From assembly GCA_023898465.1 (NCBI GenBank), contig CP060223.1, positions 768,001-832,000 on the forward strand: DNA of 64,000 nucleotides, read 5' to 3'. Shown piece after piece: positions 1 to 64,000 of this stretch. The position numbers were made by a program, and so were the translations under genes. How positions within the stretch are numbered: position 1 is the first letter of the stretch; every line of letters begins with the position of its first letter. The notes beneath the pieces were generated by a model. The model was not told the origin of the DNA. It did not search any database and saw nothing but the letters and a program-made list of their open reading frames with translations. Origin of the DNA: Candidatus Nomurabacteria bacterium (GTDB lineage Bacteria > Patescibacteriota > Patescibacteriia > HK-STAS-PATE-3).

Positions 1-239
1 CGCCCTTCACATAAAAAGGCTGCATGAGAAAATAGCGAACCGGTACGATAATCGCCAAGGCGATAATCACTACTTTTAACAGCTCGACAAAAAATAAGCC
101 GGCTGAAGTGGCAAATCCCGGAACTATCTTATCTTCACGACCAGCCATATCTGCCATTTTCCTAGTTCCAACTGGTTGTAATGATTTATCGTCCTTGGAA
201 TTTTTTGTAGACCGATATTCTGTTTTTGGCATAAGGCCG
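1..239 (-). CDS. lepB: signal peptidase I, N-terminal part (gene runs off the window start)
   Basis: My own minus-strand translation from the ATG at 237-239 gives MPKTEYRSTKNSKDDKSLQPVGTRKMADMAGREDKIVPGFATSAGLFFVELLKVVIIALAIIVPVRYFLMQPFYVKG, i.e. a TM helix then the SPase I IRxFLxxPFxV box. It is absent from the ORF track because it is partial. Confidence 0.55.
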
Positions 240-277
240 TTTTTGAAAAAATAGAAAGCGAATGAAGAAAAATTTCC

Positions 278-354
278 TGGTGGACGATGGAGGAGTCGAA
301 CCTCCGACCTCACGAATGTGAATCGTGCGCTCTAACCAACTGAGCTAATCGTCC
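278..354 (-). tRNA. tRNA-Val (anticodon CAC), CCA encoded
   Basis: Hand-folded cloverleaf: acceptor GGACGAT/ATCGTCC, D-arm GCTCAGTTGGTTAGAGC, anticodon loop UUCACAU, T-loop GGTTCGACTCC. Confidence 0.8.
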
Positions 355-503
355 ATAGCAGACCTACGCCACAGAATCATCCGAGAAAACCGGCCATTTT
401 CGTGAAAATCGAGTGCACAATACCACACAAAAGGGGCTGATTCAAGCTGGGACTAGGCAGACGCACCTGCTTTTGCCATACTGACTCCATAGCAACTTTT
501 CTT

Positions 504-1175
504 ATGGAAGCATTTGCCGCGTTTGACGCCTTTCTCCTTATTCTATGGATTCTCCTCCTGAGCCAAGGCCGGCTTAGGTCGATGCTCTTACTATCCAGCC
601 TATTGAGCATTCCGCTTGTGGTACTCGCCACGCTTTTGCAGCCTGACTACTATGATCCACCTGCTTTTACCTCGGCGCCAATTGATATCGAGCGGTTGAT
701 ATTTCTCTTCTTAGCTGGAGGAATTGCTGCCACGATATACCCAGCCATGAGTCGACAGTATTTTCTACCGATTAGCAATGGCCGAAATATGTGGCCGGAA
801 CGAGTTTTTGTCCCACTGGGAATTATCACGATAATTCTTTTGCCGCCCGTCCTCTTCCACTGGAGCGCTATGCACGCATTAGTACTCGGTGAAGTTGTAG
901 GCGTCTTGCTGGTTATCTGGATTGGCCGTGACCTGCGGAATATCATGCTTGGCTCTGCATTATTAAGCGGCCTAGGCTATTTCTTGCTGCTAAAGCTCTG
1001 GTCGCTCCTCTTCCCTGATGTCCTGGAGCTTTGGAACCCCGAAGCGTTTTGGGGCATTCACGTATTGAACGTACCTCTCGGAGAGCTCGTACTGGCGCTA
1101 CTCTTTGGCGCACTCTGGGGACCCCTGGTCGCGTTAATCTTTCACCGACACCTCACCCGTCAAACGCAACCGTAA
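504..1175 (+). CDS. polytopic membrane protein, unknown function
   Basis: 223-aa ORF that is hydrophobic throughout (about 6 predicted helices); no catalytic motif recognised. Confidence 0.4.
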   Translation: MEAFAAFDAFLLILWILLLSQGRLRSMLLLSSLLSIPLVVLATLLQPDYYDPPAFTSAPIDIERLIFLFLAGGIAATIYPAMSRQYFLPISNGRNMWPERVFVPLGIITIILLPPVLFHWSAMHALVLGEVVGVLLVIWIGRDLRNIMLGSALLSGLGYFLLLKLWSLLFPDVLELWNPEAFWGIHVLNVPLGELVLALLFGALWGPLVALIFHRHLTRQTQP

Positions 1176-1222
1176 CGCAGATGGCTGCGTCACGGCTACG
1201 GGGATATTCAACGTACACTCAA

Positions 1223-1780
1223 CTATAGCTCGCTAGCTGGTCCACGGCCACGGGGGTGTCCAAAGCCATGACCCATACTATCGTCTGCTTGATGAGCGGC
1301 ACGCATTTTTTCGTGTAGCTCGACATGGCTAATGCCATATTGGTCGAGCAATTCAGGAAAGCTCTTGCTCTCCAGCTCTGTTTGGAGCTCATCCACACTG
1401 ATGCCGAGGATGTCGGCTTTTGTCTGCAACATGGATTGATAACGAGTTTGTGTCTCGCTTACCCGCTGGTTAATTTCATCCTCACTCAAGCCCTGCTCGC
1501 TGAGACGCGTTCGCAGTTGCTCAAGCATCTTGGCGTGAAATTCCTCTTGGGTAAGACCTTGCTCCTCCACGATATCGCGGAGATCTTTTGTCTCTAACTC
1601 GGATCGAAGCGCATCTGCGTCGAGACCGAGGATCTCTGCGGTGTCGTCAACTTGTTGCCCACCCTTGCCCATGCCAAAGAGGCCATGAGCTGAAGCGATA
1701 TTGCTTACCAGCGCAGTTGCGCCGATAATGCCCATAACCGCTACGGTGGCAAAGAGTACTTTGTGCTGCATTGTAGTCAC
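1223..1780 (-). CDS. secreted repeat protein with LTxxQ-like motifs (possibly CpxP/Spy-like periplasmic stress protein)
   Basis: Signal peptide (VLFATVAVMGIIGATALV); internal repeats ELETKDLRDIVEEQGLTQEEFHAKMLEQ / ELESKSFPELLDQYGISHVELHEKM; lies directly downstream of the ECF sigma/anti-sigma pair. Confidence 0.4.
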   Translation of the reverse strand: MTTMQHKVLFATVAVMGIIGATALVSNIASAHGLFGMGKGGQQVDDTAEILGLDADALRSELETKDLRDIVEEQGLTQEEFHAKMLEQLRTRLSEQGLSEDEINQRVSETQTRYQSMLQTKADILGISVDELQTELESKSFPELLDQYGISHVELHEKMRAAHQADDSMGHGFGHPRGRGPASEL

Positions 1781-1834
1781 CTCCTCAGGTTTAATGTGTC
1801 TGTCATTACTACAATGCAGGGAGGGATTTTCTTT

Positions 1835-2554
1835 CTAGTACGCGTTTTCGCGATAATAATGATAGACTCGCGGCTGACGTCCAGGTAAGCTCACGTGCAG
1901 TATTTCATCAGCGTTATAGCTGCTCGCGTCAATCCGATCGCCTAACACCTGTGCCCACTCACCAACCCGAATTGGCACATCAGGCCGAATCAAGGTGTCG
2001 TTGGCATAGTAGATAACAAAGTCATTTCCATTTGGCGCTACCAGGAGAAAACCAGGGTCACTTACCTCGACAATTTTTCCTGATACCCAGCTATCGCCTG
2101 AGTAACGCTCATGCATTATCGGCTCTAGGAAGCGAATACCACGCGCTGAATCTGGCACGCCAGCTTGATCAAGTAAAACAGCAAAGAGCGTGACGCCGCC
2201 GACCATGCCAACCGCTACCCATAGAAAGGTGTGCTTGTAAGAAAACTCGTACTTGCGCATCAGCCAAATACCTAGAGTGATACCAACTACTGCGACGAAA
2301 ATTGGGATCCACGGCACGTTCTCGATAAATGGACCAATACCGCCGTGACCAAGGTAGCTCAAAGGCTGGTGCACGCGTAATCGATAGAGCACCACGCTGA
2401 AGAAGAAGAGCGTCAGCGCCATACTAGCCAATAATCCAACGCTCAGCGCTATACCACCTATGATGAAATAGGCCTTCGGGCGCATCTGGAGTTTTTGCTC
2501 CTTAATCTCCTGTGTAATTTGTTCAGCCAGTGACGGCTTGGGTTTCTCGTTCAT
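1835..2554 (-). CDS. putative membrane-anchored anti-sigma factor
   Basis: 239 aa with several TM helices, overlapping the 3' end of the ECF sigma gene by 32 nt (co-transcribed). Call is by position and topology only. Confidence 0.4.
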   Translation of the reverse strand: MNEKPKPSLAEQITQEIKEQKLQMRPKAYFIIGGIALSVGLLASMALTLFFFSVVLYRLRVHQPLSYLGHGGIGPFIENVPWIPIFVAVVGITLGIWLMRKYEFSYKHTFLWVAVGMVGGVTLFAVLLDQAGVPDSARGIRFLEPIMHERYSGDSWVSGKIVEVSDPGFLLVAPNGNDFVIYYANDTLIRPDVPIRVGEWAQVLGDRIDASSYNADEILHVSLPGRQPRVYHYYRENAY

Positions 2555-3095
2555 ACAAAGTTTTGAGTAACTTTTTACCCCGGTTAATACGCGTCCCCAC
2601 TGTCCCGATCGGAATGTGGAGCACGTCGCGAATTTCTTCGTATACTAAATCTTGAAAGTAGAAAAGGATGAGCGGCTCTCGATATTTAATATCCAACTTA
2701 TCGAGGCATCGCTCAAGCATGCGACGAATTTCTTTGCGCTCAAATTTTTCCTGGGCGCTCTCTTTGGTATCCGGCACCACATGCACTTCCGGCGTTTCAT
2801 CAATCGACACTTCTCGTTTGTGTTTTTTCAATTCATTCATGGCCTCATTATGCACGATGCGATATATCCAGCTAGAAAACTTTTTCTTCACTTGGAAACC
2901 TTGTAAGTTTACAAAGGCCTTGATAAAAGCCGATTGCAAAACGTCCTCCGCCCTATCCGGATCTTTCACCAGAGTGAGCGCATAACGTCGCAAGCGCTCT
3001 TCATATCGCTCTACTACAAAACGGTAGAGTTCTTGATCGCGTTCGCGAACCTGGACAACAAGCTCTTCATCGCTCAATTCGGCTGGGTCTGGCAT
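2523..3095 (-). CDS. ECF-family RNA polymerase sigma-70 factor
   Basis: Region 2 (FIKAFVNLQGF...FSSWIYRIVHNEAMN) and region 4 (YREPLILFYFQDLVYEEIRDVLHIPIGTVGTRINRGKKLLK) motifs; 190 aa. Confidence 0.8.
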   Translation of the reverse strand: MPDPAELSDEELVVQVRERDQELYRFVVERYEERLRRYALTLVKDPDRAEDVLQSAFIKAFVNLQGFQVKKKFSSWIYRIVHNEAMNELKKHKREVSIDETPEVHVVPDTKESAQEKFERKEIRRMLERCLDKLDIKYREPLILFYFQDLVYEEIRDVLHIPIGTVGTRINRGKKLLKTLYERETQAVTG

Positions 3096-3217
3096 ACGGT
3101 ATATATACTACACTAAAAGGCGATTTTTTATTTCAAAGCCTATTTGACACTCCAAAAAATGGGCAGTAGAGTGGACAAGCGATTCCACCACATCTAGCCG
3201 AAAGTAAGGAGGGCAAG

Positions 3218-3523
3218 ATGTCCTTGGTCGTTGTAACACATGATGGTAGCCTGCCATGCAACCGTGGAGGCACGGGTAGGCGTGTTGGCTACTTCTCGCC
3301 TGAATCGCGGATGTATTTCCCTCTGACCGGGGGCAGTGTCTACATCCCGATTCCTCCGCCACCGCCCAAACCTCCAAACTACTTCGAACTTCCGAGAACC
3401 ACCTGGCGTGACCGCTGCATCGAGTGTAATGGTCACACGAGCTGGAAGAGGAAGAAACTCGAAGGCGGCGTGCGTGAGGTCAAGGTCTGCGAAGAGTGTG
3501 GCAAGCTGATGCGTCCGTACTAG
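3218..3523 (+). CDS. small zinc-ribbon protein (CxxC-x17-CxxC), hypothetical
   Basis: GC-rich ORF preceded by an AAGGAGG Shine-Dalgarno; RCIECNGH...VCEECGK four-Cys ribbon; proline run PIPPPPPKPP. Confidence 0.4.
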   Translation: MSLVVVTHDGSLPCNRGGTGRRVGYFSPESRMYFPLTGGSVYIPIPPPPPKPPNYFELPRTTWRDRCIECNGHTSWKRKKLEGGVREVKVCEECGKLMRPY

Positions 3524-3535
3524 AGCGTCCGTGGA

Positions 3536-3567
3536 CCGCTTCTCAATCTGAGAGGCGGTCTTTTTTC
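3536..3567 (+). terminator. intrinsic terminator / REP-like hairpin (CCGCTTCTC..GAGAGGCGG + T-run)
   Basis: Stem CCGCUUCUC/GAGAGGCGG followed by UCUUUUUU, then TTGACA; near-identical to the unit at 4047-4087. Confidence 0.5.
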
Positions 3568-3643
3568 TTGACAGTGCAGCGTATTGTCGTTAAGGTGCTG
3601 GGTCGGAAACTGGACATTCACAAACGCAATGAAGGAGGGACTG

Positions 3644-4035
3644 TGTCATACGATCCAAACGCTTTTTTCCCGCCCTACATGAATTCGACCAACGAGGGTA
3701 ACCAGCATAGCGCCGGCATGCACGTGGTCGGGCTGCAGTTCTTCTTGGACGGCCTGATCATCGGCGGCAAGATCAACGCGCCACTCATCCCGATCACCGG
3801 AATGACTGACGAGGCCACGGCGAACGCGGTGAAAGCGCTCCAGCGCGAGCTCGGCATGAGCGACGTTGATGGCAACTTCGGCCAGGGTACCAGGGAAGCC
3901 CTGCTCCGTGCCACCAGCTTCAACTTCAACACGATCCCTGGATCGATCCGTACCATCCAGGGAATCTGGATCGACCCGGACGGAAATCTCAAGCCTTGGC
4001 CCCTGGCGTTCACCGACGATCTGCCCGGCGACTAG
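3644..4035 (+). CDS. peptidoglycan-binding (PG_binding_1) domain protein
   Basis: GAAGGAGGG then GTG at 3644 (ATG at 3679 is an alternative start). Motif TGMTDEATANAVKALQRELGMSDVDGNFGQGTREAL is typical of PG_binding_1. Confidence 0.5.
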
Positions 4036-4046
4036 GACCCACCCGC

Positions 4047-4084
4047 GCCGCCTCTTCTTTCACGGAGAGGCGGTCTTTTCTTTT
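4047..4084 (+). terminator. intrinsic terminator / REP-like hairpin, second copy
   Basis: CCGCCTCTTC...GAGAGGCGG followed by TCTTTTCTTTT; 21/24 nt identical to 3550-3573. Confidence 0.5.
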
Positions 4085-4110
4085 GACCTCGCAGCATCTT
4101 GGATGTATGT
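4082..4110 (+). promoter_or_regulatory. sigma70-like promoter upstream of the transposase (TTGACC-17-TATGTT)
   Basis: -35 TTGACC at 4082-4087, 17-nt spacer, -10 TATGTT at 4105-4110; the transposase start is about 37 nt downstream. Confidence 0.4.
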
Positions 4111-4146
4111 TACACACAGACAAAGGTGGCGCCTTAGGGTTACCTT

Positions 4147-4722
4147 TTGACCCAGCGCAGAATTTATCAAAACACATACCCATACCATCTCACCACGGTA
4201 ACGAAAAACCGACGGTGGGCATTTCGAGATGTGAAACTAGCATGGAAATTGCACCAGGCAATTCTTGGCGCGTGTTTTGTTAAAGGTTACACCGCGCTGG
4301 CATTTTGCATATTACCGGACCATATACATTTGTTGGTTTGGAAGCATATCCCAGCGCGGGTAGGAGAACCCACGCTGGGCCTGGATGAAATACAAACACA
4401 ATTATTATTCCCCGAAGCCCAGCGCGCGTTCTCTAACGTGCGCGATAACAACCATGATGACATTTCATACTTAATGAAATCAATAAAAGGCACCTTTGCT
4501 CGATCAATTTCCTCCGGCCCCATCTGGCAACCCAGCTTCAATTCCCGCATCGTCGACTCTGATCAACGCCTCTACAACACACTGCAGTATATTCAATATA
4601 ATTATCGTAAACATAAACTACCCGCACACTATGGCCAAGCACCATATACCTTTCTTAATATCCCAAAAAGCATTTACAACATTGACCAAAACCGGTTTTT
4701 CTCGTACGATGGCAGAGATTGA
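4147..4722 (+). CDS. IS200-like / REP-associated tyrosine transposase (HuH Y1 transposase, RAYT-like)
   Basis: HuH motif LPDHIHLLV; downstream Tyr-containing helix LQYIQYNYRKHKL resembles the YIxxNPxK helix of TnpA_IS200/RAYT; 191 aa, a typical size. Confidence 0.65.
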   Translation: MTQRRIYQNTYPYHLTTVTKNRRWAFRDVKLAWKLHQAILGACFVKGYTALAFCILPDHIHLLVWKHIPARVGEPTLGLDEIQTQLLFPEAQRAFSNVRDNNHDDISYLMKSIKGTFARSISSGPIWQPSFNSRIVDSDQRLYNTLQYIQYNYRKHKLPAHYGQAPYTFLNIPKSIYNIDQNRFFSYDGRD

Positions 4723-6303
4723 TTGGACTTATGTATGCCGGCACCTCGCGCCAAAAAGACCACAAAGAAAAACCCGCCAAAGCAAGCGTCTGAAAAAATA
4801 GCAGAGGCTCAAATTATCATACCTGAGGCATCACCAGCGATAGAGATACCCAAGACTGCAACTCCACACTTCTTTGGATGGAAATTTTTTGTTGTGCTGG
4901 GAATTATCACTGGACTTTCCATGGGCTTTGCTACTTTTTCACGTGTCATTGATCCTCCAAATACCAATGGCGCAGTCGGCACCGAGCAACTCTCCCTACT
5001 CCAACACATTAATCAGCTGGTGGAGAATCAAAACAGACCTTTGCAAGGTGAGTCACGCGACCGGGTGAATATCCTCCTGCTGGGTATTGGCGGCGAAGGA
5101 CACGAGGGCGCCCTTTTAGCCGATACTATCATCCTGGCCAGTCTCCAACCCTCAACTGGAAAAATTGCACTGCTCTCTATCCCTCGTGACTTCTATGTTC
5201 CTATCCCGGGATATGATTGGCGCAAAATTAACAACGCAAATGCTTTTGGAGAAGTAGACGACTACCCGGGCGGTGGTGAACGCTTAACCGCTGATGTGCT
5301 CGAAGATATCTTAGATGTTGATATTCCTTATACTGCGAGAATCGATTTCAACGGCTTCATTCAAATGGTGGATAATCTCGGCGGCATAAGTGTTGATGTG
5401 GAAAAAGGCTTTGTCGACACACGATACCCAACCGAGAACTATGGGTATCAAACCATTCGCTTCGATGCCGGTCGTCAGACCATGGACGGCGAAACTGCAT
5501 TGAAGTTTGTCCGTTCGCGTAAAAGCACTTCTGACTTTGATCGATCGCGACGCCAACAACTCGTTTTACTTGCCCTCCGACAAAAGGCCCTCAACTTCGG
5601 CACTCTGATAAACCCTAGCCGCATATCGGACGTCCTCGGCAGTCTTTCAAGCAATGCACACACAAATATGGAACTATGGGAAATCCTGCGTCTCGCTGAA
5701 CTGGTTGAAGACGCTGACACCACAAACATAATCAATGTCATCCTGGATAGCAGCGCCGACAGTCCGCTTATGGATGATCGCACAACTGTTGACAATGCCT
5801 ACATCGTCCGACCAAGAAAAGGTTGGGATGACTGGTCAGAGCTCCAAGATATTGCCAACAACATCTTTCAACGGGAGGGTGAAGCACAACCCTTAACTGC
5901 TTCCGTGGTCGTACAAAACGGCACTCGTACCGTGGGTCTGGCCAGTGAAACTGCAGACATACTGGAGAGCTACGGACTCGAGGTTATCGATATCGGGAAC
6001 ACAAGCGTCCGTGGTTATACGCAAACCTATATTTATGATATTAGTAATGGTGAAAAGGCTATGGCATTAGCAGCACTGAGACAGGCCCTACCTTTTGCTC
6101 ATGTGTACTCTAAGACCCCGCTCTATCTCAACCCCGACGCACTACTGACCACAGACCTCAGCGGCCGAATTACCGAGATAGCAGTCGAATTACAACAAGA
6201 AACCCATCCTGACTTTGTCGTTATCCTAGGCGACGATACTGATCCTGATGTACTCTTATCTCACAGCAAGACAAGTAGCTCCTCACTGATAACCAGTCGA
6301 TAG
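4723..6303 (+). CDS. LytR-CpsA-Psr (LCP) family cell-wall polymer ligase
   Basis: N-terminal TM; LCP core RVNILLLGIGGEG...ADTIILAS...LSIPRDFYVPIPG...TARIDFNGFIQMVDNLGGISVDV...ETALKFVRSRK; LytR_C-like C-terminus. Start is TTG at 4723 or ATG at 4735. Confidence 0.8.
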   Translation: MDLCMPAPRAKKTTKKNPPKQASEKIAEAQIIIPEASPAIEIPKTATPHFFGWKFFVVLGIITGLSMGFATFSRVIDPPNTNGAVGTEQLSLLQHINQLVENQNRPLQGESRDRVNILLLGIGGEGHEGALLADTIILASLQPSTGKIALLSIPRDFYVPIPGYDWRKINNANAFGEVDDYPGGGERLTADVLEDILDVDIPYTARIDFNGFIQMVDNLGGISVDVEKGFVDTRYPTENYGYQTIRFDAGRQTMDGETALKFVRSRKSTSDFDRSRRQQLVLLALRQKALNFGTLINPSRISDVLGSLSSNAHTNMELWEILRLAELVEDADTTNIINVILDSSADSPLMDDRTTVDNAYIVRPRKGWDDWSELQDIANNIFQREGEAQPLTASVVVQNGTRTVGLASETADILESYGLEVIDIGNTSVRGYTQTYIYDISNGEKAMALAALRQALPFAHVYSKTPLYLNPDALLTTDLSGRITEIAVELQQETHPDFVVILGDDTDPDVLLSHSKTSSSSLITSR

Positions 6304-6305
6304 TC

Positions 6306-7640
6306 ATGGCACAACAAATCAACGTCACCATCATTGGCAGAACCAATGTTGGCAAGTCCCGTCTCTTTAATCGTCTCACAGAATCGCGAGGTGCTATTGT
6401 GGCACCTGAATCAGGCACTACTCGGGATATGAATGCGAAAGAAATCGAGTGGCGAGACACACGCTTCAATTTAATCGATACAGGTGGATGGACTATTAAC
6501 GAGGATGACGAAATTTCTACTGCAATACGCAAGCGAACTGAGCGAGCAGTCCGCGAAGCAAAGCTGCTGCTCTTTGTCGTTGATGGACGGGCTGACCTAA
6601 CACATGAGGATCTCCAATTTGCAGCCTGGATACGGAAACAGAAAAAACCTTGTCTGCTGGTAGTGAATAAGATCGAAAGCACACCGGCGGAACGACGCAT
6701 CCCAACCGAAATTCATCGCCTCGGACTTGGCTCTGCCTATGCAGTATCAGCTGCCAATGGACGCGGCAGCGGTGATCTGCTCGATGTTATTGTTGAGAAG
6801 CTAGGCGGCGCTAGTGCGCAAACAAAAGATCCAGGTTTAAGGATCGCCTTTATCGGGAGACCAAACGTTGGGAAATCCTCTCTCATGAACGCCATCCTGA
6901 ACGATGACCGCGTCTTAGTCAGTCCACAACCTTTTACTACCCGCGACGCTATTTCCGTTCCTTTCACCTGGAAAGAGAAAAAATTCACCCTGGTGGATAC
7001 TGCTGGATTACGTCGCCGCGTCCGCGTGCCACGCAAAAGTTTAGAAGCTGAAGGAGCTGATATCAGTCGCCAAACTATGCATGCTGTCGATGTATTGGTG
7101 CTCGTGCTCGACCTTAGTGAGCGTATTAGCGCCCAAGACCGTACGCTCATAGTTGAAGCGATGAAGGCTGTCCCAGCTATGGTCATCGCTGCAAATAAAT
7201 GGGACTTGGTGACTGAAAAAGACGCAACCACGCTCTTTACTATGGAAAAAGATATTCGCAGCCATCTCAGCTTTGTCCACTGGGCACCGATTGTATTTGT
7301 TTCTGCATTTGAAAAAACACGCGTAGCAAACCTGCTTGAAAAAGCCCAAAGCGCCTGGCACAACGCACAACGCAAACTTTCTGATAACGAATTAGAAGCG
7401 TTCCGAGATCAACTCATCCGCCGTCATCCCCCCACGAAAGGAAAGGGCGCTCGACGTCCACGCATCAGAGTAATTACGCAAATACGTACCGCTCCGCCAC
7501 ACTTTGATATCACCATAGGACCAAAGGAGGATTTACATCCTAACTATCTCGCTTTTGTTGAACGCATGCTTCGAGAACGCTATGATTTTGAAGGCAGCGC
7601 TATTCACCTCTCTATCCGTAAACCAAAGATTAACCGATGA
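6306..7640 (+). CDS. der: ribosome-biogenesis GTPase Der (EngA), two GTPase domains plus KH-like C-terminus
   Basis: IIGRTNVGKSRLFNRL...DTGG and IAFIGRPNVGKSSLMNAIL...DTAG; NKxD motifs; stop overlaps the pth start (ATGA). Confidence 0.9.
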   Translation: MAQQINVTIIGRTNVGKSRLFNRLTESRGAIVAPESGTTRDMNAKEIEWRDTRFNLIDTGGWTINEDDEISTAIRKRTERAVREAKLLLFVVDGRADLTHEDLQFAAWIRKQKKPCLLVVNKIESTPAERRIPTEIHRLGLGSAYAVSAANGRGSGDLLDVIVEKLGGASAQTKDPGLRIAFIGRPNVGKSSLMNAILNDDRVLVSPQPFTTRDAISVPFTWKEKKFTLVDTAGLRRRVRVPRKSLEAEGADISRQTMHAVDVLVLVLDLSERISAQDRTLIVEAMKAVPAMVIAANKWDLVTEKDATTLFTMEKDIRSHLSFVHWAPIVFVSAFEKTRVANLLEKAQSAWHNAQRKLSDNELEAFRDQLIRRHPPTKGKGARRPRIRVITQIRTAPPHFDITIGPKEDLHPNYLAFVERMLRERYDFEGSAIHLSIRKPKINR

Positions 7641-8167
7641 AATGCATTGTTGGACTAGGTAACCCTGGCACGAAATATGACGACACCCGCCATAACCTGG
7701 GCTTCGCACTGGTTGACGCAATTGTTGAGCACCTTGAGTTAGCGCCTTTTCAAGAGCAGAGTAAATTTAAAGCTGAGATGACCCGCAATGATGATCCTAT
7801 CCATCATTGGTTTTTCATGAAGCCACAAACCTACATGAATAACTCTGGTGAGGCAGTTGGTGAGTTTGTCCGATTCTATAAACTTCCGCTCAATGATTTA
7901 CTGGTTATTCACGATGATCTTGATTTACCTTTCGGTGAAATAAAGCATGTTGTTGATCGCGGACCGGCTGGACATAATGGAGTACAATCAATCATCGATG
8001 TTGTGGGCTCACAAGCTTTTCATCGTATCCGCATCGGCATTGGATCAAACAAGGAACTAGGCATTCCCTCTGAGGACTACGTTCTGCAAAAATTCAACAC
8101 TGAGGAAAAGCAAAAAATCTCCGAGCTACTCGAGCCTGTCCTCAACATCATTCTGAACTGGGCCTAA
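7637..8167 (+). CDS. pth: peptidyl-tRNA hydrolase
   Basis: MKCIVGLGNPGTKYDDTRHNLGF...YMNNSGEAV...HDDLDLPFG...GHNG. Confidence 0.9.
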   Translation: MKCIVGLGNPGTKYDDTRHNLGFALVDAIVEHLELAPFQEQSKFKAEMTRNDDPIHHWFFMKPQTYMNNSGEAVGEFVRFYKLPLNDLLVIHDDLDLPFGEIKHVVDRGPAGHNGVQSIIDVVGSQAFHRIRIGIGSNKELGIPSEDYVLQKFNTEEKQKISELLEPVLNIILNWA

Positions 8168-8195
8168 AGAAAAAACGCCAGTGTCAGTTTTCCTA

Positions 8196-8223
8196 CGAGT
8201 GCGGGGCTTCACACTCTTTTTTG
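8196..8223 (+). terminator. intrinsic terminator after pth
   Basis: GAGTG-CGGGGCTTCA-CACTC followed by TTTTTT. Confidence 0.5.
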
Positions 8224-8351
8224 TAGTACTTACCAACACTGGCGTTGCAGGTCCGGAGGGTCGTCCGGACAGAGAAGGACATCGGCCGCGCTTGGCGAGA
8301 AGGAAGCGAGCTTCAATGCGAGTCTCACTCAAGCAACGACCGACGTCCATG

Positions 8352-8423
8352 TGCCGTGGGAGGGATTCGAACCCCCAACCTTCAGATTACGAGTCAGATG
8401 CTCTACCACTGAGCTACCACGGC
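8352..8423 (-). tRNA. tRNA-Thr (anticodon CGU)
   Basis: Hand-folded: acceptor GCCGTGG/CCACGGC, D-arm GCTCAGTGGTAGAGC, anticodon loop CUCGUAA, T-loop GGTTCGAATCC; one U-U mismatch in the anticodon stem. Confidence 0.7.
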
Positions 8424-8579
8424 AGCTGTGTTGCGGGTCCTCAGGGCCTGCATGCTCTTCCCAGCGTACTGGACACTTTGGGCTGCAACACAACTTTTTA
8501 AGGACAGGCCGGGAAAATCCCGGGGGTGTTTATCTATGCACCTCTCGGTGAACTGATGGTATTTCACCTGTCCAAGATG

Positions 8580-8650
8580 AGCGGGAGACGGGATTTGAAC
8601 CCGCGACCTTCCGCCAGAGGCGGCTGCTCTGCCAACTGAGCTACGCCCGC
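8580..8650 (-). tRNA. tRNA-like gene with degenerate anticodon arm (possible pseudogene, identity unresolved)
   Basis: Good acceptor, D-arm (GCTCAGTTGGCAGAGC) and T-arm (GCGGGTTCAAATCCCGT), but the region between them is about 2 nt short and folds as CCGCC-UCU-GGCGG rather than a 5-bp/7-nt anticodon arm. Confidence 0.4.
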
Positions 8651-8796
8651 AAAAAAGAACGGACTAAGAATGTAGCGTATCCCCAAAAAGCTGTCAACCC
8701 TGTACCAGGCTTGGTGCGAGGTCAACCCTATCGTTCGCGAACTACGGAATCAAGAAAAAGGGAGATGCCATCAATGATGAACATCTCCCGAAGATT

Positions 8797-8868
8797 TGGT
8801 ACCTCCTGGAATCGAACCAGGGTAACCCGATTTTCAGTCGAGCACTCTACCAACTGAGTTAAGGTACC
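8797..8868 (-). tRNA. tRNA-Phe (anticodon GAA)
   Basis: Acceptor GGTACCT/AGGTACC, D-arm ACTCAGTTGGTAGAGT, anticodon loop CUGAAAA, T-loop GGTTCGATTCC. Confidence 0.75.
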
Positions 8869-8956
8869 GCTAGAGCGTGGCGGAAAGGCGAAGGACTTTC
8901 ACCAACTCACTGATCAAGACCAGCGTGTCCTCGGGGACGCCTTTCCAGAACAGATG

Positions 8957-9028
8957 AGGCGGGTCAAGGATTTGAACCTCGGAATCGCGGATTTGAAGAC
9001 CGCTGCCTTACCACTTGGCTAACCCGCC
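8957..9028 (-). tRNA. tRNA with apparent UCA anticodon (Trp-like anticodon arm; would decode UGA/UGG)
   Basis: Acceptor GGCGGGT/ACCCGCC, anticodon arm GCGGU-CUUCAAA-UCCGC (compare canonical Trp CCGGU-CUCCAAA-ACCGG), T-arm CGAGGTTCAAATCCTTG. Genes in the window use TGA as a stop, so the anticodon assignment needs tRNAscan-SE. Confidence 0.5.
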
Positions 9029-9050
9029 TTTCAACCTATAAGTTAGAGAG

Positions 9051-9124
9051 GCGCCCTGGAAGGAATTGAACCTCCGACATCTGGGTCCATAGCCCAGCGC
9101 TCTTCCGACTGAGCTACAGGGCAC
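9051..9124 (-). tRNA. tRNA-His-like (G-1:C73 present) with an AUG rather than GUG anticodon triplet
   Basis: 8-bp acceptor including G-1 paired to C73 (a His identity element), D-arm GCTCAGTCGGAAGAGC, anticodon arm CUGGG-CUAUGGA-CCCAG, T-loop GGTTCAATTCC. A34 is unusual and may be a variant or sequence error. Confidence 0.5.
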
Positions 9125-9133
9125 AACAAACGG

Positions 9134-9206
9134 TAGCGCAAGCAGGATTCAAACCTACGTTTCCACACAGAGAATGTGGCGACCTAAACCACTAGTCGAT
9201 TGCGCC
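9134..9206 (-). tRNA. tRNA, Glu/Gln-like (anticodon loop UUCUCUG, CUC?)
   Basis: Acceptor GGCGCAA/TTGCGCT, Glu-type D-arm GACTAGTGGTTTAGGTC, anticodon stem CCACA/TGTGG, T-loop GGTTTGAATCC; position 37 is not a purine, so the identity is tentative. Confidence 0.45.
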
Positions 9207-9311
9207 GGCAAATAGATTGCGACAGACCCTCTTCCGAGAGAGTGACGGCTCATCCTGCTATGAAAGAGGCCATCACAAAATGGTAAGCAATGTACTACAC
9301 CTGATCTAATG

Positions 9312-9386
9312 CGGCGCTGACAGGATTTGAACCTGCGAAACACTCGGCTGACCGCCGAGCTGCCTTAACCACTAGACTACAGCGCC
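9312..9386 (-). tRNA. tRNA, Asp-like (anticodon GUC; position 33 reads G)
   Basis: Acceptor GGCGCTG/CAGCGCC, anticodon arm CUCGG-CGGUCAG-CCGAG, T-loop GGTTCAAATCC. Confidence 0.5.
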
Positions 9387-9427
9387 AAAAAAAGAGCTGT
9401 CCGATGGTACCCCGGAAAATTACTTAT

Positions 9428-9464
9428 GTCAAGAAACCCCGCCTCATCATTTGACAAGGCGGGG
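9428..9464 (-). terminator. intrinsic terminator after the TonB-like gene
   Basis: Minus strand: CCCCGCCTTGTCAAATGATGAGGCGGGG followed by TTTCTT. Confidence 0.5.
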
Positions 9465-9470
9465 TAACTA

Positions 9471-10118
9471 TCAATTCAGCGAGAAACGGAAGGGAATGAC
9501 TGTCCAGACGGCCACCGCCCTATCACGCTGCTTCGCCGGACTAAAGAGCCACTGGAGTGCCGCAGCACATGCTGACTGATTCATCGACTCGAGCACCTCA
9601 CTCTGCACCACACTCGCTGCATCAACCGCACCGGTCTCGGTAATATGCACGCGCACCATCACCAAACCTTCCGCACCAGCCTGACGAGCCAAGTCAGGAT
9701 AGACCGGAGCTACCCGATGAATGACCTGTGGCGCTGTATCATAGGCCACAAAAGTCTCGGGTATTCCACTGTCCTGTCCGCTCATCACAATTGGCGGAGC
9801 AAAGGGATCGTAGGTCGTAGGAGCCAGCGTTTCTTCCAGACTGGCCATCTCGCTGATCTCAGCCTCAGCCGGCAAGTCAGGTCGCTGCACTTCTTGCGGC
9901 GGAGGTGGAACCACGAAGTCCTCCATGAACTCCACCGCGGTCATCACGCGCTCATGCAACTGATAAGGATGCGGGACATAGGGCGGCGAAAACCTGGCGA
10001 GCAAGAACAAGAGGGCAGTTGCTACCAGAAAACTCCAGCCTATGTCACGCCAGTAGTGCTGCTTCAGTAGGTAATGCTCTGAGGCACGGAAGCTTTCCAA
10101 TCCGATCACAAAGCACAC
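9471..10118 (-). CDS. TonB-family protein (N-terminal TM, Pro-rich linker, TonB C-terminal domain)
   Basis: TM WSFLVATALLFLLARF; linker PPPPQEVQRPDLP; C-terminus VYPDLARQAGAEGLVMVRVHITETGAV...SEVLESMNQSACAAALQWLFSPA matches the TonB_C fold pattern. Confidence 0.6.
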   Translation of the reverse strand: MCFVIGLESFRASEHYLLKQHYWRDIGWSFLVATALLFLLARFSPPYVPHPYQLHERVMTAVEFMEDFVVPPPPQEVQRPDLPAEAEISEMASLEETLAPTTYDPFAPPIVMSGQDSGIPETFVAYDTAPQVIHRVAPVYPDLARQAGAEGLVMVRVHITETGAVDAASVVQSEVLESMNQSACAAALQWLFSPAKQRDRAVAVWTVIPFRFSLN

Positions 10119-10441
10119 TCCTTCTCAACCCCGGGAGGTGTATGTAGCTGCAAAGAACTGACCAGAGCTAGGGAGGCTGATGCACAGCTGCCATGCATCC
10201 GATACAGTTATCTCTAGTGTACCCTATTCGGGAATAAAGAAAAAACTCGGCCACACAGCGTCGCCGGCAAGTGGAAAGCAATAGCTGATAAACAGTACTA
10301 CCTTCACTTGAAGCTACTTGGTTTGCATAGGAGGGGTCGCATTCCGTTCGCAACTTACCGACGACGCCATACTGCCGAGCATAGCGAAGCCACTTTCACT
10401 ACCATGAACGTAACGGGAAAAAATAGCATGCATTTCCCACT

Positions 10442-13400
10442 TTGTCAAGGGTGAAAGGAGAAGATATTGCGCATTTTTACTATTCGCGCTATACTAGATT
10501 TGCACTGCACAGTTGTTGCACATGCCTTTGTCTATTTCTTGGTGAGTACGTCGCTTTGACCCCTCCATCTCGACAAGCCCCGGATATTTCCGGGCGTATT
10601 TCGCAGGAGAGCCATATTGAGCTCTCTGGACTTACGAATAATTCAGCCAAAGCCTGGCTCATACTCCATATGCTCCCGAAAATAAAGGAGCATGGGACGC
10701 TTTTGTGGTTGGTGCGAAATGTTCGAGAAGCTGAAGAACTCTTTCATCAACTGCGCTTCTGGTCCGACACACTCAAGGTGCCGGTGAAGCTGACCGACCT
10801 CCAGCCAAATAACTTGGCTGCCCTGCAAGCAATGCGTAATACTGAGCCAGGAATTACCGTTGCCGCTATTCCCCTCCTTCACGAACCATTTCCCTCACCG
10901 ACTATTTTTGAACGAGCCACTCGTAATTTTGTTGTCGGACAAGAATGTGAATTAGTCCCCCTCCTCTCTCACCTTGCTTCAATCGGATATGAAAGTGATG
11001 CCCAGGCTTCAACGCCCGGTACTTTTGCGCGTCGAGGAGGCATTATTGATATCTATGCTCCGCATTGGGAACAGCCCTACCGGATTGAATTAGAGGGAAG
11101 CGCCATTTCTTCGATTCGCCCCCTGAATAGTAAAACAAAGCGCCTCGGCGCAGAGGTGACGAACGTAAAAGTGCTCCCCATCGAACTAAAAAATACAGCG
11201 ATGAGCGCTACAATTTTTGACTATCTTTCACGCGCACACACGCTCGTAGTCATGTCCGACCCTGAGGGTTTGGCTGAATTAGACCACGATTGGAAAACCA
11301 TAGAAGAACGATTTAAATCATTTCATCAACTTAGCTTCCATACCTTTGGCACGCGGGGCTCAGTCAATTTCGATTTCCAGTCGCCCAAACTTTATCACGG
11401 CTTACTCGATCAGCTAGGCCAAGACCTCAAAGCATGGAAGACTGAAAAATACGACGTCACTTTCATTACCACAAAAGCGAGTGAACTAAAAAAATACTGC
11501 ACGGCCAAGAAGCTCCCTCTACCAAACTTTCTTACTCCACCACCCGGCTATCGTATCTACGGCTGGATGAGTAAAGATGAAGGGAGAGTTGTCCTGACTG
11601 ACAACGATATTTACGGTGAAGAAAAAGATGAGGCGCCGAGCTCTGACTATTCGCGAGTGAGCGCATCAGCCTTTGTGGCCGAATTACGCCCGGGCGACTT
11701 TGTCGTGCACATGGATCATGGTATTGGACGCTTCACTGGCATGACGACGAATAAGATCGATGGCATTGCGAAAGAATATTTTGTACTCGAGTATGCCGAG
11801 GGCGACAAGCTCTTTGTGCCCGTCGATGCTGCAGAAAAAATTTCCAAATACTTCGGCTTAGCGCAACCAAAACTCCACCGCCTCTCTGGCAGCAACTGGT
11901 ATCAAGTTACTCACAAAATTCGCGAGGAAGCTTCAAAGATTGCTCAAGAACTTCTGCGGCTCTATGCTAAACGCGATACTACCGCCGCCGCTGCTTTTGT
12001 GCAGGACACCGCAGAAGAAAAAGCACTGGCTGAATCTTTCCCCTACGAATTAACTCCTGATCAAGCTCGGGTGATTAAAGAAGTAAGCGCCGACATGGAA
12101 AAAACGACTCCAATGGATCGACTGGTTTGCGGAGACGTGGGTTTTGGTAAAACTGAAGTGGCAGTCCGAGCAGCTATGCGGGCTGTCATGAACGGGAAGC
12201 AGGTAGCTGTGCTATCACCTACGACTATTCTGACCCAGCAGCACTTCGACACCTTCCGCAATCGTCTAGAGCACTTTAATGTTAAGGTGGAGCTTCTTTC
12301 ACGATTCCGATCAGAGAGCGAACAGGATCGCGTCATTCAAAAACTGCACACTCGGGACGTCGACATCATTATTGGCACCCATCGCCTCTTATCAGATGAT
12401 ATTAAATTCCGTGATCTCGGCCTCATTATTATTGATGAAGAACAGCGCTTTGGTGTAGCGCATAAGGAAAAACTTAAGGAACTACGAACTCAAGCGCATA
12501 TTCTCACCCTGTCCGCTACTCCAATCCCTCGTACACTCAACTTTGCCCTTTCTGGCTTACGCGACATCAGCGTTATTGAAACGCCGCCAGAGGGTCGCCT
12601 GCCAATTGAGACGCTTGTGAAGCCCTACGATGATAAGCTGGTCAAAGAGGCTATTATGCGCGAGCTCGATCGAGGAGGTCAGGCCTATTACCTCTATAAT
12701 AATGTCGAGACTATTGAGCTAGCAGCCAAACGCCTTGGTCGATTAATCCCGAAAGCCAAGATTGGCATCGCCCACGGTCAAATGGCAGAGGACGTGCTTT
12801 CAAAAGCCATGTCTGAATTTGATAATAAGAAGACAAACATTCTTGTTTGCTCAACGATTATTGAAAGTGGTCTAGACCTACCAAATGTGAACACCTTGAT
12901 TGTTGATAATGCACCGAAGTTCGGACTAGCGCAGCTCTACCAGCTCCGTGGTCGAGTCGGCCGTAGCAAGCGACAAGCCTATGCGTATTTCCTCTATCAT
13001 GCGGAGAAGTTAAATGATGCAGCTCGCAAACGCCTGCAGGCTCTACTAGAAGCAAAAGAGCTTGGCTCTGGTTTCCAAATTGCCTTACGTGACTTGGAAA
13101 TTCGTGGTACTGGAAATCTCCTGGGTCGCGAACAGCACGGTAAGGTTGCGGCTATCGGATTAGCCCTCTATACCCGACTACTCTCGCAAGCTATAGAAGA
13201 ACAAAAGAGTGGTGTTACCCAAAAGCCACTCCGTGAAGTGCAAATTGATCTGCCAGTGGAGATTGGCATTCCAAAACAGCTTGTGCCAAGCGAGCCAAAG
13301 CGCTTAAAACTCTATCAACAGCTAGCCGGATTAACGACTGAGAAAGATTTAGACCTATTCATGCAAAAAGAATTCCGCGGAGTAGACCTGCCTGACCCAC

Positions 13401-13717
13401 TGCAAAATCTTTACGAGGTGCTACGGATTAAAATTCGCGCCCAACACACTGACCTGACCCACTGCACCGCCTCGAAGCTCTCAGTCGACGGTACACCACG
13501 TGAACGCATCATCCTCAAATTTGCAAGTAAGGTTTCTGGCGACACGATGAGGTTATTAGAAAGCATTGTGCCAGGCTGGAACTTCATGGGCGACCAAGCA
13601 AAGATCGATAAGAGCGCTCTGGGTGCAAAGTGGCTCCATACCTTGCAACGCATTGTAGAAAAACTGCGACTGCCTGATGAAGCGCCAGCGCCGGTAGCAG
13701 ATCATAGTCAAAAGTAA
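10442..13717 (+). CDS. mfd: transcription-repair coupling factor
   Basis: Helicase motifs DRLVCGDVGFGKTEVAVRAAMRAV, DEEQRFGV, TLSATPIPRTL, C-terminal TRCF domain; about 1090 aa. The true start may lie downstream of the annotated ATG. Confidence 0.9.
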   Translation: MSRVKGEDIAHFYYSRYTRFALHSCCTCLCLFLGEYVALTPPSRQAPDISGRISQESHIELSGLTNNSAKAWLILHMLPKIKEHGTLLWLVRNVREAEELFHQLRFWSDTLKVPVKLTDLQPNNLAALQAMRNTEPGITVAAIPLLHEPFPSPTIFERATRNFVVGQECELVPLLSHLASIGYESDAQASTPGTFARRGGIIDIYAPHWEQPYRIELEGSAISSIRPLNSKTKRLGAEVTNVKVLPIELKNTAMSATIFDYLSRAHTLVVMSDPEGLAELDHDWKTIEERFKSFHQLSFHTFGTRGSVNFDFQSPKLYHGLLDQLGQDLKAWKTEKYDVTFITTKASELKKYCTAKKLPLPNFLTPPPGYRIYGWMSKDEGRVVLTDNDIYGEEKDEAPSSDYSRVSASAFVAELRPGDFVVHMDHGIGRFTGMTTNKIDGIAKEYFVLEYAEGDKLFVPVDAAEKISKYFGLAQPKLHRLSGSNWYQVTHKIREEASKIAQELLRLYAKRDTTAAAAFVQDTAEEKALAESFPYELTPDQARVIKEVSADMEKTTPMDRLVCGDVGFGKTEVAVRAAMRAVMNGKQVAVLSPTTILTQQHFDTFRNRLEHFNVKVELLSRFRSESEQDRVIQKLHTRDVDIIIGTHRLLSDDIKFRDLGLIIIDEEQRFGVAHKEKLKELRTQAHILTLSATPIPRTLNFALSGLRDISVIETPPEGRLPIETLVKPYDDKLVKEAIMRELDRGGQAYYLYNNVETIELAAKRLGRLIPKAKIGIAHGQMAEDVLSKAMSEFDNKKTNILVCSTIIESGLDLPNVNTLIVDNAPKFGLAQLYQLRGRVGRSKRQAYAYFLYHAEKLNDAARKRLQALLEAKELGSGFQIALRDLEIRGTGNLLGREQHGKVAAIGLALYTRLLSQAIEEQKSGVTQKPLREVQIDLPVEIGIPKQLVPSEPKRLKLYQQLAGLTTEKDLDLFMQKEFRGVDLPDPLQNLYEVLRIKIRAQHTDLTHCTASKLSVDGTPRERIILKFASKVSGDTMRLLESIVPGWNFMGDQAKIDKSALGAKWLHTLQRIVEKLRLPDEAPAPVADHSQK

Positions 13718-13795
13718 TTTCAATAAAACGAAAAACACGATATACTTCTCCATGAGAGGAGTTATTTCGATTTTAAGGAAGTTGCAAGGGGGAAA

Positions 13796-15211
13796 ATGAA
13801 AACATATCCAAAGCTCACTACAAAAATATTGCCACCGGCGCCACCTTTGCGAAAAGCGCTCGGTGTTGGCGTTGTCGTAATGGGTCTGGCCATCGGCACG
13901 GGCGAGCTCATCCTCTGGCCGCATCTCGTTACCAAGTACGGCTTACATTTACTATGGATGGCCCTGCTCGGCATTAGCTTCCAGTATTTTATTAACCAAG
14001 AAGTTGCCCGGCATGCCCTAGCTACCGGAGAAGGTTTTTTCTTATCCTCTGCTCGTGTTTTGAAATGGACGGTATGGTTTTGGTTAGCCTCAGCCATACT
14101 CCTCTACATATGGCCGGGCTGGGCCAGCGCTATCGGCACTATGCTGGCTGAACTTTTTGGCTTCGGGGGCCATCTCGCCTGGTCATGGATCGCACTTGGC
14201 TTTGTCCTTGTGCTCACCTTTAGCGGGCGAGCTGCCTACACCATGCTAGAGCGATCACTCAAGATTACTGTGCCAAGCTTTTTTATTTTACTCGTTGTCA
14301 TCAGCGTCATTAATCTCAGCGGAAAAGATTTAGCTGATGGCCTGGTTGGCTTATTAAGCTTTGGTAAAATGTCCAGTGGCGTGGATACGAATGTCCTCTT
14401 AAGCGCTGTCGTATTTGCCGGCGCTGGTGGCATGTTAAACTTGGCCGTCTCGCTCTGGTATCGCGATAAGCAGTTTGGCATGGCAAAATATGGCGGCCGC
14501 ATAGAAAACCCAGTCACAGGTAAAACAGAGGCTGTCGCCGCAGCTGGACATACTTTTGCCATGAATAAAACCAACTTAAAGCGTTGGGAGGATTGGATGC
14601 GCTTTGTCAGAGTTGACCAAGGAGTTATCTTCTGGCTGCTGGGACTCATTACACTCTTCCTACTGAGCCTCAATGCCTACGTCGTACTTAAACCCCAGGG
14701 CATTATACCCGAGGGCTTGGACGTCGCTATTGCGCAAGCCAACATCTTTGGTGAGAAATGGGGCGCCTTTGGCTATAACCTCTTTCTCGTCATGGCAACC
14801 CTGATGCTCTTCTCAGTCATGTGGACGGTCATTGACGCATTAACTCGCATGGTCAGTACTATCCTGTACGAAAATGCCCACATCGGACCCTATCAACAGA
14901 AGCTCCAATGGTTAAAAAAAGTTTCCCTCAGCAAATTTTATTACACAACCATCGTCCTCGTTGTTATTTCCGGCGCAGCCTTGTTACCGCTTGAACAGCC
15001 TCTGACTTTGCTTGTTATCTCCGCGGTCCTTGGAGGACTCACCATGGCAGTGTATACGCCACTCCTTATCTATTTGAATAACGCCCGACTGCCAAAGGCG
15101 CTCCGACCGAGCTGGCCAACCAATGTGGTTATGGTAGGCATCTCCGCCTTCTTTATCTACTTTGCTATTCGCGTCATCATCGAGCAGTTTCACGTATTGA
15201 CCGGGCTATAG
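13796..15211 (+). CDS. Nramp-like polytopic membrane transporter (canonical DPGN/MPH motifs absent)
   Basis: About 11 TM helices; TM1 region GLAIGTGELILWPHLVTKYGLHLLWMALL...TGEGFF parallels the Nramp TM1-TM2 architecture but without DPGN. Confidence 0.35.
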   Translation: MKTYPKLTTKILPPAPPLRKALGVGVVVMGLAIGTGELILWPHLVTKYGLHLLWMALLGISFQYFINQEVARHALATGEGFFLSSARVLKWTVWFWLASAILLYIWPGWASAIGTMLAELFGFGGHLAWSWIALGFVLVLTFSGRAAYTMLERSLKITVPSFFILLVVISVINLSGKDLADGLVGLLSFGKMSSGVDTNVLLSAVVFAGAGGMLNLAVSLWYRDKQFGMAKYGGRIENPVTGKTEAVAAAGHTFAMNKTNLKRWEDWMRFVRVDQGVIFWLLGLITLFLLSLNAYVVLKPQGIIPEGLDVAIAQANIFGEKWGAFGYNLFLVMATLMLFSVMWTVIDALTRMVSTILYENAHIGPYQQKLQWLKKVSLSKFYYTTIVLVVISGAALLPLEQPLTLLVISAVLGGLTMAVYTPLLIYLNNARLPKALRPSWPTNVVMVGISAFFIYFAIRVIIEQFHVLTGL

Positions 15212-15277
15212 GCTTTTGATAGGATTTGCGTAGTGGCGATCAATCTGGAGCGCCACATCTTTGTTATGTGGCACATA

Positions 15278-16380
15278 CTATGCCACCTCATTTTTCAATT
15301 GAAGAAAAAAGCTACTGGATCGCCTGGTCGCACATAGGCAATGTCGGGCCCCACACTGCCCAGGCTTTACGTACCCATTTTGGCAATCTACAAAAGGCCT
15401 GGCAGGCCCCAGACGATGCGCTCGCCCAATTAGGTATCAGCCCTAAAGCACTTCGTTATCTCCTCAAACGCCGTCGAGAAATAGATGTTGAGCACTGCGT
15501 GAGAAACTTAGCAAGATTTGATATCCAAGCACTTTGTATACCTGAGCCAGATTATCCTGAGCTCCTACGACAAAGCCCCGGCGCACCCTATGTCTTGTAT
15601 GTGAAAGGCAAATTGGCAATGTTACCGAGTATTGCCATCGTTGGCACGCGTACTATGTCACGCTATGGGAAAATAGTCACCCAGGACTTTAGTCGCCGAT
15701 TGGCCAGCGCCGGATGCAGTATTGTGTCGGGTCTTGCCCTCGGGGTAGATGCCTGCGCCCATCAAGCCGCCTATGAGGCAAATGGACATACAGTAGCTGT
15801 TTTTGGATCAGGCCTTGATGGAATATATCCCAGCGCAAATTTTCATCTTGCTGAGCAAATCCTGGCGCATGGAGGAGCTTGGATTTCAGAATTTCCACCT
15901 GGCACCCTAGTACAGGCCAGGAACTTTCCTCAACGAAACCGTATTATCGCCGGCTTAAGCCTAGCAACTATTGTCATAGAGGCTGGCGAAAAATCAGGCG
16001 CACTTATCACAGCCCGAGCTGCCCTCGAAGCAAACCGGGAGGTGTTTGCTGTACCAGGGCAAATTACCAGCCCTCAATCACTCGGGACAAATAGACTTAT
16101 TCAAGAAGGGGCGACGCCTCTTTTACAAGCTGCGGAAATTCTACAAAACCTCCAGTTGAAACCACTTTCCTCTCCAGCAAATTCGCCTCTCCCGCCTGTT
16201 AATCTGAGCTCAGAAGAGGCGGATATATTAGCCTGTTTCCAGAGTGAAGCACTGCATTTGGACCAGCTCATCGAGCGAAGTAAAATGCCTAGCCAGCGAG
16301 TATTACAGCTCTGTGCTCAGCTCGAATTAAAAGGCTGCATTAGAGCAGTTGATGGCGGTCAATACCTACTCCAGCGATGA
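15278..16380 (+). CDS. dprA: DNA-processing protein DprA (Smf)
   Basis: Rossmann core IAIVGTRTMSRYG...SGLALGVDACAHQAAYEANGHTVAVFGSGLDGIYP...NFPQRNRIIAGLS..EAGEKSGALITARAALEANREVFAVPG. Start taken at the ATG at 15278; the ORF is open from 15226. Confidence 0.85.
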
Positions 16381-16457
16381 AATTTTCTTGACCAGGACTT
16401 GACGAGATGCCACGCAAGCTGGTACAAGACCAGTTGTACTTTAAGTAAAGTGAACTC

Positions 16458-18944
16458 ATGGCCAAGCAACTTATCATTGTTGAGTCGCCGACCAAGGCAA
16501 AAACTATTGCCAGATTCCTCGGCAAAGATTACACCATCCGATCATCGAACGGACATGTTCGTGACTTACCGAAAAGCACTCTCGGTGTTGATGTCGATGA
16601 TGATTTTTCTCCCAGCTACGTCATTCCAACCAAAAGCAAGAAGCAAGTTGCTGAACTGAAGAAACTAGCTAAAGAGGCTGATGTCATCTATTTCGCAACT
16701 GATGAAGATCGCGAAGGTGAAGCTATCTCTTGGCATTTGGCTCAGCTACTCAAGCCAACAAAAGCTGAACTTAAGCGCATTACATTCCACGAAATTACCA
16801 AAGAGGCAATTGAAGCAGCCCTACAAAACCCTCGCACAATTGATGAAAACTTAGTTGATGCCCAGCAAGCCCGTCGCGTTTTAGACCGACTGGTGGGCTA
16901 TGAATTATCCCCTCTGCTTTGGAAAAAAATCGCCTACGGGCTGTCAGCCGGCCGAGTCCAATCCGTCGCGGTTGATTTAATTGTGCAACGTGAATTAGAG
17001 CGCATGCGTTTTGTTTCTGGTGCCTATTGGGATCTGCAAGCTCGGCTACAAAAAGACCAACAGAATTTCGATGCCAAACTGACCGCGCTTGATGGGCAAC
17101 GCATCGCGAATGGTAAAGACTTCTCTGAACAAACAGGGAAGCTCAAAGAAAAAAGTGACGCCATCTTAATTGACGCGAAACGAGCCAAAGAGCTCCAGGG
17201 CGATCTACAAGATGCTGAATGGAAAGTAAGTGATGTACAAGAAAAACCTCAGCAAGCTCATCCAGCCCCTCCTTTTATTACATCGAGTCTGCAGCAAGAA
17301 GCCAACCGTAAGCTGGGTCTGTCTTCACGGGACACTATGCGAATCGCTCAGCGTCTCTATGAAGAGGGTTTAATCACCTACATGCGTACCGACTCTCCTA
17401 ACCTCTCGCAGCAAGGTATTGCCGGTGCACGTGAGGCTGTTGAGCAAGGTTTTGGCAAAGAATTTCTCTCAGCCGCTCCACGTCAGTACAAGGCGAAAAG
17501 TCGCGGCGCCCAAGAAGCTCATGAAGCAATCCGGCCAGCCGGTGCACATTTCCGCTCACCTGATGCAGCAGGCTTAAGTGGTCGAGAAAAAGACCTCTAC
17601 GCCCTGATCTGGAAACGCACCTTAGCCACCCAGATGGCTGAAGCTAAGAAGCTTATCATGACTGTGAAGATTCAAGCCAAGCAGGCTGAATTCACGGCAA
17701 CAGGGACAACTATCCTCTTCCCTGGATTCTTAAAAGTATATGCCGACGGCGCAAAAGCAGATATTTTGCAGGACACCCTTTTGCCAAAGCTGAGCGTTGG
17801 CGATATTGCGAGCTTAGAAGAGTTAACACCTGAAGAGCATACTACCAAGCCACCGGCCCGTTTCAATGATGCGACCTTGGTAAAAACCTTAGAGCAAAAT
17901 GGCGTCGGCCGCCCTTCCACCTATGCTTCTATCATCAGTACTATTATTGACCGTAACTACGTCAGAAGGATTGGCAACGCCCTAGCTCCTACCTTTACCG
18001 CTTTTGCTGTTACCCAACTCCTCACCAAGCATTTCGCCCACCTGGTCGATACCAACTTCACTTCCAAAATGGAAGAGGAACTCGATCAAATCGCCGAGGG
18101 GAAACTTTCCTGGAAGCCTTATATTAAAAATTTCTACTCAGGTGAGGAGCATTTTCATCAACAGGTTGAAGAACAAGAGGATAAGATTGATCCAAATAAA
18201 TCTCGCAGTTTTACCCTGCCTCATCTCCCAAATGTAGAAATCCGCGTGGGACGTTATGGTCCCTATATTGTCAGTGAGAGTGGTAATGGCGATGATGATA
18301 CTCATGCGTCTATCCCAGAAGATCTGGCTCCAGCTGACTTAAGCGAAGAGCAAGTTCAGGAATTACTTGAGGTGCAGAAGAATGGACCAAAGCCAATGGG
18401 GCAGTACCCGGAAACTGGTGAACCAATCTACGTGTTAACTGGCCGATTCGGTCCCTATCTCCAGGTCGGTGAAAAAACTGATGAAAATCCAAAGCCTCGT
18501 CGCGCCTCTATTCCGCGAGGAGTGAATCCGAACGAGTTAAGCATGGAAGACGCCCTAAAATATCTCAGCCTACCTCGGACGCTTGGCGCTCATCCTGAAA
18601 GTGGTAAGGATGTCGTTGCTAATGTAGGCCGATTTGGCCCCTATATTGTCCATGACGGCGATTTTCGCTCCCTGACTAAGGATGATGACGTTTATACGGT
18701 CAGCTTAGCTCGAGCGCTTGAATTACTGGCTCAGGAGAAAAAAGGACGACGAGGTGCCAAGGAGCTTAAAAAACTTGGAGAACATCCAAAAGATAAAAAG
18801 CCTGTCACTTTGCTCGAAGGTCGCTACGGCCCATACCTCAAGCATGGCCGGACAAATGCTTCATTGCCAAAAGACATAAAAGTAGAAGAGCTCACTCTGG
18901 AAAAAGCTGTCGAGATTCTCGCTGAAAAGAAAAAGAAGAAGTAG
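16458..18944 (+). CDS. topA: DNA topoisomerase I with C-terminal GRFGPY repeat domains (no Zn ribbons)
   Basis: Toprim N-terminus MAKQLIIVESPTKAKTIARFLG; active-site region; four C-terminal repeats VGRYGPYIV / TGRFGPYLQ / VGRFGPYIV / EGRYGPYLK; Lys-rich tail. Confidence 0.9.
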   Translation: MAKQLIIVESPTKAKTIARFLGKDYTIRSSNGHVRDLPKSTLGVDVDDDFSPSYVIPTKSKKQVAELKKLAKEADVIYFATDEDREGEAISWHLAQLLKPTKAELKRITFHEITKEAIEAALQNPRTIDENLVDAQQARRVLDRLVGYELSPLLWKKIAYGLSAGRVQSVAVDLIVQRELERMRFVSGAYWDLQARLQKDQQNFDAKLTALDGQRIANGKDFSEQTGKLKEKSDAILIDAKRAKELQGDLQDAEWKVSDVQEKPQQAHPAPPFITSSLQQEANRKLGLSSRDTMRIAQRLYEEGLITYMRTDSPNLSQQGIAGAREAVEQGFGKEFLSAAPRQYKAKSRGAQEAHEAIRPAGAHFRSPDAAGLSGREKDLYALIWKRTLATQMAEAKKLIMTVKIQAKQAEFTATGTTILFPGFLKVYADGAKADILQDTLLPKLSVGDIASLEELTPEEHTTKPPARFNDATLVKTLEQNGVGRPSTYASIISTIIDRNYVRRIGNALAPTFTAFAVTQLLTKHFAHLVDTNFTSKMEEELDQIAEGKLSWKPYIKNFYSGEEHFHQQVEEQEDKIDPNKSRSFTLPHLPNVEIRVGRYGPYIVSESGNGDDDTHASIPEDLAPADLSEEQVQELLEVQKNGPKPMGQYPETGEPIYVLTGRFGPYLQVGEKTDENPKPRRASIPRGVNPNELSMEDALKYLSLPRTLGAHPESGKDVVANVGRFGPYIVHDGDFRSLTKDDDVYTVSLARALELLAQEKKGRRGAKELKKLGEHPKDKKPVTLLEGRYGPYLKHGRTNASLPKDIKVEELTLEKAVEILAEKKKKK

Positions 18945-18983
18945 CTATTCTCGGCTCCGACCTCCTCATGCTACTATGCCGGC

Positions 18984-20477
18984 ATGAAAAGGAGCACAAA
19001 GAACCTGCGTAAAGTTGATGATGGCTCAGTCAACACCTGGTCGGCTGATGATTTTGTACGTGCTATCCAAGCCTATGATGCCCAGGCTGATGTTGATATT
19101 GTCCGCCTGGCGTATGAATATGCTGAACAAGCCCACCAGGGACAAATGCGAAAAAACGGTGAGCCGCATTTCACTCACTGCATTGCCACGGCCGCTCGAC
19201 TAACTCACCTCCACCTCGACCCCATCACCATCTCGGCAGCTTTACTGCACGATGTGGTAGAGGATACTCCAATAACGGAAGAACAGCTGAAAAAGGATTT
19301 TGGCGCGGAAATTACCAAGCTGGTGATGAGCGTCACAAAATTAGGTAAGATCAAATATCGCGGCATGGAGCGCTATGTAGAAAATATCCGCCGCATGTTT
19401 GTAGCCATGGCTGAAGACGTTCGGGTGATTCTGATTAAGCTCTCAGATCGTATCCATAACCTCAGTACGCTCTCAGCTCTACCTCGGGAGAAACAACTCC
19501 GCATTGCCACTGAGTCGCTGGAAATTTATGCAGCCATTGCCAACCGTCTAGGTATAGGTGAGTTTCGTGGTCAGATTGAAGATTTGGCTTTTCGCTATGT
19601 TCACCCGGATGAGTATATTCGTATCGAAGCACTCTTTCGCGAACACTATCCTCATGCAGAAAAATTTCTGCTCAGCGCCCAACATACCATAGCGAAGGAA
19701 TTCGCTGATGCTGGCATAGTAATCGTGTCCTGCCACGGCCGTAAGAAACACCTCTACAGTCTTTGGAAGAAATTACAGCGACCAGAGCTAAACGGTGATA
19801 TTCATCAAATTAATGATTTAATTGCCCTCCGCATTATCGTTAAAGACGTGCCGAGTTGCTACATGGCGCTGGGAAAAATTCATGAACTTTGGAAACCGAT
19901 TAAAGGTAAGATCAAAGACTACATTGCTCAGCCCAAACCAAACGGTTACCAATCACTACATACCACAGTTTTTGGACCGCATGGCAGGATTATTGAAATA
20001 CAAATTCGCGATACAGTGATGCACGAATTTGCCGAATATGGTATTGCTGCGCATTGGCATTATAGCGAATCAGGTAAACCAAAGGGTGTTTCACAAGTAC
20101 CGAAACGCATGACCAATTGGATGCAAGCACTCACGCAATGGAAAAAAGAGTTTGCCAAAGACCAGGAGTATTTGGAAAGTCTAAAAGTTGACGTGTTTAA
20201 AAATCAAATCTACGTCTTTACACCCGAGGGTGACGTAGTTGAGTTACCTGAAGATGCGACACCGGTTGATTTTGCCTACCGGGTTCATACTGATGTGGGA
20301 AATCAATGCTCGGGAGCAAGAGTGAATGAAAAAATCGTGGCTTTGGATACCCCACTTCGCAGTGGTGATGTTGTGGAGATACTAAAGGAAAAAAAACGAA
20401 AACGCCCGAACCGAGACTGGTTAGACTTTGTGAAAACGCACAGCGCTAAAGAACAGATCCGAAAGGCAACCCGGTAG
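18984..20477 (+). CDS. rel: short bifunctional (p)ppGpp synthetase/hydrolase (Rel/SpoT homologue: HD + synthetase + TGS, no C-terminal regulatory domains)
   Basis: HD motif HDVVEDT; synthetase region RIKDYIAQPKPNGYQSLHTTV; TGS VFTPEGDVVELPEDATPVDFAY; 497 aa versus about 740 for canonical Rel. Confidence 0.8.
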   Translation: MKRSTKNLRKVDDGSVNTWSADDFVRAIQAYDAQADVDIVRLAYEYAEQAHQGQMRKNGEPHFTHCIATAARLTHLHLDPITISAALLHDVVEDTPITEEQLKKDFGAEITKLVMSVTKLGKIKYRGMERYVENIRRMFVAMAEDVRVILIKLSDRIHNLSTLSALPREKQLRIATESLEIYAAIANRLGIGEFRGQIEDLAFRYVHPDEYIRIEALFREHYPHAEKFLLSAQHTIAKEFADAGIVIVSCHGRKKHLYSLWKKLQRPELNGDIHQINDLIALRIIVKDVPSCYMALGKIHELWKPIKGKIKDYIAQPKPNGYQSLHTTVFGPHGRIIEIQIRDTVMHEFAEYGIAAHWHYSESGKPKGVSQVPKRMTNWMQALTQWKKEFAKDQEYLESLKVDVFKNQIYVFTPEGDVVELPEDATPVDFAYRVHTDVGNQCSGARVNEKIVALDTPLRSGDVVEILKEKKRKRPNRDWLDFVKTHSAKEQIRKATR

Positions 20478-20482
20478 TAACT

Positions 20483-21253
20483 TTACACTGCCTTTAGAAA
20501 AACCCGGTGCAATGTTGTGTTGTTGCTAGAGAGTATATAGCTCTCTGCATCACTTTTTGGCTTTTTCCCTTTCAGATCAGTAATCTTTGCCCCGGCTTCT
20601 CGAGCAATTAACAAACCTGCAAAGTAATCATAGTATTCATTGCCATACTGCACTACCGCCTCGATTCGGCCACTAGCTAATAAACAATAATCCAGTGCGG
20701 GTGACCAATTATTCACTATGCGACTAACGTCCAAATGGAATAGTTTATTGTATTGCCGAGCAACCCTTCGTCGATCGGTTGTATAGCCACAGGTGTATAC
20801 AATCGAGGCTCTTTCAATCTCATTCACCTTATTAACTCGGAGTCTTACTCCATTGCAAAAAGCGCCCTTTCCTAGCTCAGCGTAGTAAGTCTTCTGAAGC
20901 GAAGAATGATGCACCGCTCCGGCAATAACCTTACCTCGATAGGTTAAAGCGATTGATACAGAGAAGTATGGGATGCCCATAACAAAATTTCTCGTACCAT
21001 CCAAAGGGTCGATGACAAAACCATAGTCACTCTTATTATCCAGCTGTGTTTCTTCCTCGGCTGTAATGCTGTAACGAGGAAAGTGTTTGCGCAAATACTT
21101 CACTACTGCTCGCTCTGACTCTATGTCAGCTCGCGTCTGTAAATCAGAGGCGATAGTTTTTTGCTTGGTAGCTAATTGAGTGCCAAAGTATTTACGATGT
21201 ATACGTCCACCGAGTTCAGCGGCCCGGATAATGTGTCGTATACGGGTAGTCAT
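20483..21253 (-). CDS. inositol monophosphatase / FBPase-family phosphatase
   Basis: IDPLDGTRNFVMGIPYFSVSIA and the WSPALDYCLLASG motif. Confidence 0.7.
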   Translation of the reverse strand: MTTRIRHIIRAAELGGRIHRKYFGTQLATKQKTIASDLQTRADIESERAVVKYLRKHFPRYSITAEEETQLDNKSDYGFVIDPLDGTRNFVMGIPYFSVSIALTYRGKVIAGAVHHSSLQKTYYAELGKGAFCNGVRLRVNKVNEIERASIVYTCGYTTDRRRVARQYNKLFHLDVSRIVNNWSPALDYCLLASGRIEAVVQYGNEYYDYFAGLLIAREAGAKITDLKGKKPKSDAESYILSSNNTTLHRVFLKAV

Positions 21254-23499
21254 TATTCCTCGTCATTGCCACTACCCTGCAATTCGCTCAGCAGGCTCTG
21301 CGCATCAACATTCTCCGGATCAAGCTGCAGGGCAGTGTTTACCTGCGAAAGCGCGCTCTCAGTCTCATCGATTGCCTGATAAGCCTGGGCAAGAGCGAGT
21401 CGGACCTGCACGTTTCGCGGCGTGATATTTACAACAGTCGTCAGTAATTGAATTGCCTTATTGTAGTCACCATTTAAGCCTTCGTGGCGGGCCAGCTCAA
21501 AAAGCACATCTGGATCATTTGGATAATCCATAGCTAAGGTACGTAACATATCACGGGCCAATGCTTCATTGCCCAGTAATTCATGTGTTAAGGCGAGATG
21601 ATAGCGAGTGTCTAAATCACCTGGCGCTAAATCAAGCGCTTTTGTTAGATGGGTATATGCCGATTGAAGCAGCGCATCAGCTTGCCCGGCCGTGCTTTCA
21701 TCTTTAGCGAGCTGCTGTGAGCTGACTAACTCGAGCTTCGCCCAGTTACGATAGTGCTTCACGTTATTTGGCTCAATGGCAATAAGCGCTTCAAGCATGT
21801 CTTGCTCAGCTAAGGGGCTAGTACCGGCTAAGAGTCGGATAGCTGGAATATAACGAAGTGCCTGCTCATATACCACTGGGTTTTTAGGATCCAGGGAAAT
21901 AGCCTGCTCAATCGGATCAACTGCTGACAAAGCCAGCTGTTTCTGCAATGTTTGATCCTCGCTTAGCTGAGCACTTACAAGGGCATGCTCGGCAGAATCA
22001 AGGCGATACGTTGCTCGCCAAGGATCCAATGAAATGGCGTGATCAATCGTAGCCTGCACGCTTTGCAATGGTTCGGTGTTGAGGATGGCTGTTCGCGCTT
22101 GCGTAATGTAGACGCTTCCAAACCATACGCGCAGCTGACCATACCAAAGTCCAACAAAGAGAAGTAGGGAAAATGCCACAACGCCCCGAAGAAACTTATT
22201 CGATGGCTGGGCAGTTTTTTCTTTACCATACATTCCCAGGATGCCGATACTCAACCAAAGGGAAAGCGAAACAAGCATGGAGCCTGGGGTGAAGAAGATA
22301 ATCAAAAGGTTCAAGAGGAAAAACCAAATTGCCAAGCTTTGAAAATCGCCCTGTTTCTTTTTTTGATCAAGTATGGTCCCACTGCTCTGCCAAACTAAAC
22401 GAGCTAAAAGCCACAGGAAAAGCAATCCTCCGAGAATCCCTGTGCCAGCAAAAACCTGCAGCCAATAGTTATCCGGTCGACTGAAACGAACATCAGCGTA
22501 GGAGCTGGTATTCAAATCAATTGGCCGATAAGAAACTAAATCATAATAAAAAGTGGAAGGCCCACTACCGAGAATCGGCTGACTGCTCAGCGTCGACAGA
22601 CTGACTCGAGCTGAACTGCTTGCGGGCATGGTAATATCGACACCATAACTTTTGCCAGAATACTTACTGACTGACAAACTGAGCAAAAGAATCCCCACCA
22701 ACATGGCAGCGATAATCCACGCATCGGCAAAAGGACGCTGCTTCAATACCACCCGTGTCAGAAGTAAAAGCACCACACCCGCTACGATGCAGAGGGCTGC
22801 TAGGTAGACATCCACAAAAAGCAAAACGAGCAAGTGAATAGACATCACCAGGCTGAGCAGTACGCGTGAAATCGCGTGTGAGGTATTGCGCCACAGCTGC
22901 CAGGCCAAGAAGAATTGAAGTACACTCAGTAAAGCGAGTACGCCGGGTGAACCAGCTAATGGATGAAACGCTTCGGGTATACCGGTGCCAGGGAAAAGTG
23001 GTACTCCGGCGAGGTGAATAAAGCTTAAGAGACTGGCTAGCGCACCGGAAGTAAGGAATAAGCTCAGATAAAAACGTCCGCACGACTCGTCAGTGGTCTG
23101 ACGCAACAGAAACGCGAAGAGGATGAAGTAGAAACTAGCCAATGCGGTATCGCTTTGCGTCCCTGACATGCCGAAGAGACTAACATAAGGCTGCACGGAA
23201 AAAATGGTGCTCAATAGTAGCGCTAAGGCAAAGAGCCCTAAACTCAGACTTAACCAATCAAAACGACCTTGCCACTGCTGCGCACGCAATGACCAGAGCA
23301 ACCAAGCAATCATAGCAACTGAGACTCCGAGTGCGAGGAGTATCATTTTTGGCAACTCCCAAAAGTCAGAAAAGCCGCTGTAGTAGATAAGCGGCAAGAA
23401 GAAAATAACTGCCCCCAGAGCTGTCCGAATGGTCAGCAGATAAGATGAAGTATGTGACTTACGTGGTGATAGTCGTGATGATGTTCTCAAGTTCTTCAT
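21253..23499 (-). CDS. O-antigen ligase-like (Wzy_C) polytopic membrane protein with C-terminal TPR repeats
   Basis: More than 10 TM helices in the N-terminal two-thirds; C-terminal third has repeated TPR-like units (ALSQVNTALQLDPENVDAQ, ALDLAPGDLDTRYHLALTHELLGN...). The start is ambiguous, as the ORF overlaps the parB 3' end. Confidence 0.6.
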   Translation of the reverse strand: MKNLRTSSRLSPRKSHTSSYLLTIRTALGAVIFFLPLIYYSGFSDFWELPKMILLALGVSVAMIAWLLWSLRAQQWQGRFDWLSLSLGLFALALLLSTIFSVQPYVSLFGMSGTQSDTALASFYFILFAFLLRQTTDESCGRFYLSLFLTSGALASLLSFIHLAGVPLFPGTGIPEAFHPLAGSPGVLALLSVLQFFLAWQLWRNTSHAISRVLLSLVMSIHLLVLLFVDVYLAALCIVAGVVLLLLTRVVLKQRPFADAWIIAAMLVGILLLSLSVSKYSGKSYGVDITMPASSSARVSLSTLSSQPILGSGPSTFYYDLVSYRPIDLNTSSYADVRFSRPDNYWLQVFAGTGILGGLLFLWLLARLVWQSSGTILDQKKKQGDFQSLAIWFFLLNLLIIFFTPGSMLVSLSLWLSIGILGMYGKEKTAQPSNKFLRGVVAFSLLLFVGLWYGQLRVWFGSVYITQARTAILNTEPLQSVQATIDHAISLDPWRATYRLDSAEHALVSAQLSEDQTLQKQLALSAVDPIEQAISLDPKNPVVYEQALRYIPAIRLLAGTSPLAEQDMLEALIAIEPNNVKHYRNWAKLELVSSQQLAKDESTAGQADALLQSAYTHLTKALDLAPGDLDTRYHLALTHELLGNEALARDMLRTLAMDYPNDPDVLFELARHEGLNGDYNKAIQLLTTVVNITPRNVQVRLALAQAYQAIDETESALSQVNTALQLDPENVDAQSLLSELQGSGNDEE

Positions 23500-24331
23500 C
23501 TGAATAAAAATCAATGGTAATGCTGCCACGTCCTTTGCGACGAGTGATGCGGACTTTGGTATTTAATGCGCTGCGTAGACTATCCTCTAGCGCGGCGATT
23601 TCGGGATTACGAGCCTGCGCCGCTGCTCCATGTGAAGAATGACTGCGACGCAGATCTTCGCCTCCTCGGACTGTTAAATCTTTCTTCATAATCGACTGCC
23701 AGAGCTTAATCTGCTCTGTCGGATCAACTTCACTTAAGATAACCTTCGCGTGACTCATCGTAATAGCGCCGTCACGCAAACTCTTCTGTACTTCGACCGG
23801 CAGATTAAGCAAGCGAAGGATATTGGCTACTGTCGCGCGCTTCTTCCCAACCCGACGCGCTACTTCCTCTTGAGTTAATGCAAATTCATCGATCAAGGCG
23901 CGATACGCCTCAGCCTCTTCGATTGGCGAAAGGTCTTTACGTTGAATATTTTCAATCAAGGCTAATTCTAGCTTTGACTGGGCTGAAGCGGTACGGACAA
24001 TAGCCGGCACAGTAGCGAATTCCAAAGTGCGAGCTGCCCGAAATCGCCGCTCGCCTGCTACCAATTCATAGCTGCCACTAGAAAGCTTTGTCACAATGAG
24101 TGGCTGGAGTATGCCATGTGCTTTGATTGAGGCAATTAAATCTTCTTGGGCTTGATAATCAAAATGCTGCCGAGGCTGATGTGGATTAGCCACGATTTGC
24201 TCGACTGGAATTTTTTCTACCCGCTCTCCATCAGTCGGTAAAGAGCGTAGGGCGGGATTCACTCCTGGGTTTTGGGTACCAGGCTTCGGAATCAATGCGG
24301 AAAGACCGCGACCAAGGACAGGTTCACTCAT
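23459..24331 (-). CDS. parB: chromosome partitioning protein ParB
   Basis: GERRFRAA box and HTH LIENIQRKDLSPIEEAEAYRALIDEFALTQEEVARRVGKKRATVANILRLL. Confidence 0.9.
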   Translation of the reverse strand: MSEPVLGRGLSALIPKPGTQNPGVNPALRSLPTDGERVEKIPVEQIVANPHQPRQHFDYQAQEDLIASIKAHGILQPLIVTKLSSGSYELVAGERRFRAARTLEFATVPAIVRTASAQSKLELALIENIQRKDLSPIEEAEAYRALIDEFALTQEEVARRVGKKRATVANILRLLNLPVEVQKSLRDGAITMSHAKVILSEVDPTEQIKLWQSIMKKDLTVRGGEDLRRSHSSHGAAAQARNPEIAALEDSLRSALNTKVRITRRKGRGSITIDFYSDEELENIITTITT

Positions 24332-25104
24332 GTATGATGTGGGCTTAATACTTCGCGAGCAAGGCGACTATAGGCTCGAGCACCGCGCGAATCAGGATCA
24401 TGTTTCAAAATAGGACGTCCATGCGATGGCGCTTCGGCTAAATGCACATTACGTGGGATAACGGTGCGGAAAATACGATTTGGGAAATAGCGATAAAGCT
24501 CTTGAAGCACTGCATCAGAAAGTTTGTATCGACTGTCGTACATGGTAAGGACTGCGCCAAGCACTTCTACGTTCGGTTGAATGCTTTCTTTCACTAGTTG
24601 AATAGTCTCCAGTAACTGACTCAAGCCCTCTAAAGCCAAATACTCACACTGCACCGGGATAAGCACCTCGCGGGCTGCGGTTAAGCCGTTAATGGTCAAC
24701 ATGCCGAGCGAAGGAGGGTTATCAATAAGTACGTAGTCGTATTGCTCGGCAATCTCGGGAATAGCACGATCGAGTTGACCTTCTCGACCATCCATATTTA
24801 CCAATTCAACATTGGCTCCAGCTAAGGAAACTGTCGCGGGGGCGATATGATAACGATCATGCGCAGTTGGTTGAATTATCTCTGAGAGCGCCGCCGCTCC
24901 AAGCAAGGTCTCGTACACACCGCGCTCTAACTCACGATGCTTAATACCTAAACCACTTGTTGCATTGGCCTGCGGATCAAGATCAATTAAAAGTACACGA
25001 GCACCATAATGGGCAAGATAGGCACCCAGGTTAATTGCGGTTGTGGTTTTTCCAACCCCGCCTTTCTGATTTACGATAGAAATAATTCGCGCCATAGCGT
25101 GCAA
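24328..25104 (-). CDS. parA: chromosome partitioning ATPase ParA/Soj
   Basis: Deviant Walker A IVNQKGGVGKTTTAINLGAYLA; overlaps parB by 4 nt. Confidence 0.9.
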   Translation of the reverse strand: MHAMARIISIVNQKGGVGKTTTAINLGAYLAHYGARVLLIDLDPQANATSGLGIKHRELERGVYETLLGAAALSEIIQPTAHDRYHIAPATVSLAGANVELVNMDGREGQLDRAIPEIAEQYDYVLIDNPPSLGMLTINGLTAAREVLIPVQCEYLALEGLSQLLETIQLVKESIQPNVEVLGAVLTMYDSRYKLSDAVLQELYRYFPNRIFRTVIPRNVHLAEAPSHGRPILKHDPDSRGARAYSRLAREVLSPHHT

Positions 25105-25152
25105 TTACGGCGACTAGTATACCACAAAATAACCAAAAAACGAAGGCGCTCG

Positions 25153-25181
25153 TTGACATATCATGAGAACTTCTTTACCAT
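25153..25181 (+). promoter_or_regulatory. candidate sigma70 promoter for tRNA-Leu (TTGACA-17-TACCAT)
   Basis: TTGACA at 25153-25158, 17-nt spacer, TACCAT at 25176-25181; tRNA 5' end at 25197. Confidence 0.35.
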
Positions 25182-25196
25182 TGGCATGTTTCACAC

Positions 25197-25283
25197 GCCG
25201 CGGTGGCGGAACTGGCAGACGCACAGGACTCAAAATCCTGCGAGCGCAAGCTCATGAGAGTTCGATTCTCTCCCGCGGCACCA
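25197..25283 (+). tRNA. tRNA-Leu (anticodon CAA), long variable arm, CCA encoded
   Basis: Acceptor GCCGCGG/CCGCGGC, 3-bp D-stem, anticodon arm CAGGA-CUCAAAA-UCCUG, 16-nt variable arm, T-loop AGTTCGATTCT. Confidence 0.8.
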
Positions 25284-25326
25284 AAAAACCGCCTCGTAGG
25301 CGGCTTTCTGCTTGTCTGGCTTATAG

Positions 25327-25572
25327 TTAACCGGATGACTCGGCAGCATCCAGGGCCTTAAGAGCATCCACGCCCTCTTCTAACACGCTTAGGTATTGAT
25401 TATTTAAACGCGTCATCACCTGTAAGTAAAGACGTGCATAGGTGACATGTTCCTTGCCTCGTTCAGCTGGATCTTTCGTATCAGTAAAATAATCATCCAG
25501 CATCTTTTTAGCCTCAGGCCACTTTTCAGCTTTCATGAGCTCTTCTAATTTGTCGAGGTTTACTGTGCTCAT
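25327..25572 (-). CDS. small hypothetical protein, translationally coupled to the upstream charged coiled-coil protein
   Basis: 81 aa; start overlaps the stop of 25569-26711 by 4 nt; no recognised motif. Confidence 0.4.
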   Translation of the reverse strand: MSTVNLDKLEELMKAEKWPEAKKMLDDYFTDTKDPAERGKEHVTYARLYLQVMTRLNNQYLSVLEEGVDALKALDAAESSG

Positions 25573-26711
25573 TTGGTGTTCTCTATTTGAGTAATATACA
25601 TGGAAATAATCGCCCGCTTACCTGGACGGACATTCTTAGCAATGTCGCGAAGGGATTCGATCAAGAATGTACGGGCTTCTCCTGGACGACGTAAACCTAC
25701 CTTGGGATCTTTAAAAATCTTATCCATTTTCTTGGCAAAGGCGTCATAGCGATTTACTTCGCGGATTGAGCGTTCGAGGGTATCGGCAACTTTTGTCTCT
25801 ATGCGAAGCTGCAACTCTTCTTCAAAGTCATCTTCACTCAATTCAACTGTTTTAGAACCATCACCAGACTCATATTCCACGTGATAGGTAAAGTCGGATA
25901 AATAATCAGTGCCTTGCTGCTCACTGAGCGTACGAAGTTGCGCTAAATACTCTAACGCCTTCTGCGTGCCAGTCTCCGACTCATCTGAGCCGAGTTGTTG
26001 TAATTTTTCTTGCGCAAGTTCACGCGCTCGTTCCATAATCGCCCGAGCAGGCTCTATAGCGTCCCAGATATCCTGTCGTATCTTTTGCACTTCTCGCAGC
26101 TCACCAAGAGGACCAAGTATCCTCTCTACTTTACGCAACTCTTTATCATAATCTTTTTCAACATTATGACGGGTAGCTAATTCTTCTTGAGCTATCTTCT
26201 GGTCTTCGCTAGGCTTAATAAAACGTCCAATAATAAACCAACGCTGTTTGCCTTGCTTTGCCGCTTCTTTGAGCAGCTTTTCTTTCTCTCGTAATTTTCT
26301 CTCACCGCCATGCTCGGCCAGCAGCGTTTCTACCTCTAGCTCCCTTTCCTCAATCATCTCCTTACTCTCTCTATACTGGCGAGCTTCATTCTGAATAGTA
26401 GCAAGTGCTTCTGGATTCTCGCGAACTTCTCGTTGGATATATTCATCAATTGCCGCAAACTCGGCGTCATCCATCTGAATATCAAGCTGCTTAGCTATCT
26501 CTTCCTTAAAAAGCTTTTTAATTTCAGGCCCTACGCTCTGAGCTAATTCAAATGCCTCATGTCGCTCCGCTAGCTGCTCAGGCCCTAAAGCATCGAAATC
26601 GAGGTCATCATCATAGCTATCTAAAAATTCAACGAACTTTGGATCGTTGAGATATTGCTCTGGACTGCCCCCCGCCTCGCGTGACATGTCGGAAAAATGT
26701 CCTTCACGCAT
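25569..26711 (-). CDS. highly charged coiled-coil protein, unknown function
   Basis: 380 aa, more than 35% E/K/R/D, long heptad-like stretches (ELEVETLLAEHGGERKLREKEKLLKEAAKQ...); no enzymatic motif. Confidence 0.45.
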   Translation of the reverse strand: MREGHFSDMSREAGGSPEQYLNDPKFVEFLDSYDDDLDFDALGPEQLAERHEAFELAQSVGPEIKKLFKEEIAKQLDIQMDDAEFAAIDEYIQREVRENPEALATIQNEARQYRESKEMIEERELEVETLLAEHGGERKLREKEKLLKEAAKQGKQRWFIIGRFIKPSEDQKIAQEELATRHNVEKDYDKELRKVERILGPLGELREVQKIRQDIWDAIEPARAIMERARELAQEKLQQLGSDESETGTQKALEYLAQLRTLSEQQGTDYLSDFTYHVEYESGDGSKTVELSEDDFEEELQLRIETKVADTLERSIREVNRYDAFAKKMDKIFKDPKVGLRRPGEARTFLIESLRDIAKNVRPGKRAIISMYITQIENTK

Positions 26712-26810
26712 ATCAAAAAGCTAATTAACTGTTAGTGTTTTTGTATTTACATTGGTAGTATAGCAAAAAAATTGCTTTTTAGCAAGATTGTCGACTATTT
26801 ATTTATCCTT

Positions 26811-26845
26811 GACTTGACTTTATGCTGAGAATCCGTAGTATGCAC
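26811..26845 (+). promoter_or_regulatory. candidate promoter for the tRNA(CAU) genes (TTGACT-16-TAGTAT)
   Basis: TTGACT..TAGTAT ending 7 nt before the tRNA 5' end; AT-rich upstream region. Confidence 0.3.
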
Positions 26846-26846
26846 C

Positions 26847-26921
26847 TGCGGGGTGGAGCAATGGTAGCTCGGCGGGCTCATAATCCGCAGGTTGAGGGTT
26901 CAAGTCCCTCCCCCGCAACCA
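26847..26921 (+). tRNA. tRNA-Met/Ile2 (anticodon CAU), CCA encoded
   Basis: Acceptor TGCGGGG/CCCCGCA, D-arm GAGCAATGGTAGCTC, anticodon arm GCGGG-CUCAUAA-UCCGC, T-loop GGTTCAAGTCC. Confidence 0.75.
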
Positions 26922-27133
26922 AGCGTCATCAAGTCCTTCATCCTACGTATTCCGACAAGTCGGACTACTTCGGATTACGGCCGTGTGCCGCTTTTCAGAC
27001 TCGCACTTAACCAAAAGGCCCAAGTGCTCGTCTGTGGAGATGCTTGAAAAGCTTCGAGAGACGGTATACACTGCTCATGCTTCATATTTATCGAACTGAA
27101 GAGCTGCGAAAAGTAAAAATGTAATTACGACGT

Positions 27134-27210
27134 GCCGGGGTAGCTCAGTTGGTTAGAGCGGAGGACTCATAAGCCTCAGGTCGGCGGTTCGATCCCGCCC
27201 CCCGGTACCA
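27134..27210 (+). tRNA. tRNA-Met/Ile2 (anticodon CAU), CCA encoded
   Basis: Acceptor GCCGGGG/CCCCGGT, D-arm GCTCAGTTGGTTAGAGC, anticodon loop CUCAUAA, T-loop GGTTCGATCCC. Confidence 0.75.
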
Positions 27211-27260
27211 AAAAAATGCCCACTGCTACCTACTGAGTAGTTTTAGATATTCTCATTAAT

Positions 27261-27794
27261 TTAACTTTCCCCAATTTCGCTTTTTCCTAACCAAGCGTCA
27301 ATCGTCCACTTCCATGATTTACGCCATACAAGGAAAATAGACAATACAATCAAACCTAAATCCTTTAAGAGCGCTTCAGTCGGTGTCGCTCCGATCGAGA
27401 AAGTACCAAAGCAACCACAATCGATGTCTGTGTTCCCTCGAGCAATATTAATACTAATGGCAATGATAAAGCTCAAGAGCATAAGCGTGAGCGCTCCAGC
27501 CGCCCATCGACGCCAAAATCCAGCCAACACAAAGAGACCGCCCAATAACTCAATCCACGGCGTCACCAATGCGAATATACTTACCATACCCTCGGGAAGT
27601 AATTCGTAGGTGCGAATCGCTGCCTCAAATTCCTCCACTGGCGCCATGAGCTTCCCAAGCGCGGCGTAAACAAAGATTCCACCGACCAGCAAGCGAGCAA
27701 GCCATTCTAAGGCAATCAGCCAGCGCTTAGTTGTTGGCATTGACCTCGGATTGGTCAGTCGATGCAGTAGCGTCCGCTTCGGCAATTGCGGCAT
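27261..27794 (-). CDS. MauE/DoxX-family membrane protein (CGC motif), candidate redox partner of the adjacent DsbA-like proteins
   Basis: Four TM helices and the characteristic NTDIDCGCFG motif; overlaps and is co-oriented with the first DsbA-like gene. Confidence 0.6.
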   Translation of the reverse strand: MPQLPKRTLLHRLTNPRSMPTTKRWLIALEWLARLLVGGIFVYAALGKLMAPVEEFEAAIRTYELLPEGMVSIFALVTPWIELLGGLFVLAGFWRRWAAGALTLMLLSFIIAISINIARGNTDIDCGCFGTFSIGATPTEALLKDLGLIVLSIFLVWRKSWKWTIDAWLGKSEIGES

Positions 27795-28527
27795 CGATCA
27801 CGGACTTCCAATTATCAGTGGTCATACCACCGACACGTCGCTCTCCATTGATGAAGAAGGTAGGAGTAGAATTTACCTTACGAGCATTACCTTCCCCAAT
27901 ATCAGTATTTACCGCTTCTTTTTGCTCGGTATTATCTATACAGCTTTGAAAAGCTTCGGAATCAATCCCAAGGTCAGAAGCGTACTGCACAAAAGTGTCA
28001 GTAACGGTGGAGCCGCTTAATACTGACCAGCTCGCTTGCTCCTCAAAAAGTTTATCGTGATACTCCCAGAACTTACCTTGCGCGAATGCACATTGTGCCG
28101 CCTCTGCAGCTGCTCGTGCATTTTTGTGAATGGTAGTTAAGGGATAATCATTGTACACAAAGCGCACATCATTTGGATATGCCGCCAACACTTCAGGGAG
28201 ATTTGTATCTGCTGCCTTACAGGCTGGACACTGGAAATCTGAGTACTCTTCAATTAAGACCTTTGCGGTTTCAGGACCTCGGCTTGGGTCGTTATCGTTT
28301 GAGAAATCACCTGCTGTACTTGTATTGTCACTACCCTGGAAAGCCCAAATACCTCCTCCAACAACCACTACAAGAATGATGACAGTCCAAATAAGCTTTT
28401 TCATACGGGCTGACTGGGCACCTTTTTCTCGGTTTGCCATTTTTTCTTGGCGTCGTAATTCTCGTCGCTGTTTTTTGGTTAGCTGCTGTTCTGTATTATC
28501 GTTCATAGCTTTGTAGAAAAGTATCAA
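27727..28527 (-). CDS. DsbA/BdbD-like thioredoxin-fold protein (CPAC active site), membrane-anchored
   Basis: N-terminal TM; SDFQCPACKAADTNL...FVYNDYPLTTIH...AQCAFAQGKFWEYHDKLF. Confidence 0.75.
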   Translation of the reverse strand: MILFYKAMNDNTEQQLTKKQRRELRRQEKMANREKGAQSARMKKLIWTVIILVVVVGGGIWAFQGSDNTSTAGDFSNDNDPSRGPETAKVLIEEYSDFQCPACKAADTNLPEVLAAYPNDVRFVYNDYPLTTIHKNARAAAEAAQCAFAQGKFWEYHDKLFEEQASWSVLSGSTVTDTFVQYASDLGIDSEAFQSCIDNTEQKEAVNTDIGEGNARKVNSTPTFFINGERRVGGMTTDNWKSVIDAAIAEADATASTDQSEVNANN

Positions 28528-29170
28528 GTAGTCCTAAATCCCAGGTTAAAGTTTGCTCGCTTTGTCCGGGGATGGCAATAGTCAATTGTAAGGTTTTTGG
28601 ATTCACTTTATCGATATCCAATCCTTCTTCACTTGTCCGGGCAAAGGCTACTAAGCCAATACGTTGATTGACTTCAGAGGCTGGCAAGAGCACTGAGTTA
28701 GCCTCTGACCACTGCTGCACGGGATATACATTACCCTCATCATCACTTAAGCTAACAATTTCCTCAGGATCAAATTCAGAAAGTTCATCATCTGAACTAG
28801 CTAAGGTGAGGTAGAAGACGATTGTATCAGTATTTGGCTTCAGGATGGCTAAACGATCAGCAACTTCACCCTGATGCCCTGATTTGGTGGGAAGCGCCTC
28901 TAATGCACTAGCCAGCTCTGGGAAAAAATAGCTCGCTTCTACCAATATCTTTGCATTCGTATCACCACTCCGCCAGCCAGCATCAAAGTAATCAGTAAAG
29001 ACGCCTTCGGGGGAAGTATCGCTTGAGGTATTACTAAGGAGTGTAGTGTCGCTAATAGAACTCGATCCATGCGGCCAACTTAGCCACACTCCGAAGATAA
29101 TTACCACAATACCAAAAGCCCAGAACCACACGGGCAAACTGGGCTTTGGTGTAACTTTCTTACGTGGCAT
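28496..29170 (-). CDS. secreted/membrane-anchored hypothetical protein within the Dsb cluster
   Basis: N-terminal TM/signal WFWAFGIVVIIFGVWL; acidic; no motif recognised. Confidence 0.4.
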   Translation of the reverse strand: MPRKKVTPKPSLPVWFWAFGIVVIIFGVWLSWPHGSSSISDTTLLSNTSSDTSPEGVFTDYFDAGWRSGDTNAKILVEASYFFPELASALEALPTKSGHQGEVADRLAILKPNTDTIVFYLTLASSDDELSEFDPEEIVSLSDDEGNVYPVQQWSEANSVLLPASEVNQRIGLVAFARTSEEGLDIDKVNPKTLQLTIAIPGQSEQTLTWDLGLLDTFLQSYER

Positions 29171-29184
29171 GCTGCCGAATCGTT

Positions 29185-29967
29185 CTAGAGTAACTGGTCA
29201 ATAACTGATTTGAAGCTGGCGTACGGAAGTGCGCCGCTAATCAATTGACCAGTAGTGACATCGTCACCCTGTAAGACAAAGGTGGCCGGAGTACCAGACA
29301 CACCAGCGAGTTCTCCTTCACTCATATCAGCCTGTACATCATCATCATACTTCTTGCTCTGGTAGCAATCATTAAACTTATCAACGTTTAGTCCGAGATC
29401 GCTCGCTACCTGACTGTAATAGGAGTCGCTCATTGAAGACTGCGTTGCGAATATCTTATCGCCAAACTCCCAAAACTTATCTTGCTCAGCAGCACATTCA
29501 GAAGCATTTGCCGCTGGTAGCGCTTGAGGGTGAATCGAAGTGAGTGGGAAATGTCGATACACTAGAGAAACAGTGTCAGGATTCTCATCAATAATTCGCT
29601 GCAAGGTTGGGTGAAGGTTGCTGCAGTATGGGCACTGGAAATCAGAGAACTCTACCAGTACTACTTTTGCTTTAGAAGGGTCAGCGCCAAGGTAATGATC
29701 ATCCTTGGTTGGCTTGCTAATAGCCGATGCGTTGCCGGTCGGGGCTGCAGCTGCAGAGGTGTTTGTATTTGCTGCGGCCACTGTATCGGTTCCCTTTACT
29801 GTTGCAGTTGAAGCGCCACCGCCAAACATAATAAAGCCCAGCGCAGTAAGTGCTACGCCAACAAAAAGACCCAACATAAATGTGGTCTTGGGAGGTGCAT
29901 CGAGGATGCCGGCTGGACGTGAGCCTTCACCCGATGGCACGTTACGAACTACTGGAGATGGTGTCAT
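29185..29967 (-). CDS. DsbA/BdbD-like thioredoxin-fold protein (CPYC active site), paralogue 2
   Basis: SDFQCPYCSNLHPTL...VYRHFPLTSIHPQAL...ECAAEQDKFWEFGDKIF. Confidence 0.75.
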   Translation of the reverse strand: MTPSPVVRNVPSGEGSRPAGILDAPPKTTFMLGLFVGVALTALGFIMFGGGASTATVKGTDTVAAANTNTSAAAAPTGNASAISKPTKDDHYLGADPSKAKVVLVEFSDFQCPYCSNLHPTLQRIIDENPDTVSLVYRHFPLTSIHPQALPAANASECAAEQDKFWEFGDKIFATQSSMSDSYYSQVASDLGLNVDKFNDCYQSKKYDDDVQADMSEGELAGVSGTPATFVLQGDDVTTGQLISGALPYASFKSVIDQLL

Positions 29968-30043
29968 GTGCTCGAGAATTTAAGAAAAAAATGAAATGCC
30001 TAAGTGATGGATAGTATACGAATTTTGAGCCCGTATTGTCAAT

Positions 30044-30772
30044 TTACTCTAACAACCCTTCTATCAACTGCTGAAAAGTGGCAAAAGGTAGGGCCCCTTC
30101 AATTTTTCTTCCGTTTACAAAAAACGTAGGCGTGCCACGAACCCCTAAATCCAAGCCGTCGGAAAAATCGTCCAAAATTTCATTCTCATATTTGCCACTA
30201 GTTATACAACTCGTAAACTCATCTTCTTTCACTCCGGCTAATCTAGCCCAAGCCAGGATATTTTCCTGCGTCATTTCGTCTTGTCCAATAAACATACGAT
30301 CATGGAGCGACCAATATTGATTTGAGCCTTGTTCCCAAGCACACTGCCCTGCTTCAGCCGCAAATAACGCGAGTGGATGAGCCTCAGTAACTGGGTAATC
30401 ACGAAAGACAAAACGAATTTGCCCACTGTAGGTATTCATAAGCTGACGTACGGTTGGAAACACCTCCTTACAATAGGGGCATTGGTAATCTCCAAACTCA
30501 ACAATAGTTACTGCAGCATCAGCAGGACCGAGTGATGGATCATTTTCACCGACCAGTTGAGCATCGAGATTGCTATTTGTGTTTACTCCCTGATTTTGCT
30601 GGGTATTAAACGTAAAACTACTGGTATCGCTAGTGATAACCTTTTGCAAGGAATGAATAGTAAGCCCGACGTATCCGCCACTCAAAATAATGAAAAGCGC
30701 GCCAAGACCAAGTACCCATGGTTTCATATACCAAGGGCGACTTTTTTGTACATACGATGGCACGTCTTGCAT
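30044..30772 (-). CDS. DsbA/BdbD-like thioredoxin-fold protein (CPYC active site), paralogue 3
   Basis: GDYQCPYCKEVFPTV...FVFRDYPVTEAHPLAL...QCAWEQGSNQYWSLHDRMF. Confidence 0.75.
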   Translation of the reverse strand: MQDVPSYVQKSRPWYMKPWVLGLGALFIILSGGYVGLTIHSLQKVITSDTSSFTFNTQQNQGVNTNSNLDAQLVGENDPSLGPADAAVTIVEFGDYQCPYCKEVFPTVRQLMNTYSGQIRFVFRDYPVTEAHPLALFAAEAGQCAWEQGSNQYWSLHDRMFIGQDEMTQENILAWARLAGVKEDEFTSCITSGKYENEILDDFSDGLDLGVRGTPTFFVNGRKIEGALPFATFQQLIEGLLE

Positions 30773-30870
30773 GGGACTTCATCGTAGCAGAAAAAGCGCT
30801 ATGTAGCGAGAAAGTGAAACAACGGAAATTCACCTGCTACTTGCGCACTTGATGCTTGAATTTTCAGCGC

Positions 30871-32337
30871 CTACACAATAAGCAGTATCGAGATCGTGTA
30901 CATCAAGAGCAGAGAGTAGACAACAGTTGGATGATGCTGCACTCGGAATCGAATAAATACCATCAATGCGAGCGCAATGGTTAAGAAAATGAGGAAGGCA
31001 ACAAAGAAGCGCTGCGAGTATAAGACGATTTGAATAAGCGTGTCAGGAGTGATCAGACGGCTTGGCTCCAAAACCATTCGACCGAAGAATTCCGTAGTGA
31101 TAAGTGGAGCCTCGGTAATATTTTGCGCTGCGTCCTGCGCAATAACTGAAATAGCGCTATCAGCTTGAGCACTACCTCGTGTATCAATTTGACCGTAATA
31201 TCCGTCAACGCTCGGTTGGAGATTCGCTTCGATTCCTCCATAGCGAACTACTACATGCTCTGGGTCATTGGTGACTGTTGCAAAGACATCATAACCAGTC
31301 CGCGGTTCCCAGGATGGTAAGACGACAGATCGATCAAGGGCAATAAGTGGAGACTGGGTATCAATGGAAATAGTTACCGGCTCGGTGCTGCCACTCTCAA
31401 GTTGTGAGTCCGGATCAACCGCATAGGCAATTAAACTATGTGAACCGTCAAGCAAGGGCTCAGTCACATCACCTTCGTATTTACCCTCGGCATCAGCCTT
31501 TACCTCAAGTACCACTGTTTCACCATCTTGCACCTTTACGACAGCATTAGGACTGGTCACTCCGGCCACTCTCGGCTGCGCCACATTTAACAAGCTTTCC
31601 GGTTTTGGAAAAGCAATAGTCGGAGTAATTGGTGGCTCGGCCTTTACTACTGGCTGAGGTGTCGGCGTGCTAGGTGTAGTAGGAGTGCTGGGTTGTTGTA
31701 TGCTTGGTGTGCTTGAGGATTGCGAAGTTGCAGGTGCGGGCTCCGGTGCTGCGGCTACTTCTACCTGCAAAGGCGCGCCAAACATCTGTGCAACCACAAT
31801 AGTCTGTACACCATTTACTTCACCAGTGGAAACCGCAATACCAATCTCAGTGTAATTTGCATTCATGATATTTTTACGGTGCGAAGGACTTGCTAACCAG
31901 GCATCAACCAGCGTTTCGGCCGTTGAAAAATCCTTAGCTAAATTCTCACCAGCAAATTTATATGAATACCCTGCTCGCTTAAACCAGTCCCACGGGGTCA
32001 CATTCGCCGGACTTGTATGAGCAAAATACTGATTCACAATCATGTCATTTGCCTTCCCTTGCGCAGCCTGTCCTAGGAGGCCATTCACTGCTAAAGGAGC
32101 TAAGCCGGCACTCTGACGGGCTTGGTTGGTGAGCGCAACGATATTCTGCACAGTCACGTTTGAGACGTACGAGGTGCCAGGATAAAAAGCCACAATACTC
32201 ATCACAAAAAGCTTCACTCCAATAAGGAGCGTTGCATACACTTTGAGGGCTTTTGACCGCAAGGCATGGGGATGATGATTATTCCCCTCATGCGGGATAA
32301 AAGCATGTTTTAAGTGGTGATGGAGTGGACGTCCCAT
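30871..32337 (-). CDS. secreted CAP/SCP/PR1-like domain protein with Pro/Thr-rich linker and C-terminal membrane anchor
   Basis: CAP core TNQARQSAGLAPLAVNGLLGQAAQGKANDMIVNQYFAHTSP...GENLAKDFSTAETLVDAWLASPSHRKNIMNANYTEIGIAV; linker PTTPSTPTPQP; C-terminal TM. Confidence 0.7.
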   Translation of the reverse strand: MGRPLHHHLKHAFIPHEGNNHHPHALRSKALKVYATLLIGVKLFVMSIVAFYPGTSYVSNVTVQNIVALTNQARQSAGLAPLAVNGLLGQAAQGKANDMIVNQYFAHTSPANVTPWDWFKRAGYSYKFAGENLAKDFSTAETLVDAWLASPSHRKNIMNANYTEIGIAVSTGEVNGVQTIVVAQMFGAPLQVEVAAAPEPAPATSQSSSTPSIQQPSTPTTPSTPTPQPVVKAEPPITPTIAFPKPESLLNVAQPRVAGVTSPNAVVKVQDGETVVLEVKADAEGKYEGDVTEPLLDGSHSLIAYAVDPDSQLESGSTEPVTISIDTQSPLIALDRSVVLPSWEPRTGYDVFATVTNDPEHVVVRYGGIEANLQPSVDGYYGQIDTRGSAQADSAISVIAQDAAQNITEAPLITTEFFGRMVLEPSRLITPDTLIQIVLYSQRFFVAFLIFLTIALALMVFIRFRVQHHPTVVYSLLLMYTISILLIV

Positions 32338-32504
32338 ATATTCACGCTAGGAAACATGAGAAAATAGCATGGAAAGTGAAAAAAATCAAGTCTAGGTACA
32401 AAAAAATCTCTTCAAACAAAGAGACTCGCAATTCCCCCGTGTATTTCTCATAGACTTTACTATTGTAGCAGAATTATCTACTTTTGTCCACTCAATCGAG
32501 AAAA

Positions 32505-32712
32505 AGAAAAGCCACCCGCCCACAACGGAGGGGGGACCACCATGTTTGTTCGTGAAACGAACCCGCAGCATAGTGGCTCCCGTTTGAGGAACGGGTGGCT
32601 GAAGAAGTGAGGCGACGAAAAAACGTAGTTGATTGTCTACAAAGCCCAGAAGGGTGTAGGGCTACGTTAGGGACGCACAGATCAGGCTCCCTGGCAGGAT
32701 GTCGCCTCAATA
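32505..32712. ncRNA. candidate structured RNA (unidentified); two nested helical domains
   Basis: Long-range helices GCCACCCG(32510)/CGGGTGGC(32593) and GAGGCGAC(32616)/GTCGCCTC(32703) each enclose further hairpins (GTTCG-UGAAA-CGAAC; ACGTAG/CTACGT; CTACA/TGTAG). Lies in a 420-nt intergenic gap; strand unknown. Confidence 0.3.
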
Positions 32713-32761
32713 TCAAAAAACTGCTTTCAACCTAACATGTAGGAAAAAAGATGCAAGCCCT

Positions 32762-33127
32762 TTATTTCACCTGAGCCAAAGCTTGCTGCAAAGTATCATA
32801 AGAAAGCAAGGCACATTTTTGGCGACTAGGAGTGAGTGGACTACCAAAGCGAGCTAACTGCTCCTCCTTAGTGCCTTGCATGACCTCCTTCACTGCTTTG
32901 CCTTTTACCGCCTCAGTCAGCATAGAGGCTCCGGCTTTAGCGATTGCACAACTCTCACCACTGAAACGGATATCTTGGATAATGCCATCTAGCACCCTAA
33001 GATCTATGTGCATCTCATCGCCACACATGGGATTACTATTTTTCTGCTGCACATTAGCATCATCCAGTGTGCCGAAATTCTTTGGGCTCCTCGTGTGTTC
33101 GAGTACTTCTTGTCGATAGAGGTCCAT
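32762..33127 (-). CDS. sufU: SufU/IscU-like Fe-S cluster assembly scaffold (zinc-dependent sulfur acceptor)
   Basis: HTRSPKNFGTLDDANVQQKNSNPMCGDEMHIDLRV...IRFSGESCAIAKAGASMLTEAVKGK. Confidence 0.8.
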   Translation of the reverse strand: MDLYRQEVLEHTRSPKNFGTLDDANVQQKNSNPMCGDEMHIDLRVLDGIIQDIRFSGESCAIAKAGASMLTEAVKGKAVKEVMQGTKEEQLARFGSPLTPSRQKCALLSYDTLQQALAQVK

Positions 33128-33128
33128 A

Positions 33129-34361
33129 TTAGGTGAGAATTTTTTTTGCTTCGTGCAATGCTTGCACTAAGCGATCAACTTCCTCTTTGGTGTTATAGAC
33201 ATAGAGGCTAATGCGAGCAGTGGCCACTGCACCAAGCTTACGCACCAAAGGCTGTGCGCAATGATGGCCAGTCCGTAAACACACACCGTAGGTATCACAC
33301 ACTGATGCCAGGTCATGGGAGTGCATCCCTTTCATATTAAAGGAAAGCACGCCGCCTCGCCCCTCAGTATTGAGAGGTCCGTATATTTGAAGATCGGAAA
33401 TCTTCTGTAGCTGTTCAAGCGCATAACCGGTTAATTCCATCTCATGCGCATAGATATTTTCTAACCCTAAATCTTGTAAATAACGCAGGGCGTGCTGCAA
33501 ACCAGTCACCCCTGCAATTTCAGGTGTCCCAGCTTCGAATTTGAATGGTACGGCATTCCACGTCGCCTCGGTGTAGGTCACCTCATTAATCATATGGCCG
33601 CCACCCAGGAAAGGATCAGCCTCTTCCCAGCGTTCCATTTTGCCATACACAAATCCTGAACCAGTTGGCCCAAGCATTTTATGTCCAGTGGCCACATAAA
33701 AGTCACAATCAATTGACTGGACATTTACCTGCATGTGCGGAGCTGCCTGCGCTCCATCAATAATACTGACAATGCCATGTGTCTTTGCCTTTGCAACTAT
33801 TTCTTTTACCGGGTTTATAGTCCCCAAGACATTAGACATATGCGTGACTGAGAGCAGCTTCACCTCAGGGGTCATCAATGCGTCAAGCTGAGAAAGATCG
33901 AGTCGACCTTCATCGGTAATTGGGATGAAGCGTAGCTGCACGCCCTTGTCTTTAGCTAATAGCTGCCAGGGAATTAAATTCGCGTGGTGCTCCATTTCTG
34001 TCAGAAGCACTATATCGCCTGAATGGAGAAACTTCCGTGCCCAAGCATGTGCCAATAAATTAATACCCTCGGTCGCATTGCGAACAAAGACGATATTCTC
34101 AGCCTTAGGCGCGTGAAGAAATTCCGCTGCTGCTTGTCGAGAAGCTTCATAGCCGGCGGTTGCTTCTTCGCTAATGGTATACACTCCGCGATGCACATTT
34201 GCATAGTGAACGCGATAGAGCTGATCAACAGCTTCAATAACCTGTTTCGGTTTTTGGGTAGACGCAGCGTTATCCAAATACGCTAAAGTGTGTCCGTTCA
34301 CCTTCCTCTGAAGTATGGGGAAGTCAGCTCGGATCTTTTCTATGTCTAATGGGGTACTCAT
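33129..34361 (-). CDS. sufS: cysteine desulfurase SufS (class V aminotransferase)
   Basis: PLP-Lys region FYVATGHKMLGPTGSGFVYG and C-terminal catalytic Cys loop RTGHHCAQPL. Confidence 0.85.
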   Translation of the reverse strand: MSTPLDIEKIRADFPILQRKVNGHTLAYLDNAASTQKPKQVIEAVDQLYRVHYANVHRGVYTISEEATAGYEASRQAAAEFLHAPKAENIVFVRNATEGINLLAHAWARKFLHSGDIVLLTEMEHHANLIPWQLLAKDKGVQLRFIPITDEGRLDLSQLDALMTPEVKLLSVTHMSNVLGTINPVKEIVAKAKTHGIVSIIDGAQAAPHMQVNVQSIDCDFYVATGHKMLGPTGSGFVYGKMERWEEADPFLGGGHMINEVTYTEATWNAVPFKFEAGTPEIAGVTGLQHALRYLQDLGLENIYAHEMELTGYALEQLQKISDLQIYGPLNTEGRGGVLSFNMKGMHSHDLASVCDTYGVCLRTGHHCAQPLVRKLGAVATARISLYVYNTKEEVDRLVQALHEAKKILT

Positions 34362-34684
34362 ATAGCTTGATGGGAATTTAATGACACGAGTAAAGAAGTA
34401 CCTTCAACTTTTACCGGAAAGACGCGGATCGGCTGAGTAGCCGGTAGGCTTCGTACTGCTCCGGTAGCAATATCAAAGCGCGCGCCATGACGAGGGCATT
34501 CTAAACATCCATCTACTATCTCACCACCGGTCAGAGAAGCTGATTCGTGCGTACAAGTATCCTGCGTGGCAAAGAAGCGCCCGTTCAAATTAATGAGCGT
34601 GATCGCCAACCCGTTTACCACGAATCGACGTTTCTGGCCGGGCTGAATATCCTCAACCCTAGCAACTGGTATGAAATCAGACAT
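34358..34684 (-). CDS. Rieske [2Fe-2S] domain protein inside the suf operon
   Basis: CTHESASL...GCLECPRHGARFD (CxH...CxxH Rieske ligands). Confidence 0.7.
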   Translation of the reverse strand: MSDFIPVARVEDIQPGQKRRFVVNGLAITLINLNGRFFATQDTCTHESASLTGGEIVDGCLECPRHGARFDIATGAVRSLPATQPIRVFPVKVEGTSLLVSLNSHQAI

Positions 34685-35336
34685 TATCAGGGAGTGGGAA
34701 ACGCATCAGATAAGAAGCAATGTGCGAGTATACCTTTTCTTGCTCCGCTACTTCGAGTGCAAGGAAAGGAGCTCGTAAAAACCCCTCTATCAGCATACGC
34801 CCAGCTTCTTGCCTTGGCAATCCTCGACTCAAGGCGTAAAAAAGTTGCTCCTTATGTAGACCGCCGGTCGTTGCGGCATGACTCGCCTTTACGTCCTGCG
34901 CTTCAATTTCTAAGCTCGGCAAAGATTCTGACTGCGCTGCTTCACTCAAGACCATAACTCGCTCTTCTAGAAAGGCATTTGTCTGATTTCCAGTCGGAAG
35001 TATTTTAATCATCCCCTTGAAGTCAGCCTTGGCACGCTCAACTAAAACACCATGCAGTAAGGTACGAGCCTGGCTTCCTTTCCCCTTATGCTCCGTCGTA
35101 ATATCAATGGAAAAAAGGTCATCACCAGCCCCCGCAAAGACACCAATGATTTGTGCATCAGCTCCATCTTCAAGCACAATACGCAATTTACGATGACAAG
35201 TACCGCCTAAGTAGTACGCCACATACGTTAATCGACTATCGCGAGGAACCACTACCTCCTGGGGCGACTCGATCGCTGCAGCAGTATTTGTATCAATAAT
35301 GAATTGATGGGTGTTTTCTTGCATAGCCTTATCCAA
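34677..35336 (-). CDS. sufD: short SufD-family protein (SufBD/UPF0051 C-terminal domain only)
   Basis: 219 aa with a SufBD beta-helix region; overlaps sufB by 8 nt. Confidence 0.6.
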
Positions 35337-36729
35337 CCGACCCTTCCATTTCTAAACCAATCAGGCGATTAAGTTCCATCGCATATTCCATAGGCAACTC
35401 CTTCACAATCGGTTCGAGAAATCCATTCACCACCATAGCCGCAGCTTCATCTTCACTTAAGCCCCGACTCATGAGGTAAAAAAGTTGATCTTGTCCGATC
35501 CGGCTAACCGTTGCTTCATGCTCAATCGTAGCTGACTCATGCACATCCATGCGAGGATAGGTATCAGTGCGTGATTCAAGGTCAAGGAGGAGTGCGTCAC
35601 ATTTCACCTTTGACTGCACGTTTTTCGCTCCCGGCTGCACCTGTAACACACCTCGGTAACTTGTCCGACCATTACCCTGCGATACAGATTTGGAGGTAAT
35701 AAGAGAAGAAGTGTTTGGCGCCACATGAATCGCCTTGCCGCCAGCATCTTGATGCTGATTTGAATTCGCATATGCTAGGGAAAGAATTTCTGCCCGAGCC
35801 CCTTCACCCATCAAATACACCGAGGGATATTTCATAGTCACGCAGCTACCGATGTTGCCATCGATCCACTCGACAGTTGCGTTGGCAAAGGCTATCGCGC
35901 GTTTCGTTACTAAGTTGTATACATTCTGCGACCAGTTTTGAATCGTGGTGTAACGAACTCGAGCGCCGGGCTTGGCAATAATTTCTACCACAGCGGAGTG
36001 TAAAGAAGCTTTGGAATAGATTGGCGCCGTACAACCTTCAACATAGTGCACCTCACTTCCTTCATCAGCAATAATGAGCGTGCGTTCAAACTGCCCCATG
36101 GCCTCGGTATTAATCCTGAAGTAGGCCTGTAAAGGAAGATCAACTTTCACACCTTTAGGGACATAGACAAAGCTGCCGCCGCTCCATACTGCGGAGTTTA
36201 GGGCGGCGAATTTATTATCACCCGGCGGTACAACAGTACCAAAATGTTCACGTACTAAATCGGGATAACGACGCAAGCCTTCATCCATACTGAGAAAAAC
36301 CACTCCCAACTTATCCAGCGTCTCACGCACATTATGATAAATCACTTCCGAGTCGTATTGCGCGCCAACTCCAGCGAGATATTTCCGCTCAGCTTCCGGG
36401 ATACCAAGGCGGTCAAAAGTTCGCTTAATGTCATCCGGCACCTCATCCCATTTGTCGGCTGAGGCTTCTGATGGTCGCACGTAATAGGTAATGGCATCAA
36501 AGTCTAAACGTGACAAATCAGCCCCCCACTTCGGCATCGACTTCTTCATAAATTGCTTCAGCGCATGCAGGCGAAAATCCCGCATCCACTCTGGCTCATG
36601 CTTCTGGGCGGAAATATCACGAATTAACTCATCGCTTAGTTTATGCTGAGAACGATACACTGATGAGTCAGGATCATGAAAACCATATTGATACTCATTG
36701 GTCTTTTTTACCTGACTGGCCTGACTCAT
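35329..36729 (-). CDS. sufB: Fe-S cluster assembly protein SufB
   Basis: 466 aa with the SufB-characteristic N-terminal region and SufBD domain. Confidence 0.8.
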
Positions 36730-37478
36730 ACTTTTGCTTCGCGCAAAATACGATCATAACCCTCTGCCTCTAGCTGATCAGCCAGCGTCTTATCGCCTGA
36801 GCGAATAATTTTACCTTTTGCTAATACGTGCACGTGATCCGGCGTAATATATTTCAGGATGCGCTGGTAATGCGTGATAATAAGCACGCCTAATTGAGGA
36901 CCTAGGAGTTGCTGAACGCCTTCAGATACAATGCGTAAGGCATCGATGTCCAGGCCTGAGTCTGTCTCATCGAGGATGGCAAAGCGAGGTTGTAATACCG
37001 CCATTTGCAATATCTCAACCTTTTTCTTTTCTCCACCGGAAAATCCTTCGTTTACTCCACGCATGAGAAAGTTCGGATCGAGTTTTAGTTGGGCAATCTT
37101 TTCCTCAAGCATTTGTTGAAACGGCAATACACCTAGCTGATCTTTTTCTTCACGCTGGGCGTTATACGCCTGACGAAGAAATTGAGAAAGACTCACGCCG
37201 GGTAACTCGCTCGGGTATTGGAATGCTAAAAAGACGCCAAGTCGTGCTCGTTTATCAGGACTCAGACTAAGAATATCTTCCCCATCAATAGTAACAGTAC
37301 CGCCGGTCACCTCATACTGAGGATGACCCATCAACACTGAAGCGAGTGTACTCTTACCTGAACCGTTGGGGCCCATGATGGCATGAACCTCGCCTTGGCG
37401 AACAACTAAATCAAGCCCTTTGAGTATTTGATTAGCGCCGGCGCTAGCCTGGAGTTGCGAAATACGTAACTCACTCAT
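36726..37478 (-). CDS. sufC: Fe-S cluster assembly ATPase SufC
   Basis: Walker [11 protein letters not shown], signature FSGGEKKK, Walker [12 protein letters not shown]. Confidence 0.9.
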
Positions 37479-37723
37479 ACTTCAGGCCACATTTGTTTGC
37501 CGTCCTGGTCAAAAAGCTTGATAGCATCCACCGGACAAGACTTCGCCGCTTCTAAAATCATCTCTTCTTCATCACCAATGGGATGCTCTTTATCGACAAA
37601 CTCAACTTTACCTTGACCATCGAGTTGGAAGGTCTTAGCCGCTAAAGCCACGCAAGAGGCCGCGCTAATGCAGGTTTCTTGATCTAGCTCAATCTTGCCG
37701 ATTTTTTTGTCCTTGTCTGCCAT
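37475..37723 (-). CDS. small ferredoxin-like protein (Cx5C...CP), first structural gene of the suf operon
   Basis: CISAASC...SCPVDAI cysteine pattern; 82 aa. Confidence 0.5.
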   Translation of the reverse strand: MADKDKKIGKIELDQETCISAASCVALAAKTFQLDGQGKVEFVDKEHPIGDEEEMILEAAKSCPVDAIKLFDQDGKQMWPEV

Positions 37724-37726
37724 AGG

Positions 37727-38137
37727 TTATGAGCTTACCTGAGTATGGAGTAACTTATCAAGTCGCATTTTGCTGAGCTTAGATTCCATTGCTTCTCGCA
37801 CCTGCACCCAAATATCATGCGTGGTACAAAAGTCCTGCCGAGGGCAACCCTGTGCGCTCCGTTCACAAGCCAGCACATCTAATTCATGCACCGCATGCAG
37901 TATTTCACCTACGTTAATTTCCTTGGGTGAACGGGTCAGACGATAGCCTCCCTGACTACCTCGGCTGCTCTCTACTAAACCAGCCTGACGTAAATATACC
38001 ATTAACTGTTCAGCATAGGTGTAAGGCACTCGCTCCTGCTCTGCGAGATTGCGCAAAGAAAGACTGGCTTGACCGTGCTGCCTGGCCAGACCGAGCATGA
38101 GAGCTAAGCCATAGTCACCTTTAGTAGAAAACTTCAT
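37727..38137 (-). CDS. Rrf2-family transcriptional regulator (IscR/SufR-like) heading the suf operon
   Basis: wHTH MKFSTKGDYGLALMLGLAR...LVESSRGSQGGYRL; cluster-ligand Cys in CERSAQGCPRQDFC. Confidence 0.8.
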   Translation of the reverse strand: MKFSTKGDYGLALMLGLARQHGQASLSLRNLAEQERVPYTYAEQLMVYLRQAGLVESSRGSQGGYRLTRSPKEINVGEILHAVHELDVLACERSAQGCPRQDFCTTHDIWVQVREAMESKLSKMRLDKLLHTQVSS

Positions 38138-38266
38138 ATCTGAGTAAAATACTAAGATATAAAAACTCGCCTGTCAACGTCTACTTTGACAAGCAGTGCC
38201 TGCAAAATCTATGCTACCCCCATACTCGTTCTTTCACACCCGTTCCCATGCAGGAAAGGAATACTC

Positions 38267-38911
38267 ATGGACGCTCTGATGACCAGCCTTGTGCAGGCAC
38301 CAATTCGCAAGAGTCGGCCGACCTGCGCTCGACGTCGATCTCACCGCTTCCAGCAACTACGTCATGGAACCCGACTTCGCCCTCTGGCAATCGCGCTCAA
38401 CCAACTCAACATCAGACCTTTCGTCAAGGCTGATGTGGAGAGATACAAGCGTGCACGTCGCGCTGAGTGCGAACCAACGCTTCGTCGAGATGCGCGCTTC
38501 AGGCGCTTCTTCCACATCAGCGCTAAGGTCGCCGCGATATTCGTGATAGTGTCTGCCATCTACTTGGCGGTACCTGGTCCGGCTCAATTCGCGGCGACTT
38601 GCTCGCTACTTGTTTCGTCGGTCTACCTGACTGCAAACCTCATCCTCGGCTGTCGCCTGCAGTTGCGAACTTACGTCCGCTGGCAGACCTGGAAAATCGA
38701 AACAGAGTGGTGCGCTTACCCAGGCGTACTTCCCGATCCTGTACAGCTACAGATCGCCAGGATCAAGGAGGTAGCACCGGGCGCTCGCTTCGAGGTCGAA
38801 GACCTCCGTTACAATACCGGACGGGTCTATGACCCACTCCTGTACGCGTGTCTGGATGAGGAACGCTTCTGCGTAGCAACTTGGCTAGGCAAGGAATGCC
38901 GAATCGCCTAA
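38267..38911 (+). CDS. hypothetical membrane protein (basic N-terminus, two TM helices, about 75-aa C-terminal domain), GC-rich island
   Basis: AGGAAAGG Shine-Dalgarno then ATG at 38267; about 59% GC versus about 48% backbone; no motif recognised. Confidence 0.45.
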   Translation: MDALMTSLVQAPIRKSRPTCARRRSHRFQQLRHGTRLRPLAIALNQLNIRPFVKADVERYKRARRAECEPTLRRDARFRRFFHISAKVAAIFVIVSAIYLAVPGPAQFAATCSLLVSSVYLTANLILGCRLQLRTYVRWQTWKIETEWCAYPGVLPDPVQLQIARIKEVAPGARFEVEDLRYNTGRVYDPLLYACLDEERFCVATWLGKECRIA

Positions 38912-39237
38912 GGCCACATTCGAGACCAGCTTCTCTCTTGAAGCTGGTCTTTCCTTATATGCTTGACAGTTTTTCTAGACCGTGCTAACTTATCCCGTTG
39001 TTCGTGACCGCATATGTAGTCCCGGACAACGTCAACCACTGGAAATCGGCGCATCATCGCGCCACGTCACAACGAATGGGAGGTATTCCCTCGATGCTGA
39101 CAAAACTCAAGCGTTGCCCGCGTAGGTATGCGAGCCTGGGTCGCCGGTCCCAGTAGCCCTCTCTCGCACGAGAGGAATCCAACTCGTCCTGCGCCGGGGC
39201 CTTCCACCGGCAATTACACCGTCGAAACGGACGAACC

Positions 39238-39276
39238 CCGGAGCCCGAAGACATCTGTCTGAGGGCTCCTTTTTCC
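39238..39276 (+). terminator. intrinsic terminator (GGAGCCC...GGGCTCC + TTTTT)
   Basis: Perfect 7-bp GC stem then T5, immediately upstream of a consensus promoter. Confidence 0.5.
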
Positions 39277-39277
39277 A

Positions 39278-39306
39278 TTGACACAAAGCGTATCGTCTGC
39301 TATATT
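39278..39306 (+). promoter_or_regulatory. near-consensus sigma70 promoter (TTGACA-17-TATATT) driving the three-paralogue operon
   Basis: TTGACA at 39278-39283, 17-nt spacer, TATATT at 39301-39306; first ORF starts at 39345 after GGAGGATGA. Confidence 0.55.
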
Positions 39307-39344
39307 CCCCGGTCTCACGCACCTGCACAATCAACGGAGGATGA

Positions 39345-39614
39345 ATGCGGAACGAAGACGCTGATGCAATGCACTTCCACTGGGGGATCACGAACTGCGT
39401 TGTCATCGACGTAGAAGAAAGGCCTAGAGCAAGTGCGGTACGCACTTTTGCTCAGGACAACCAAGCTACTTGTTCAGAGGGAAATGAAGTCCTGGTGCGA
39501 TGCACCTGCACTGAAATTCGACCTCAGCTACTTAGTGTGAGGAGGCTCCAGTCCTTTCTCACCGAACATCGTTCTGGTCATCCAATAAACTCGCCCAAAG
39601 AGGAGGGGGAATGA
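39345..39614 (+). CDS. small acidic Cys/His-motif protein, paralogue 1 of a tandem triplet (unknown family)
   Basis: 89 aa; shares NCVVI...VLVxCxC...FLxxHxxGHP with the two following ORFs; 4-nt overlap with the next ORF. Confidence 0.5.
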   Translation: MRNEDADAMHFHWGITNCVVIDVEERPRASAVRTFAQDNQATCSEGNEVLVRCTCTEIRPQLLSVRRLQSFLTEHRSGHPINSPKEEGE

Positions 39615-39889
39615 AAGCAGTCAACGCTGGTGAACACGGCAACGAGCACGTCCGGGTCTGCGTTGTCATCGAAGGAGATGAGAACCGAGATATTCTGGAA
39701 ATCTACGCTTTCGCTCGCGAGGTTCAGGCCATCGAGCCTGACGAGCCGCAAGACGAGGCTAGCGATGGAGAACGCGTCTTGATTTGTTGCGAATGTCCGG
39801 GCGGAGACAGACCTCGCTTCGCTGACCATGACCAACTGATCGCCTTTCTCCGCGATCACAACTCAGGCCACCACGCTTCGGTGGAATAG
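39611..39889 (+). CDS. small acidic Cys/His-motif protein, paralogue 2
   Basis: 92 aa; VCVVIEGDE...AFAREV...VLICCECPG...FLRDHNSGHH. Confidence 0.5.
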   Translation: MKAVNAGEHGNEHVRVCVVIEGDENRDILEIYAFAREVQAIEPDEPQDEASDGERVLICCECPGGDRPRFADHDQLIAFLRDHNSGHHASVE

Positions 39890-39904
39890 CCGGAAGGAGA
39901 CTAC

Positions 39905-40177
39905 ATGCATACCGTAGCCGCTACGGCACCATCGAAGCAAGTCAAGAACTGCGTCGTAATCCAGCTAGGAGAGCATCCCTCTCTAGAGACGCTCCTTGCC
40001 TTCGCGGCAGAGCATGCGGCCGTCAGAGTTGACGAGCAACCCGACGAACTCAACGACGGTGATCAGGTCCTGGTCACCTGCAATTGTCGGGACGGCTCAG
40101 GGCAGCAAATGCTCCTCACCGTGCCGGAGATTGAGCAGTTTCTCGAAAGTCACGCCTTGGGGCATCCCTCGGGGTAA
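39905..40177 (+). CDS. small acidic Cys/His-motif protein, paralogue 3
   Basis: 90 aa; NCVVIQLGE...AFAAEH...VLVTCNCRDG...FLESHALGHP. Confidence 0.5.
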   Translation: MHTVAATAPSKQVKNCVVIQLGEHPSLETLLAFAAEHAAVRVDEQPDELNDGDQVLVTCNCRDGSGQQMLLTVPEIEQFLESHALGHPSG

Positions 40178-40273
40178 ACTATGCACCTTCACCTAGAACC
40201 AGCTGACTCCGGTCTCCTGGTTCTTTCTTTTTCTGTCACTCTGGACTTGTTCCGAAGTCTCCTAAACTCAAAA

Positions 40274-41110
40274 CTATTTCAATAACTTCGCCTGTTGCTG
40301 CAACTCCTGTATCCGCTTCCGTTCTTGAGTAGTGAAACCGTGCATATCCGTTAAGGTTAACAACTCCTGTATCGTAACCACTCCGATTCGGAAAAGCTTC
40401 GATTTCATACTCGAGTCTAAACTCATGAGAATGGTGATAGGATAGACTTTTGTCTGCTCAATAAGCTTTTGTAAACTTTGATCAGCCGGATGACCCCAGC
40501 TAAGAATGTGCACGTTTGCGCAACGGGCGTATTTCATTGCTTCGGTGGTACATTTCGTATTTGTAACTAGCCAGGCATGCTGGACATGCTTCTTAGGGGC
40601 CAGGCGCTGTTCATCTTCTTTGGCTTGGAAAGCTTTTCCAATGTCATCGAAGCGTGCCTTAATATAGAGCGCCACCTTTACATCAGTCTTCATGCCGCGT
40701 CGATTATGATACTTGCACTCAAAAAGATGCAGCTGACCATTCTTGCGGGCTAAAATATCAACCTCGTGTGAAACACAGAAGCCGCGAACATATTGATCAG
40801 TTTGCACGCTGTACCCTAAGGCACTCAACAAACGCGCGACGTATTGTTCAAAAGGAAACCCGGTCGGACCAAGATTCATTATCGCTCGTTTCAAACCATA
40901 ACGCATGGCCTGCTTGGTATTGAGCTGGGCTAGTCGACTTTTTGCATAGGAAAAAATCGCTTGCGTCGACTTATGGAGTTTTGGCTTTAAACTTATTTCC
41001 TCAGCCAAACCTCGGGCCACTGTACCCGGCACTCCAGAATTTTGTAAAGACTGAATAAACTTCTCTGGCTGAAAAATCTGGTATTCACCGGATGATTTAC
41101 GGATGCGCAT
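40274..41110 (-). CDS. ATP-cone domain fused to Mrr-like restriction-endonuclease-fold domain
   Basis: N-terminus YQIFQPEKFIQSLQNSGVPGTVARGLAEEI (ATP-cone-like); core FEQYVARLLSALGYSVQTD...HEVDILA...LHLFECKYH matches the Mrr_cat/PD-(D/E)xK pattern. Confidence 0.55.
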   Translation of the reverse strand: MRIRKSSGEYQIFQPEKFIQSLQNSGVPGTVARGLAEEISLKPKLHKSTQAIFSYAKSRLAQLNTKQAMRYGLKRAIMNLGPTGFPFEQYVARLLSALGYSVQTDQYVRGFCVSHEVDILARKNGQLHLFECKYHNRRGMKTDVKVALYIKARFDDIGKAFQAKEDEQRLAPKKHVQHAWLVTNTKCTTEAMKYARCANVHILSWGHPADQSLQKLIEQTKVYPITILMSLDSSMKSKLFRIGVVTIQELLTLTDMHGFTTQERKRIQELQQQAKLLK

Positions 41111-41225
41111 AGGTATATTGTAGCACGTACTTAGGGTATAGTCTTGACATTTCTATAAAAATCGCTAAGGTCAGACTGCTTTTGGAGCATTGACATCAAC
41201 CGCTAGAACAGAGGAGGAGGAGTAG

Positions 41226-41468
41226 ATGACGCTCGCAGCTACTGAACTTAGGCCTGGGATGACGGTGCGGAATCTGCGGAGCGGTCTCACCGCTACGGTC
41301 ACCGAACCGCTGAGGGTCACGGGCGATCCGCTGCACGTACACGTCAGGAGGACGATGGAGGGAGGCGAGAGCAACGGTAAGACCAAGTTGACCACCTGGA
41401 GTCTCGACAACGTCGAGATCGTGCCGGTGGCTCAGGAGCCTGTCGACAACGATCGGCAGGTCGGCTAG
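41226..41468 (+). CDS. small GC-rich hypothetical protein with its own strong RBS and terminator
   Basis: GGAGGAGGAG Shine-Dalgarno 5 nt before ATG; 80 aa; about 62% GC. Confidence 0.4.
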   Translation: MTLAATELRPGMTVRNLRSGLTATVTEPLRVTGDPLHVHVRRTMEGGESNGKTKLTTWSLDNVEIVPVAQEPVDNDRQVG

Positions 41469-41477
41469 CCCTTCGCG

Positions 41478-41530
41478 CCCAATCCAAAAAATCCAGCTGA
41501 GCTGGACTAAGGATTGGGTGCTTTTTTTAT
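41478..41530 (+). terminator. intrinsic terminator (CCCAATCC...GGATTGGG + T-run), also 3' of the convergent peptidase gene
   Basis: 8-bp stem with inner TCCAGCTGAGCTGGA hairpin, then GCTTTTTTTATTTT. Confidence 0.5.
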
Positions 41531-42312
41531 TTTGCTGGGGTCACTACCAACATGACCTTTTGCCCATGGTCAACATCCCCGCCATTCCAATCGTGAATGG
41601 CATTCATAAGCACACTCTCTTCATAGACGTAGTCAGCTCCGTTGCGCGTACCAGGATCATTGGTAATAAAATGCCCATCCTTTGTGTAGCCCTTCACTAC
41701 TAAGGCATGATAAATCGGACCTGGTGAAGTGAAGTTTGGATTACCTAACTGGCGACCAGCAGCTAATACAATAATTGGATGGCCTTGTGCAATCTCCTGC
41801 TTAATAGCAAGAGCAGTCACCGCATCGCCGGTACTCACCTCTACTTCATAACCCCATAGGTCGCGAATGAAGCGTGCCGTCTCTTCGCCGGTTGTATCCT
41901 GGTAAAAACCATAGTGCTGCTCCTCAAAATCTACAATCGCTAAAATGGAACGATCAGCGTCTTCTTTCGTAAGCGGCTCATCCTCCCAATAACGTTGTAC
42001 CATAAGCGCAGCAGTTTCTTCACAGGCTTCTTGGTATGGTAAATCCCAATTGGCAAAAGGCGCCTGAGATGAAAAAGGCACGTCTAAATTTATCTCGTCC
42101 GGCAAAGTAACGACTGTGTTTGTAATTGCCGTATTGGTAGTTGTGCTATTACTGTTTTCCACGCTCGTATTCACGACTGCATTTTTCGCAGTAGGCTCTG
42201 GTAACTCAGGTGTAGAGATCGAATCCCAAGTATCACGAATCCAGCCGCGCTGCCAATAGCCAAGCCCGAGTAAAAGCACTAACGCGATAATAATGATGAT
42301 TCCCTTTTTCAT
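41527..42312 (-). CDS. secreted C39-like (Peptidase_C39_2) cysteine peptidase domain protein
   Basis: Signal peptide; DVPFSSQAPFANWDLPYQEACEETAALMVQRYW resembles the C39_2 N-terminal Cys region. Confidence 0.5.
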   Translation of the reverse strand: MKKGIIIIIALVLLLGLGYWQRGWIRDTWDSISTPELPEPTAKNAVVNTSVENSNSTTTNTAITNTVVTLPDEINLDVPFSSQAPFANWDLPYQEACEETAALMVQRYWEDEPLTKEDADRSILAIVDFEEQHYGFYQDTTGEETARFIRDLWGYEVEVSTGDAVTALAIKQEIAQGHPIIVLAAGRQLGNPNFTSPGPIYHALVVKGYTKDGHFITNDPGTRNGADYVYEESVLMNAIHDWNGGDVDHGQKVMLVVTPAK

Positions 42313-42375
42313 AGACGTGCGAGTATAGCAAGACTATTGTAGCACGTCAATGCCCAATGTCTGCTATTAAGGAGA

Positions 42376-43326
42376 CTAGGCGAGCTGCTTACGGAAGAGT
42401 AGCGCCAGTAGTAAAATTCCTAATGCTCCTCCGCCCAGCCACCAAGCCAATGTAAAATCTTTTGACTGTTCTTCTTCTACATTTGTTTCTGTTGCTGGAT
42501 ATACATCGCTTGTCTGTATAGTATTTTCATCATCACTGCTTAATTCAGGCATATCTAAAGCCTGTCTTATTTCTTCCTTCTTCTCTTGGGATTCTTTTAA
42601 GTCTAGCGAAGTATTCTTTGGTCGCTCAAAAGTAAAACTTGGCCCTTCCACAGCTACAATCAATCGCTCGGCAATTCCAGACCCAGCTGTCGCCTTTTCT
42701 TTTCTTATACCAACCTGTCCAGTAACAGCATAATTTCCATAATCAGTATTAAAAGGTTTTACAACAATTTCATTATCATCCCATGAAAGAATAGTGGCGC
42801 AACCCTGATCAGTGCGATTGATGCTACAGGTACCGAAATAGACTATGCCTCCACTCTGAAGTGTACCGAATCCTTGACCTCGAATATGCACTTCATCATC
42901 GTACCAACCCGTATTCGGCTCTAGACTATCAATTCGTACATATCCCGTATCTTTAGTCGTGAAACTTATTTCATCTGACACAACGCCACTATTCACAAAC
43001 CGAACATAATACTTTTGAGAGGGCTGCAACACTCCCTCCAGAGAACTAATGAGATAATAAAATTTATTATCATCAGCTATAGTATAGGTTCCTCCATCTA
43101 TATTCTGCGTATATTGACCGGACTCAACGCCTAACTCAATCCCTAAATCAACCCAATCAGTTGTATCATCTGACTGTACAGAAAAAACCGCGCTTCTATC
43201 TGAAGTATAAACTACACTTGGATCTGATAATGAATGTGTTTCAGCCTGAGCCGAAGAAGCAAAAAACAGCGCTATAGCCAAGCTCACTATAGCGATCTCA
43301 CTGAAGAACATTATGTTCTTTTTCAT
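42376..43326 (-). CDS. surface protein with signal peptide, beta-rich repeats and C-terminal membrane anchor
   Basis: Start taken at MKKNIMFFSEIAIVSLAIALFFASSAQA; C-terminus WWLGGGALGILLLALLFRKQLA. Confidence 0.45.
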   Translation of the reverse strand: MKKNIMFFSEIAIVSLAIALFFASSAQAETHSLSDPSVVYTSDRSAVFSVQSDDTTDWVDLGIELGVESGQYTQNIDGGTYTIADDNKFYYLISSLEGVLQPSQKYYVRFVNSGVVSDEISFTTKDTGYVRIDSLEPNTGWYDDEVHIRGQGFGTLQSGGIVYFGTCSINRTDQGCATILSWDDNEIVVKPFNTDYGNYAVTGQVGIRKEKATAGSGIAERLIVAVEGPSFTFERPKNTSLDLKESQEKKEEIRQALDMPELSSDDENTIQTSDVYPATETNVEEEQSKDFTLAWWLGGGALGILLLALLFRKQLA

Positions 43327-43426
43327 TGTATCCTCCGTATATTTATCTGCCTCATAAGTGTAACACAAATAAAAGTCTAGCCTCGAAGCGAGCCTCCACT
43401 CTTTTATCGATGCTCCTGAATTCCTG

Positions 43427-44875
43427 TTACGAACGCGGCGTGTCGCCAACAATAATCACTGGTGTGCCCACTTCGGCAAACTCGTACATCCACTGTGCAG
43501 CATCAGTTGGTAGATTTGAACAACCATGACTCATAGGATGTCCAAAATTATTGTGCCAATATGCGCTGTGAATACCATAGTCGCCGTTGTAGTACATAAC
43601 CCATTCTACGTTTGGGAGATAGTAACCTGGCCCGCTCATAACCTGACGACGCACCTTGGTGTACACCTTATATTCTCCTGGAATAGTTGGTGTTGCCGGA
43701 CGACCGCTGGAAATTAGTGTGTAGTATTGCAATACACCATCCTGAAAAGCAAACATGGTCTGCTTATCTAAGTCAGTGTAAATAAGCTTACCCTCATTGC
43801 GAGGCGCACTTACCTCTAAATACTCTGTTGACTTTGCGATGGTATGAAAGGGAATGGTGATTTCGTTCTCACCCTGACCGATCCACTGTGCATCTAAGAA
43901 AGTAATGAGTCGATCAATATCTACCTCGCGACCATCCTTCCCCTCACTGATTGGCTTTGTCTCAGCCACTGACTCGTATCGTTTTTCTGACACAGGCTCC
44001 TGACGAAGTGTAGCGAGTCGCGTTGCAAAAAACTTCTTTGCTGTCTCTGAGAGAACAGCGAGGTGCCAACCATCCTCATCTTCACTAACTGTTAGCCAAG
44101 GTAATACATCGTCTTCTGTCATTTCAAATTCCTCGTCCTCGCTCACTAAGCGAAGTGGAGCACTGAGGAGATCGGCTGCCTGCTCAGCTAAGGGCTGCAG
44201 TATAGCAGTGTCCTGCATTGCTTCAGCAGCTACAAAGGCAACGGAAATATCTGTCTCATCTAATCGAATCGCCTGCTGTAAAAGTTGTGCCTTTAACAAA
44301 TCCTGGTCAAGCACATTACCTGTCTTACCACCACGGAATTGTAGATCTCCGCCATGGTGTACCAGAGTTGGTTGTAGCGGCGCCTGATCAAGCTGCTCAG
44401 CCAACCAGGATAGATAGGCATCGAGCTCAGGCTCATGAATCACAACGCTGGCAAGTACTTCATTGTCTGATCCAGCGTGCACTGGTGGCACAAACCATTT
44501 TCCTAACAAGCTTGTACGGCCAGTGTGAAAAGCTTGTGCTACTGTCTGCGTAATATCAACACTTAAACCTAAATCGCTAAAGCGAGGCGTCCAAGCTTCT
44601 TCACCATAGCGGATAGTAATAGGCTGCTGAGCGTAGTCACTTACGTATTGCTCAATTGCTGCCTCCGCCTGTGCGACTGCTAAACCGCCCACATCAACCG
44701 GGCCAATATGAATGCCCGGGTAAATTTTTTGTTGTAGGAGTTGCGCATAGCCAAAAGACAGTACCGCTAACACTGCGACCACGGAGAGCGGCGCGCTTAG
44801 CCATAGAAAAATGCGCGACTGGTGCCAGCGCGAAGTCTGCTCTCGAGATGGAGAATAGCGTACCCCCTTGTGCAT
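43427..44875 (-). CDS. L,D-transpeptidase (YkuD) domain protein with N-terminal membrane anchor
   Basis: C-terminal YkuD motif GIHSAYWHNNFGHPMSHGCSNL (catalytic His/Cys); N-terminal TM. Confidence 0.75.
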   Translation of the reverse strand: MHKGVRYSPSREQTSRWHQSRIFLWLSAPLSVVAVLAVLSFGYAQLLQQKIYPGIHIGPVDVGGLAVAQAEAAIEQYVSDYAQQPITIRYGEEAWTPRFSDLGLSVDITQTVAQAFHTGRTSLLGKWFVPPVHAGSDNEVLASVVIHEPELDAYLSWLAEQLDQAPLQPTLVHHGGDLQFRGGKTGNVLDQDLLKAQLLQQAIRLDETDISVAFVAAEAMQDTAILQPLAEQAADLLSAPLRLVSEDEEFEMTEDDVLPWLTVSEDEDGWHLAVLSETAKKFFATRLATLRQEPVSEKRYESVAETKPISEGKDGREVDIDRLITFLDAQWIGQGENEITIPFHTIAKSTEYLEVSAPRNEGKLIYTDLDKQTMFAFQDGVLQYYTLISSGRPATPTIPGEYKVYTKVRRQVMSGPGYYLPNVEWVMYYNGDYGIHSAYWHNNFGHPMSHGCSNLPTDAAQWMYEFAEVGTPVIIVGDTPRS

Positions 44876-44949
44876 TTGTAATGTGAAATTTGTGTTGTTT
44901 TTTGACTTTTCATATATGAGTATAGCAAAAAAATCGTCGAAAGTCAATA

Positions 44950-45090
44950 TTATCTACCCGCCCTCTCACCCGTCATTGCGAATCCCGATGCATATCGGGA
45001 TGAAGCAATCTCGTTACTCAAACTCACGGGATTGCTTCGTCGTTCGCTGGACTCTCTCCTCGCAATGACGGGAGGAAGCGAGAGGGCGGT
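44950..45090. repeat. about 135-nt imperfect palindrome between truB and the L,D-transpeptidase gene
   Basis: CCGCCCTCTCACCCGTCATTGCGA...TCGCAATGACGGGAGGAAGCGAGAGGGCGG with an internal GAAGCAATC/GATTGCTTC stem. Confidence 0.5.
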
Positions 45091-45136
45091 TAATAAAAAT
45101 CACGACAAGGCAGAGACGCCTTATCTGTGTGTCTAC

Positions 45137-45823
45137 TTATGCAAAGAAAGTAATAGGCCGAAGATGTTGTGTGAAGTCTGCGCCCTGAAGATCTGACAAG
45201 GTGCTGGCGTCTCGTACATTCCATTTGCCAATTGCCGTACGTCGCAATGCACGTAAGTACGCGCCGCATCCCAAAGCCTCACCAATGTCACGCGCTAAGG
45301 TGCGGATATAGGTACCTGACGAGCACTCTACTTCAAGCTTCAGCTCTGGCCATGCATATGTACGGATACGTATGGCATAAATTTCTACTTCCCGCTCAGG
45401 TAGCTCTACTTCCTCGCCGCGCCGCAAGCGACGATAGGCTGGTACGCCACGGATCTTAATAGCCGAAAGCGCTGGAGGAATCTGTCGAATCGGTCCTTGA
45501 AACTTTTTTACCGCTGGCAGGATATCCTTCTTCCGTAATGGATGCAGATCCTCTGTTTCGGTAATCACTCCATCACAATCATCAGTATCACTTCGAGCAC
45601 CTAAGCGCAGGGTGGCCTCGTAGGTCTTAGTCGTATCTAGGGTAAGTCCACCCAAATGCTTTGTCGCGGCACGTCCCACTCCGACTATAAGCAAGCCAGT
45701 AGCAAAGGGGTCAAGCGTGCCAGCATGCCCCACCCGTTGCACTCCACTGGATCGTCGCACCCGGTTCACCACATCGTGCGAAGTCATACCTGCAGCTTTA
45801 TCGATAAGGAGAAATCCTTCCAT
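45137..45823 (-). CDS. truB: tRNA pseudouridine-55 synthase
   Basis: GFLLIDKAAGMTSHDVV...HAGTLDPFATGLLIVGVGRATK (catalytic Asp). Confidence 0.9.
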   Translation of the reverse strand: MEGFLLIDKAAGMTSHDVVNRVRRSSGVQRVGHAGTLDPFATGLLIVGVGRAATKHLGGLTLDTTKTYEATLRLGARSDTDDCDGVITETEDLHPLRKKDILPAVKKFQGPIRQIPPALSAIKIRGVPAYRRLRRGEEVELPEREVEIYAIRIRTYAWPELKLEVECSSGTYIRTLARDIGEALGCGAYLRALRRTAIGKWNVRDASTLSDLQGADFTQHLRPITFFA

Positions 45824-45947
45824 ACCCATAAGTGTACAGGGGGCACGTAACAAGTGACAACAAGGCATATTTGCTACTTTCCTGTTAGCCCTTGACCGCG
45901 CTTGACATCAGGTGTATACTGCTTGCGAGTTTTTGCCCGTACAAATT

Positions 45948-48839
45948 ATGGAAGATTCAATCCGAGTCAGGGGAGCCCGAGTACACAACCTGAAGAATCT
46001 CAGCGTTGAGATCAAACGTAATCAGCTTGTCGTGATTACCGGTCTTTCTGGTTCCGGCAAATCCTCGCTCGCTTTTGATACACTCTATGCCGAAGGTCAG
46101 CGTCGCTATGTTGAGTCTCTCTCAGCCTACGCTCGACAATTCCTCGGCCTGATGGATAAGCCGGATGTTGATAGCATCGATGGACTATCGCCGGCAATCG
46201 CCATTGACCAAAAATCAACCTCGCATAATCCCCGTTCAACTGTTGGTACAGTCACGGAAATTTATGACTACCTGCGTCTGCTCTATGCACGCATCGGACT
46301 TCCGCACTGTCCAAATTGTGGCAAGCCAATTACCAAGCAAACGATCGATCAAATTGTGAAGCAGGTACTAGCGCTACCAAAGAATACCAAAGTTGCAATT
46401 CTGGCACCGGTCATTCGCGATCAAAAAGGTGAGCACAAAAATGTACTAGCAGAAGCCCGGAAGGCTGGCTATGCCCGCGTCCGCTTCGATGGCACGCTCT
46501 ACTCAATTGAAGAGGCCGAAGACCTAGAAGTAGATAAAAAGAAGAAACACTCGGTTGAAATCACCGTTGATCGTTTGGTCATGGGTGTTGATGATCAGGA
46601 AAAAGGAAAAGCGGAAAAAACTCGCTTATATGATTCACTAGAAACCGCCCTCGACCTTGGTAACGGCATTGTCGTTATCCACGATATGGATAAAGCAGAG
46701 GATCGTCTTTTCAGCGAGCACTTTGCCTGCGCTGATTGTGGCATCAACTTGCCGGAAATTGAACCACGTAACTTCTCTTTTAACTCTCCGCACGGCGCTT
46801 GCCCTGACTGTACCGGACTCGGCACCAAGCTGGAAATTGACCCAGGCCTCGTCATCCCAAACAACCGACTCACCTTAGCGGAGGGAGCAATTCGACCCTG
46901 GTCACGCACCTCAGCCAACCAAACGTGGTACTTCCGAATCTTAGAGGCTGTAGCCAAGGCAAATAATTTCGACACAAATACACCGATTAAGGATTTACCA
47001 AAGAAAGCACTGGATATTGTCCTGTATGGCACGGGCGATAAAATGTTTGACGTCAACAATGCGAACGCTTCAGGCAAAGTTCGAGAATTTATGACCACTT
47101 TTGAAGGAGTGATTCCGAATCTCATGCGTCGCTATAAGGAAACCGAGTCAGAATATATCCGCAGTGAAATTGAACGCTATATGCGCGTTTTTCCTTGTCC
47201 TACCTGTCAGGGCAAGCGCCTCCGACCAGAAGTGCTAGGTATCACCGTGGCGGAAAAAAGCATTGCCGAGATAGTGCAAATGACTATTGAGCAATCAAAA
47301 GAATTTTTCACTGGTATCACAAATAACTCTGGTAAAAAGAAGACCGAGCTCAGCTTAAGCGAACGTGATAAAAAAATTGCCAGCCAGATTCTCAAAGAAA
47401 TTGTGGCACGACTCACCTTCCTCTCTGATGTCGGACTCGACTACCTCACGCTTGATCGCGCCGCCTCTACCCTAGCTGGTGGAGAAGCACAGCGCATCCG
47501 TTTGGCTACCCAAATTGGCTCATCCCTGGTTGGCGTTATTTACATTTTGGATGAACCATCCATTGGTCTGCATCAACGTGATAACGATAAGCTCATTGCC
47601 ACCCTCCAGCGACTCCGTGATCTTGGTAACACTGTTATCGTGGTTGAGCACGATGAAAATACCATCCGCGCGGCTGACGATGTGATTGACATTGGCCCAG
47701 GGGCTGGTGAGCACGGTGGTGCCGTAGTCGCGCAGGGAACAGCCAAGGAAATTGAAAAGGTGAAAGATTCCTTAACCGGACAATACCTCTCTGGCAAAAA
47801 GGCTATCCATATCCCTAAGGAATTTCGTAAAGGAAATGGCAAATCAATTGGTGTAAAAGGTGCCCAGGCTTTTAACTTGAAAAATGTTGACGTCACTATT
47901 CCTTTAGGCAAGTTCGTTTGCATTACTGGCGTGTCTGGATCAGGTAAGTCAACTTTAATGACTGACATCTTGGCCCGCGCGCTCAACCAGCACTTCTACA
48001 AGTCAAAAGATATTCCTGAGAAGCACGACAGCATTGAGGGCTTGGAAAATCTTGATAAAGTCATCACGATTGACCAATCACCGATCGGACGCACCCCTCG
48101 TTCAAATCCGGCAACCTACACCGGCGTCTTTACCTACATTCGCGACCTCTTTGCCCAAGTGCCGGAGGCGAAGATCCGCGGCTACAGCCCTGGTCGCTTC
48201 AGCTTCAACGTAAAAGGTGGGCGCTGTGAAGCCTGTGAGGGCGACGGGCTGACCAAGATCGAAATGCACTTCTTGCCTGACGTCTATGTTGAGTGTGAAG
48301 AATGTAAAGGAAAGCGCTACAACCCGCAGGCGCTGGAAATTCACTACAAAGGCAAAACTATTTCTGATGTGCTAGAAATGACTGTCGAAGAAGCTATGCG
48401 TTTCTTTGCCCACATTCCAGCAATCCATCAGAAGTTAAAAACCCTGCACGATGTCGGTCTGGGCTATGTCCACCTCGGCCAGTCAGCAACTACGCTATCA
48501 GGCGGTGAAGCACAACGTGTGAAACTTGCCACAGAATTATCTCGCCGCGCTACGGGTAAGACACTTTATATTCTCGATGAGCCAACTACTGGCCTCCACT
48601 TCCACGATGTACAATCACTGCTCAACGTTATTAATCAGTTGGTGGATAAGGGAAACAGCGTCCTCGTGATTGAGCATAACCTGGACATGATTAAGTCAGC
48701 TGACTGGATTGTTGATATGGGCCCAGAGGGTGGTGAAAAAGGTGGCACAGTAGTCGCTGAGGGTACTCCACGCGATGTGGCAACGGTAAAAGCCAGTTAC
48801 ACCGGCCAATACCTCAAGGACATGCTGAAGGACGCATAA
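45948..48839 (+). CDS. uvrA: excinuclease ABC subunit A
   Basis: Two ABC modules ([20 protein letters not shown]), zinc-finger CxxC pairs, LSGGEAQR signatures; about 965 aa. Confidence 0.95.
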
Positions 48840-48864
48840 GAATCCCAGTGGTATACTGGGACTA

Positions 48865-49563
48865 ATGTCCAAGCCACTAATCATTGCCCACCGTGGCGCC
48901 TCAGGCTACGAACCAGAAAATACCCTTCGAGCTTTTCAAAGGGCATTTGCGCTACACGCAGACGGAATCGAGCTTGACGTCCATTGTTGCGGATCTGGGG
49001 AGCTTGTAGTAATCCATGACGCCACACTACAAAGGACTACTGATGGGCACGGCCGGATTGCCAATTGCACGCTCTCAGAGCTGCAAAAACTGGACGCCGG
49101 GGCTAAAGAAAAAATCCCAACTCTCGACAGCGTCTTAAAACACACACCGAGAGGTAGCTTTGTGAATATAGAATTAAAAGGGAAAGGAAGCGGTCGAGCG
49201 CTCGCTCAATTTCTTTTTAAAAAAACAATGCGATCTAAGCTCCTTATTTCTTCTTTTCATTTTTCTGAGCTGAACGACCTACGAGAGCAGGACCCAAAAA
49301 CACCTCTGGGCTTACTATCACTTTCTCCTCTTGGCATTTGGGAAAAAGCAAAGCAGCTCTCGGTAAGCTCAATTAATATCTACCATAGAAATTTAACGCA
49401 TAAAACAGTAGGTCGTGCTCATTCATATGGCTACAAGGTATTTGCCTGGACTGTAAATACACCTCGCGATATTAGAAGGATGCTGCAGCTAAAAGTAGAC
49501 GGGATAATCACAAACTATCCTGATCGCATACAAGAAATAGAAAAACCGCCCGCCTCATCCTGA
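48865..49563 (+). CDS. glycerophosphodiester phosphodiesterase family protein
   Basis: IIAHRGASGYEPENTLRAF...GIELDVH...LVVIHDATLQRTTDGHG. Confidence 0.8.
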   Translation: MSKPLIIAHRGASGYEPENTLRAFQRAFALHADGIELDVHCCGSGELVVIHDATLQRTTDGHGRIANCTLSELQKLDAGAKEKIPTLDSVLKHTPRGSFVNIELKGKGSGRALAQFLFKKTMRSKLLISSFHFSELNDLREQDPKTPLGLLSLSPLGIWEKAKQLSVSSINIYHRNLTHKTVGRAHSYGYKVFAWTVNTPRDIRRMLQLKVDGIITNYPDRIQEIEKPPASS

Positions 49564-49593
49564 TACAAGTTCAGGACAAGACGAGCGGTGATA

Positions 49594-49803
49594 TCAGCGA
49601 CGCGAGATGCGCACGTCGACCTGCTCGATGAGCACACCAATGCAGAAGAGAGCAAACAAGCCGACACAAAGCACGAGAAGGGCGTCGCATCCAGGCTCAG
49701 GTCCACCCATCTCCACCGAGGAGACGTAGACCTGATGGGCCGAGTACACGACGTACCCAAGACCCAGGAGAAGAAAGGTGCGGTACAGAATCTTCTTGAT
49801 CAT
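49594..49803 (-). CDS. small two-helix membrane protein, GC-rich islet next to 16S
   Basis: 69 aa, about 58% GC, hydrophobic helices. Confidence 0.35.
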   Translation of the reverse strand: MIKKILYRTFLLLGLGYVVYSAHQVYVSSVEMGGPEPGCDALLVLCVGLFALFCIGVLIEQVDVRISRR

Positions 49804-49812
49804 CTCACCTCC

Positions 49813-50211
49813 CTAAGGTGTAGCGGTTCGACGTCGTTGTAGCCACAGGATGGGCTGCATCCACAGCCAGCCGAAGAGGAACCAGCCAACAGCCAACCAG
49901 AAGATGAAGACAGCTGGAGGCCAGAAGTATGGAGCGAATGCGTACGTTAGCATCACGTCATTTGCTGCAGATGGGAATGCTTCCTCACCTACAGCATAGC
50001 GCTCAGCCGCCTCGTCTCCGTAGCGGTCGCGAACCTTGTCCATGACCTCAGCGGAAAACTGCGACGCAGTGAGGCTCGCTGCCTCCTGCACACACTCATG
50101 ATGCACGCGGTACGCATACATCGCGGACGGGATCGCCACCAGAATCGCGGCAATCACGTACCAAACACGCAAAGCAGTCCACTTTCGCATCTCGTCCTCC
50201 CATATTGCCAA
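49813..50211 (-). CDS. small membrane protein, GC-rich islet next to 16S
   Basis: 132 aa, two or three TM helices, Trp-rich; about 58% GC. Confidence 0.4.
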   Translation of the reverse strand: MAIWEDEMRKWTALRVWYVIAAILVAIPSAMYAYRVHHECVQEAASLTASQFSAEVMDKVRDRYGDEAAERYAVGEEAFPSAANDVMLTYAFAPYFWPPAVFIFWLAVGWFLFGWLWMQPILWLQRRRTATP

Positions 50212-50556
50212 GGTACAAAACTAACGTAAGAAGGTATCACTTTACGCGACTTTTGTCAATGCAAACACAGCCCGGGAGACATACTCCAAGGCTGTGTTAC
50301 CTGCTAACAGCTCAAACGTGATCAGTACAACGAATCGACTAACTACTTCGTCATAAATGTCCTCTTCTTTGAAGAAGGACGACGAAGGGTAGTTTACTAC
50401 CATCTGATGCTGAGCAACTGCCTATCACTCGGACAATCAATTGATTTGCCCGAATGGGCAGTCGGACAGACATCACGACCTACTAGGTCTCACATACTGC
50501 ACGATAGTGCAAATATATGTAGAGCCATCGTACCTTACGGCACGAAGATTCTCCCT

Positions 50557-52040
<1,484 letters not shown>

Positions 52041-52341
52041 TAAAGATTTTTTATTACCGCATCCGAAGATGAGGCACCAGAAAGATCTTCAAAACTGGTA
52101 TGGAATCATTATTGGGATTCATGTGTACCGATCACGCTCGAACTGTCAACGATCTGAACTATTTTTTCTTATCTTTATGGGGCGTCCGAGCGTGAGCGGC
52201 GCATCCCCATCAGAGTGAAGAAAAAACAGTGGAATCCGATTCGAAAATCAGACGCTACTGTTTTTCCTTACACCGTCCTGCTAGTTGTTAGGGCAGAGGG
52301 TATGTGAAGGCTTGTTTCCAGCTAATCGTAAGAGCATGCAC

Positions 52342-52370
52342 ATTGTAATGGTACTCTGAAAACTTGTCAA
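52342..52370 (-). promoter_or_regulatory. consensus sigma70 promoter (TTGACA-17-TACAAT) about 300 nt upstream of the 16S 5' end
   Basis: Minus strand reads TTGACAAGTTTTCAGAGTACCATTACAAT. Confidence 0.5.
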
Positions 52371-52473
52371 GGAGGAAGGCAGATAGTCAAACTTGCTAAA
52401 AAGCCATAAAAAGCTTAGGTTTTAGATAGATCATTTGTAACTACCAATCATCATGAGAGAACGAGGGGGAGAC

Positions 52474-53211
52474 ATGTCCCGAGAAGTAGCCCGTACAGAG
52501 TCGAAAGAATACCCACCAGATCGCAATGGCAACATCATCCGAGAGGAGGTCAGCGAGCTGGCTGGCGGTGCCGTGCATCGTGAAGGCGGCATTGAAGAGG
52601 GTCCAGAAGCTGGACGCCGATGGAGCAAGTGGGATGAGAAGGAAGCGCGTCCGATCCCGGATGCACCAGCTGAGCTTCCGCTCTGGTATACCAGCGACCC
52701 GACGCAAATCAATGAGCTGCGGGCTCGGCGCTACGGCTTCATCACAGAAGCGTCGGAAAACGGTGGAGGTCCGTTAGCCGGCGACGCCTGGCTGCATGCC
52801 GAAGCTGACGTTGAAGTACTGCCAGTAGACCCTTTCTCGGCTGAGGCTCTCGAGCGAATGAGGGAGCTGAGCGCTGAGAAGCCTACACTCGTGATACAGG
52901 ATGCCGACTTCGCAACTACCTACCGTCGGCATGAGCATGAGGGTCAAATCCGAATCGAGATCACTCGAGTTCATGACAACGGCACCAAGTTCACACGCGG
53001 CGAACACATAACTGGAGACCGCAAAGGTTCCGGCTGGATCACGCGTGAAGCCCCAGTCGACACACAGATTGTCGACGGCCTCGAACTTCAAACCGATGAC
53101 GGCAGTCGAATCAATAGCCTCCAGGTCAAGAAATCGACTTTCAACTTCGGTACAGGGTCGCAGAACCGTCTCTACGTGGAATTCGTTGGGCGTCGGGAAA
53201 GCGAAAGCTAG
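52474..53211 (+). CDS. hypothetical acidic protein, GC-rich islet on the other side of the 16S
   Basis: About 60% GC; GAGGGGGAG Shine-Dalgarno before the ATG at 52474 (ORF open from 52453); no motif recognised. Confidence 0.4.
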   Translation: MSREVARTESKEYPPDRNGNIIREEVSELAGGAVHREGGIEEGPEAGRRWSKWDEKEARPIPDAPAELPLWYTSDPTQINELRARRYGFITEASENGGGPLAGDAWLHAEADVEVLPVDPFSAEALERMRELSAEKPTLVIQDADFATTYRRHEHEGQIRIEITRVHDNGTKFTRGEHITGDRKGSGWITREAPVDTQIVDGLELQTDDGSRINSLQVKKSTFNFGTGSQNRLYVEFVGRRESES

Positions 53212-53261
53212 CCCACGCACCTACGCATGAACAAAAGCCCTTGCATCACTGCTGGGGCTTT

Positions 53262-54032
53262 TCACTTGGCGGGAGAATTCTGTTTTTTGCCCACTAGCCT
53301 ATCCCCCAACTTATCCCAGTTCACCTTGAGCATGAGATAAACTGCCAACACGGAAAGTACAAGAGTGAGGACATTCGAGACAAGATTCGACTGATTTGAC
53401 CCGGCCACGGCTGAGGCTATATTAGTGTACTTACCAAAGGCAGCTAATCCGATAGTAATAACCATTTTACCGAGAGCAACCGGTATAAGCATGCGGATAA
53501 ATCCATAGCGCAAAAAACCAAGCGGCACGATAAAGATGTCGTCTGGAATTGGCGTTGCACCAATCAAGAAAAGTACGATGTAGACATACCAGCGCTTATG
53601 CTCGATCAAGCGCTTCAATACATCCAGATTTTTTTTGTACACATCATTCGTCAACTTCTGACCAAAGTAACCCAGGAAGTAGGAGGAACCTTCTCCTAAA
53701 CCAGCTCCAACCCCGGCAATAATTCCAAGGAGGAGAGGATTAATATCAGCCGCCGCAATTAGCACGATAACCACCGTATATGGTATCGGCACCACAATGG
53801 AGAAATTAGCTAAGAACGAAATGAGAAAGCCGCCTATGTAGCCCTGCGTTGCGCTAAGCGAAATCAACCAATCCCAAAAACGATTAAGTCCGTCACGGAC
53901 TGCTGGCACTCCGGTTACTAACCAAATGTAGGCGGCAATAACCAGCAGGGTGATAACGAGGAAGCGTTCTTCTTTACCAAATCGTACTCTCATATGCTTG
54001 AGGGATGTTTCCGATACTGCTTTTTTCGCCAA
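53262..54032 (-). CDS. DedA/SNARE-associated (TVP38/TMEM64) family membrane protein
   Basis: Multi-TM with the DedA signature region GKMVITIGLAAFGKY...; 256 aa. Confidence 0.65.
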   Translation of the reverse strand: MAKKAVSETSLKHMRVRFGKEERFLVITLLVIAAYIWLVTGVPAVRDGLNRFWDWLISLSATQGYIGGFLISFLANFSIVVPIPYTVVIVLIAAADINPLLLGIIAGVGAGLGEGSSYFLGYFGQKLTNDVYKKNLDVLKRLIEHKRWYVYIVLFLIGATPIPDDIFIVPLGFLRYGFIRMLIPVALGKMVITIGLAAFGKYTNIASAVAGSNQSNLVSNVLTLVLSVLAVYLMLKVNWDKLGDRLVGKKQNSPAK

Positions 54033-54664
54033 GCCGCAATATCAGCATGGTTTCCGGTGAGTAATTCTTTTGGCACGCGCTTGCCTTTATACACTTCCGG
54101 TCGAGTATACTGCGGGTACTCAATCTGATCTGGACTATGAGAAAAAGTTTCATCAACTGAGGAGGCGTCATCACCTAAAACACCAGGGAGAAGTCGAGTG
54201 ACCGCATCAATAACCACCATTGCCCCAAGCTCTCCTCCGGTTAAGACGTAGGGCCCGATAGAAATTTGCTGATTTACTAGGCTACGAATTCGCTCATCAA
54301 AACCTTCGTAACGACCAGAGACAAGTATGAGCTGATCCAGTTGTGCGAGCTCTCGCGCTTTTGCCTGGGTGAGAAATTGCCCTTGAGGTGAAAGCAGGAT
54401 CACCTGCTTCTTCTTTGTACGAGGAGGAAGTGTCCGCCCGGCCACTTTGCGAAGCGCCCGATCAATCGGCTCTACCTTCATGAGCATACCAGGGCCACCG
54501 CCATAGGGCTTATCATCCGTAGTGTGGTGCTTATCTGTTGCGTAGTCGCGGATGTTATGCACGCGAAGATCCAGCAGTTTTTTCTGCTGCGCCCGCTTCA
54601 ATATGCTTTCGTTACAATAATCCGACACCATGTTCGGAAAAATCGTCAGTACATCAATACGCAT
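53990..54664 (-). CDS. trmD: tRNA (guanine37-N1)-methyltransferase
   Basis: MRIDVLTIFPNM...YATDKHHTTDDKPYGGGPGMLMKVEPI...GGELGAMVVIDAV. Confidence 0.9.
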   Translation of the reverse strand: MRIDVLTIFPNMVSDYCNESILKRAQQKKLLDLRVHNIRDYATDKHHTTDDKPYGGGPGMLMKVEPIDRALRKVAGRTLPPRTKKKQVILLSPQGQFLTQAKARELAQLDQLILVSGRYEGFDERIRSLVNQQISIGPYVLTGGELGAMVVIDAVTRLLPGVLGDDASSVDETFSHSPDQIEYPQYTRPEVYKGKRVPKELLTGNHADIAAWRKKQYRKHPSSI

Positions 54665-54736
54665 GGGCCTATTGTAGCGCGAAGTGGCCTATCCTTCCAG
54701 TTGACATAAAGGCAATTCTCCAGTACCTCTAGAATT

Positions 54737-55090
54737 ATGTCACAACGATTCTTTCGCACCCTAATACTCAGTCTAGCCGGTCTAGCCCTGCCCAGCCTCG
54801 TCTTTGCTCAGGACTTCCCTGATATCGGCTCGCAAATTGGTTTAGGTGGTGCCGACCCACAAACTGTTATCGTAAATATCATCCAAACCCTCCTTGGCTT
54901 TGCTAGCCTGGTGGCACTGGTCTTTGTTATCTTAGGTGGTTTCCAATGGATGTTGTCTGCCGGGAATGATGAAAAAATTGCCCGGGCAAAGAAAACCATT
55001 AGCGCGGCAATTATCGGAATTATTATTGTGCTGATCTCTTGGGCAATAGTGCAGTTTGTCATCAACACTGTTCTAGAGGTAACGCAATAG
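54737..55090 (+). CDS. TrbC/VirB2-like pilin-type small membrane protein (signal peptide plus two TM helices)
   Basis: Signal peptide ...LVFA/QD; GGADPQTVIVNIIQTLLGFASLVALVFVILGGFQWMLSAGNDEKIARAKKTISAAIIGIIIVL is typical of VirB2/TrbC-like pilins common in Patescibacteria. Confidence 0.55.
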   Translation: MSQRFFRTLILSLAGLALPSLVFAQDFPDIGSQIGLGGADPQTVIVNIIQTLLGFASLVALVFVILGGFQWMLSAGNDEKIARAKKTISAAIIGIIIVLISWAIVQFVINTVLEVTQ

Positions 55091-55179
55091 CCAATAAGTA
55101 GCAAGGAGCAAGGATTGCTTCTAAAAAACTCATAACAAAAACCCCAGGTCATGACACGCTGGAGTTTTTGTTTTGTTGA

Positions 55180-55533
55180 CTAGAGTTTCAGGTCGTCAAC
55201 CGCACTGGTGTCTTCCGCCATCGGTGCGCTGTCCTCTTCATGTGAAGGGGCCTGACGCATACGATCGCTCTTTCGGAAGCCTTCTGGCTCGAAAATCTTC
55301 AGGTTGACCCGGGCGTGATTCTTTGCCCCGACAACGCGAAGTAGCGTGCGGACTGATTTTGCGGTCTGACCGTTGCGGCCAATTACTTGGCCAAGGTCCT
55401 GAGGATTTACCTTGAGCGTAATCAAAACACCCATCTCATCGACGGTACGCTCAGTGGTAACGTCCTCTGGACGATCCACAATCGATTTGACCACGAACTC
55501 GACAAACTCCTGATCGCTGTGCTGTTCTGCCAT
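55180..55533 (-). CDS. KH-domain RNA-binding protein (KhpA/YlqC-like) with C-terminal extension
   Basis: KH GxxG loop VIGRNGQTAKSVRTLLRVVGAKN; position between rpsP and trmD. Confidence 0.7.
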   Translation of the reverse strand: MAEQHSDQEFVEFVVKSIVDRPEDVTTERTVDEMGVLITLKVNPQDLGQVIGRNGQTAKSVRTLLRVVGAKNHARVNLKIFEPEGFRKSDRMRQAPSHEEDSAPMAEDTSAVDDLKL

Positions 55534-55686
55534 AGATACAGTCCTGTGGTTACTACAGATGCCAGCGGTCGACCTTTCCGTCCGCCCTCACCCTCTAGGA
55601 ACGAGCAGAGGAATCCAGGCTGGCGTGTTCGAGTGTACAAAAAATAGCCCGGTGCTGTCAATACGTCCCAAGCATTTTTTAACTAC

Positions 55687-56118
55687 TTATTCGGCTTTTG
55701 GCTCTGCCTCAGCTGGCGCTTCTTCCTTTGTTTCAGCTGCCTCTGGCTTGGCTGCTTCCTCGGCTGGAGCTTCTGTAGCTTCCTTTGGAGCTTCGGCTGG
55801 GGTCTCGGCTGGCTTTTCGCTAGCTGCTTCAGCCTCGGCGCCCTTCTTCTTGATTGCGCCCTTGCGTCGCTTCTCGCCCTTAATCACGCCTTGATTTATC
55901 AAGAGGTTATGGACGGTATTTGAGCACTGGGCACCCTGGGAAATCCAATATTGGACCCGTTCGGTATTTACCTGAACGGTTGAGGGCTCGGTATGAGGGT
56001 TATAATTGCCCAAAAGCTCTAAATAACGGGCTTTTGGATCGCGCGCCTTTTCGGAAATAACAATCCGATAGGTTGGTTTCTTGCGCTTTCCGAATCTGGA
56101 TAGTCGAATCATTAACAT
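55687..56118 (-). CDS. rpsP: 30S ribosomal protein S16 with about 65-aa Ala/Glu/Pro/Lys-rich C-terminal extension
   Basis: MLMIRLSRFGKRKKPTYRIVISEKARDPKARYLELLGNYNPHT; tail AEAEAASEKPAETPAEAPKEATEAPAEEAAKPEAAETKEEAPAEAEPKAE. Start chosen at the internal Met. Confidence 0.85.
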   Translation of the reverse strand: MLMIRLSRFGKRKKPTYRIVISEKARDPKARYLELLGNYNPHTEPSTVQVNTERVQYWISQGAQCSNTVHNLLINQGVIKGEKRRKGAIKKKGAEAEAASEKPAETPAEAPKEATEAPAEEAAKPEAAETKEEAPAEAEPKAE

Positions 56119-56365
56119 ACCAGCATATAGTACGGAAATCTCGGAAAGTGTCAAGTGGGTGGCTAAATACTAAGCACAAAATACGAAATACTAAACAAGC
56201 ACGAAATGCAAATTGATACATACTGGGAAATATTTAGAAATAAGGAAGCTTCAATTTGTTTCGAACTTCGTACTTCGGATTTCTAATTTTCTAAATGAAA
56301 TGCTACACTATTCCTTGTCCCATCCTTATTATTAGCGCTGCTACGCGACTAGACTCCGAAACGTC

Positions 56366-59062
56366 ATGTACCTCCAGAAGCTCGAGATCCAAGGCTTTAA
56401 GTCATTCGCAAAAAAAGTAGACTTCGACTTCACTCGGGGGATCGCCGCAATTGTCGGACCAAACGGTTCAGGCAAATCAAATGTGGCTGATGCCGTGCGT
56501 TGGGTGATGGGCGAACAGAGCATGAAAGTGCTACGCGGCAAACGGGCCGACGACGTTATTTTCTCTGGATCGGACAAGAAAGGCCGCCTCGGTATGGCCG
56601 AGGTAAGCCTGGTTTTTAATAACGAAGATGGAACCATGCCCATCGACTTCGCTGAAGTCGCTATCACCCGCCGTGTCTATCGTAACGGCGAAGGTGAGTA
56701 TTTTGTAAATAAACAACCTGCTCGACTGGCTGACATTATACTCATGTTGGCAAAATCTAATGTGGGACAAAAAGCCTACTCCGTCATTGGTCAGGGCATG
56801 ATCGACCAAGTGCTCATTGCTACACCACAGGAACGTAAAACCTTCTTTGACGAAGCTGCCGGCGTCCGACAATTTCAAATCAAGCGAGAGCAGGCTGAGA
56901 ATAAACTAAAGGCAACGCGATCAAACCTCGCCCAAGCCGAGCTCCTCATGCAGGAGGTTGAGCCGCGTTTGCGCACTCTGACCCGCCAAGTCCGCCGACT
57001 GGAGCGCCGACAAGAGGTAGAACAGGAACTGCGCGCCCTGCAGGAAGCCTACTATAGCCAGGTCTGGGCCGATTTGAGTGAACGACATGCGACGGAAAAG
57101 AAACACTATGATGAGTTAGAGGCTGAGCAGCATAAAGCCGCCAAAGAACTGGAACACATCCAGCGAGAACTCGAAGCGATTGAGCAAGAGCGCGGCCAAG
57201 ACGATGCCTTCCGAGAACTGCAACAGCAATACAGTCGCCTCTTGGATGAAAAAAACGCGCTAATGAAGGAACAGGCCGTCCTGCGTGGCCGCCAAGAACT
57301 CGAAGCGAGTCAACAGGGCCAATACGATGTTGTCTGGTTGAAGAATAGAAAAGAGGAATTAGAGCGTACGATCAAGGAAATTGATGAAGAGTTAGAACAA
57401 CTCAGTACGCAGCTCGCTAAAGAACAAGCGCATTTTGAACAGCAATCGCTTGAGCGGGATAAAGTCGTGCAAGAGTTTGAAAGCATCGAGGCAAAGCTTG
57501 TTCAGGCCTCGAGCGAACTGCGCAATGAAAAATCCTTTGATGCTGGCAAGTTTCAAAAAACCCTCTCGACAACCAAGGCTGCCTACGAGGAGCTCCTTAG
57601 CGCACTCAACAGCCTAGAATCCTTAGAGCAACTGCCGAAGTTAAAGAGTCAGGCAGCAAAAATTGATGCGGATCTGGCTGAAATGCTCGATAGTATCAAC
57701 CAAGAAGAGAAAGCTGATCACTCTCAAATCGTGCTTGAGCTGCAGGCTAAGCTCACTCAGTTCATGAAGACAAAAGACAGTCTGGTCAATGAGCTGCACG
57801 CGTTGGAGAATAAAACGAACCAGCTGAAGGAGAAACACGCAGCGCTCAAGCACTATCGCGATCGCCTCCAAGGTGAGTTGGACAAAGTGCTGCGCGAACT
57901 CACTCGCGCCAACATCAAGCCAGAAGACAAAGGTAAGGCTGATTCGCTTTTCCGCAAAGAAGACGCTGAACTAGAAAAGAAAGTGAACGAACTTGATGAG
58001 CGACTGAAGGCGCTCGCCCACGACATCCAGGGCTTTAATAAAAAGGCGCAAGACAAGCGTGAACGGCTCTTCAGCCTACAAAAATCTTTCCGTGAAAGCC
58101 AACAACGACTCAATGCTGAAAATGCAAAGTTAAATGCGATTCAAGTCGAGCTGGCTAAACTCGAAACTCGTCGGAATGACCTGGAGCAAGAGTTTACTGC
58201 TGAGGTGGAAAGCGCGCTCGCCGAAAAGATCAAAAAGGCGACAAGCGAAAAAATCGCTGAGGTAAAGCCGGTCGAATACTATCAAGAAGAAATCCGTCGC
58301 TGCAAGCACTCACTCGAGCTGATTGGCGGTATTGATGAGGCTATTACTCAAGAGTACGAAACTACGAATGAGCGTTTTGAATTCCTGAAGAAACAGTCCG
58401 ATGATTTGCAGGAAGCTATGACGCATTTAGAGCAGGTAATAAGTGAGCTCGATGCGACAATTAAGAAGCAGTTTGATCAATCCTTCGAAAAAATCAATCG
58501 GGAATTCCAACACTACTTCCGAGTCCTTTTTCAGGGCGGTAAAGCTAGTCTCGTACTACGCAAAGAAGAAGTGCTCAAGAAGCTCGACGATGACGAAGAG
58601 GATGAAGATGACGACGACTTTGACGAAGATGAGGATGATGAAGAGGAGGAGCAAGCTCCAAAAATACAACCGAAAGGCGAGCTTGTTATTACAGGTATTG
58701 ATATCAATGCAACCCCTCCTGGCAAAAAACTGCAAAACATTACCATGCTTTCTGGCGGCGAGCGCGCTCTGACCTCGATCGCACTTATTTGCGCCATCAT
58801 GGCTAATAATCCCTCACCATTTGTCTTCCTCGATGAAGTGGATGCTGCCCTAGATGAAGCAAACTCTCAACGTTTTGCAAACATCATTGCCGAACTCAGC
58901 AATAAGACACAGTTTATCGTTGTCTCGCACAACCGCGCTACCATGGAAAAAGCCGCGCTTCTCTACGGTGTCACCATGGGTGACGACGGTATTTCAAAAG
59001 TCCTCTCCGTCAAGATGGAGGAGGCTGAAAAGGTTATCCAGCAACACGGCAACCGTCAATAA
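56366..59062 (+). CDS. smc: SMC-family ATPase, short (898 aa), no recognisable hinge domain, poly-acidic insert
   Basis: SMC N-terminus [42 protein letters not shown]; C-terminus LSGGERALTSIALICAIMANNPSPFVFLDEVDAALDEAN...FIVVSHNRATMEKAALLYGVTM; continuous coiled coil between; insert DDDEEDEDDDDFDEDEDDEEEEQ. Confidence 0.75.
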   Translation: MYLQKLEIQGFKSFAKKVDFDFTRGIAAIVGPNGSGKSNVADAVRWVMGEQSMKVLRGKRADDVIFSGSDKKGRLGMAEVSLVFNNEDGTMPIDFAEVAITRRVYRNGEGEYFVNKQPARLADIILMLAKSNVGQKAYSVIGQGMIDQVLIATPQERKTFFDEAAGVRQFQIKREQAENKLKATRSNLAQAELLMQEVEPRLRTLTRQVRRLERRQEVEQELRALQEAYYSQVWADLSERHATEKKHYDELEAEQHKAAKELEHIQRELEAIEQERGQDDAFRELQQQYSRLLDEKNALMKEQAVLRGRQELEASQQGQYDVVWLKNRKEELERTIKEIDEELEQLSTQLAKEQAHFEQQSLERDKVVQEFESIEAKLVQASSELRNEKSFDAGKFQKTLSTTKAAYEELLSALNSLESLEQLPKLKSQAAKIDADLAEMLDSINQEEKADHSQIVLELQAKLTQFMKTKDSLVNELHALENKTNQLKEKHAALKHYRDRLQGELDKVLRELTRANIKPEDKGKADSLFRKEDAELEKKVNELDERLKALAHDIQGFNKKAQDKRERLFSLQKSFRESQQRLNAENAKLNAIQVELAKLETRRNDLEQEFTAEVESALAEKIKKATSEKIAEVKPVEYYQEEIRRCKHSLELIGGIDEAITQEYETTNERFEFLKKQSDDLQEAMTHLEQVISELDATIKKQFDQSFEKINREFQHYFRVLFQGGKASLVLRKEEVLKKLDDDEEDEDDDDFDEDEDDEEEEQAPKIQPKGELVITGIDINATPPGKKLQNITMLSGGERALTSIALICAIMANNPSPFVFLDEVDAALDEANSQRFANIIAELSNKTQFIVVSHNRATMEKAALLYGVTMGDDGISKVLSVKMEEAEKVIQQHGNRQ

Positions 59063-59136
59063 GTTGACGTTTTAACTTGAGCCTGGTATAGCAATGACAA
59101 GGTTCTTTTTTGTACCCTCAAGGTAAGGAGTTCACC

Positions 59137-59511
59137 TTGATCACTCAAGTGCAAGAACAGATTGACTCCCTGAGTTCAGCTCTAGGGGTCGCGGATGAAG
59201 AGCAGCGTCAAAAGGTGGCGTCGATCGTACGCACCTGCAACGAATGGATGGACCTCATCGAGAGTGGAACCACCAAGGAGAGAGGAGATTCCATCGAGAT
59301 CAGTCTCCAGGGCCTAACCGAGGCCATCACTTGTCTCCGCGCCAGAATCCCGGAACTGGCAAAGAGGTCGAATCGCCGTCCCAGAGCGGTCCGGCTATCT
59401 CGCTTTCTGCGCCTCCGTACTACGAACGGCCAACTGATCGAAGCAATGTACAACGATGTGGCCTGTCTGATCAGACAAGCCAATCTGCCGAGTGCTTCTC
59501 TGGCCGCCTGA
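59137..59511 (+). CDS. small GC-rich hypothetical protein
   Basis: AAGGAG Shine-Dalgarno then TTG at 59137 (ORF open from TTG at 59110); about 57% GC; no motif. Confidence 0.35.
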   Translation: MITQVQEQIDSLSSALGVADEEQRQKVASIVRTCNEWMDLIESGTTKERGDSIEISLQGLTEAITCLRARIPELAKRSNRRPRAVRLSRFLRLRTTNGQLIEAMYNDVACLIRQANLPSASLAA

Positions 59512-59517
59512 AGCATA

Positions 59518-59551
59518 GCGGACATCAGCCATCCTGGTGTCCGCTTTTCTA
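59518..59551 (+). terminator. intrinsic terminator (GCGGACA...TGTCCGC + TTTTCT); a second hairpin at 59561-59591
   Basis: 7-bp stem, 13-nt loop, T-run; the second hairpin is AATGCCA...TGGCATT + TTTTT. Confidence 0.5.
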
Positions 59552-59908
59552 TCCGAAAGAAATGCCACCGCACGAGACGATGGCATTTTTGGGAAACGTA
59601 GACCCGTCCTTGTCTAGGCCCTGACCTGATCGATCAGCCGATGGTAGCTGAGCAACCTCCTGTGAAATCCGCGATCACCTCGCGAAGCTTCCCAGGTGAG
59701 ACCCCTCACAACCTTGTCGTTGCGATCCAGAATGGATCGCGTCCTCCCCGGCGTCATCCCTGACTTTGCCTTGGGCCTAGCGCTATTGGACTTGTTGGGC
59801 ATAGTCCCCAACCCCCATATGCTACCCATCAACCCTATTGTTGATGTTAGTATTAAAATAAACCAATCTTAGGAATTGGTAAAGTATTCACTTCCCACAG
59901 GAAAACGC

Positions 59909-62533
59909 TTAGGGATCGACTCGAATCAACTCAGAGAAATAACTGCCCGGCACAATGCTCCGCTCGTTGTTATTTGCGCTTAGCTGGAAAAGAATTTCAT
60001 AGACCTGGCGCTCATCTGGTGCATCCATACGGAAAGTGAAGCTGGCCACCTGACCTGGAGCAACCCTTGCCTCATTCATAGGAATACCACCGGTCTGTCG
60101 TGCCCATGACGTATCACGAAATTCCGGGCGACGGAAAAGCGCTCCATACACATTTAAACGCGTACCGCTGTCCCAGGTTTTTGTACCCGTGTTGCGATAT
60201 CGCACAGTCACAGGGATTCGCCATGGCACGCGAATAGCTGGCGGAATCGTCTCACTTACTTTTTCAGCATGATATTCCCCTGGGTTCAATGGAGTATTAG
60301 CTGCATCAACTCGAATCAATGGATCGAAGATCGGATGTTGAATCGTATCAGCGCCACCATCAATATCAATTAACTGCATGTTTTGCACATAGACCCGTGG
60401 CACAACCGGCGCTCGCATGTAAAATCGATATGTGGCTGTTTCACCTGGACGAACCTGACTCTCCTGCATACGAATTTCACCAACCGCACCTGGCCAGCTG
60501 CCATCATAAAACGAGCTGGGGCCGTGATCATCATTCATTACCTTTAAGACAATCGAGCGATCCCAGGTTGTTACGCCAGTATTCTCAAATTTCACCGTGA
60601 CAGGGATGCGCCAAGTATTTAACATTGCTACCGGGATTGTCTGACTCACCAATGCGGCCTGACTAGGTGAATCAACTCGCGAATGCACAACCACTTTACT
60701 TCCCGCTACTTCTTGTCCATTACGCAATAGGACAATCTCTTGCGTATAACGACCGATGGTATTTGGACTGCGAAGGCTAATGGTAAAGTTACCAGATTGA
60801 CCCGGCTGAATAGGACCGTTATCTAAAGGAATGACGTTTTCGCCTGACGCGCTGTGTACGTCATACACACTATCACCACCGCCTGGATCACGTACGACGA
60901 GTGAGAATTCATTGCGCTGCCAAGCTGCTCGGCCGGCGTTTGCGTACTTCATAGTTACCGTGGCGGTGTCACTCTGCAGCATTGCTTCTGGGAAGCCATT
61001 CTCCTGCAAATGAGCAGCGTAGGGACTGCTGGTAATCGTGAAATTAATTGTTGCGCTTGTACCACTTAATTGCTGCCCATCATGAAACAAGGCAAATTTT
61101 GCTTGTAGGGCTGAGTGTCCAGTTGGTGCGGTAACTGTGAAATGATAGCGCACCGTTTGACCAGGATGAATTGGCGAATCCTCAATTACACCAGCAATAT
61201 CTCCATCCCAATTTGATGCACGGAGTAAGTGAGCTGCATCATTTGCTGGCTTGAGTTCAGGTGCGGTACCGAAGCGCGTCCAGTCACTCGTACCATCATT
61301 GCGCATATCTACCCAAAGCTCGAGACTCACTCCCTCTCCAGTAGCTACCGTGTTATCACTCTGCCCACGCAAACTAGCTCGGGGCGCCCCATTCGGATCT
61401 GGTAGGGTATTGTACTCAGCTCGGGCTGCCGATCGAATGTCAGCAAACTGACTTGTATAGCGAGCCCCAGGGCAGGTTGTACAATCAACATCTCCGTGGC
61501 CAAAAATAGTTGGCAAAGTACGATCCATGAAAAAAACATCGCTGTTAGGTACAATACCTAAGGCTCGCCCTTTCACTGCGATGAAGTGACTAATTGCTGC
61601 TTTTGCTTGTGCAGAAACGTAATCTACGTTTTCGTAATTCCCGAGTAAGGCAACCCCGATGCTCCCACGGTTATAGCTTTGCTCAGCGCCCTTGCTTGTA
61701 CACTCTGCGCCGCGATACGTATGCGCCCCGACCACACCGTCGCCTCCATAACGACCTTCAAAAATATGTCCTGTAGTATCGACGAGATAATTGTAGCCAA
61801 TGTCGCCCCAACCTCGAATAACAGTATGGTAATAGTAAATACTGCGAATCACTGCTTTCGCTTGCTCTAAATCAGGCTGACCGTTTGAGCCTGCGGTGTG
61901 ATGGAGAATAAACGCCTTTGGTGCCTCGTATTCTGGTGGCCATTCCTCTTGTCCATTATTGAAACGTAGTGATTCATCAGCTCCCCATTCGCTACGACTG
62001 ATTACATCGAGGTCCTGAGCCTCAGTGTGAGGTACCAGCCATTGAAAAAGCGATTCATACCAGCTTGGTTCCTGTATCGTATCAATGAAGAAAAACTGCA
62101 CCGAGCTTGGCAGGGCTTGCGTAGTGTTTACCGTATACTGCACTCGATCAGCCGGAAGAACATCAAGTAAATTGGAATAGTGCCGAGCGTCTCCATTAAG
62201 CTTCGCTCCCGCATCTTCATCACTTGTAATGGGTATCCAATCACTCCATTGGCCATGACTACGGAAGCGTACCTTAAGCTCACTCTCCTCTGTGCCTGAC
62301 CAGGTTGCCGCGATAGCATTGAAAGTAACGCCCGGATTAACAACAGGAGACGTAAAGCCAGCTTGCACCTGCACATCCAGTGTGCGTGAAGTAATTGCTA
62401 CAGCGCTCTGCTCAGCCCGACCTATCATTGGCATGACAATAGCAAAGACACCTAGCAAGGATGCTAAGCTAAGACTCAAAATGCCAATACGGCGGAAATA
62501 CTTTTTTGTCATGTATGTTTGTTTTGGGAACAA
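59909..62533 (-). CDS. secreted N-acetylmuramoyl-L-alanine amidase (PGRP/Amidase_2 domain) with multiple C-terminal beta-sandwich repeats
   Basis: Signal/TM; Amidase_2 region ILHHTAGSNGQPDLEQAKAVIRSIYYYHTVIRGWGDIGYNYLVDTTGHIFEGRYGGDGVVGAHT...GHGDVDCTTCPG; repeated WRIPVTVKFENTGVTTWD / WRIPVTVRYRNTGTKTWD domains. Confidence 0.75.
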   Translation of the reverse strand: MFPKQTYMTKKYFRRIGILSLSLASLLGVFAIVMPMIGRAEQSAVAITSRTLDVQVQAGFTSPVVNPGVTFNAIAATWSGTEESELKVRFRSHGQWSDWIPITSDEDAGAKLNGDARHYSNLLDVLPADRVQYTVNTTQALPSSVQFFFIDTIQEPSWYESLFQWLVPHTEAQDLDVISRSEWGADESLRFNNGQEEWPPEYEAPKAFILHHTAGSNGQPDLEQAKAVIRSIYYYHTVIRGWGDIGYNYLVDTTGHIFEGRYGGDGVVGAHTYRGAECTSKGAEQSYNRGSIGVALLGNYENVDYVSAQAKAAISHFIAVKGRALGIVPNSDVFFMDRTLPTIFGHGDVDCTTCPGARYTSQFADIRSAARAEYNTLPDPNGAPRASLRGQSDNTVATGEGVSLELWVDMRNDGTSDWTRFGTAPELKPANDAAHLLRASNWDGDIAGVIEDSPIHPGQTVRYHFTVTAPTGHSALQAKFALFHDGQQLSGTSATINFTITSSPYAAHLQENGFPEAMLQSDTATVTMKYANAGRAAWQRNEFSLVVRDPGGGDSVYDVHSASGENVIPLDNGPIQPGQSGNFTISLRSPNTIGRYTQEIVLLRNGQEVAGSKVVVHSRVDSPSQAALVSQTIPVAMLNTWRIPVTVKFENTGVTTWDRSIVLKVMNDDHGPSSFYDGSWPGAVGEIRMQESQVRPGETATYRFYMRAPVVPRVYVQNMQLIDIDGGADTIQHPIFDPLIRVDAANTPLNPGEYHAEKVSETIPPAIRVPWRIPVTVRYRNTGTKTWDSGTRLNVYGALFRRPEFRDTSWARQTGGIPMNEARVAPGQVASFTFRMDAPDERQVYEILFQLSANNNERSIVPGSYFSELIRVDP

Positions 62534-62670
62534 AAAACCTCAGTAGCAAACTGAGGAGTAGAGTCAGTGAGAACCTCACTTACCTACATAGTATAACGTA
62601 TTTTAACGATTTTGTCCAGAGTAAGCAGAGTGAGGAGGCAGTCATAGTTTTTGATCGCCCCCTCTTAGAA

Positions 62671-63489
62671 TCAGCGGACAATAGTTATTTTTTGCTTTCT
62701 GGTAGCATCGCCTGCTCTCAAAGAAACAAAGTAGATGCCAGAGGGAAGATTGGAGGTATAGAAGCTATATTGATGTCCACCAACACCCTGGGGGCCTAAG
62801 CGCCTTTGTTCTACAACCCTCCCTAAGACGGTCACGAGACTGAGCTCAACTTCTTGAGATTCGGAAAGCGAATACTCTATCGCTATTACTCTATCGATCG
62901 GATTCTCCTTCACTTGTAGCTCGGATCCAATAGAACTAAAATCCGGAAGTTCTTGTACCCCGGAAATCACTCCAAGGGAGTAGTAATATACTCCAACAGG
63001 ATTTGCAGTAGACGTTGTGCTGATCACTGGAATATCCAACACACCGTCCATATTAACATCTGCGATGAGATCTGCTCTTGAGCCATACGAGAAATCTGAA
63101 TCGGATGGATAAAAGGAGGCTTCGAGAATCCCACTAGGAAACTCAACCACTTCAACCCCTGTATAACCACCTCCCGCATCCGTAGCAATAACACCGACCA
63201 AAAACTCTACTTCTTGATCAGTGTCGAAGTTGCTAATTCCGTAACAGACGAATATTTCTCCCGACGAGCTATCATAGGAGAAAATCGGAGTCGAATTACC
63301 CGGTTTGTATACCTGCAAGATATCTCTGGCGAGTATAAACTCCGGGCCAAATTCTAGATCTACATAAGCAATAGACCAATACCGTGATGCAGGATCAGGC
63401 AATTCCCAAACTAGCGTCTGACCAAAAGCCGACATTGTAGAGGTGATAACCATTGTCAAAAGAGCGATCACGTACGAAAGGCAACGCAT
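62671..63489 (-). CDS. secreted protein ending in a T9SS/Por-type C-terminal sorting-domain-like beta-sandwich
   Basis: Signal peptide MRCLSYVIALLTMVITSTMSAFG; C-terminus VELSLVTVLGRVVEQRRLG...SNLPSGIYFVSLRAGDATRKQKITIVR resembles the Por_Secre_tail pattern. Confidence 0.45.
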   Translation of the reverse strand: MRCLSYVIALLTMVITSTMSAFGQTLVWELPDPASRYWSIAYVDLEFGPEFILARDILQVYKPGNSTPIFSYDSSSGEIFVCYGISNFDTDQEVEFLVGVIATDAGGGYTGVEVVEFPSGILEASFYPSDSDFSYGSRADLIADVNMDGVLDIPVISTTSTANPVGVYYYSLGVISGVQELPDFSSIGSELQVKENPIDRVIAIEYSLSESQEVELSLVTVLGRVVEQRRLGPQGVGGHQYSFYTSNLPSGIYFVSLRAGDATRKQKITIVR

Positions 63490-63556
63490 GATAAGCCTCC
63501 TATGTTTTGCTGCCCACTGTATGATTACTAATTATCGAACTTTTTGTCCAGTCGCC

Positions 63557-64000
63557 TTACTCTTCACGCACATAGCGCAGGACTAAACGAGAAAGTCCAA
63601 TCGCGCTGATGTACCCGATACTCACCCCAGCGATCAATACTAACCATGGGGTAAATCCTAGCGCAACGAGATGGAAGGCGTCTCGAAGAGGTGTGTAAAT
63701 GAGTAGTAACTGGAGAAGCACTGAAGCACCGAGTGCCAATACTAACCAAGGATTTGAAAACCAACCTAATTTTTCCTGTGAGCGGATCGTCCCAATCCGA
63801 ACAAACTCATAGAGCACGAAGCCGGTAAAGAGAGTGGTGCGAGCGGTGTCAAAACCAAGCGGCAAAGTGATTAGGAATGTTGCGAGTAAAATAATCGTTT
63901 TCTTAGTTCCTATCACTGCCACTAACCACCACAGCTGACGGGTGAGAATTGAGGAAGCACGGCGAGGCGGATCTTTCATAATATCGCTGCGGGCAGGATC
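63557..64000 (-). CDS. P-type cation-transporting ATPase, C-terminal membrane domain (partial; gene starts beyond the window end)
   Basis: Last about 140 aa resemble Cation_ATPase_C (…NPWLVLALGASVLLQLLLIYTPLRDAFHLVALGFTPWLVLIAG…). Confidence 0.5.
   Translation of the reverse strand, partial: DPARSDIMKDPPRRASSILTRQLWWLVAVIGTKKTIILLATFLITLPLGFDTARTTLFTGFVLYEFVRIGTIRSQEKLGWFSNPWLVLALGASVLLQLLLIYTPLRDAFHLVALGFTPWLVLIAGVSIGYISAIGLSRLVLRYVREE

Follow-up and report, generated by a model that had tools for sequence, protein, structure and literature searches.

The DNA analysed here (hereafter the window) is a 64-kb stretch of the 1.08-Mb genome of a Patescibacteria MAG labelled 'Ca. Nomurabacteria'. 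Its GC content is 48.6% (mean 0.486, sd 0.039 in 300-nt windows) and it is interspersed with seven GC-rich islets, which together span ~6.5 kb, or ~10% of the window. Segments of at least 56% GC lie at 3176-4175, 9426-10150, 38226-39425, 39576-40250, 41151-41600, 49551-50200, 52426-53075 and 59126-59825; this level is also reached by 976-1300, by the tRNA array and by parts of the 16S gene. An initial annotation, made from the sequence, had placed the islets at 57-60% GC. They are indeed distinct, but this range is slightly high (55-57% for the segments, up to 62% for single genes). The islets are flanked by housekeeping genes (ECF sigma, LCP, Der, Mfd, Suf, UvrA, 16S, TrmD, SMC) and three of the seven lie beside tRNA or rRNA genes.

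The first islet encodes, as anticipated for 3190-4130, a zinc-ribbon protein and a peptidoglycan-binding protein. ORF1 (3218-3523, + strand) specifies a basic, Pro-rich polypeptide of 101 aa with a CxxC...CxxC zinc ribbon (GC 0.569, GC3 0.65). It is preceded by a TTGACA-17-TAGAGT promoter (3144-3172, +) and an AAGGAGG SD (3207-3213, +). Since the -10 box ends 45 nt ahead of the ATG, the mRNA would carry a leader. Terminator T1 (3533-3561, +; 13-bp stem, -21.6 kcal/mol, then T6) is directly followed by a second promoter (TTGACA 3568-3573, TAAGGT 3591-3596, +). ORF2 (3643-4035, +), which starts with GTG behind the SD GAAGGAGGG (3631-3639, +), encodes 130 aa that match PF01471 (PG_binding_1; E = 1e-6); it has no signal peptide and a GC3 of 0.81. 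Its terminator T2 (4047-4074, +; 11-bp stem, -20.4 kcal/mol) is part of the second copy of a 51-nt terminator-promoter module. The two copies (3536-3586 and 4051-4101, both +) are 75% identical and form a direct repeat flanking ORF2. After T2 comes the promoter (4083-4111, +) of a RAYT-like Y1 (HUH) transposase gene (4147-4722, +), a context gene of backbone GC. Its product matches PF01797 (E = 3.8e-10) and contains 'HIH' (HUH-like); its best NCBIfam match is NF047646, REP-associated tyrosine transposase, with 64 bits, below the curated cut-off of 80. The ORF2 hairpin family, GACCGC..GCGGTC(T)n, has two copies in the 64 kb, both upstream of the Y1 gene and in direct orientation. A third match in the window, with three mismatches, is weak and expected by chance, and no copy turned up elsewhere among the 32 loci fetched.

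The second islet adjoins tRNA-Asp. It consists of a TonB-like gene (TM anchor, Pro-rich linker, TonB_C; GC 0.565) with a terminator of -25.8 kcal/mol (9436-10118, - strand). Several units follow one another between 38 and 41.5 kb, all on the + strand. A promoter at 38186-38215 precedes the gene of a 214-aa Arg-rich protein with two TM segments (38267-38911) and its terminator (38922-38951, -20.6 kcal/mol). Next are a promoter and a predicted structured transcript of ~290 nt that holds only a 20-aa ORF (38966-39275 together, the transcript at 38995-39275) and ends in a terminator at 39240-39269; it is possibly an sRNA or an attenuator. The following unit (39278-40224 including its terminator; promoter 39278-39306) is an operon of three acidic CxC paralogues of 89-92 aa (39345-39614, 39611-39889, 39905-40177), which are ~34% identical to one another and all have a strong SD. 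The last is a single-gene unit (41143-41521) with TTGACA motifs upstream and the SD AGGAGGAGGAG. Its 80-aa ORF (41226-41468; GC 0.62, GC3 0.78) is followed by a terminator of -28.6 kcal/mol.

The 16S rRNA gene (50559-52042, -), to which no 23S gene is linked, is sandwiched between two islets as had been noticed at the outset, the distances being 343 nt and 431 nt. On the side of the 16S 3' end, 343 nt away, lies a two-gene unit (49545-50259, -) with its promoter (TTGACA 50259-50254, TACCTT 50236-50231, -), genes for 125-aa (49813-50190, -) and 69-aa (49594-49803, -) proteins and a 19-bp terminator of -32.5 kcal/mol (49589-49545, -). Both proteins contain hydrophobic helices, so that their description as small membrane proteins stands. 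The other neighbour is a unit at 52463-53262 (+) with the SD GAGGGGGAG and a terminator near 53233-53262 (+). Its gene (52474-53211, +; GC 0.572) encodes the protein first described as acidic and 246 aa long; it is acidic (pI 5.0), but has 245 aa. Possibly, the 16S gene serves as a recombination anchor. The seventh islet lies where the SMC and amidase genes converge and occupies the gap between them. It comprises a gene for a 124-aa helical, Arg-rich protein with a TTG start and the SD TAAGGAG (unit 59137-59545, +), its terminator (59517-59545, +; -20 kcal/mol), and a GC-rich filler with a doubtful 72-aa ORF lacking an SD (59562-59832, -) and a convergent hairpin (59586-59562, -).

Judging from consensus matches and predicted folds, each islet unit has its own promoter, ORF(s) and terminator. 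An islet would be a self-contained, leadered transcription unit with a consensus sigma-70 promoter, a 5' UTR of ~30-45 nt, a strong SD, one to three small ORFs and an intrinsic terminator. Islets and backbone share the TTGACA promoter type. Of the 13 islet genes, 11 have a strong SD (SD:anti-SD duplex of -6 kcal/mol or better), as against 5 of the 47 genes of the backbone (p = 1e-4), in line with the initial observation that AAGGAGG-type sites mark the islets and are mostly missing elsewhere. Many backbone genes without an SD look leaderless and are probably translated as such. The clean GC-stem terminators also hold up, as predictions: a stable hairpin and a U tract end each unit. The 11 candidates in or bounding the islets, which include two for the structured unit and the doubtful 72-aa ORF, all precede a U tract and have folding energies of -16 to -32.5 kcal/mol (z-scores -4.3 to -8.6). 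Of the terminator-like hairpins in the whole window, the four strongest lie inside islets. The islet terminators often directly abut the next promoter. The SD plus terminator format is present in sister genera regardless of GC content. It is therefore a family-wide feature of a class of small accessory genes and is not by itself a mark of foreignness. A repeat family common to all islets was sought and none was found; repetition is limited to the 51-nt module that flanks ORF2 and to the three paralogues.

Comparison of the 13 islet ORFs with 47 backbone genes confirms that the islets are compositionally distinct in GC3, codon usage, dinucleotide signature and amino-acid make-up. GC3 is 0.65 in the islets against 0.455 +/- 0.05 in the backbone (Mann-Whitney p = 4e-8), so that a backbone-like codon usage, which would have spoken against acquisition, is not what the islets display. 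TTA falls to 0.01 (0.19 in the backbone), ATT to 0.21 (0.56) and AAA to 0.25 (0.54), while AGG, a rare codon, reaches 0.16 (0.03). The Arg/Lys ratio is 3.26 versus 1.02 and the GARP residue fraction 0.30 versus 0.25. After normalisation for GC, islets and backbone are separated by a dinucleotide distance of 99.5 (null mean 34, null maximum 92.6; none of 500 draws as large). Intergenic GC is 0.49 inside the islets and 0.46 in the backbone, values based on too little sequence to be informative. Translational selection for C-ending codons was considered and rejected: S16, the sole ribosomal protein gene of the window, has a GC3 of 0.47, AGG is increased, and the ORF1 orthologue of the relative L013 has a GC3 of 0.38. 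The Mrr-like nuclease, RAYT-like and pilin-like accessory genes near the islets have backbone composition. Since the Mrr-like and RAYT-like genes lie between or beside islets, the latter are discrete units and not merely 'accessory genes'. The codon usage of the islets correlates with that of high-GC relatives (0.58-0.73 overall). GC3 alone accounts for this, and within the GC-ending or AT-ending classes the relatives match no better than the backbone; the resemblance is thus uninformative on the donor. The dinucleotide signature is no nearer to the sampled high-GC relatives (132-172) than to the islets' own backbone. Neither this signature nor within-class codon usage points to a sampled relative as donor, an observation that counts against an import from such relatives.

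Loci of relatives were obtained via LCP and SMC homologues and the contigs encoding these. Their GC content is 44.5% (L013/L017) or 55-58% (L006, L015, L018/L024, L021), and the closest of those compared are family-level relatives (16S 89.7% identical in L018). A Der scan of genome contigs and an LCP scan of metagenomes detected only distant loci (L006 56%, L012 43%). The comparison covers islet 1, the TonB_C islet, the 245-aa unit and the SMC/amidase gap. Two of the units have positional orthologues. That of ORF1 lies in L013 (6483-6821) between the same ECF sigma and Y1-transposase genes, and in L024 (7829-8140) immediately upstream of the LCP (cell-wall assembly) gene. Its GC3 follows the local GC (0.38 in L013, 0.62 in L024). 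The orthologue of the 245-aa gene is, in L018, likewise divergent from a 16S gene; it has the local GC there, 0.64, and its product is 61% identical. This conservation is on a par with that of SMC, LCP and Der (58-64%). In contrast, three sites differ. ORF2 is absent at the corresponding junction in L013, where a single module (6855-6890), homologous to the first copy in the window, precedes a syntenic Y1 gene (52% identity); the hairpin upstream of this gene is conserved and syntenic between genera. Neither L013 nor L024 has a TonB_C gene at the matching tRNA/Mfd junction, and the gap between SMC and amidase holds different genes in four relatives. Conservation of position across distant relatives, which the initial annotation would have taken as evidence against acquisition, is therefore seen with ORF1 and the 245-aa gene, and is not seen with ORF2, TonB_C and the SMC/amidase gap. 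The positional orthology of two units argues for allele replacement or for a cause other than transfer, rather than for new insertion. These two cases would also fit vertical descent more simply than import. The low-GC and the high-GC orthologues of ORF1 are equally remote from it (36% identity), which counts against import as well.

We favour, with a probability of about 0.5, the interpretation that the islets belong to a flexible gene pool restricted to the family. They would be autonomous, leadered cassettes that recombination with relatives of higher GC (55-58%) brought in or replaced. The units stand between housekeeping genes that are mostly SD-less and apparently leaderless, the SD and terminator being the usual format of the flexible class. 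Those of the window have a composition like that of family members with a higher GC, most probably because they were imported, or had their alleles replaced, through recombination with DNA of such relatives. Conserved sequences are suggested as recombination anchors, namely the 16S gene, the tRNA array and the hairpin module of terminator and promoter. ORF2, for example, might have entered by recombination at the hairpin module, which is duplicated around it today. That the only relatives of islet proteins occur in sister genomes, sometimes at the same position, argues for exchange within the family and not for capture from a host or a phage. Higher-GC relatives are the probable donors and recombination the probable mechanism. 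The islet proteins (zinc ribbon, peptidoglycan-binding, TonB-like, small membrane and acidic proteins) are probably family-restricted and suggest an envelope or host-contact theme. Of the repeated acquisition of cassettes first proposed, the foreign composition is supported, as is variability at three sites (ORF2, the TonB_C gene, the SMC/amidase gap); the host or phage donor and the chimeric assembly are not.

The chances that the GC-rich pieces belong to another organism and were stitched into the contig are negligible. Nothing but the compositional contrast favours such a chimera, and tests of islet 1, the TonB_C islet and the 49.6-kb islet exclude it for these three: 11 independent contig stretches from six samples (SRR12358675, SRR23493594, SRR14234116, ERZ28655839, ERZ27309206, ERZ27309092) are collinear at 99.4-100% over both junctions of each. 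In relatives, moreover, ORF1 and the 245-aa gene occupy the corresponding places. Repeated capture from an unrelated high-GC donor, either a host or partner (e.g. Actinobacteria) or a phage delivering moron-like genes, is improbable. It could draw on the foreign composition, the moron-style promoter-ORF-terminator layout of each unit, the TonB_C domain, typical of Gram-negative bacteria, the weakly endolysin-like PG-binding domain of ORF2 and the position of three islets next to tRNA or rRNA genes. However, homologue searches were nearly empty and disclosed no such donor in protein databases, PHROGs, IMG/VR or INPHARED. Among 5.8 billion proteins, the sole ORF2 homologue other than itself is P0002, a JGI protein (39% identity) encoded in L022, where it too forms a GC-rich cassette (60% GC in a 47-50% backbone) between two near-identical terminators. 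With HMMER, the 245-aa protein matched six proteins, itself included, among 1.84 billion representatives. The hits carried no organism labels; homologues with readable genomic context lay in CPR relatives. Pfam, PHROGs, NCBIfam and PADLOC yielded nothing on the islet proteins but the PG_binding_1 and TonB_C domains. With PHROGs, 10 of the 13 proteins gave just two weak endolysin-type matches, both to the PG-binding domain of ORF2, and no structural or replication match; IMG/VR scans and INPHARED tblastn searches gave none. Exact-protein look-ups returned the same genome only, with no second genomic context. A PDB sequence search with ORF2 found nothing significant, and the predicted structures of the 245-aa protein (pLDDT 43.8) and ORF2 (pLDDT 35.7) were too poor for a fold search. 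The annotated genes of the window include no integrase, recombinase, phage or defence gene; the lack of integrase and phage genes also sits uneasily with import from relatives. The positional orthology of two islets likewise speaks against an unrelated donor.

Could the units be native, vertically inherited genes whose GC excess arose locally instead of through transfer? The cause might be GC-biased gene conversion at recombination hot spots. Alternatively, the islets might be 'GC fossils', rarely transcribed leadered units that drifted more slowly towards AT while the backbone fell from the ~57% GC of the family ancestor. The constant position of ORF1 and the 245-aa gene in family-level relatives, the housekeeping-like conservation of the latter, the promoter type common to islets and backbone, an islet GC equal to the commonest one in the family and the restriction of homologues to the family are all consistent with this. 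On the other hand, the same gene class shows the local GC3 in relatives, with no excess, and the differences extend to the GC-normalised dinucleotide signature and to the amino-acid make-up. The Mrr-like, RAYT-like and pilin-like neighbours have backbone composition, and ORF2 and the TonB_C gene are absent at the same junctions in relatives. We also know of no precedent for a 0.2 GC3 gap between adjacent bacterial genes from mutation bias alone. On balance, a native origin is unlikely. It is very doubtful that mobility is specified by the hairpins themselves, i.e. that the Y1 transposase recognizes the conserved terminator hairpin and moves the bounded units as single-stranded DNA, generating an integron-like array without an integron integrase. 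The syntenic, conserved Y1/HUH gene and upstream hairpin, the exact duplication of the module around ORF2, the resemblance of L013 to a precise 'empty site', the twin hairpins around the L022 homologue and the REP-associated best match are suggestive. Yet that match is below the cut-off, the two hairpin copies are on one side of the Y1 gene and no others occur in the loci fetched, the hairpins of the other islets are unrelated, those with U tracts look like ordinary terminators, and no Y1 gene is present on the 2.5-kb L022 contig. A broader scheme, speculative and improbable as it stands, is that the family has two classes of genes that start translation differently, leaderless housekeeping genes and SD-led autonomous mini-cassettes. 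The latter would make up a common pool exchanged between genomes of widely differing GC, through recombination at RNA genes and at conserved hairpins where terminator and promoter join, possibly with the help of the syntenic RAYT-like Y1 enzyme. This would amount to a cassette economy of the integron kind that does without an integron integrase.

CPR bacteria have tiny genomes, and gene gain and exchange in them are poorly known. About one tenth of the window consists of miniature, self-contained expression units that differ from the housekeeping genes in composition and in signals (leader, SD and strong terminator). Should the division into two classes and the exchange within the family apply to the whole genome, flexible genes of uncultured CPR could be picked out simply from sequence, and would probably be involved in envelope functions or host interaction. 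GC-based 'foreign gene' calls would then need caution, because they can flag positional orthologues. Such genomes would also lend themselves to the question of whether leaderless translation and translation from an SD serve different regulatory tiers.

The units recall several known systems. Phage morons are reportedly autonomous units of promoter, gene and terminator that stand between phage genes and deviate from them in GC. The units of the window similarly have their own promoter and terminator, a small gene and a deviant GC, and lie between conserved genes; unlike morons, they are in a bacterial chromosome, with housekeeping flanks and no phage genes near. As in integron arrays and CALINs, small ORFs of the same orientation and of a composition unlike the host's are parted by a repeated hairpin that is homogeneous within a genome and differs between genomes (the window versus L022). 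Unlike integron cassettes, the units have their own promoters, and the hairpins are canonical terminators with U tracts, followed by TTGACA promoters; at most two or three units stand in a row and the window has no IntI-type integrase gene. The Y1/HUH gene, which is syntenic, present once and has a conserved GC-rich hairpin ahead of it, is reminiscent of REP/RAYT and IS200/IS605 elements, IS200 carrying a terminator-like hairpin upstream of tnpA. In contrast to REP/RAYT, where many dispersed hairpins are usual and typically lie on both sides of the gene, the hairpin is not dispersed (two copies per 64 kb), is found on one side of the gene, and accompanies a protein below the RAYT cut-off. In naturally transformable bacteria, homology-facilitated illegitimate recombination occurs and rRNA and tRNA genes act as recombination anchors. 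The likeness to this process is purely inferential: the islets adjoin the most conserved sequences of the window (the 16S gene on either side, the tRNA array, a conserved hairpin module), and the window encodes DprA (366-aa gene, ~15.2-16.4 kb). Finally, genomic islands of Patescibacteria make up to 13% of the genome and are transferred mostly among Patescibacteria (PMC12455944). The islets resemble them in the share of atypical segments (~10% of the window), in homologues confined to CPR relatives, and in the location of some units beside tRNA or rRNA genes, with variation between relatives. They differ in that they carry no mobility genes, are complete transcription units of only 0.4-2 kb with one to three genes, and include two that are positional orthologues in other genera.

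A sliding 300-nt scan of the window, whose overall GC content is 48.6% (mean 0.486, sd 0.039), reveals islets exceeding 56% GC at every place named in the initial annotation (3176-4175, 38226-40250, 41151-41600, 49551-50200, 52426-53075 and 59126-59825), although the 57-60% GC quoted there is slightly high. A further islet, not named there, holds a TonB_C-domain gene at 9426-10150. GC3 averages 0.65 in the 13 islet ORFs as against 0.455 +/- 0.05 in 47 backbone genes (Mann-Whitney p = 4e-8), and codon choice is shifted (TTA 0.01 versus 0.19, ATT 0.21 versus 0.56, AAA 0.25 versus 0.54). The GC-normalised dinucleotide distance between islets and backbone is 99.5, a value reached by none of 500 size-matched backbone draws (mean 34, maximum 92.6). 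The Arg/Lys ratio is 3.26 in islet proteins versus 1.02 in the backbone, and none of the 13 has fewer Arg than Lys. The existence of compositionally distinct islets is thereby confirmed.

A chimeric assembly had been considered as a source of the islets. Exact-protein matches led to contigs from six samples (SRR12358675, with one 50.5-kb contig, SRR23493594, SRR14234116, ERZ28655839, ERZ27309206 and ERZ27309092). These independent contigs align collinearly to the window (99.4-100% identity) and span both junctions of islet 1, those of the TonB_C islet and, as far as the 16S gene, the 49.6-kb islet, which refutes a chimera at these three islets.

The backbone carries a housekeeping set: an ECF sigma and anti-sigma pair, LCP (cell-wall assembly), Der, Pth, Mfd, Nramp, DprA, TopA, RelA/SpoT, ParAB, three DsbA-like genes, the Suf system, UvrA, TruB, TrmD, S16, SMC (chromosome segregation) and a cell-wall amidase. 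Beyond the window's own genome, all LCP and SMC homologues are from Patescibacteria. Apart from a Y1 transposase gene resembling REP-associated tyrosine transposases (RAYT) and an Mrr-like nuclease, the window yielded no integrase, phage gene or defence system. The three DsbA-like thioredoxin paralogues are clustered in about 3 kb (27727-30772, minus strand), with a MauE/DoxX gene directly before them and a fourth gene, without Pfam match, among them (28496-29170); their paralogy accounts for the direct repeat D4 (28220 versus 29624). There are 11 tRNA genes and a single 16S rRNA gene (50559-52042, minus strand) without an adjoining 23S gene in the window. One tRNA of the array (8956-9028, minus strand, 73 nt) has the anticodon UCA and is labelled 'SeC' by ARAGORN; another UCA-anticodon tRNA lies in the tRNA array of contig L024 (11767-11854, minus strand, 88 nt), hence in two genera. 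Despite this suppressor-like tRNA, code 11 leaves long genes uninterrupted, and TGA serves as the stop codon in 19 of 65 ORFs of the window. The tRNA-His (9050-9123, minus strand) has a predicted ATG anticodon, with A at position 34, which is unusual among bacterial tRNA-His.

Four of the 13 islet proteins have a membrane anchor; one of these is TonB-like and combines the anchor with a Pro-rich linker and a TonB_C domain. A peptidoglycan-binding domain is found in one protein. The others are small, acidic or Arg-rich and without known domains; structure predictions were too low in confidence for use. A putative role at the envelope or in host contact is a reasonable guess.

Islet and backbone genes also differ in their expression signals. 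As proposed earlier, strong Shine-Dalgarno (SD) sites mark the islet genes and are mostly missing from the backbone: an SD:anti-SD duplex of -6 kcal/mol or lower is found for 11/13 islet ORFs versus 5/47 backbone genes. SD-less housekeeping examples lie at 2523-3095, 18984-20477, 37727-38137, 40274-41110, 41527-42312, 48865-49563 and 53990-54664. CCUCC is still present at the 16S 3' end. In fully recognisable islet promoters, 38-46 nt separate the end of the -10 box from the start codon. The corresponding backbone distance (e.g. 37727-38137, 41527-42312 and LCP) is 8-12 nt, and a TAnnnT box lies 4-11 nt 5' of the ATG in many further backbone genes, from which we infer a largely leaderless backbone. 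This suggests that leaderless mRNAs are widespread in this Patescibacteria family, of which no description was found in the literature searched. A 272-aa protein (62671-63489, minus strand), encoded at backbone GC with the strong SD TAGGAGG, bears a Por_Secre_tail domain (type IX secretion sorting), unexpected in a candidate-phyla-radiation bacterium.

The claim that islet units end in terminators also holds, as far as predicted folds go. The eleven candidates in or bounding islets, which include two for a structured unit and a doubtful ORF, all fold stably (-16 to -32.5 kcal/mol, z -4.3 to -8.6) and are followed by a U tract; the window's four strongest terminator-like hairpins are all islet-borne. 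The structured unit (38966-39285, plus strand) consists of a promoter and about 290 nt containing only a 20-aa Arg-rich ORF, whose SD is paired inside a hairpin. It ends in a strong terminator directly 5' of the region's best promoter. The predicted RNA fold is much more stable than those of shuffled sequences (z = -5.4), and Rfam gave no match at E <= 1; a structured small RNA is one possibility, an attenuator leader for the three-paralogue operon another.

In islet 1 (all plus strand), a promoter (TTGACA-17-TAGAGT, 3144-3172) precedes ORF1 (3218-3523), which has the SD AAGGAGG and encodes 101 aa with a CxxC...CxxC pattern. Terminator T1 (3533-3561) is directly followed by another promoter (TTGACA 3568-3573, TAAGGT 3591-3596) and by ORF2 (3643-4035; GTG start at 3643, SD GAAGGAGGG), whose 130-aa product matches PG_binding_1 (E = 1e-6) and has no signal peptide. 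Then come terminator T2 (4047-4074), a promoter (4083-4111), the RAYT-like gene (4147-4722), which has backbone GC, and LCP. The terminator-plus-promoter module is a 51-nt direct repeat (3536-3586 and 4051-4101, 75% identical), both copies carrying an exact GAGAGGCGGTCTTTT. The LCP promoter (TTGACCAAAAC...TTTTCTCGTACGAT, 4682-4710) sits within the 3' end of the Y1 gene and is almost identical to L024 ~8211-8239, though the LCP proteins are 58% identical. In contig L003 (ERZ28655839), all six SNPs and the one indel relative to the window fall at 3951-4047, in the last 100 nt of ORF2 and T2 and near the contig end; the other 1000 nt have none. These differences may reflect strain variation, recombination at the cassette boundary or a contig-end error.

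Among 5.8 billion proteins, the only non-self homologue of ORF2 (P0002, 39% identity) sits on L022, a 2.5-kb JGI contig in which a backbone of 47-50% GC gives way to cassettes of 63% and 60% GC. In each of the two, a TTGACA promoter and a strong SD precede an ORF, which is followed by a terminator. Near-identical terminators (1578-1616 and 2150-2188; ACTCACAAACGCG...CGCGGGTGTGAGTTCTTTTTT) bound a GC-rich cassette, and thus the terminator-promoter-SD-ORF-terminator layout recurs in another genome. The neighbouring cassette encodes an extremely acidic 125-aa protein.

The nearest available genomes are related at family level only (LCP 54-58%, SMC 59-64% and 16S 89.7% identical). Their GC content is 44.5% in GCA_043800725.1 (contigs L013 and L017) and 55-58% in L006, L015, L018/L024 and L021. 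L006 shares the LCP-Der-Pth synteny (Der 56% identical); its MAG label, 'uncultured Gammaproteobacteria bacterium', is probably mis-assigned since the closest organism-labelled homologues of its LCP are Patescibacteria. L013 shares the ECF sigma gene (61% identity) and has, after it, an orthologue of ORF1 that keeps the Cys pairs and a strong SD at 36% identity, then a single homologue of the T1/T2 hairpin module and the same Y1 gene. With ORF2 lacking at this locus, L013 resembles the window without its promoter-SD-ORF2-terminator unit. The Y1/HUH gene is single-copy, keeps its synteny between genera (L013 6952-7488, 52% identity) and has a homologous hairpin 5' of it in both; it looks domesticated rather than a mobile insertion sequence. 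In L024, an ORF1 orthologue that had not been called as a gene, with an SD and a terminator, sits directly 5' of LCP, beside tRNA-Val, and ORF1 is linked to LCP in three genera. The acidic 245-aa protein has a 61% identical orthologue in L018, divergent from the 16S gene, with the 16S leader and SD region alignable to the window; the position of the islet 5' of the 16S gene is thus ancestral. Beyond the 3' end of the L018 16S gene (329-1819), the contig continues for 328 nt with no alignment to the downstream flank in the window, a stretch too short to judge whether a 23S gene follows.

The TonB_C gene is missing in L013 between the tRNA array and Mfd and in L024 downstream of Pth. The gap between the convergent SMC and amidase genes has unrelated content: L017 has one 217-aa gene there, L019 an FG-GAP protein of 523 aa, L021 four small genes and the window two. 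Positional conservation, taken in the initial annotation to argue against acquisition, thus applies to two of the seven islets, while at least three are truly variable. In all these relatives, strong-SD small genes lie between SD-less housekeeping genes, at local GC. The SD-terminator arrangement is the normal format of a small, fast-evolving, family-restricted gene class and no mark of foreignness.

The GC excess, signature shift and Arg-richness are peculiar to the window genome and L022. They are best explained if the units recently resided in a higher-GC family member and were then imported; most sampled family members, at 55-58% GC, match the islets. The chief alternative is that native genes acquired this composition locally, through biased gene conversion or lagging AT drift. 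Positional orthology speaks for this view, but the relatives' orthologues lack any GC excess (ORF1 GC3 tracks the host in L013, 0.38, and L024, 0.62, the window being the exception at 0.65 versus 0.455), neighbouring accessory genes (Mrr-like, RAYT-like) have backbone composition and there are true presence/absence differences. Under import from a family member, the incoming ORF1 and 245-aa gene would have replaced resident alleles, and conserved sequence beside the islets (both 16S ends, the tRNA array and the inter-genus conserved hairpin module) could have anchored recombination. ORF2 would have entered by recombination at the hairpin module. DNA uptake would accord with the presence of a DprA gene in the window. 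In the most novel, though improbable, reading the RAYT-like enzyme would act on the hairpin; the available sequence holds just two copies of this hairpin, and the enzyme falls short of the score cut-off for its family.

A host or phage donor, as first suggested, is not identifiable as far as the tools reach. No donor outside the family was found: PHROGs, PADLOC and NCBIfam gave nothing beyond the PG-binding and TonB_C domains, no hit came from six scans of viral contigs or from three tblastn runs against phage records, and a search of 1.84 billion representatives yielded about five clusters of the 245-aa family. High-GC relatives that were sampled are themselves rejected as donors, their dinucleotide distance to the islets being 132-172; codon-usage correlation with them is no donor sign, as GC3 alone accounts for it.

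Patescibacteria genomic islands are reported to make up to 13% of the genome, with transfers mostly inside the phylum (PMC12455944), which fits family-only homologues and no outside donor. The islets are a variant of this known phenomenon, the horizontal exchange of small islets within Patescibacteria. Less usual are leadered cassettes inside a seemingly leaderless backbone, the framing of one cassette by a duplicated terminator-promoter module, and a foreign composition on positional orthologues.

What the first reader, a model, noticed from the sequence alone, without database searches (positions are those of the whole stretch)
3536..4722. IS200/RAYT-like HuH transposase preceded by duplicated REP-like hairpin-promoter units
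The 24-nt unit GAGAGGCGGTCTTTT(T)CTT(T)TGAC(A/C) occurs twice (3550-3573 and 4065-4087). Each is the 3' arm of a GC hairpin and each is followed by a promoter-like -35/-10 pair. The second copy sits immediately upstream of an ORF with the HuH motif (HIHLLV) and a conserved Tyr helix. REP-associated tyrosine transposases are known to be flanked by, and to mobilise, such palindromic units. The tnpA stop abuts the start of the LCP gene with no spacer.
Basis: partly seen in the sequence, partly recalled or inferred. Interest (0 to 1): 0.5.

Follow-up and report, generated by a model that had tools for sequence, protein, structure and literature searches.

The report
Domesticated RAYT gene behind twin terminators
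A single-copy relative of the REP-associated tyrosine transposases in a Nomurabacteria genome sits behind two near-identical terminator-plus-promoter hairpins that most likely belong to a small foreign two-gene insert, while the palindromes typical of its family lie in frame inside the gene itself, a feature already described for this enzyme class.

Summary
GAGAGGCGGTCTTTT occurs exactly twice in 64 kb (3550, 4065). Each copy is the 3' arm plus T-tail of a strong hairpin placed 10-12 nt after a stop codon, and each is followed by TTGAC(A/C). ORF 4147-4722 passes Pfam Y1_Tnp. Its best NCBIfam and PDB matches are REP-associated tyrosine transposase (TnpA_REP), not IS200.

The two units look like intrinsic terminators fused to promoters. 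They bound a high-GC two-gene insert (ORF1, ORF2) that is absent from the closest relative, where the same ECF sigma gene lies directly next to the Y1 gene. An ORF2 homologue in an unrelated contig is also flanked by its own duplicated terminator. No further copy exists in the window, and the units resemble no hairpin associated with Y1 homologues.

The family-typical palindromes are two in-frame hairpins inside the gene (4350-4379, 4422-4443), between the HuH and Tyr motifs. Relatives carry 0-3 such hairpins with compensatory changes. Some relatives also carry copies flanking the gene or elsewhere in intergenic DNA. In-frame REP insertion is already published for TnpA_Y1 subclass 2.4. This is a new member of a known kind. 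The source genome outside the window could not be scanned.

The parts
3144..3172 (+). Promoter-like site upstream of ORF1 (TTGACA-17-TAGAGT). It is preceded by AAAAGGCGATTTTTTATTT (3118-3136), a weak third look-alike of the repeated unit.
   Evidence: 10/12 match; alignments
3218..3523 (+). ORF1, 101 aa, with C-terminal CxxC...CxxC. It has no family match. It is the first gene of the high-GC island.
   Evidence: GC 0.57 and GC3 0.65; present with ORF2 in near-identical contig L192
3533..3561 (+). Hairpin 1, an intrinsic-terminator-like stem-loop 10 nt after the ORF1 stop, followed by a T-rich tail.
   Evidence: 13 pairs; -22.0 kcal/mol, z -3.73
3550..3573 (+). Repeat unit copy 1: GAGAGGCGGTCTTTTTTCTTGACA (3' arm + T-tail + -35).
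3569..3597 (+). Putative ORF2 promoter, TTGACA-17-TAAGGT. It falls below the scan threshold. The ORF2 homologue in L193 has TTGACA-17-TAAGCT.
3643..4035 (+). ORF2, 130 aa (GTG start after GAAGGAGG), with a PG_binding_1 domain. It is the second gene of the high-GC island.
   Evidence: 29.2 bits, cut-off 23; GC3 0.81; homologues P0004 and P0005
4047..4074 (+). Hairpin 2, an intrinsic-terminator-like stem-loop 12 nt after the ORF2 stop, followed by a T-rich tail.
   Evidence: 11 pairs; -20.4 kcal/mol, z -4.17
4065..4088 (+). Repeat unit copy 2: GAGAGGCGGTCTTTTCTTTTGACC.
4083..4111 (+). Promoter-like site of the Y1 gene (TTGACC-17-TATGTT). The 5' UTR downstream of it is homologous to that of L038.
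4147..4722 (+). Y1 HuH gene of the TnpA_REP/RAYT type, 191 aa, TTG start, TGA stop. HuH at 4321-4329, catalytic-position Tyr148 at 4588-4590, WQ at residues 127-128.
   Evidence: single copy in the window
4350..4379 (+). Intragenic palindrome hp1, CCCAGCGCGGGT-AGGAGA-ACCCACGCTGGG, in frame (PARVGEPTLG). It has the same stem as the L039 palindrome but is read in another frame.
   Evidence: -21.4 kcal/mol
4422..4443 (+). Intragenic palindrome hp2, GCGCGCGTT-CTCT-AACGTGCGC, in frame (QRAFSNVR). It is positionally conserved across the subfamily.
4735..6303 (+). LCP (LytR-CpsA-Psr) gene, given for context. The longest ORF starts at TTG 4723, in the same frame as the Y1 gene and separated from it by a single TGA.

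Best explanation
The locus holds three separate things. (1) A single-copy, vertically inherited Y1 HuH gene of the TnpA_REP/RAYT class (4147-4722) heads a tightly packed co-directional gene string (LCP, der, pth). It carries two in-frame REP-like palindromes in the surface loop between the HuH strand and the next helix. This is the arrangement published for TnpA_Y1 subclass 2.4. By analogy, the enzyme binds and cuts hairpinned single-stranded DNA of that palindrome family. That activity is inferred, not shown. (2) About 900 bp of high-GC foreign DNA (ORF1 and ORF2, roughly 3180-4080) has been inserted between the ECF sigma gene and the Y1 gene. (3) The duplicated 24-nt units are the 3' halves of two rho-independent terminators, one ending each island gene. 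Each is fused to the -35 box of the next promoter. They act as terminator-promoter insulators, so that ORF1, ORF2 and the Y1 string are separate transcription units. Their identity comes from a local duplication or gene conversion within the island, not from transposition of a REP family.
For: Identity of the Y1 gene. It scores Pfam Y1_Tnp 40.4 bits against a cut-off of 23. The best NCBIfam model is REP_Tyr_transpos at 64 bits, against IS200 at 25 bits. The best solved structure is E. coli TnpA_REP 4ER8 (E 3e-9), against IS200-type TnpA at about 5e-4. There is one copy in 64 kb; the weak second hit is SufC.

Vertical inheritance. In L038 the Y1 protein is 61% identical and the divergent ECF sigma is 74% identical, and only about 150 bp separates the two genes. 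L117 and L118 are 61% identical and both lie upstream of trmD.

The island. GC is 0.58, and GC3 is 0.65 (ORF1) and 0.81 (ORF2), against 0.44-0.48 for Y1, LCP and der.

The terminators. The hairpins start 10-12 nt after stop codons, fold at -20 to -22 kcal/mol and carry T-tails. There are only two copies in 64 kb. The ORF2 homologue in L193 (39% identity) sits in its own high-GC two-gene island. It is flanked by a different duplicated hairpin with a T-run, 37/39 identical, and no Y1 gene is visible on that 2.5-kb contig. The units show no significant similarity to the upstream regions of 10 Y1 homologues.

The intragenic palindromes. Relatives carry 0-3 of them, always at the same protein site. 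On the type A alignment, 9 of 14 pairs show changes on both sides and 84% of cells are paired, against 25-50% when the partner is slid. On type B, 4 of 10 pairs do, with 90% paired. The same stem is read in different frames in the window and in L039. Extragenic copies flank the gene in L117, L114 and L039 and occur 8 kb away in L041. Of 77 family representatives, 62 have inserts of 16-107 aa, against a basal spacing of 7-8 aa. The feature is published (PMC6006769).
Against: The remaining ~94% of the 1.08-Mb source contig could not be scanned, so a low-density dispersed family of the GAGAGGCGG hairpin is not excluded. The 15-nt identity covers only the 3' arm and tail, while the left arms and loops differ. 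That pattern is not fully explained by a simple duplication. Adjacency to a Y1 gene and direct orientation are also what IS200/IS605-type ends look like. Termination and promoter activity rest on consensus scans and folding, not on transcript data, and promoter-like sites are not enriched in the region. The protein is below the NCBIfam REP_Tyr_transpos cut-off (64 against 80), and its Tyr motif is YIQYNY rather than Y---NP.
Confidence: 0.65

Rival explanations
1. The two units are REP-like or IS200-type hairpins recognised by the adjacent Y1 enzyme, either as a dispersed REP family or as left and right ends of a palindrome-bounded passenger element carrying ORF2.
For: A genuine TnpA_REP-like gene lies immediately downstream. 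tnpA_REP genes are typically flanked by REPs (PMC6006769). Relatives do have a hairpin directly upstream of the -35 box of the Y1 promoter (L039, L114, L117, L040). The hairpins are in direct orientation, as are IS200/IS605 ends (the author's knowledge of the family, not tested here).
Against: There are only two copies in 64 kb, both behind stop codons with T-tails, and none downstream of the gene. The sequence is unrelated to the palindrome family inside and around Y1 homologues. In relatives, intragenic and extragenic copies match within a genome; here the intragenic hairpins do not match the units. The closest relative lacks the units. The ORF2 homologue shows the same duplicated-terminator layout with no Y1 gene in view. 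There is no GT[AG]G foot.
Confidence: 0.12
2. The direct repeats are junction scars of a cassette-type insertion. ORF2, or ORF1 plus ORF2, was captured at a pre-existing terminator-promoter site by a recombination that duplicated the target. The units would then be attL/attR-like, and their function as terminators would be secondary.
For: The units bracket ORF2 exactly (3550 and 4065). The island has foreign composition and is absent in L038. An independent ORF2 homologue is bracketed by its own 37/39-identical repeat.
Against: No recombinase or integrase lies in the island. The repeat includes functional-looking terminator and -35 parts, which a plain duplication of a regulatory module explains equally well. 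The junctions could not be mapped, because L038 is too diverged in the intergenic DNA. There are only two examples.
Confidence: 0.15
3. The repeat is a chance resemblance between two unrelated GC-rich terminators, or an assembly artefact.
For: Terminators share general features: a GC stem and a T-tail.
Against: A 15-nt exact match occurring twice within 515 bp was never reached in shuffles, and similarity extends into the promoter spacer. An independent ENA contig (L192) reproduces ORF1, unit 1 and ORF2 almost base for base.
Confidence: 0.03

Closest known systems
TnpA_Y1 subclass 2.4 (Quentin et al. 2018, PMC6006769), equal to RAYT group 4 of Bertels et al. 2017
   Same: It has an [ND]H[IFV]H HuH motif, a WQ motif and a length of about 190 aa. 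It has a variable insert between beta3 and alphaC made of REP palindromes that keep the reading frame. Copy number is low and the gene is vertically inherited. Many close family representatives have the YIxNNP Tyr motif.
   Different: The window protein and about half of its close relatives have YIxxNY instead of Y---NP. The palindromes lack the GT[AG]G foot; their feet are CACAG...CTGTG or CCCAG...CTGGG. The host is a CPR/Patescibacteria genome, a group not named in that paper's taxonomic summary. No extragenic copy was found in the 64 kb examined.
E. coli TnpA_REP / REPtron (PDB 4ER8)
   Same: It is the best solved-structure match (E 3e-9), and the HuH and Tyr-helix regions align. It is a single-copy gene associated with palindromes.
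   Different: The E. coli gene is flanked on both sides by inverted REP pairs with a GTAG foot, and REPs are dispersed by the hundreds. Here the gene has no cognate-looking flanking hairpins, and the palindromes lie inside the ORF.
IS200/IS605-family TnpA and their subterminal hairpins
   Same: It has the Y1 HuH fold family, and a hairpin directly upstream of the gene's promoter. For IS200 the left-end hairpin is also reported to act as a terminator (the author's knowledge, not checked here).
   Different: NCBIfam IS200 scores 25 bits against a cut-off of 55. The Tyr motif is not Y---Q. There is no right-end hairpin and no tnpB. The gene is single-copy at a syntenic chromosomal site.
Rho-independent terminators fused to downstream promoters
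   Same: There is a GC-rich stem, a T-tail and a position 10-12 nt after a stop codon, and a -35 box follows within 8-10 nt.
   Different: The two copies share a 15-nt exact block and 21/24 identity, which generic terminators do not.
Palindromic elements inserted in frame into protein genes (for example Rickettsia palindromic elements; recalled from memory, not checked)
   Same: Palindromic DNA is tolerated in frame in surface loops of proteins.
   Different: Here the host gene is the enzyme class thought to act on such palindromes, and the insertions always lie at one site.

Membership tests
Y1 HuH transposase superfamily (Pfam PF01797 Y1_Tnp) | Profile match above the curated cut-off | tested here: met
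   40.4 bits against 23; residues 11-65 match profile positions 5-58. The C-terminal half aligns to 4ER8.
Y1 HuH transposase superfamily | HuH motif and catalytic Tyr on the following helix | tested here: met
   H59-I-H61 and Y148 in YIQYNYRK are invariant in the subfamily alignment. Y148 aligns with YIYINPVKH of TnpA_REP.
REP-associated tyrosine transposase (NCBIfam NF047646 equivalog) | Score at or above the curated cut-off | tested here: not met
   64 bits against a cut-off of 80. It is the best-scoring model but stays below threshold, split by the insert into two stretches.
RAYT / TnpA_REP (class 2 of Quentin et al.) | Tyr motif Y---NP | tested here: not met
   The window has YIQYNY. Among 77 family representatives, 30 have NY and 24 have NP.
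RAYT / TnpA_REP | Gene flanked by cognate REP hairpins (REPtron) | tested here: not met
   No family-type hairpin lies outside the ORF in the window. The feature is met in relatives L117, L114 and L039.
RAYT / TnpA_REP | Cognate palindromes dispersed in many intergenic copies in the genome | not testable with these tools
   Only 64 kb of the 1.08-Mb contig is available, and the source genome is absent from the scanned collections. There are 0 extragenic copies in the window. L041 has one intergenic doublet 8 kb away.
RAYT / TnpA_REP | Low copy number and vertical inheritance | tested here: met
   There is one copy in 64 kb. Synteny with the ECF sigma gene holds at 61% protein identity. L117 and L118 are both upstream of trmD.
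TnpA_Y1 subclass 2.4 | REP palindromes inserted in frame between the HuH and Tyr motifs | tested here: met
   hp1 is at 4350-4379 and hp2 at 4422-4443. Covariation is shown. The published description was read.
TnpA_Y1 subclass 2.4 | Canonical or double-foot REP with GT[AG]G at the foot | tested here: not met
   The feet read CACAG/CTGTG or CCCAG/CTGGG. No GT[AG]G lies 5' of the stems.
IS200/IS605 insertion sequence | TnpA_IS200 equivalog score, Y---Q motif, left and right subterminal hairpins, multiple copies | tested here: not met
   25 bits against a cut-off of 55. The motif is YIQYN. No hairpin lies downstream, since the stop abuts LCP. The gene is single-copy.
REP family (for the GAGAGGCGG units) | Many dispersed copies; whole hairpin conserved; often inverted pairs | tested here: not met
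   There are two copies, 515 bp apart and in direct orientation. The left arms and loops differ. This was tested on the 64-kb window only.
Intrinsic terminator (for the units) | GC-rich stem-loop followed by a T-run, downstream of a co-directional stop codon | tested here: met
   Actual termination was not measured.

The most novel reading that the evidence does not exclude
The in-frame palindromes are not merely tolerated REP insertions. They are kept by selection as the enzyme's own protected substrate or cis-regulatory hairpins. In a reduced ~1-Mb CPR genome with few or no extragenic copies, the gene and its palindromes would then form one self-contained unit. Pairing is preserved through synonymous and even non-synonymous compensatory changes, and through different reading frames.
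Probability: 0.15. Interest if true: 0.6.

Novelty: new member of a known kind. Interest (0 to 1): 0.3.

Why it matters
The result corrects an attractive but probably wrong link between two look-alike hairpins and a neighbouring transposase-like gene. The hairpins are best read as ordinary transcription signals of a small foreign insert. It also places a Nomurabacteria gene in the RAYT/TnpA_REP class whose members carry REP palindromes in frame. It adds covariation and reading-frame evidence that those palindromes evolve as nucleic-acid elements. If a whole-genome scan showed that the only copies lie inside the gene, this lineage would be a compact case for asking what domesticated RAYTs do when there is no REP population to maintain.

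Tried and rejected
- **Exact-sequence look-ups.** Look-ups of the Y1 protein found no contig, although an identical NCBI protein exists.
- **Source genome.** It is not in genome contigs; the best hit there is 39% identical.
- **Viral contigs.** The 15-mer gave 37 single scattered matches, which I judged to be about chance level (my own rough estimate; no expectation was computed). The family palindrome gave none.
- **Second Y1 copy.** A weak tblastn hit at about 36.8 kb is SufC.
- **Unit 2 versus the L118 upstream region.** The apparent resemblance reduced to a 14-nt match, 2 of 200 shuffles reaching it among 20 comparisons, and was judged chance.
- **ORF1 versus L193.** ORF1 has no similarity to the first gene of the L193 island. 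PHROGs gave nothing useful for ORF1 and only PG-binding matches to endolysins for ORF2.
- **IS200 membership.** Rejected.
- **Structure prediction.** Not run, because only three admissible sequences were available for the alignment and the sequence-level matches already settle the fold family.

Full report
**Observation**

GAGAGGCGGTCTTTT occurs exactly at 3550 and 4065 and nowhere else in the 64-kb window, even with two mismatches allowed. The expected number was 0.14, and none of 100 shuffles gave two matches. The 24-nt units are 21/24 identical, and weaker similarity runs on through the following promoter spacer.

Each unit is the 3' arm of a hairpin. The hairpins are at 3533-3561 (13 pairs) and 4047-4074 (11 pairs), and each is followed by a T-rich tail. 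Their folding energies are -22.0 and -20.4 kcal/mol, with z-scores of -3.7 and -4.2. Each is followed by TTGAC(A/C) and a -10-like hexamer 17 nt later. Only the second promoter reaches the scan threshold, and promoter-like sites are not enriched in the region.

The hairpins begin 10 and 12 nt after the stop codons of two small ORFs on the same strand. ORF1 (3218-3523) matches no family. ORF2 (3643-4035) has a PG_binding_1 domain.

**The ORF**

The ORF 4147-4722 (TTG start, 191 aa) passes Pfam Y1_Tnp at 40.4 bits, against a cut-off of 23. Its best NCBIfam model is REP-associated tyrosine transposase at 64 bits, which is below the cut-off of 80. IS200 scores 25 bits against a cut-off of 55. A profile of the subfamily finds E. 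coli TnpA_REP (4ER8) as the best solved relative (E 3e-9), ahead of IS200-type TnpA proteins at about 5e-4.

The motifs HIH (59-61), WQ (127-128) and Tyr148 in YIQYNYRK are conserved in relatives. An identical protein is annotated as a transposase of a Candidatus Nomurabacteria MAG on a 1,082,586-bp contig. There is only one copy in the window, and a weak second hit is SufC.

**Context and inheritance**

The closest relative with DNA available is L038 (protein 61% identical). It has the same ECF sigma gene (74% identical) lying divergently next to the Y1 gene, with only about 150 bp between them. Its 5' UTR is homologous to the window's, but it has no ORF1, no ORF2 and no unit hairpins.

In the window, about 900 bp has been added at that point. 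The added DNA has GC 0.58, with GC3 of 0.65 (ORF1) and 0.81 (ORF2). Y1, LCP and der have GC3 of 0.44-0.48. A near-identical ENA contig (L192) reproduces ORF1, unit 1 and ORF2.

A second pair of relatives, L117 and L118, are 61% identical to each other, and both sit immediately upstream of trmD. The gene therefore behaves as a vertically inherited, single-copy gene. This is how RAYTs are described in the abstract of PMC5581495. Downstream, Y1, LCP, der and pth are packed with gaps of 0-2 nt or short overlaps.

**What the units are**

An independent observation bears on the units. The only distant ORF2 homologue with context is in L193 (39% identity). It also sits in a high-GC two-gene island. 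It is also flanked by two directly repeated hairpins with T-runs. These have a quite different sequence, AACTCACAAACGCG.A.GCGGGTGTGAGTTCTTTTTT, and are 37/39 identical to each other. The first is followed by TTGACA-17-TAAGCT. No Y1 gene is visible on that 2.5-kb contig. A duplicated terminator therefore goes with this kind of small-gene island, not with the Y1 gene.

The window units have no significant similarity to the upstream regions of ten Y1 homologues. Taken together with their position behind stop codons, their T-tails, their direct orientation and the presence of only two copies, I read them as terminator-promoter modules. Their similarity would come from a local duplication or gene conversion. 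That origin is inferred.

**What the family's palindromes are**

- hp1, 4350-4379: CCCAGCGCGGGT-AGGAGA-ACCCACGCTGGG, -21.4 kcal/mol.
- hp2, 4422-4443: GCGCGCGTT-CTCT-AACGTGCGC, -14.4 kcal/mol.

Both lie in a 42-residue stretch between HLL and ISYLMKSIK. Relatives L117 and L118 have only eight residues there. Other relatives carry one to three hairpins at that site, with stems of 9-14 bp and mostly 4-nt loops, always in frame.

On an alignment of eleven type A hairpins, 84% of cells pair, against 25-50% when the partner is slid. Nine of 14 pairs show changes on both sides. Seven type B hairpins give 90% pairing, and four of ten pairs co-vary. The changes include synonymous pairs (CAA...CGT against CAG...CGC). 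In L116 there is a non-synonymous pair (Q to E together with C to S). The stem of hp1 is the same as that of the L039 palindrome but is read in another frame (PARVGEPTLG against SQRGFRNPRC). These are therefore nucleic-acid elements, not protein motifs.

A covariance model built from them finds copies outside genes in several relatives:
- on both sides of the insert-free gene in L117 (1449-1483 and 1999-2033);
- upstream and downstream in L114;
- upstream in L039, identical to its intragenic copy;
- as an intergenic doublet 8 kb away in L041.

Within a genome, the intragenic and extragenic copies resemble each other more than copies in different genomes do. This is what is expected of a REP family evolving together with its enzyme. 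In the window the model finds only hp1 and hp2, even with filters off. The next hit is a weak intergenic hairpin at 50263-50299 (E 0.33).

**Comparison with what is known**

Quentin et al. 2018 (PMC6006769) describe exactly this for their TnpA_Y1 subclass 2.4, which equals Bertels group 4. REP sequences are inserted within tnpA_REP genes between the HuH and Tyr motifs without breaking the frame. The subclass motifs are NH[IFV]H, WQ and YIxNNP, with a median length of 194 aa.

A full-library profile search finds 46 clusters at E <= 1e-30 and 213 at E <= 1e-10. Of 77 representatives with both landmarks, 62 carry inserts of 16-107 aa at this site. Their peptides recur in forms such as RTLEKVRC, QRGLSSPRC, RRLPSRR and ARVSVPAVG. 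I read these as the same kind of palindrome translated in different frames, by analogy with the window/L039 case; their DNA was not examined. The Tyr motif is NY in 30 and NP in 24.

The window gene is thus a new member, or at most a mild variant, of a known kind. It differs in four ways: the NY motif, the lack of a GT[AG]G foot, the CPR host, and the absence of cognate flanking hairpins.

**Limits**

It could be done only on the 64-kb window, because the source genome is not in the searchable collections. Termination, promoter activity and enzyme activity are all inferred.

**Verdict**

The Y1/RAYT call is right. The REP reading of the duplicated units is probably wrong. The real REP-like elements lie inside the gene. 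Interest is modest.

Noticed in passing
window 3180-4080; L193:1100-2180: A high-GC two-gene island (ORF1 plus the PG_binding_1 protein ORF2; GC3 0.65 and 0.81 against about 0.46 for the neighbours) is inserted between the ECF sigma gene and the Y1 gene. A 39%-identical ORF2 homologue in an unrelated contig sits in a similar high-GC two-gene island with its own duplicated hairpin/T-run terminator. This may be a recurrent small mobile cassette of unknown mechanism.
   Followed up: partly
window 8956-9028 (-): A 73-nt class-I tRNA has a clean anticodon loop CU-UCA-AA, which would read UGA. It lies in a cluster of seven tRNA genes. ARAGORN labels it tRNA-SeC, but it is too short for that. Its acceptor stem and U73 look like tRNA-Cys (recalled from memory, unverified). 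TGA is nevertheless a normal stop here (12 of 42 long ORFs).
   Followed up: partly
window 4720-4735: The Y1 ORF and the longest LCP ORF are in the same reading frame, separated by a single TGA. Reading through that one codon would give a 718-residue Y1-LCP fusion. This is probably coincidence, but it is notable given the UCA-anticodon tRNA 4 kb away.
   Followed up: no
window 9050-9123 (-): ARAGORN reports a tRNA-His with anticodon ATG at position 34. This is an unusual call that may be a register error caused by the extra 5' G of tRNA-His.
   Followed up: no
window 50263-50299: An intergenic hairpin, AACACAGCCCGGGAG-ACATA-CTCCAAGGCTGTGTT, has the CACAG/CTGTG feet of the Y1-associated palindrome family. 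It is a weak match to the model (14.3 bits, E 0.33). It could be a decayed extragenic copy.
   Followed up: partly
window 3118-3149: Upstream of ORF1, AAAAGGCGATTTTTTATTT...TTGACA resembles a third, degenerate copy of the unit (AGGCGGTCTTTT...TTGACA) without a convincing hairpin.
   Followed up: partly
L041:7757-7776 and L039:16-35: The 20-nt non-coding string AAACCCGCGCTGTGTGTGGT is identical in two distantly related contigs. In L041 it is a half-palindrome just after the Y1 stop. In L039 it is the right arm plus flank of the upstream palindrome. The conserved element therefore extends beyond the stem.
   Followed up: partly
L042:4909-5371; L043:5280-5732: The Wirthbacteria homologue is split by a frameshift between the HuH region and the LSDLMHSIK helix and has no insert. 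A Kerfeldbacteria homologue lacks the N-terminal HuH half. These are likely pseudogenes or assembly errors.
   Followed up: no
L193:2357-2473 (-): Next to the ORF2-homologue island lies what my own by-eye translation reads as an enolase-like fragment ([33 protein letters not shown]) ending in a premature stop (no translate or family tool was run on it). This would suggest that the island's insertion or a rearrangement truncated eno.
   Followed up: no

Follow-up and report, generated by a model that had tools for sequence, protein, structure and literature searches.

Seven tRNA genes, several with altered anticodon arms, between pth and mfd in a Candidatus Nomurabacteria genome

Results and Discussion

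Seven tRNA genes in one kilobase

The window, by which we mean the whole stretch of 64,000 nucleotides analyzed, carries seven minus-strand tRNA genes at positions 8351–9386, a density of seven genes in 1.04 kb on a single strand. The cluster fills the slot between pth and mfd, with der, pth, tonB and mfd as its neighbors, and no mobile-element genes adjoin it. ARAGORN and the Rfam family RF00005 recover the same seven genes, as the original prediction had placed them; ARAGORN draws each as a cloverleaf, and the RF00005 scores of 48.5–74.5 bits (E values of 1e-8 to 1e-16) compare with a gathering threshold of 29 bits. The fold registers returned by ARAGORN and Infernal are identical to those of the earlier hand folds, which were therefore correct, and the odd anticodon arms are not an artefact of misplaced registers.

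The same can be said of sequencing or assembly error. The source is a metagenome-assembled genome, and tRNA repeats often break contigs (L002 and L003 stop at the Thr gene). However, the sequence was recovered independently in the Logan assembly of SRR12358675, which agrees with it over 12.5 kb save for one SNP, at 9079 in the variable loop of the His-type gene and outside the anticodon, so that two assemblers concur and the anticodon arms are unchanged. The equally odd array of a relative is 100% identical across three separate samples. Sequence errors had been named beforehand as something that would overturn the prediction; the Logan assembly speaks against them, and an artefact of either kind, wrong letters or wrong folds, is extremely unlikely.

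The Asp-type gene (9311–9386; 48.5 bits), with G73 and the anticodon GUC, has a 19-nt anticodon arm with the loop CGGUCAG, which carries G33, and its minimum-energy fold consists of 7 bp and a 5-nt loop. The Glu-type gene (9132–9206; 50.6 bits; anticodon CUC) has the loop UUCUCUG with U37, where a U32–G38 pair is able to close the loop to the 5 nt of the minimum-energy fold; its T loop is UUUGAAU, i.e., U56. These are the two genes that had been flagged for non-U33 or non-purine-37 loops. In the His-type gene (9050–9124; 60.7 bits) the encoded G-1 (9124) pairs with C73, as expected of a tRNA-His, and the 7-nt loop CUAUGGA is of normal size, which gives A34 and the anticodon AUG instead of GUG; the cloverleaf thus contains both of the features originally described for it. 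The Cys-type gene (8956–9028; 63.7 bits; anticodon UCA) has U73, a 3-bp D stem and a U31·U39 mismatch, and folds into 4 bp with a 9-nt loop. The gene for tRNA-Phe(GAA) (8797–8868; 68.8 bits) is canonical. The Gly-type gene (8579–8650; 52.5 bits) has the body of a tRNA-Gly (GCGGGCG...CUCCCGC, U73) with a C6·U67 mismatch, and the collapsed anticodon arm reported for it is indeed there, as a 15-nt closed hairpin of 5 bp and a UCU triloop. Finally, the gene for tRNA-Thr(CGU) (8351–8423; 74.5 bits) is canonical but for a U29·U41 mismatch, which is also found in the relative L088; of the two genes initially called canonical, Phe fully deserves the term and Thr nearly so.

A decoding-competent elongator tRNA has a 5-bp anticodon stem, a 7-nt loop, U33 and a purine at position 37. 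The Asp-, Glu- and Gly-type genes depart from this pattern, Phe and His-type conform to it, and Cys-type and Thr carry one stem mismatch each. By our own scoring of features from the cloverleaves and folds, the anticodon arms of the seven genes have 12 defects in 63 scored features, versus 2 in 167 elsewhere (Fisher p = 4e-6). The other stems and the T and D loops of all seven are nearly perfect, and the four non-cluster tRNAs of the window have canonical loops. None of the seven genes encodes CCA, versus four of the four other tRNAs in the window (p = 0.003); any CCA must therefore be added post-transcriptionally. The distribution of the defects bears on the plainest alternative, namely that the cluster, or at least its five-gene block Asp-Glu-His-Cys-Phe, is made up of superfluous or horizontally gained copies that decay neutrally into pseudogenes with random anticodons. 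Random decay is expected to strike all helices, and here the defects cluster in the anticodon arm. The lack of encoded CCA in the five-gene block fits decay, as does the sole SNP in 12.5 kb falling in the His-type gene. C34 isoacceptors (Thr CGU, Glu CUC, Lys CUU) are moreover dispensable in reduced genomes, which also counts for pseudogenes.

The UCA gene and the genetic code

The gene with the UCA anticodon had been taken for Trp-like. The anticodon stands, but the body is of the Cys type: U73 and a Cys-type D arm are present, the anticodon is UCA rather than GCA, and A39 is now U. The gene is 87% identical to a phage tRNA-Cys(GCA), and a pattern that combines its D and anticodon arms and allows any base at position 34 matched only tRNA-Cys(GCA) genes in IMG/VR. 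A Trp-type opal reader is ruled out by this body and by U73 in place of G73, and the Cys-type body equally rules out a Gly(UCA) identity. The labels "SeC" and "Arg" that ARAGORN assigns in the cluster are anticodon-based only. A tRNA-Sec has a 13-bp acceptor plus T domain (8/5 or 9/4), a 6-bp D stem and a long variable arm; the gene at 8956–9028 has a 7/5 domain, a 3-bp D stem and a 5-nt variable loop, and its best Rfam family is RF00005. The selC* tRNA-Cys(UCA), which works with SelB*/CysRS*, shares U73 and the UCA anticodon with our gene; it is distinguished by an 8/4 Sec-like shape, a long variable arm and dedicated partner genes (PMC7609411). By these criteria the selC* system can be rejected, since our gene folds as an ordinary 7/5 class I cloverleaf whose anticodon stem is weakened, next to der, pth, tonB and mfd and with no partner genes in the window.

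A UCA tRNA in a genome of the candidate phyla radiation invites a claim of code change, and we can remove this false lead. Stops of 45 long ORFs are distributed as TAA 20, TGA 13 and TAG 12, and der, dprA and the GDPD gene end in TGA, in agreement with the original statement that TGA acts as a stop here. A check for in-frame TGA, which had been suggested at that stage, found none in conserved genes of the window, and Mfd, TopA, UvrA, SMC and RelA are intact under table 11. TGA separates two ORFs in the same frame in a single case, where an IS200-like transposase ORF has a full-length LCP gene behind it. A UGA-sense code (tables 4 and 25) is therefore rejected. Because TGA acts as a stop, the UCA tRNA does not point to a changed code, and nothing suggests that the cluster is evidence for recoding. 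The UGA readers of these codes are a tRNA-Trp(UCA) and, in Gracilibacteria and Absconditabacteria, a tRNA-Gly(UCA) (PMC8629427). Our gene resembles them in its UCA anticodon and in its host, a candidate-phyla-radiation bacterium, and differs from them in a body that is neither Trp- nor Gly-type and in a genome with TGA stops at normal frequency. Automated pipelines would label genes such as these tRNA-SeC, tRNA-Arg or tRNA-Pyl, and thereby distort tRNA censuses and code inference in reduced genomes.

It is conceivable that the odd members are working decoders, with the Cys-type UCA tRNA acting as an opal suppressor that inserts Cys or another residue at some UGA codons, His(AUG) reading CAU, and the Asp and Glu variants decoding as well. 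A second species, L088, likewise combines UCA with a Cys-type body, which is in keeping with this, as are the CUA and ACA anticodons of other arrays, the intact His identity pair, and the precedent of a tRNA-Cys(UCA) charged by CysRS variants (PMC7609411). Against it stand the normal use of TGA as a stop in uninterrupted conserved genes, the U31·U39 mismatch that weakens the Cys-type stem, a 20-nt insert, or hairpin, in the T loop of the L088 copy, and the absence of selC*-type features. A U34 would also read UGG, the Trp codon, which counts against suppression too. In addition, G33 in a loop closed by C32–G38, and loops of 3 nt, are incompatible with decoding in the A site, judging from the folds and established tRNA knowledge. 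We regard decoding by these members as very unlikely. The codon usage of the window (CAC in 158 of 385 His codons, 113 TGY and 741 GGY) requires G34-type decoders and the cluster supplies none; we infer that canonical His, Cys, Asp and Gly decoders lie elsewhere in the ~1.08 Mb genome.

Promoter-like and terminator-like elements

Three sigma-70-type promoter-like sites were found, versus 0.6 expected in shuffled sequence. P1 (TTGACA-17-TACCAT; 9404–9432, minus strand; 10 of 12 matches) lies upstream of the Asp-type gene, and P2 (TTGACA-17-TACATT; 8669–8697, minus strand) is placed to serve the Gly-type/Thr unit and is 90% identical to its counterpart in L086, the closest relative. Between the two units, a terminator-like hairpin GGGAGATG...CATCTCCC followed by TTTTT (8754–8789, minus strand) closes the five-gene unit; it was read directly in the sequence, as its 14-nt loop is beyond the limit of the terminator scan. 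On the same strand, the spacer between the Gly-type and Thr genes (8424–8578) is 87% identical to that of L086, with just two differing positions in the proximal ~100 nt. The 3' trailer (8170–8350, minus strand; 75–82% identical to L086) ends in a terminator hairpin, CGCCAGTGT...ACACTGGCG plus TTTTTT, at about 8170–8244. Because it differs from L086 by a 1-nt indel that disrupts the reading frame on either strand, the trailer is probably non-coding, and it was rejected as coding sequence. An Rfam scan of 7900–10500 with E values up to 5 returned no family for the spacers, the trailer or the neighboring ncRNA.

With this layout, the two consensus-like promoters would probably give rise to two polycistronic precursors from which RNase P and RNase Z excise the tRNAs. 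The retention of consensus-like promoters and terminators speaks against the pseudogene explanation introduced above, as does the size of the genome, since a genome of ~1 Mb seldom retains 1 kb of junk.

Related species carry different arrays at the same locus

Relatives were obtained from a protein database and contig look-ups, for a comparison of six species. The five related Patescibacteria species, with Pth 59–86% identical, have different odd tRNA arrays at the same pth–mfd locus. Their members include the Cys-type UCA gene of L088, a Cys-type ACA gene and a CUA gene; their Gly-type genes have anticodon arms of 15–45 nt, and loops across the arrays range from 3 to 45 nt. Some of these Gly-type genes keep an encoded CCA end. 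In a sister clade (Pth 54–55%), pth, an ncRNA and mfd are present and the array is absent. A scan of a genome collection with Pth gave a best match of 47% identity, with no synteny and no arrays. The choice originally offered for the UCA gene, natural suppressor or pseudogene, is thus too narrow, as the relatives reveal a variable array at this locus throughout the clade.

Since group I introns have been described in tRNA genes of Patescibacteria (PMC13011429), introns might be thought to lie behind the long arms. ARAGORN with introns allowed gives inconsistent identities (Ile, Tyr and Gly) on the Gly-type bodies, the arm inserts of 2–28 nt are far below the size of a group I intron, and no intron family appears in Rfam scans. 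Introns were therefore rejected. The minimum-energy folds of the Gly-type genes are closed hairpins, with 3–5-nt loops or long extended stems.

Between the window and L086, the third codon positions of der are 40% identical, versus, in the Gly-type/Thr unit, 90% for the promoter, 87% for the spacer, 89% for the Thr/Lys gene and 75% for the trailer. The Gly-type body is ~84% identical (our count from the alignment), and its anticodon arm is unalignable. The L086 orthologue of the Thr gene has the same acceptor and T arms and the anticodon CUU. Across the six species, 99.1% of cells in the Gly-type bodies are paired, with compensatory double changes in 8 of 16 pairs, and none of 500 shuffles does equally well; U73 and C2:G71 are invariant. 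The Thr/Lys family is 96.8% paired, with compensatory changes in 9 of 21 pairs. A part of the Gly-type covariation could date from a time when the genes were still canonical. With identities of 75–90% versus 40% at third positions, the unit does not behave as a neutral pseudogene, and on this sequence comparison purifying selection acts on the Gly-type and Thr genes as well as on their spacer, trailer and promoter. Because selection persists despite the scrambled anticodon arm, the Gly-type gene would be neither a suppressor nor a neutral pseudogene.

The five-gene block presents a different picture. No orthologue of it was found in any relative, and it adjoins a lone tonB that was horizontally acquired, both of which are in line with pseudogenes. 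Obviously broken members also occur in the relatives, such as one with a truncated T arm in L084; this and the T-loop hairpin of L088 fit plain decay. The nearest TonB homologues are 54–59% identical and belong to ExbB-ExbD-TonB operons in Eisenbacteria-like genomes, where they have no tRNAs close by, so cotransfer of the block with tonB was rejected. The block may simply be decaying. For the cluster, or at least this block, plain pseudogenes remain a rather unlikely explanation, given the conservation of the Gly-type/Thr operon far above neutral sites and its compensatory changes.

Interpretation of the array

We favor the view that the cluster represents an accessory tRNA array specific to this Nomurabacteria-labelled Patescibacteria clade, which evolves by birth and death and in which the anticodon arm has been freed from decoding; we hold the chances of this view being right or wrong to be about even. 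Its members would descend from ordinary Asp, Glu, His, Cys, Phe, Gly and Thr/Lys tRNAs, with the tRNA bodies retained and the anticodon arm no longer constrained by the need to decode. Phe(GAA) and Thr(CGU) probably do function in decoding. The Gly-, Asp- and Glu-type RNAs most likely cannot read codons, given the closed or mis-sized anticodon hairpins predicted for them, and His(AUG) and Cys-type(UCA) would be supernumerary paralogues whose odd anticodons are by-products of relaxed or diversifying evolution. We infer that the array RNAs are expressed and processed and that the odd members do not decode. On our best reading, some members at the minimum are kept as tRNA-shaped RNAs that take no part in decoding. 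As to what such RNAs might do, our first preference is for aminoacylatable carriers or regulators held off the ribosome, our second for decoys or spares against anticodon-targeting nucleases, and our third for processing punctuation of the conserved spacer and trailer RNAs.

A more specific version can be put forward tentatively, as possible rather than probable. The array may supply a ribosome-excluded pool, in which Gly-derived RNAs with the GlyRS acceptor identity set and a hypervariable third hairpin, together with other anticodon-disabled paralogues, serve as non-ribosomal aminoacyl carriers or nuclease decoys, the third arm being a module for specificity or escape that evolves fast. Glycylation of the forms that lack an anticodon is disfavored by the usual requirement of bacterial GlyRS for C35 and C36. 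In Staphylococcus, the non-proteinogenic tRNA-Gly that serves peptidoglycan bridges has a normal anticodon and weakened EF-Tu binding. It would be comparable to the Gly-type genes as a set of paralogues off the ribosome with the acceptor set G1:C72, C2:G71, G3:C70 and U73, and different from them in that the Gly-type genes have lost the anticodon hairpin as such. We saw no Fem-type transferase among the genes of the window. If the RNAs are charged or act as nuclease decoys, they would represent a tRNA-derived function of a new class among episymbiotic bacteria; the comparative pattern by itself suggests that tRNA-shaped RNAs can be retained in very small genomes for purposes other than decoding.

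Counter-defence could also shape such an array, with anticodon loops diversifying to escape or soak up anticodon nucleases of phages, hosts or competitors. Positions 33, 34 and 37 and the loop size are altered on intact bodies, all three GUN-type members lack the U33–G34 step (Asp G33, His A34 and the L092 "Tyr" G33), and array content turns over fast between species. Phage tRNAs have anticodon-loop mutations that are predicted to let them escape VapC, PrrC and colicins D and E5 (PMC10264068), and an anti-defence role has been proposed for tRNA arrays (PMC12803027). However, no nuclease, toxin or phage genes occur near the array, and closed 3–5-nt loops and 45-nt arms would be unable to rescue translation. 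A phage origin of the array was also rejected. The Gly-, His- and Asp-type patterns have no matches in IMG/VR, where the Cys-type pattern yielded only canonical Cys(GCA), a blastn search of 50,697 phage records brought up nothing beyond generic resemblance to single tRNAs, at 83% or less, and no similar array was found in the phage collections. Like the nuclease-evading phage tRNAs (PMC10264068), the genes here combine anticodon-loop mutations with an otherwise intact body; unlike them, they are chromosomal and not phage-derived, and several most likely cannot decode, whereas the phage tRNAs still do. Counter-defence in this form is improbable as the main explanation.

Relation to known tRNA arrays and searches beyond the clade

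Supernumerary, horizontally spread tRNA arrays have been described (PMC8421152, PMC4758250). Our cluster is like them in being a dense same-strand run with its own promoters, supernumerary to the housekeeping set, patchy in distribution and variable in content. It differs from them in occupying a fixed pth–mfd slot that is inherited within one clade and in having no adjoining mobile-element genes. By definition, an array unit comprises 20 or more tRNA genes with no fewer than two per kb (PMC4758250); the cluster reaches this density and, with seven genes, falls short of this number. The Anabaena L-array is reported to encode 23 functional tRNAs (PMC8421152), in contrast to our cluster, where most members have altered anticodon arms. 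The retention of a pseudo-tRNA without a function in translation has a precedent in tRNAOther of Bacillus cereus (PMC3399842). There, a predicted tRNA is kept though non-translational. A retained RNA of this type would be expressed, stay out of translation and have a phenotype; what the present cluster displays is the structural side, in its closed hairpins, together with the conservation. In addition, tRNAOther is a single gene that flanks a genomic island, whereas here a family with a hypervariable third arm resides inside an array.

Finally, patterns were run against a metagenome collection. The UCA pattern gave 0 matches in this collection, which evidently does not include the JGI samples that hold L088. 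A pattern for the Gly-type expansion gave 14 matches, none from the Nomurabacteria-labelled clade, and most of these are short-insert tRNA genes, several in dense tRNA arrays, that are unrelated to the Gly-type family. Two odd tRNA-like genes occur together on one GC-rich metagenome contig, whose ORFs are small and packed.

Structures of the tRNA Genes at the pth-mfd Locus

Of the 11 tRNA genes that ARAGORN predicts in the window, seven form a head-to-tail minus-strand run at 8351–9386, and the Rfam tRNA model matches the same seven at 48.5–74.5 bits against a threshold of 29. Structures were read from cloverleaves and minimum-energy folds, which match the earlier hand folds for each gene and uphold the odd anticodon arms. 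The Asp-type gene (9386–9311; G73, GUC) has an arm of 19 nt, not 17, with the loop CGGUCAG and thus G33, and folds as 7 bp with a 5-nt loop; the Glu-type gene (9206–9132; CUC) has the loop UUCUCUG with U37, a possible 5-nt loop via U32-G38, and U56 in its T loop. These are the non-U33 and non-purine-37 loops of the original prediction. In the His-type gene (9124–9050), the encoded G-1 pairs with C73 and the 7-nt loop CUAUGGA, of normal size, puts A at position 34, as had also been proposed. A gene with a Cys-type body (9028–8956) carries the anticodon UCA and a U31·U39 mismatch. The anticodon arm described as collapsed at 8580–8650 is, in this Gly-type gene (8650–8579), a 15-nt closed hairpin of 5 bp and a UCU triloop, and the acceptor stem contains C6·U67. 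Two genes had been called canonical: Phe(GAA) (8868–8797) has a fully canonical arm, and Thr(CGU) (8423–8351) departs only by a U29·U41 mismatch. Sequencing error does not account for these arms, which are identical in an independent Logan assembly of SRR12358675. Over 12.5 kb that assembly differs from the window at one base, position 9079, where the variable loop of the His-type gene reads AUGUC in the window and the more usual AGGUC in Logan; the window sequence is therefore real.

The defects are concentrated in one arm. In our own hand-scored tally of universally conserved features, taken from the cloverleaves and folds, 12 of 63 features fail inside the anticodon arm (stem pairs, loop length, U33, R37, anticodon fitting the body) versus 2 of 167 outside it (stem pairs, U8, A14, G18, G19, U54, U55, C56, A58; Fisher p = 4e-6). 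None of the seven genes encodes CCA, whereas all four other window tRNAs (Val CAC, Leu CAA, and two CAU), whose loops are textbook, do so (p = 0.003). Consensus-like promoters lie upstream of the Asp-type gene (TTGACA-17-TACCAT, 9432–9404) and the Gly-type gene (TTGACA-17-TACATT, 8697–8669), and terminator-like hairpins with T-runs lie 3′ of Phe (about 8789–8754) and at the close of the trailer 3′ of Thr (about 8244–8170), all on the minus strand. The cluster is therefore laid out as two transcription units, a five-gene block (Asp-, Glu-, His-, Cys-type, Phe) and a Gly-type/Thr operon.

Identity of the UCA Gene and Use of TGA

The UCA anticodon of the original prediction stands, but the arm is not Trp-like: the body is that of a tRNA-Cys. 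Its discriminator is U73, its D stem is 3 bp long, and its variable loop 5 nt. The pattern of its D and anticodon arms, unconstrained at position 34, matches only tRNA-Cys(GCA) genes, on viral contigs; to one of these the gene is 87% identical, the arm changes being G34-to-U and A39-to-U. By the same features it is not a selenocysteine tRNA either. The gene is not a tRNA of code 4 or 25, and the locus is neither the selC* tRNA-Cys(UCA) system nor an allo-tRNA (PMC7609411). Between the window and two related contigs (L088, L092), Cys-type genes show three compensatory acceptor-stem swaps.

TGA is an ordinary stop here, as had been noted. It terminates der, dprA, and the GDPD gene, and it ends 13 of 45 long ORFs in the window (TAA 20, TAG 12), while translation with table 11 yields intact Mfd, TopA, UvrA, SMC, RelA/SpoT, SufB, and others. 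The sole same-frame ORF pair divided by TGA is an IS200/IS605-like Y1 transposase ORF (4147–4722, plus strand; HUH-type motif PDHIHLL) directly followed by a full-length LCP gene, and the LCP of relatives is ~500 aa without a transposase-side extension. This ORF is missing from the Logan annotation, and a Y1_Tnp gene occurs in the same neighborhood of the related contig L084. A suppressor or recoding reading of the cluster is thus unlikely. Codon use in the window (CAC for 158 of 385 His codons, 113 TGY Cys codons, 741 GGY Gly codons) implies that a G34 tRNA-His, a tRNA-Cys(GCA), and a GGY-reading tRNA-Gly are encoded elsewhere in the genome. The His-type gene has G36-G37, the dinucleotide recognized by TrmD; genes for TruB (pseudouridine-55 synthase) and TrmD (m1G37 methyltransferase) lie at 45137–45907 and 53990–54688.

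A Fixed Locus with Fluid Content

Contigs of related Patescibacteria with Pth 59–86% identical to that of the window carry der-pth, a minus-strand tRNA array, and then mfd where the contig continues. The closest, L086 (Pth 86%), has a Lys(CUU) gene and a Gly-type gene whose extended hairpin is 32 nt long. L084 (66%) has Lys(CUU), a Gly-type gene that encodes CCA and has a 17-nt loop, a Lys(UUU)-like gene without a T arm, and, judged by eye, a relic resembling His(GUG). In L091 (59%), Lys(UUU) is accompanied by an Arg(CCG)-like gene whose loop is 6 nt and by a Gly-type gene that encodes CCA and has an arm of 45 nt. The seven-gene array of L092 (61%; 1607–2272) comprises Thr(UGU), two Gly-type genes with altered arms, a Cys-type ACA gene with A34, a class I CUA (amber-type) gene, Arg(ACG), and a Cys-type body with “GUA” and G33. 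In L088, L089, and L090 (60%), the array is identical across three independent samples and contains Thr(CGU), a canonical Gly(GCC), and a Cys-type UCA gene (L088 10651–10738) with a 20-nt hairpin within the T loop, itself 100% identical in all three. In two sister-clade contigs (Pth 54–55%), the interval from pth to mfd contains a conserved ncRNA and no tRNA genes. The array is therefore clade-specific, its place fixed and its content fluid.

The gene that ARAGORN calls Arg(UCU) at 8650–8579 has a tRNA-Gly body (GCGGGnG...CnCCCGC, then U73), and its T arm is nearly identical to that of the canonical tRNA-Gly(GCC) of L088. When seven Gly-type bodies, drawn from six species, are aligned with the anticodon arm left out, 99.1% of cells are paired, compensatory double changes occur in 8 of 16 pairs, C2:G71 and U73 are invariant, and none of 500 shuffles is as good. 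A usable anticodon loop is missing in six of the seven; in the folds, the third arm is always a closed hairpin of very variable length. The Thr/Lys family has 96.8% of cells paired and 9 of 21 pairs covarying, with an anticodon alternating among CGU, CUU, UGU, and UUU; the U29·U41 mismatch is common to both Thr(CGU) genes.

Third codon positions of der are saturated between the window and L086 (40% identical). Over the same divergence, the Gly-type promoter is 90% identical, the Gly-type body about 84% (our count from the alignment, in which the anticodon arm is unalignable), the 155-nt spacer 87%, the Thr/Lys gene 89%, and the trailer 75%. Only two spacer differences fall in the ~100 nt directly upstream of the Thr gene (8424–8525, minus strand). 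The 180-nt trailer (8170–8350, minus strand) is conserved, structured, and noncoding; a search for a family matching either element returned none. Given this conservation and compensatory change, at least the Gly-type/Thr operon is not neutral debris, and the window Gly-type gene is a member of a conserved tRNA-shaped RNA family that has most likely abandoned decoding. The pseudogene reading first offered for the UCA tRNA thus fails for this operon and is possible for the five-gene block.

For that block, plain decay is the main rival to a maintained array, and recent pseudogenization is possible. Counterparts of its Asp, Glu, His, Cys-type UCA, and Phe genes occur in none of the relatives found. 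In L086 a remnant of the 3′ end of tonB survives but the block is missing; it was either lost there or gained in the window lineage. Long neutral decay is less likely, as the bodies are near-perfect and the defects confined to the anticodon arm. The nearest homologues (54–59%) of the lone TonB_C gene (9471–10118, minus strand) belong to ExbB-ExbD-TonB operons in Eisenbacteria-like genomes, including one that comes from the same sequencing run. This suggests horizontal acquisition of tonB; no tRNAs lie near these homologues. A phage or plasmid-like source of the array sequences was sought and none found.

Possible Functions

The best-supported account, to which we give roughly an even chance, is a maintained, clade-specific accessory array that includes nondecoding tRNA-shaped RNAs. 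Both units would be transcribed, and RNase P and RNase Z would cut the transcripts. After CCA addition, Phe and Thr would decode in the ordinary way, perhaps redundantly; the RNAs of Gly, Asp, and Glu type would be unable to present an anticodon, and the His(AUG) and Cys-type(UCA) RNAs would be extra copies whose anticodons have little or no coding consequence.

Three roles are candidates. The nondecoding RNAs may be charged carriers or regulators excluded from the ribosome, for which the staphylococcal nonproteinogenic tRNA-Gly offers a precedent. The Gly-type family keeps the acceptor identity set G1:C72, C2:G71, G3:C70, and U73, and in two species CCA is still encoded even though the arms are aberrant; however, GlyRS normally needs C35 and C36. 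A pseudo-tRNA that Bacillus cereus retains (PMC3399842) is a further precedent. Alternatively, the array may allow escape from anticodon nucleases or supply decoys for them, in keeping with loss of the U33-G34 step in all GUN-type members and with the rapid turnover of array content (PMC10264068, PMC12803027), but nuclease genes are absent near the array and closed-loop members could not rescue translation. Finally, the tRNA shapes may act as processing punctuation that frees the strongly conserved spacer and trailer RNAs, which fits the operon of the window and L086 but not arrays with spacers of just 7–19 nt.

The locus resembles bacterial tRNA arrays of supernumerary genes (PMC4758250, PMC8421152), but it is far shorter than these, is fixed at a single site by vertical descent, and is made up mostly of anticodon-disabled members. 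Group I introns of Patescibacteria tRNA genes (PMC13011429) do not explain it, since the inserts are far too short and their removal gives no matching anticodons. A full-text literature search on unusual tRNA genes in Patescibacteria found no description of such arrays.

Neighboring RNA and Other Observations

A structured ncRNA of about 140–180 nt lies between tonB and mfd (about 10202–10379, minus strand) with its own TTGACA promoter. It is conserved in the array-bearing clade and the sister clade (L086 2929–3106; L084 about 11590–11770; L091 about 4480–4680; L092 about 2330–2510; L100 about 5700–5900) and has a long closing helix, compensatory changes in 30 of 51 predicted pairs, and an invariant unpaired motif, GCGACCCCUCCU, that resembles the anti-Shine-Dalgarno sequence. 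No Rfam family matches it, even at E up to 5.

A metagenome pattern scan also turned up two tandem tRNA-like genes (L109 996–1195 and L103 6164–6363) on a GC-rich contig that, with its small tightly packed ORFs, looks phage-like. Both have the loop GACUACA, with U33 missing and C37, and in one of them the T arm is identical to the T arm of the window Gly-type gene.
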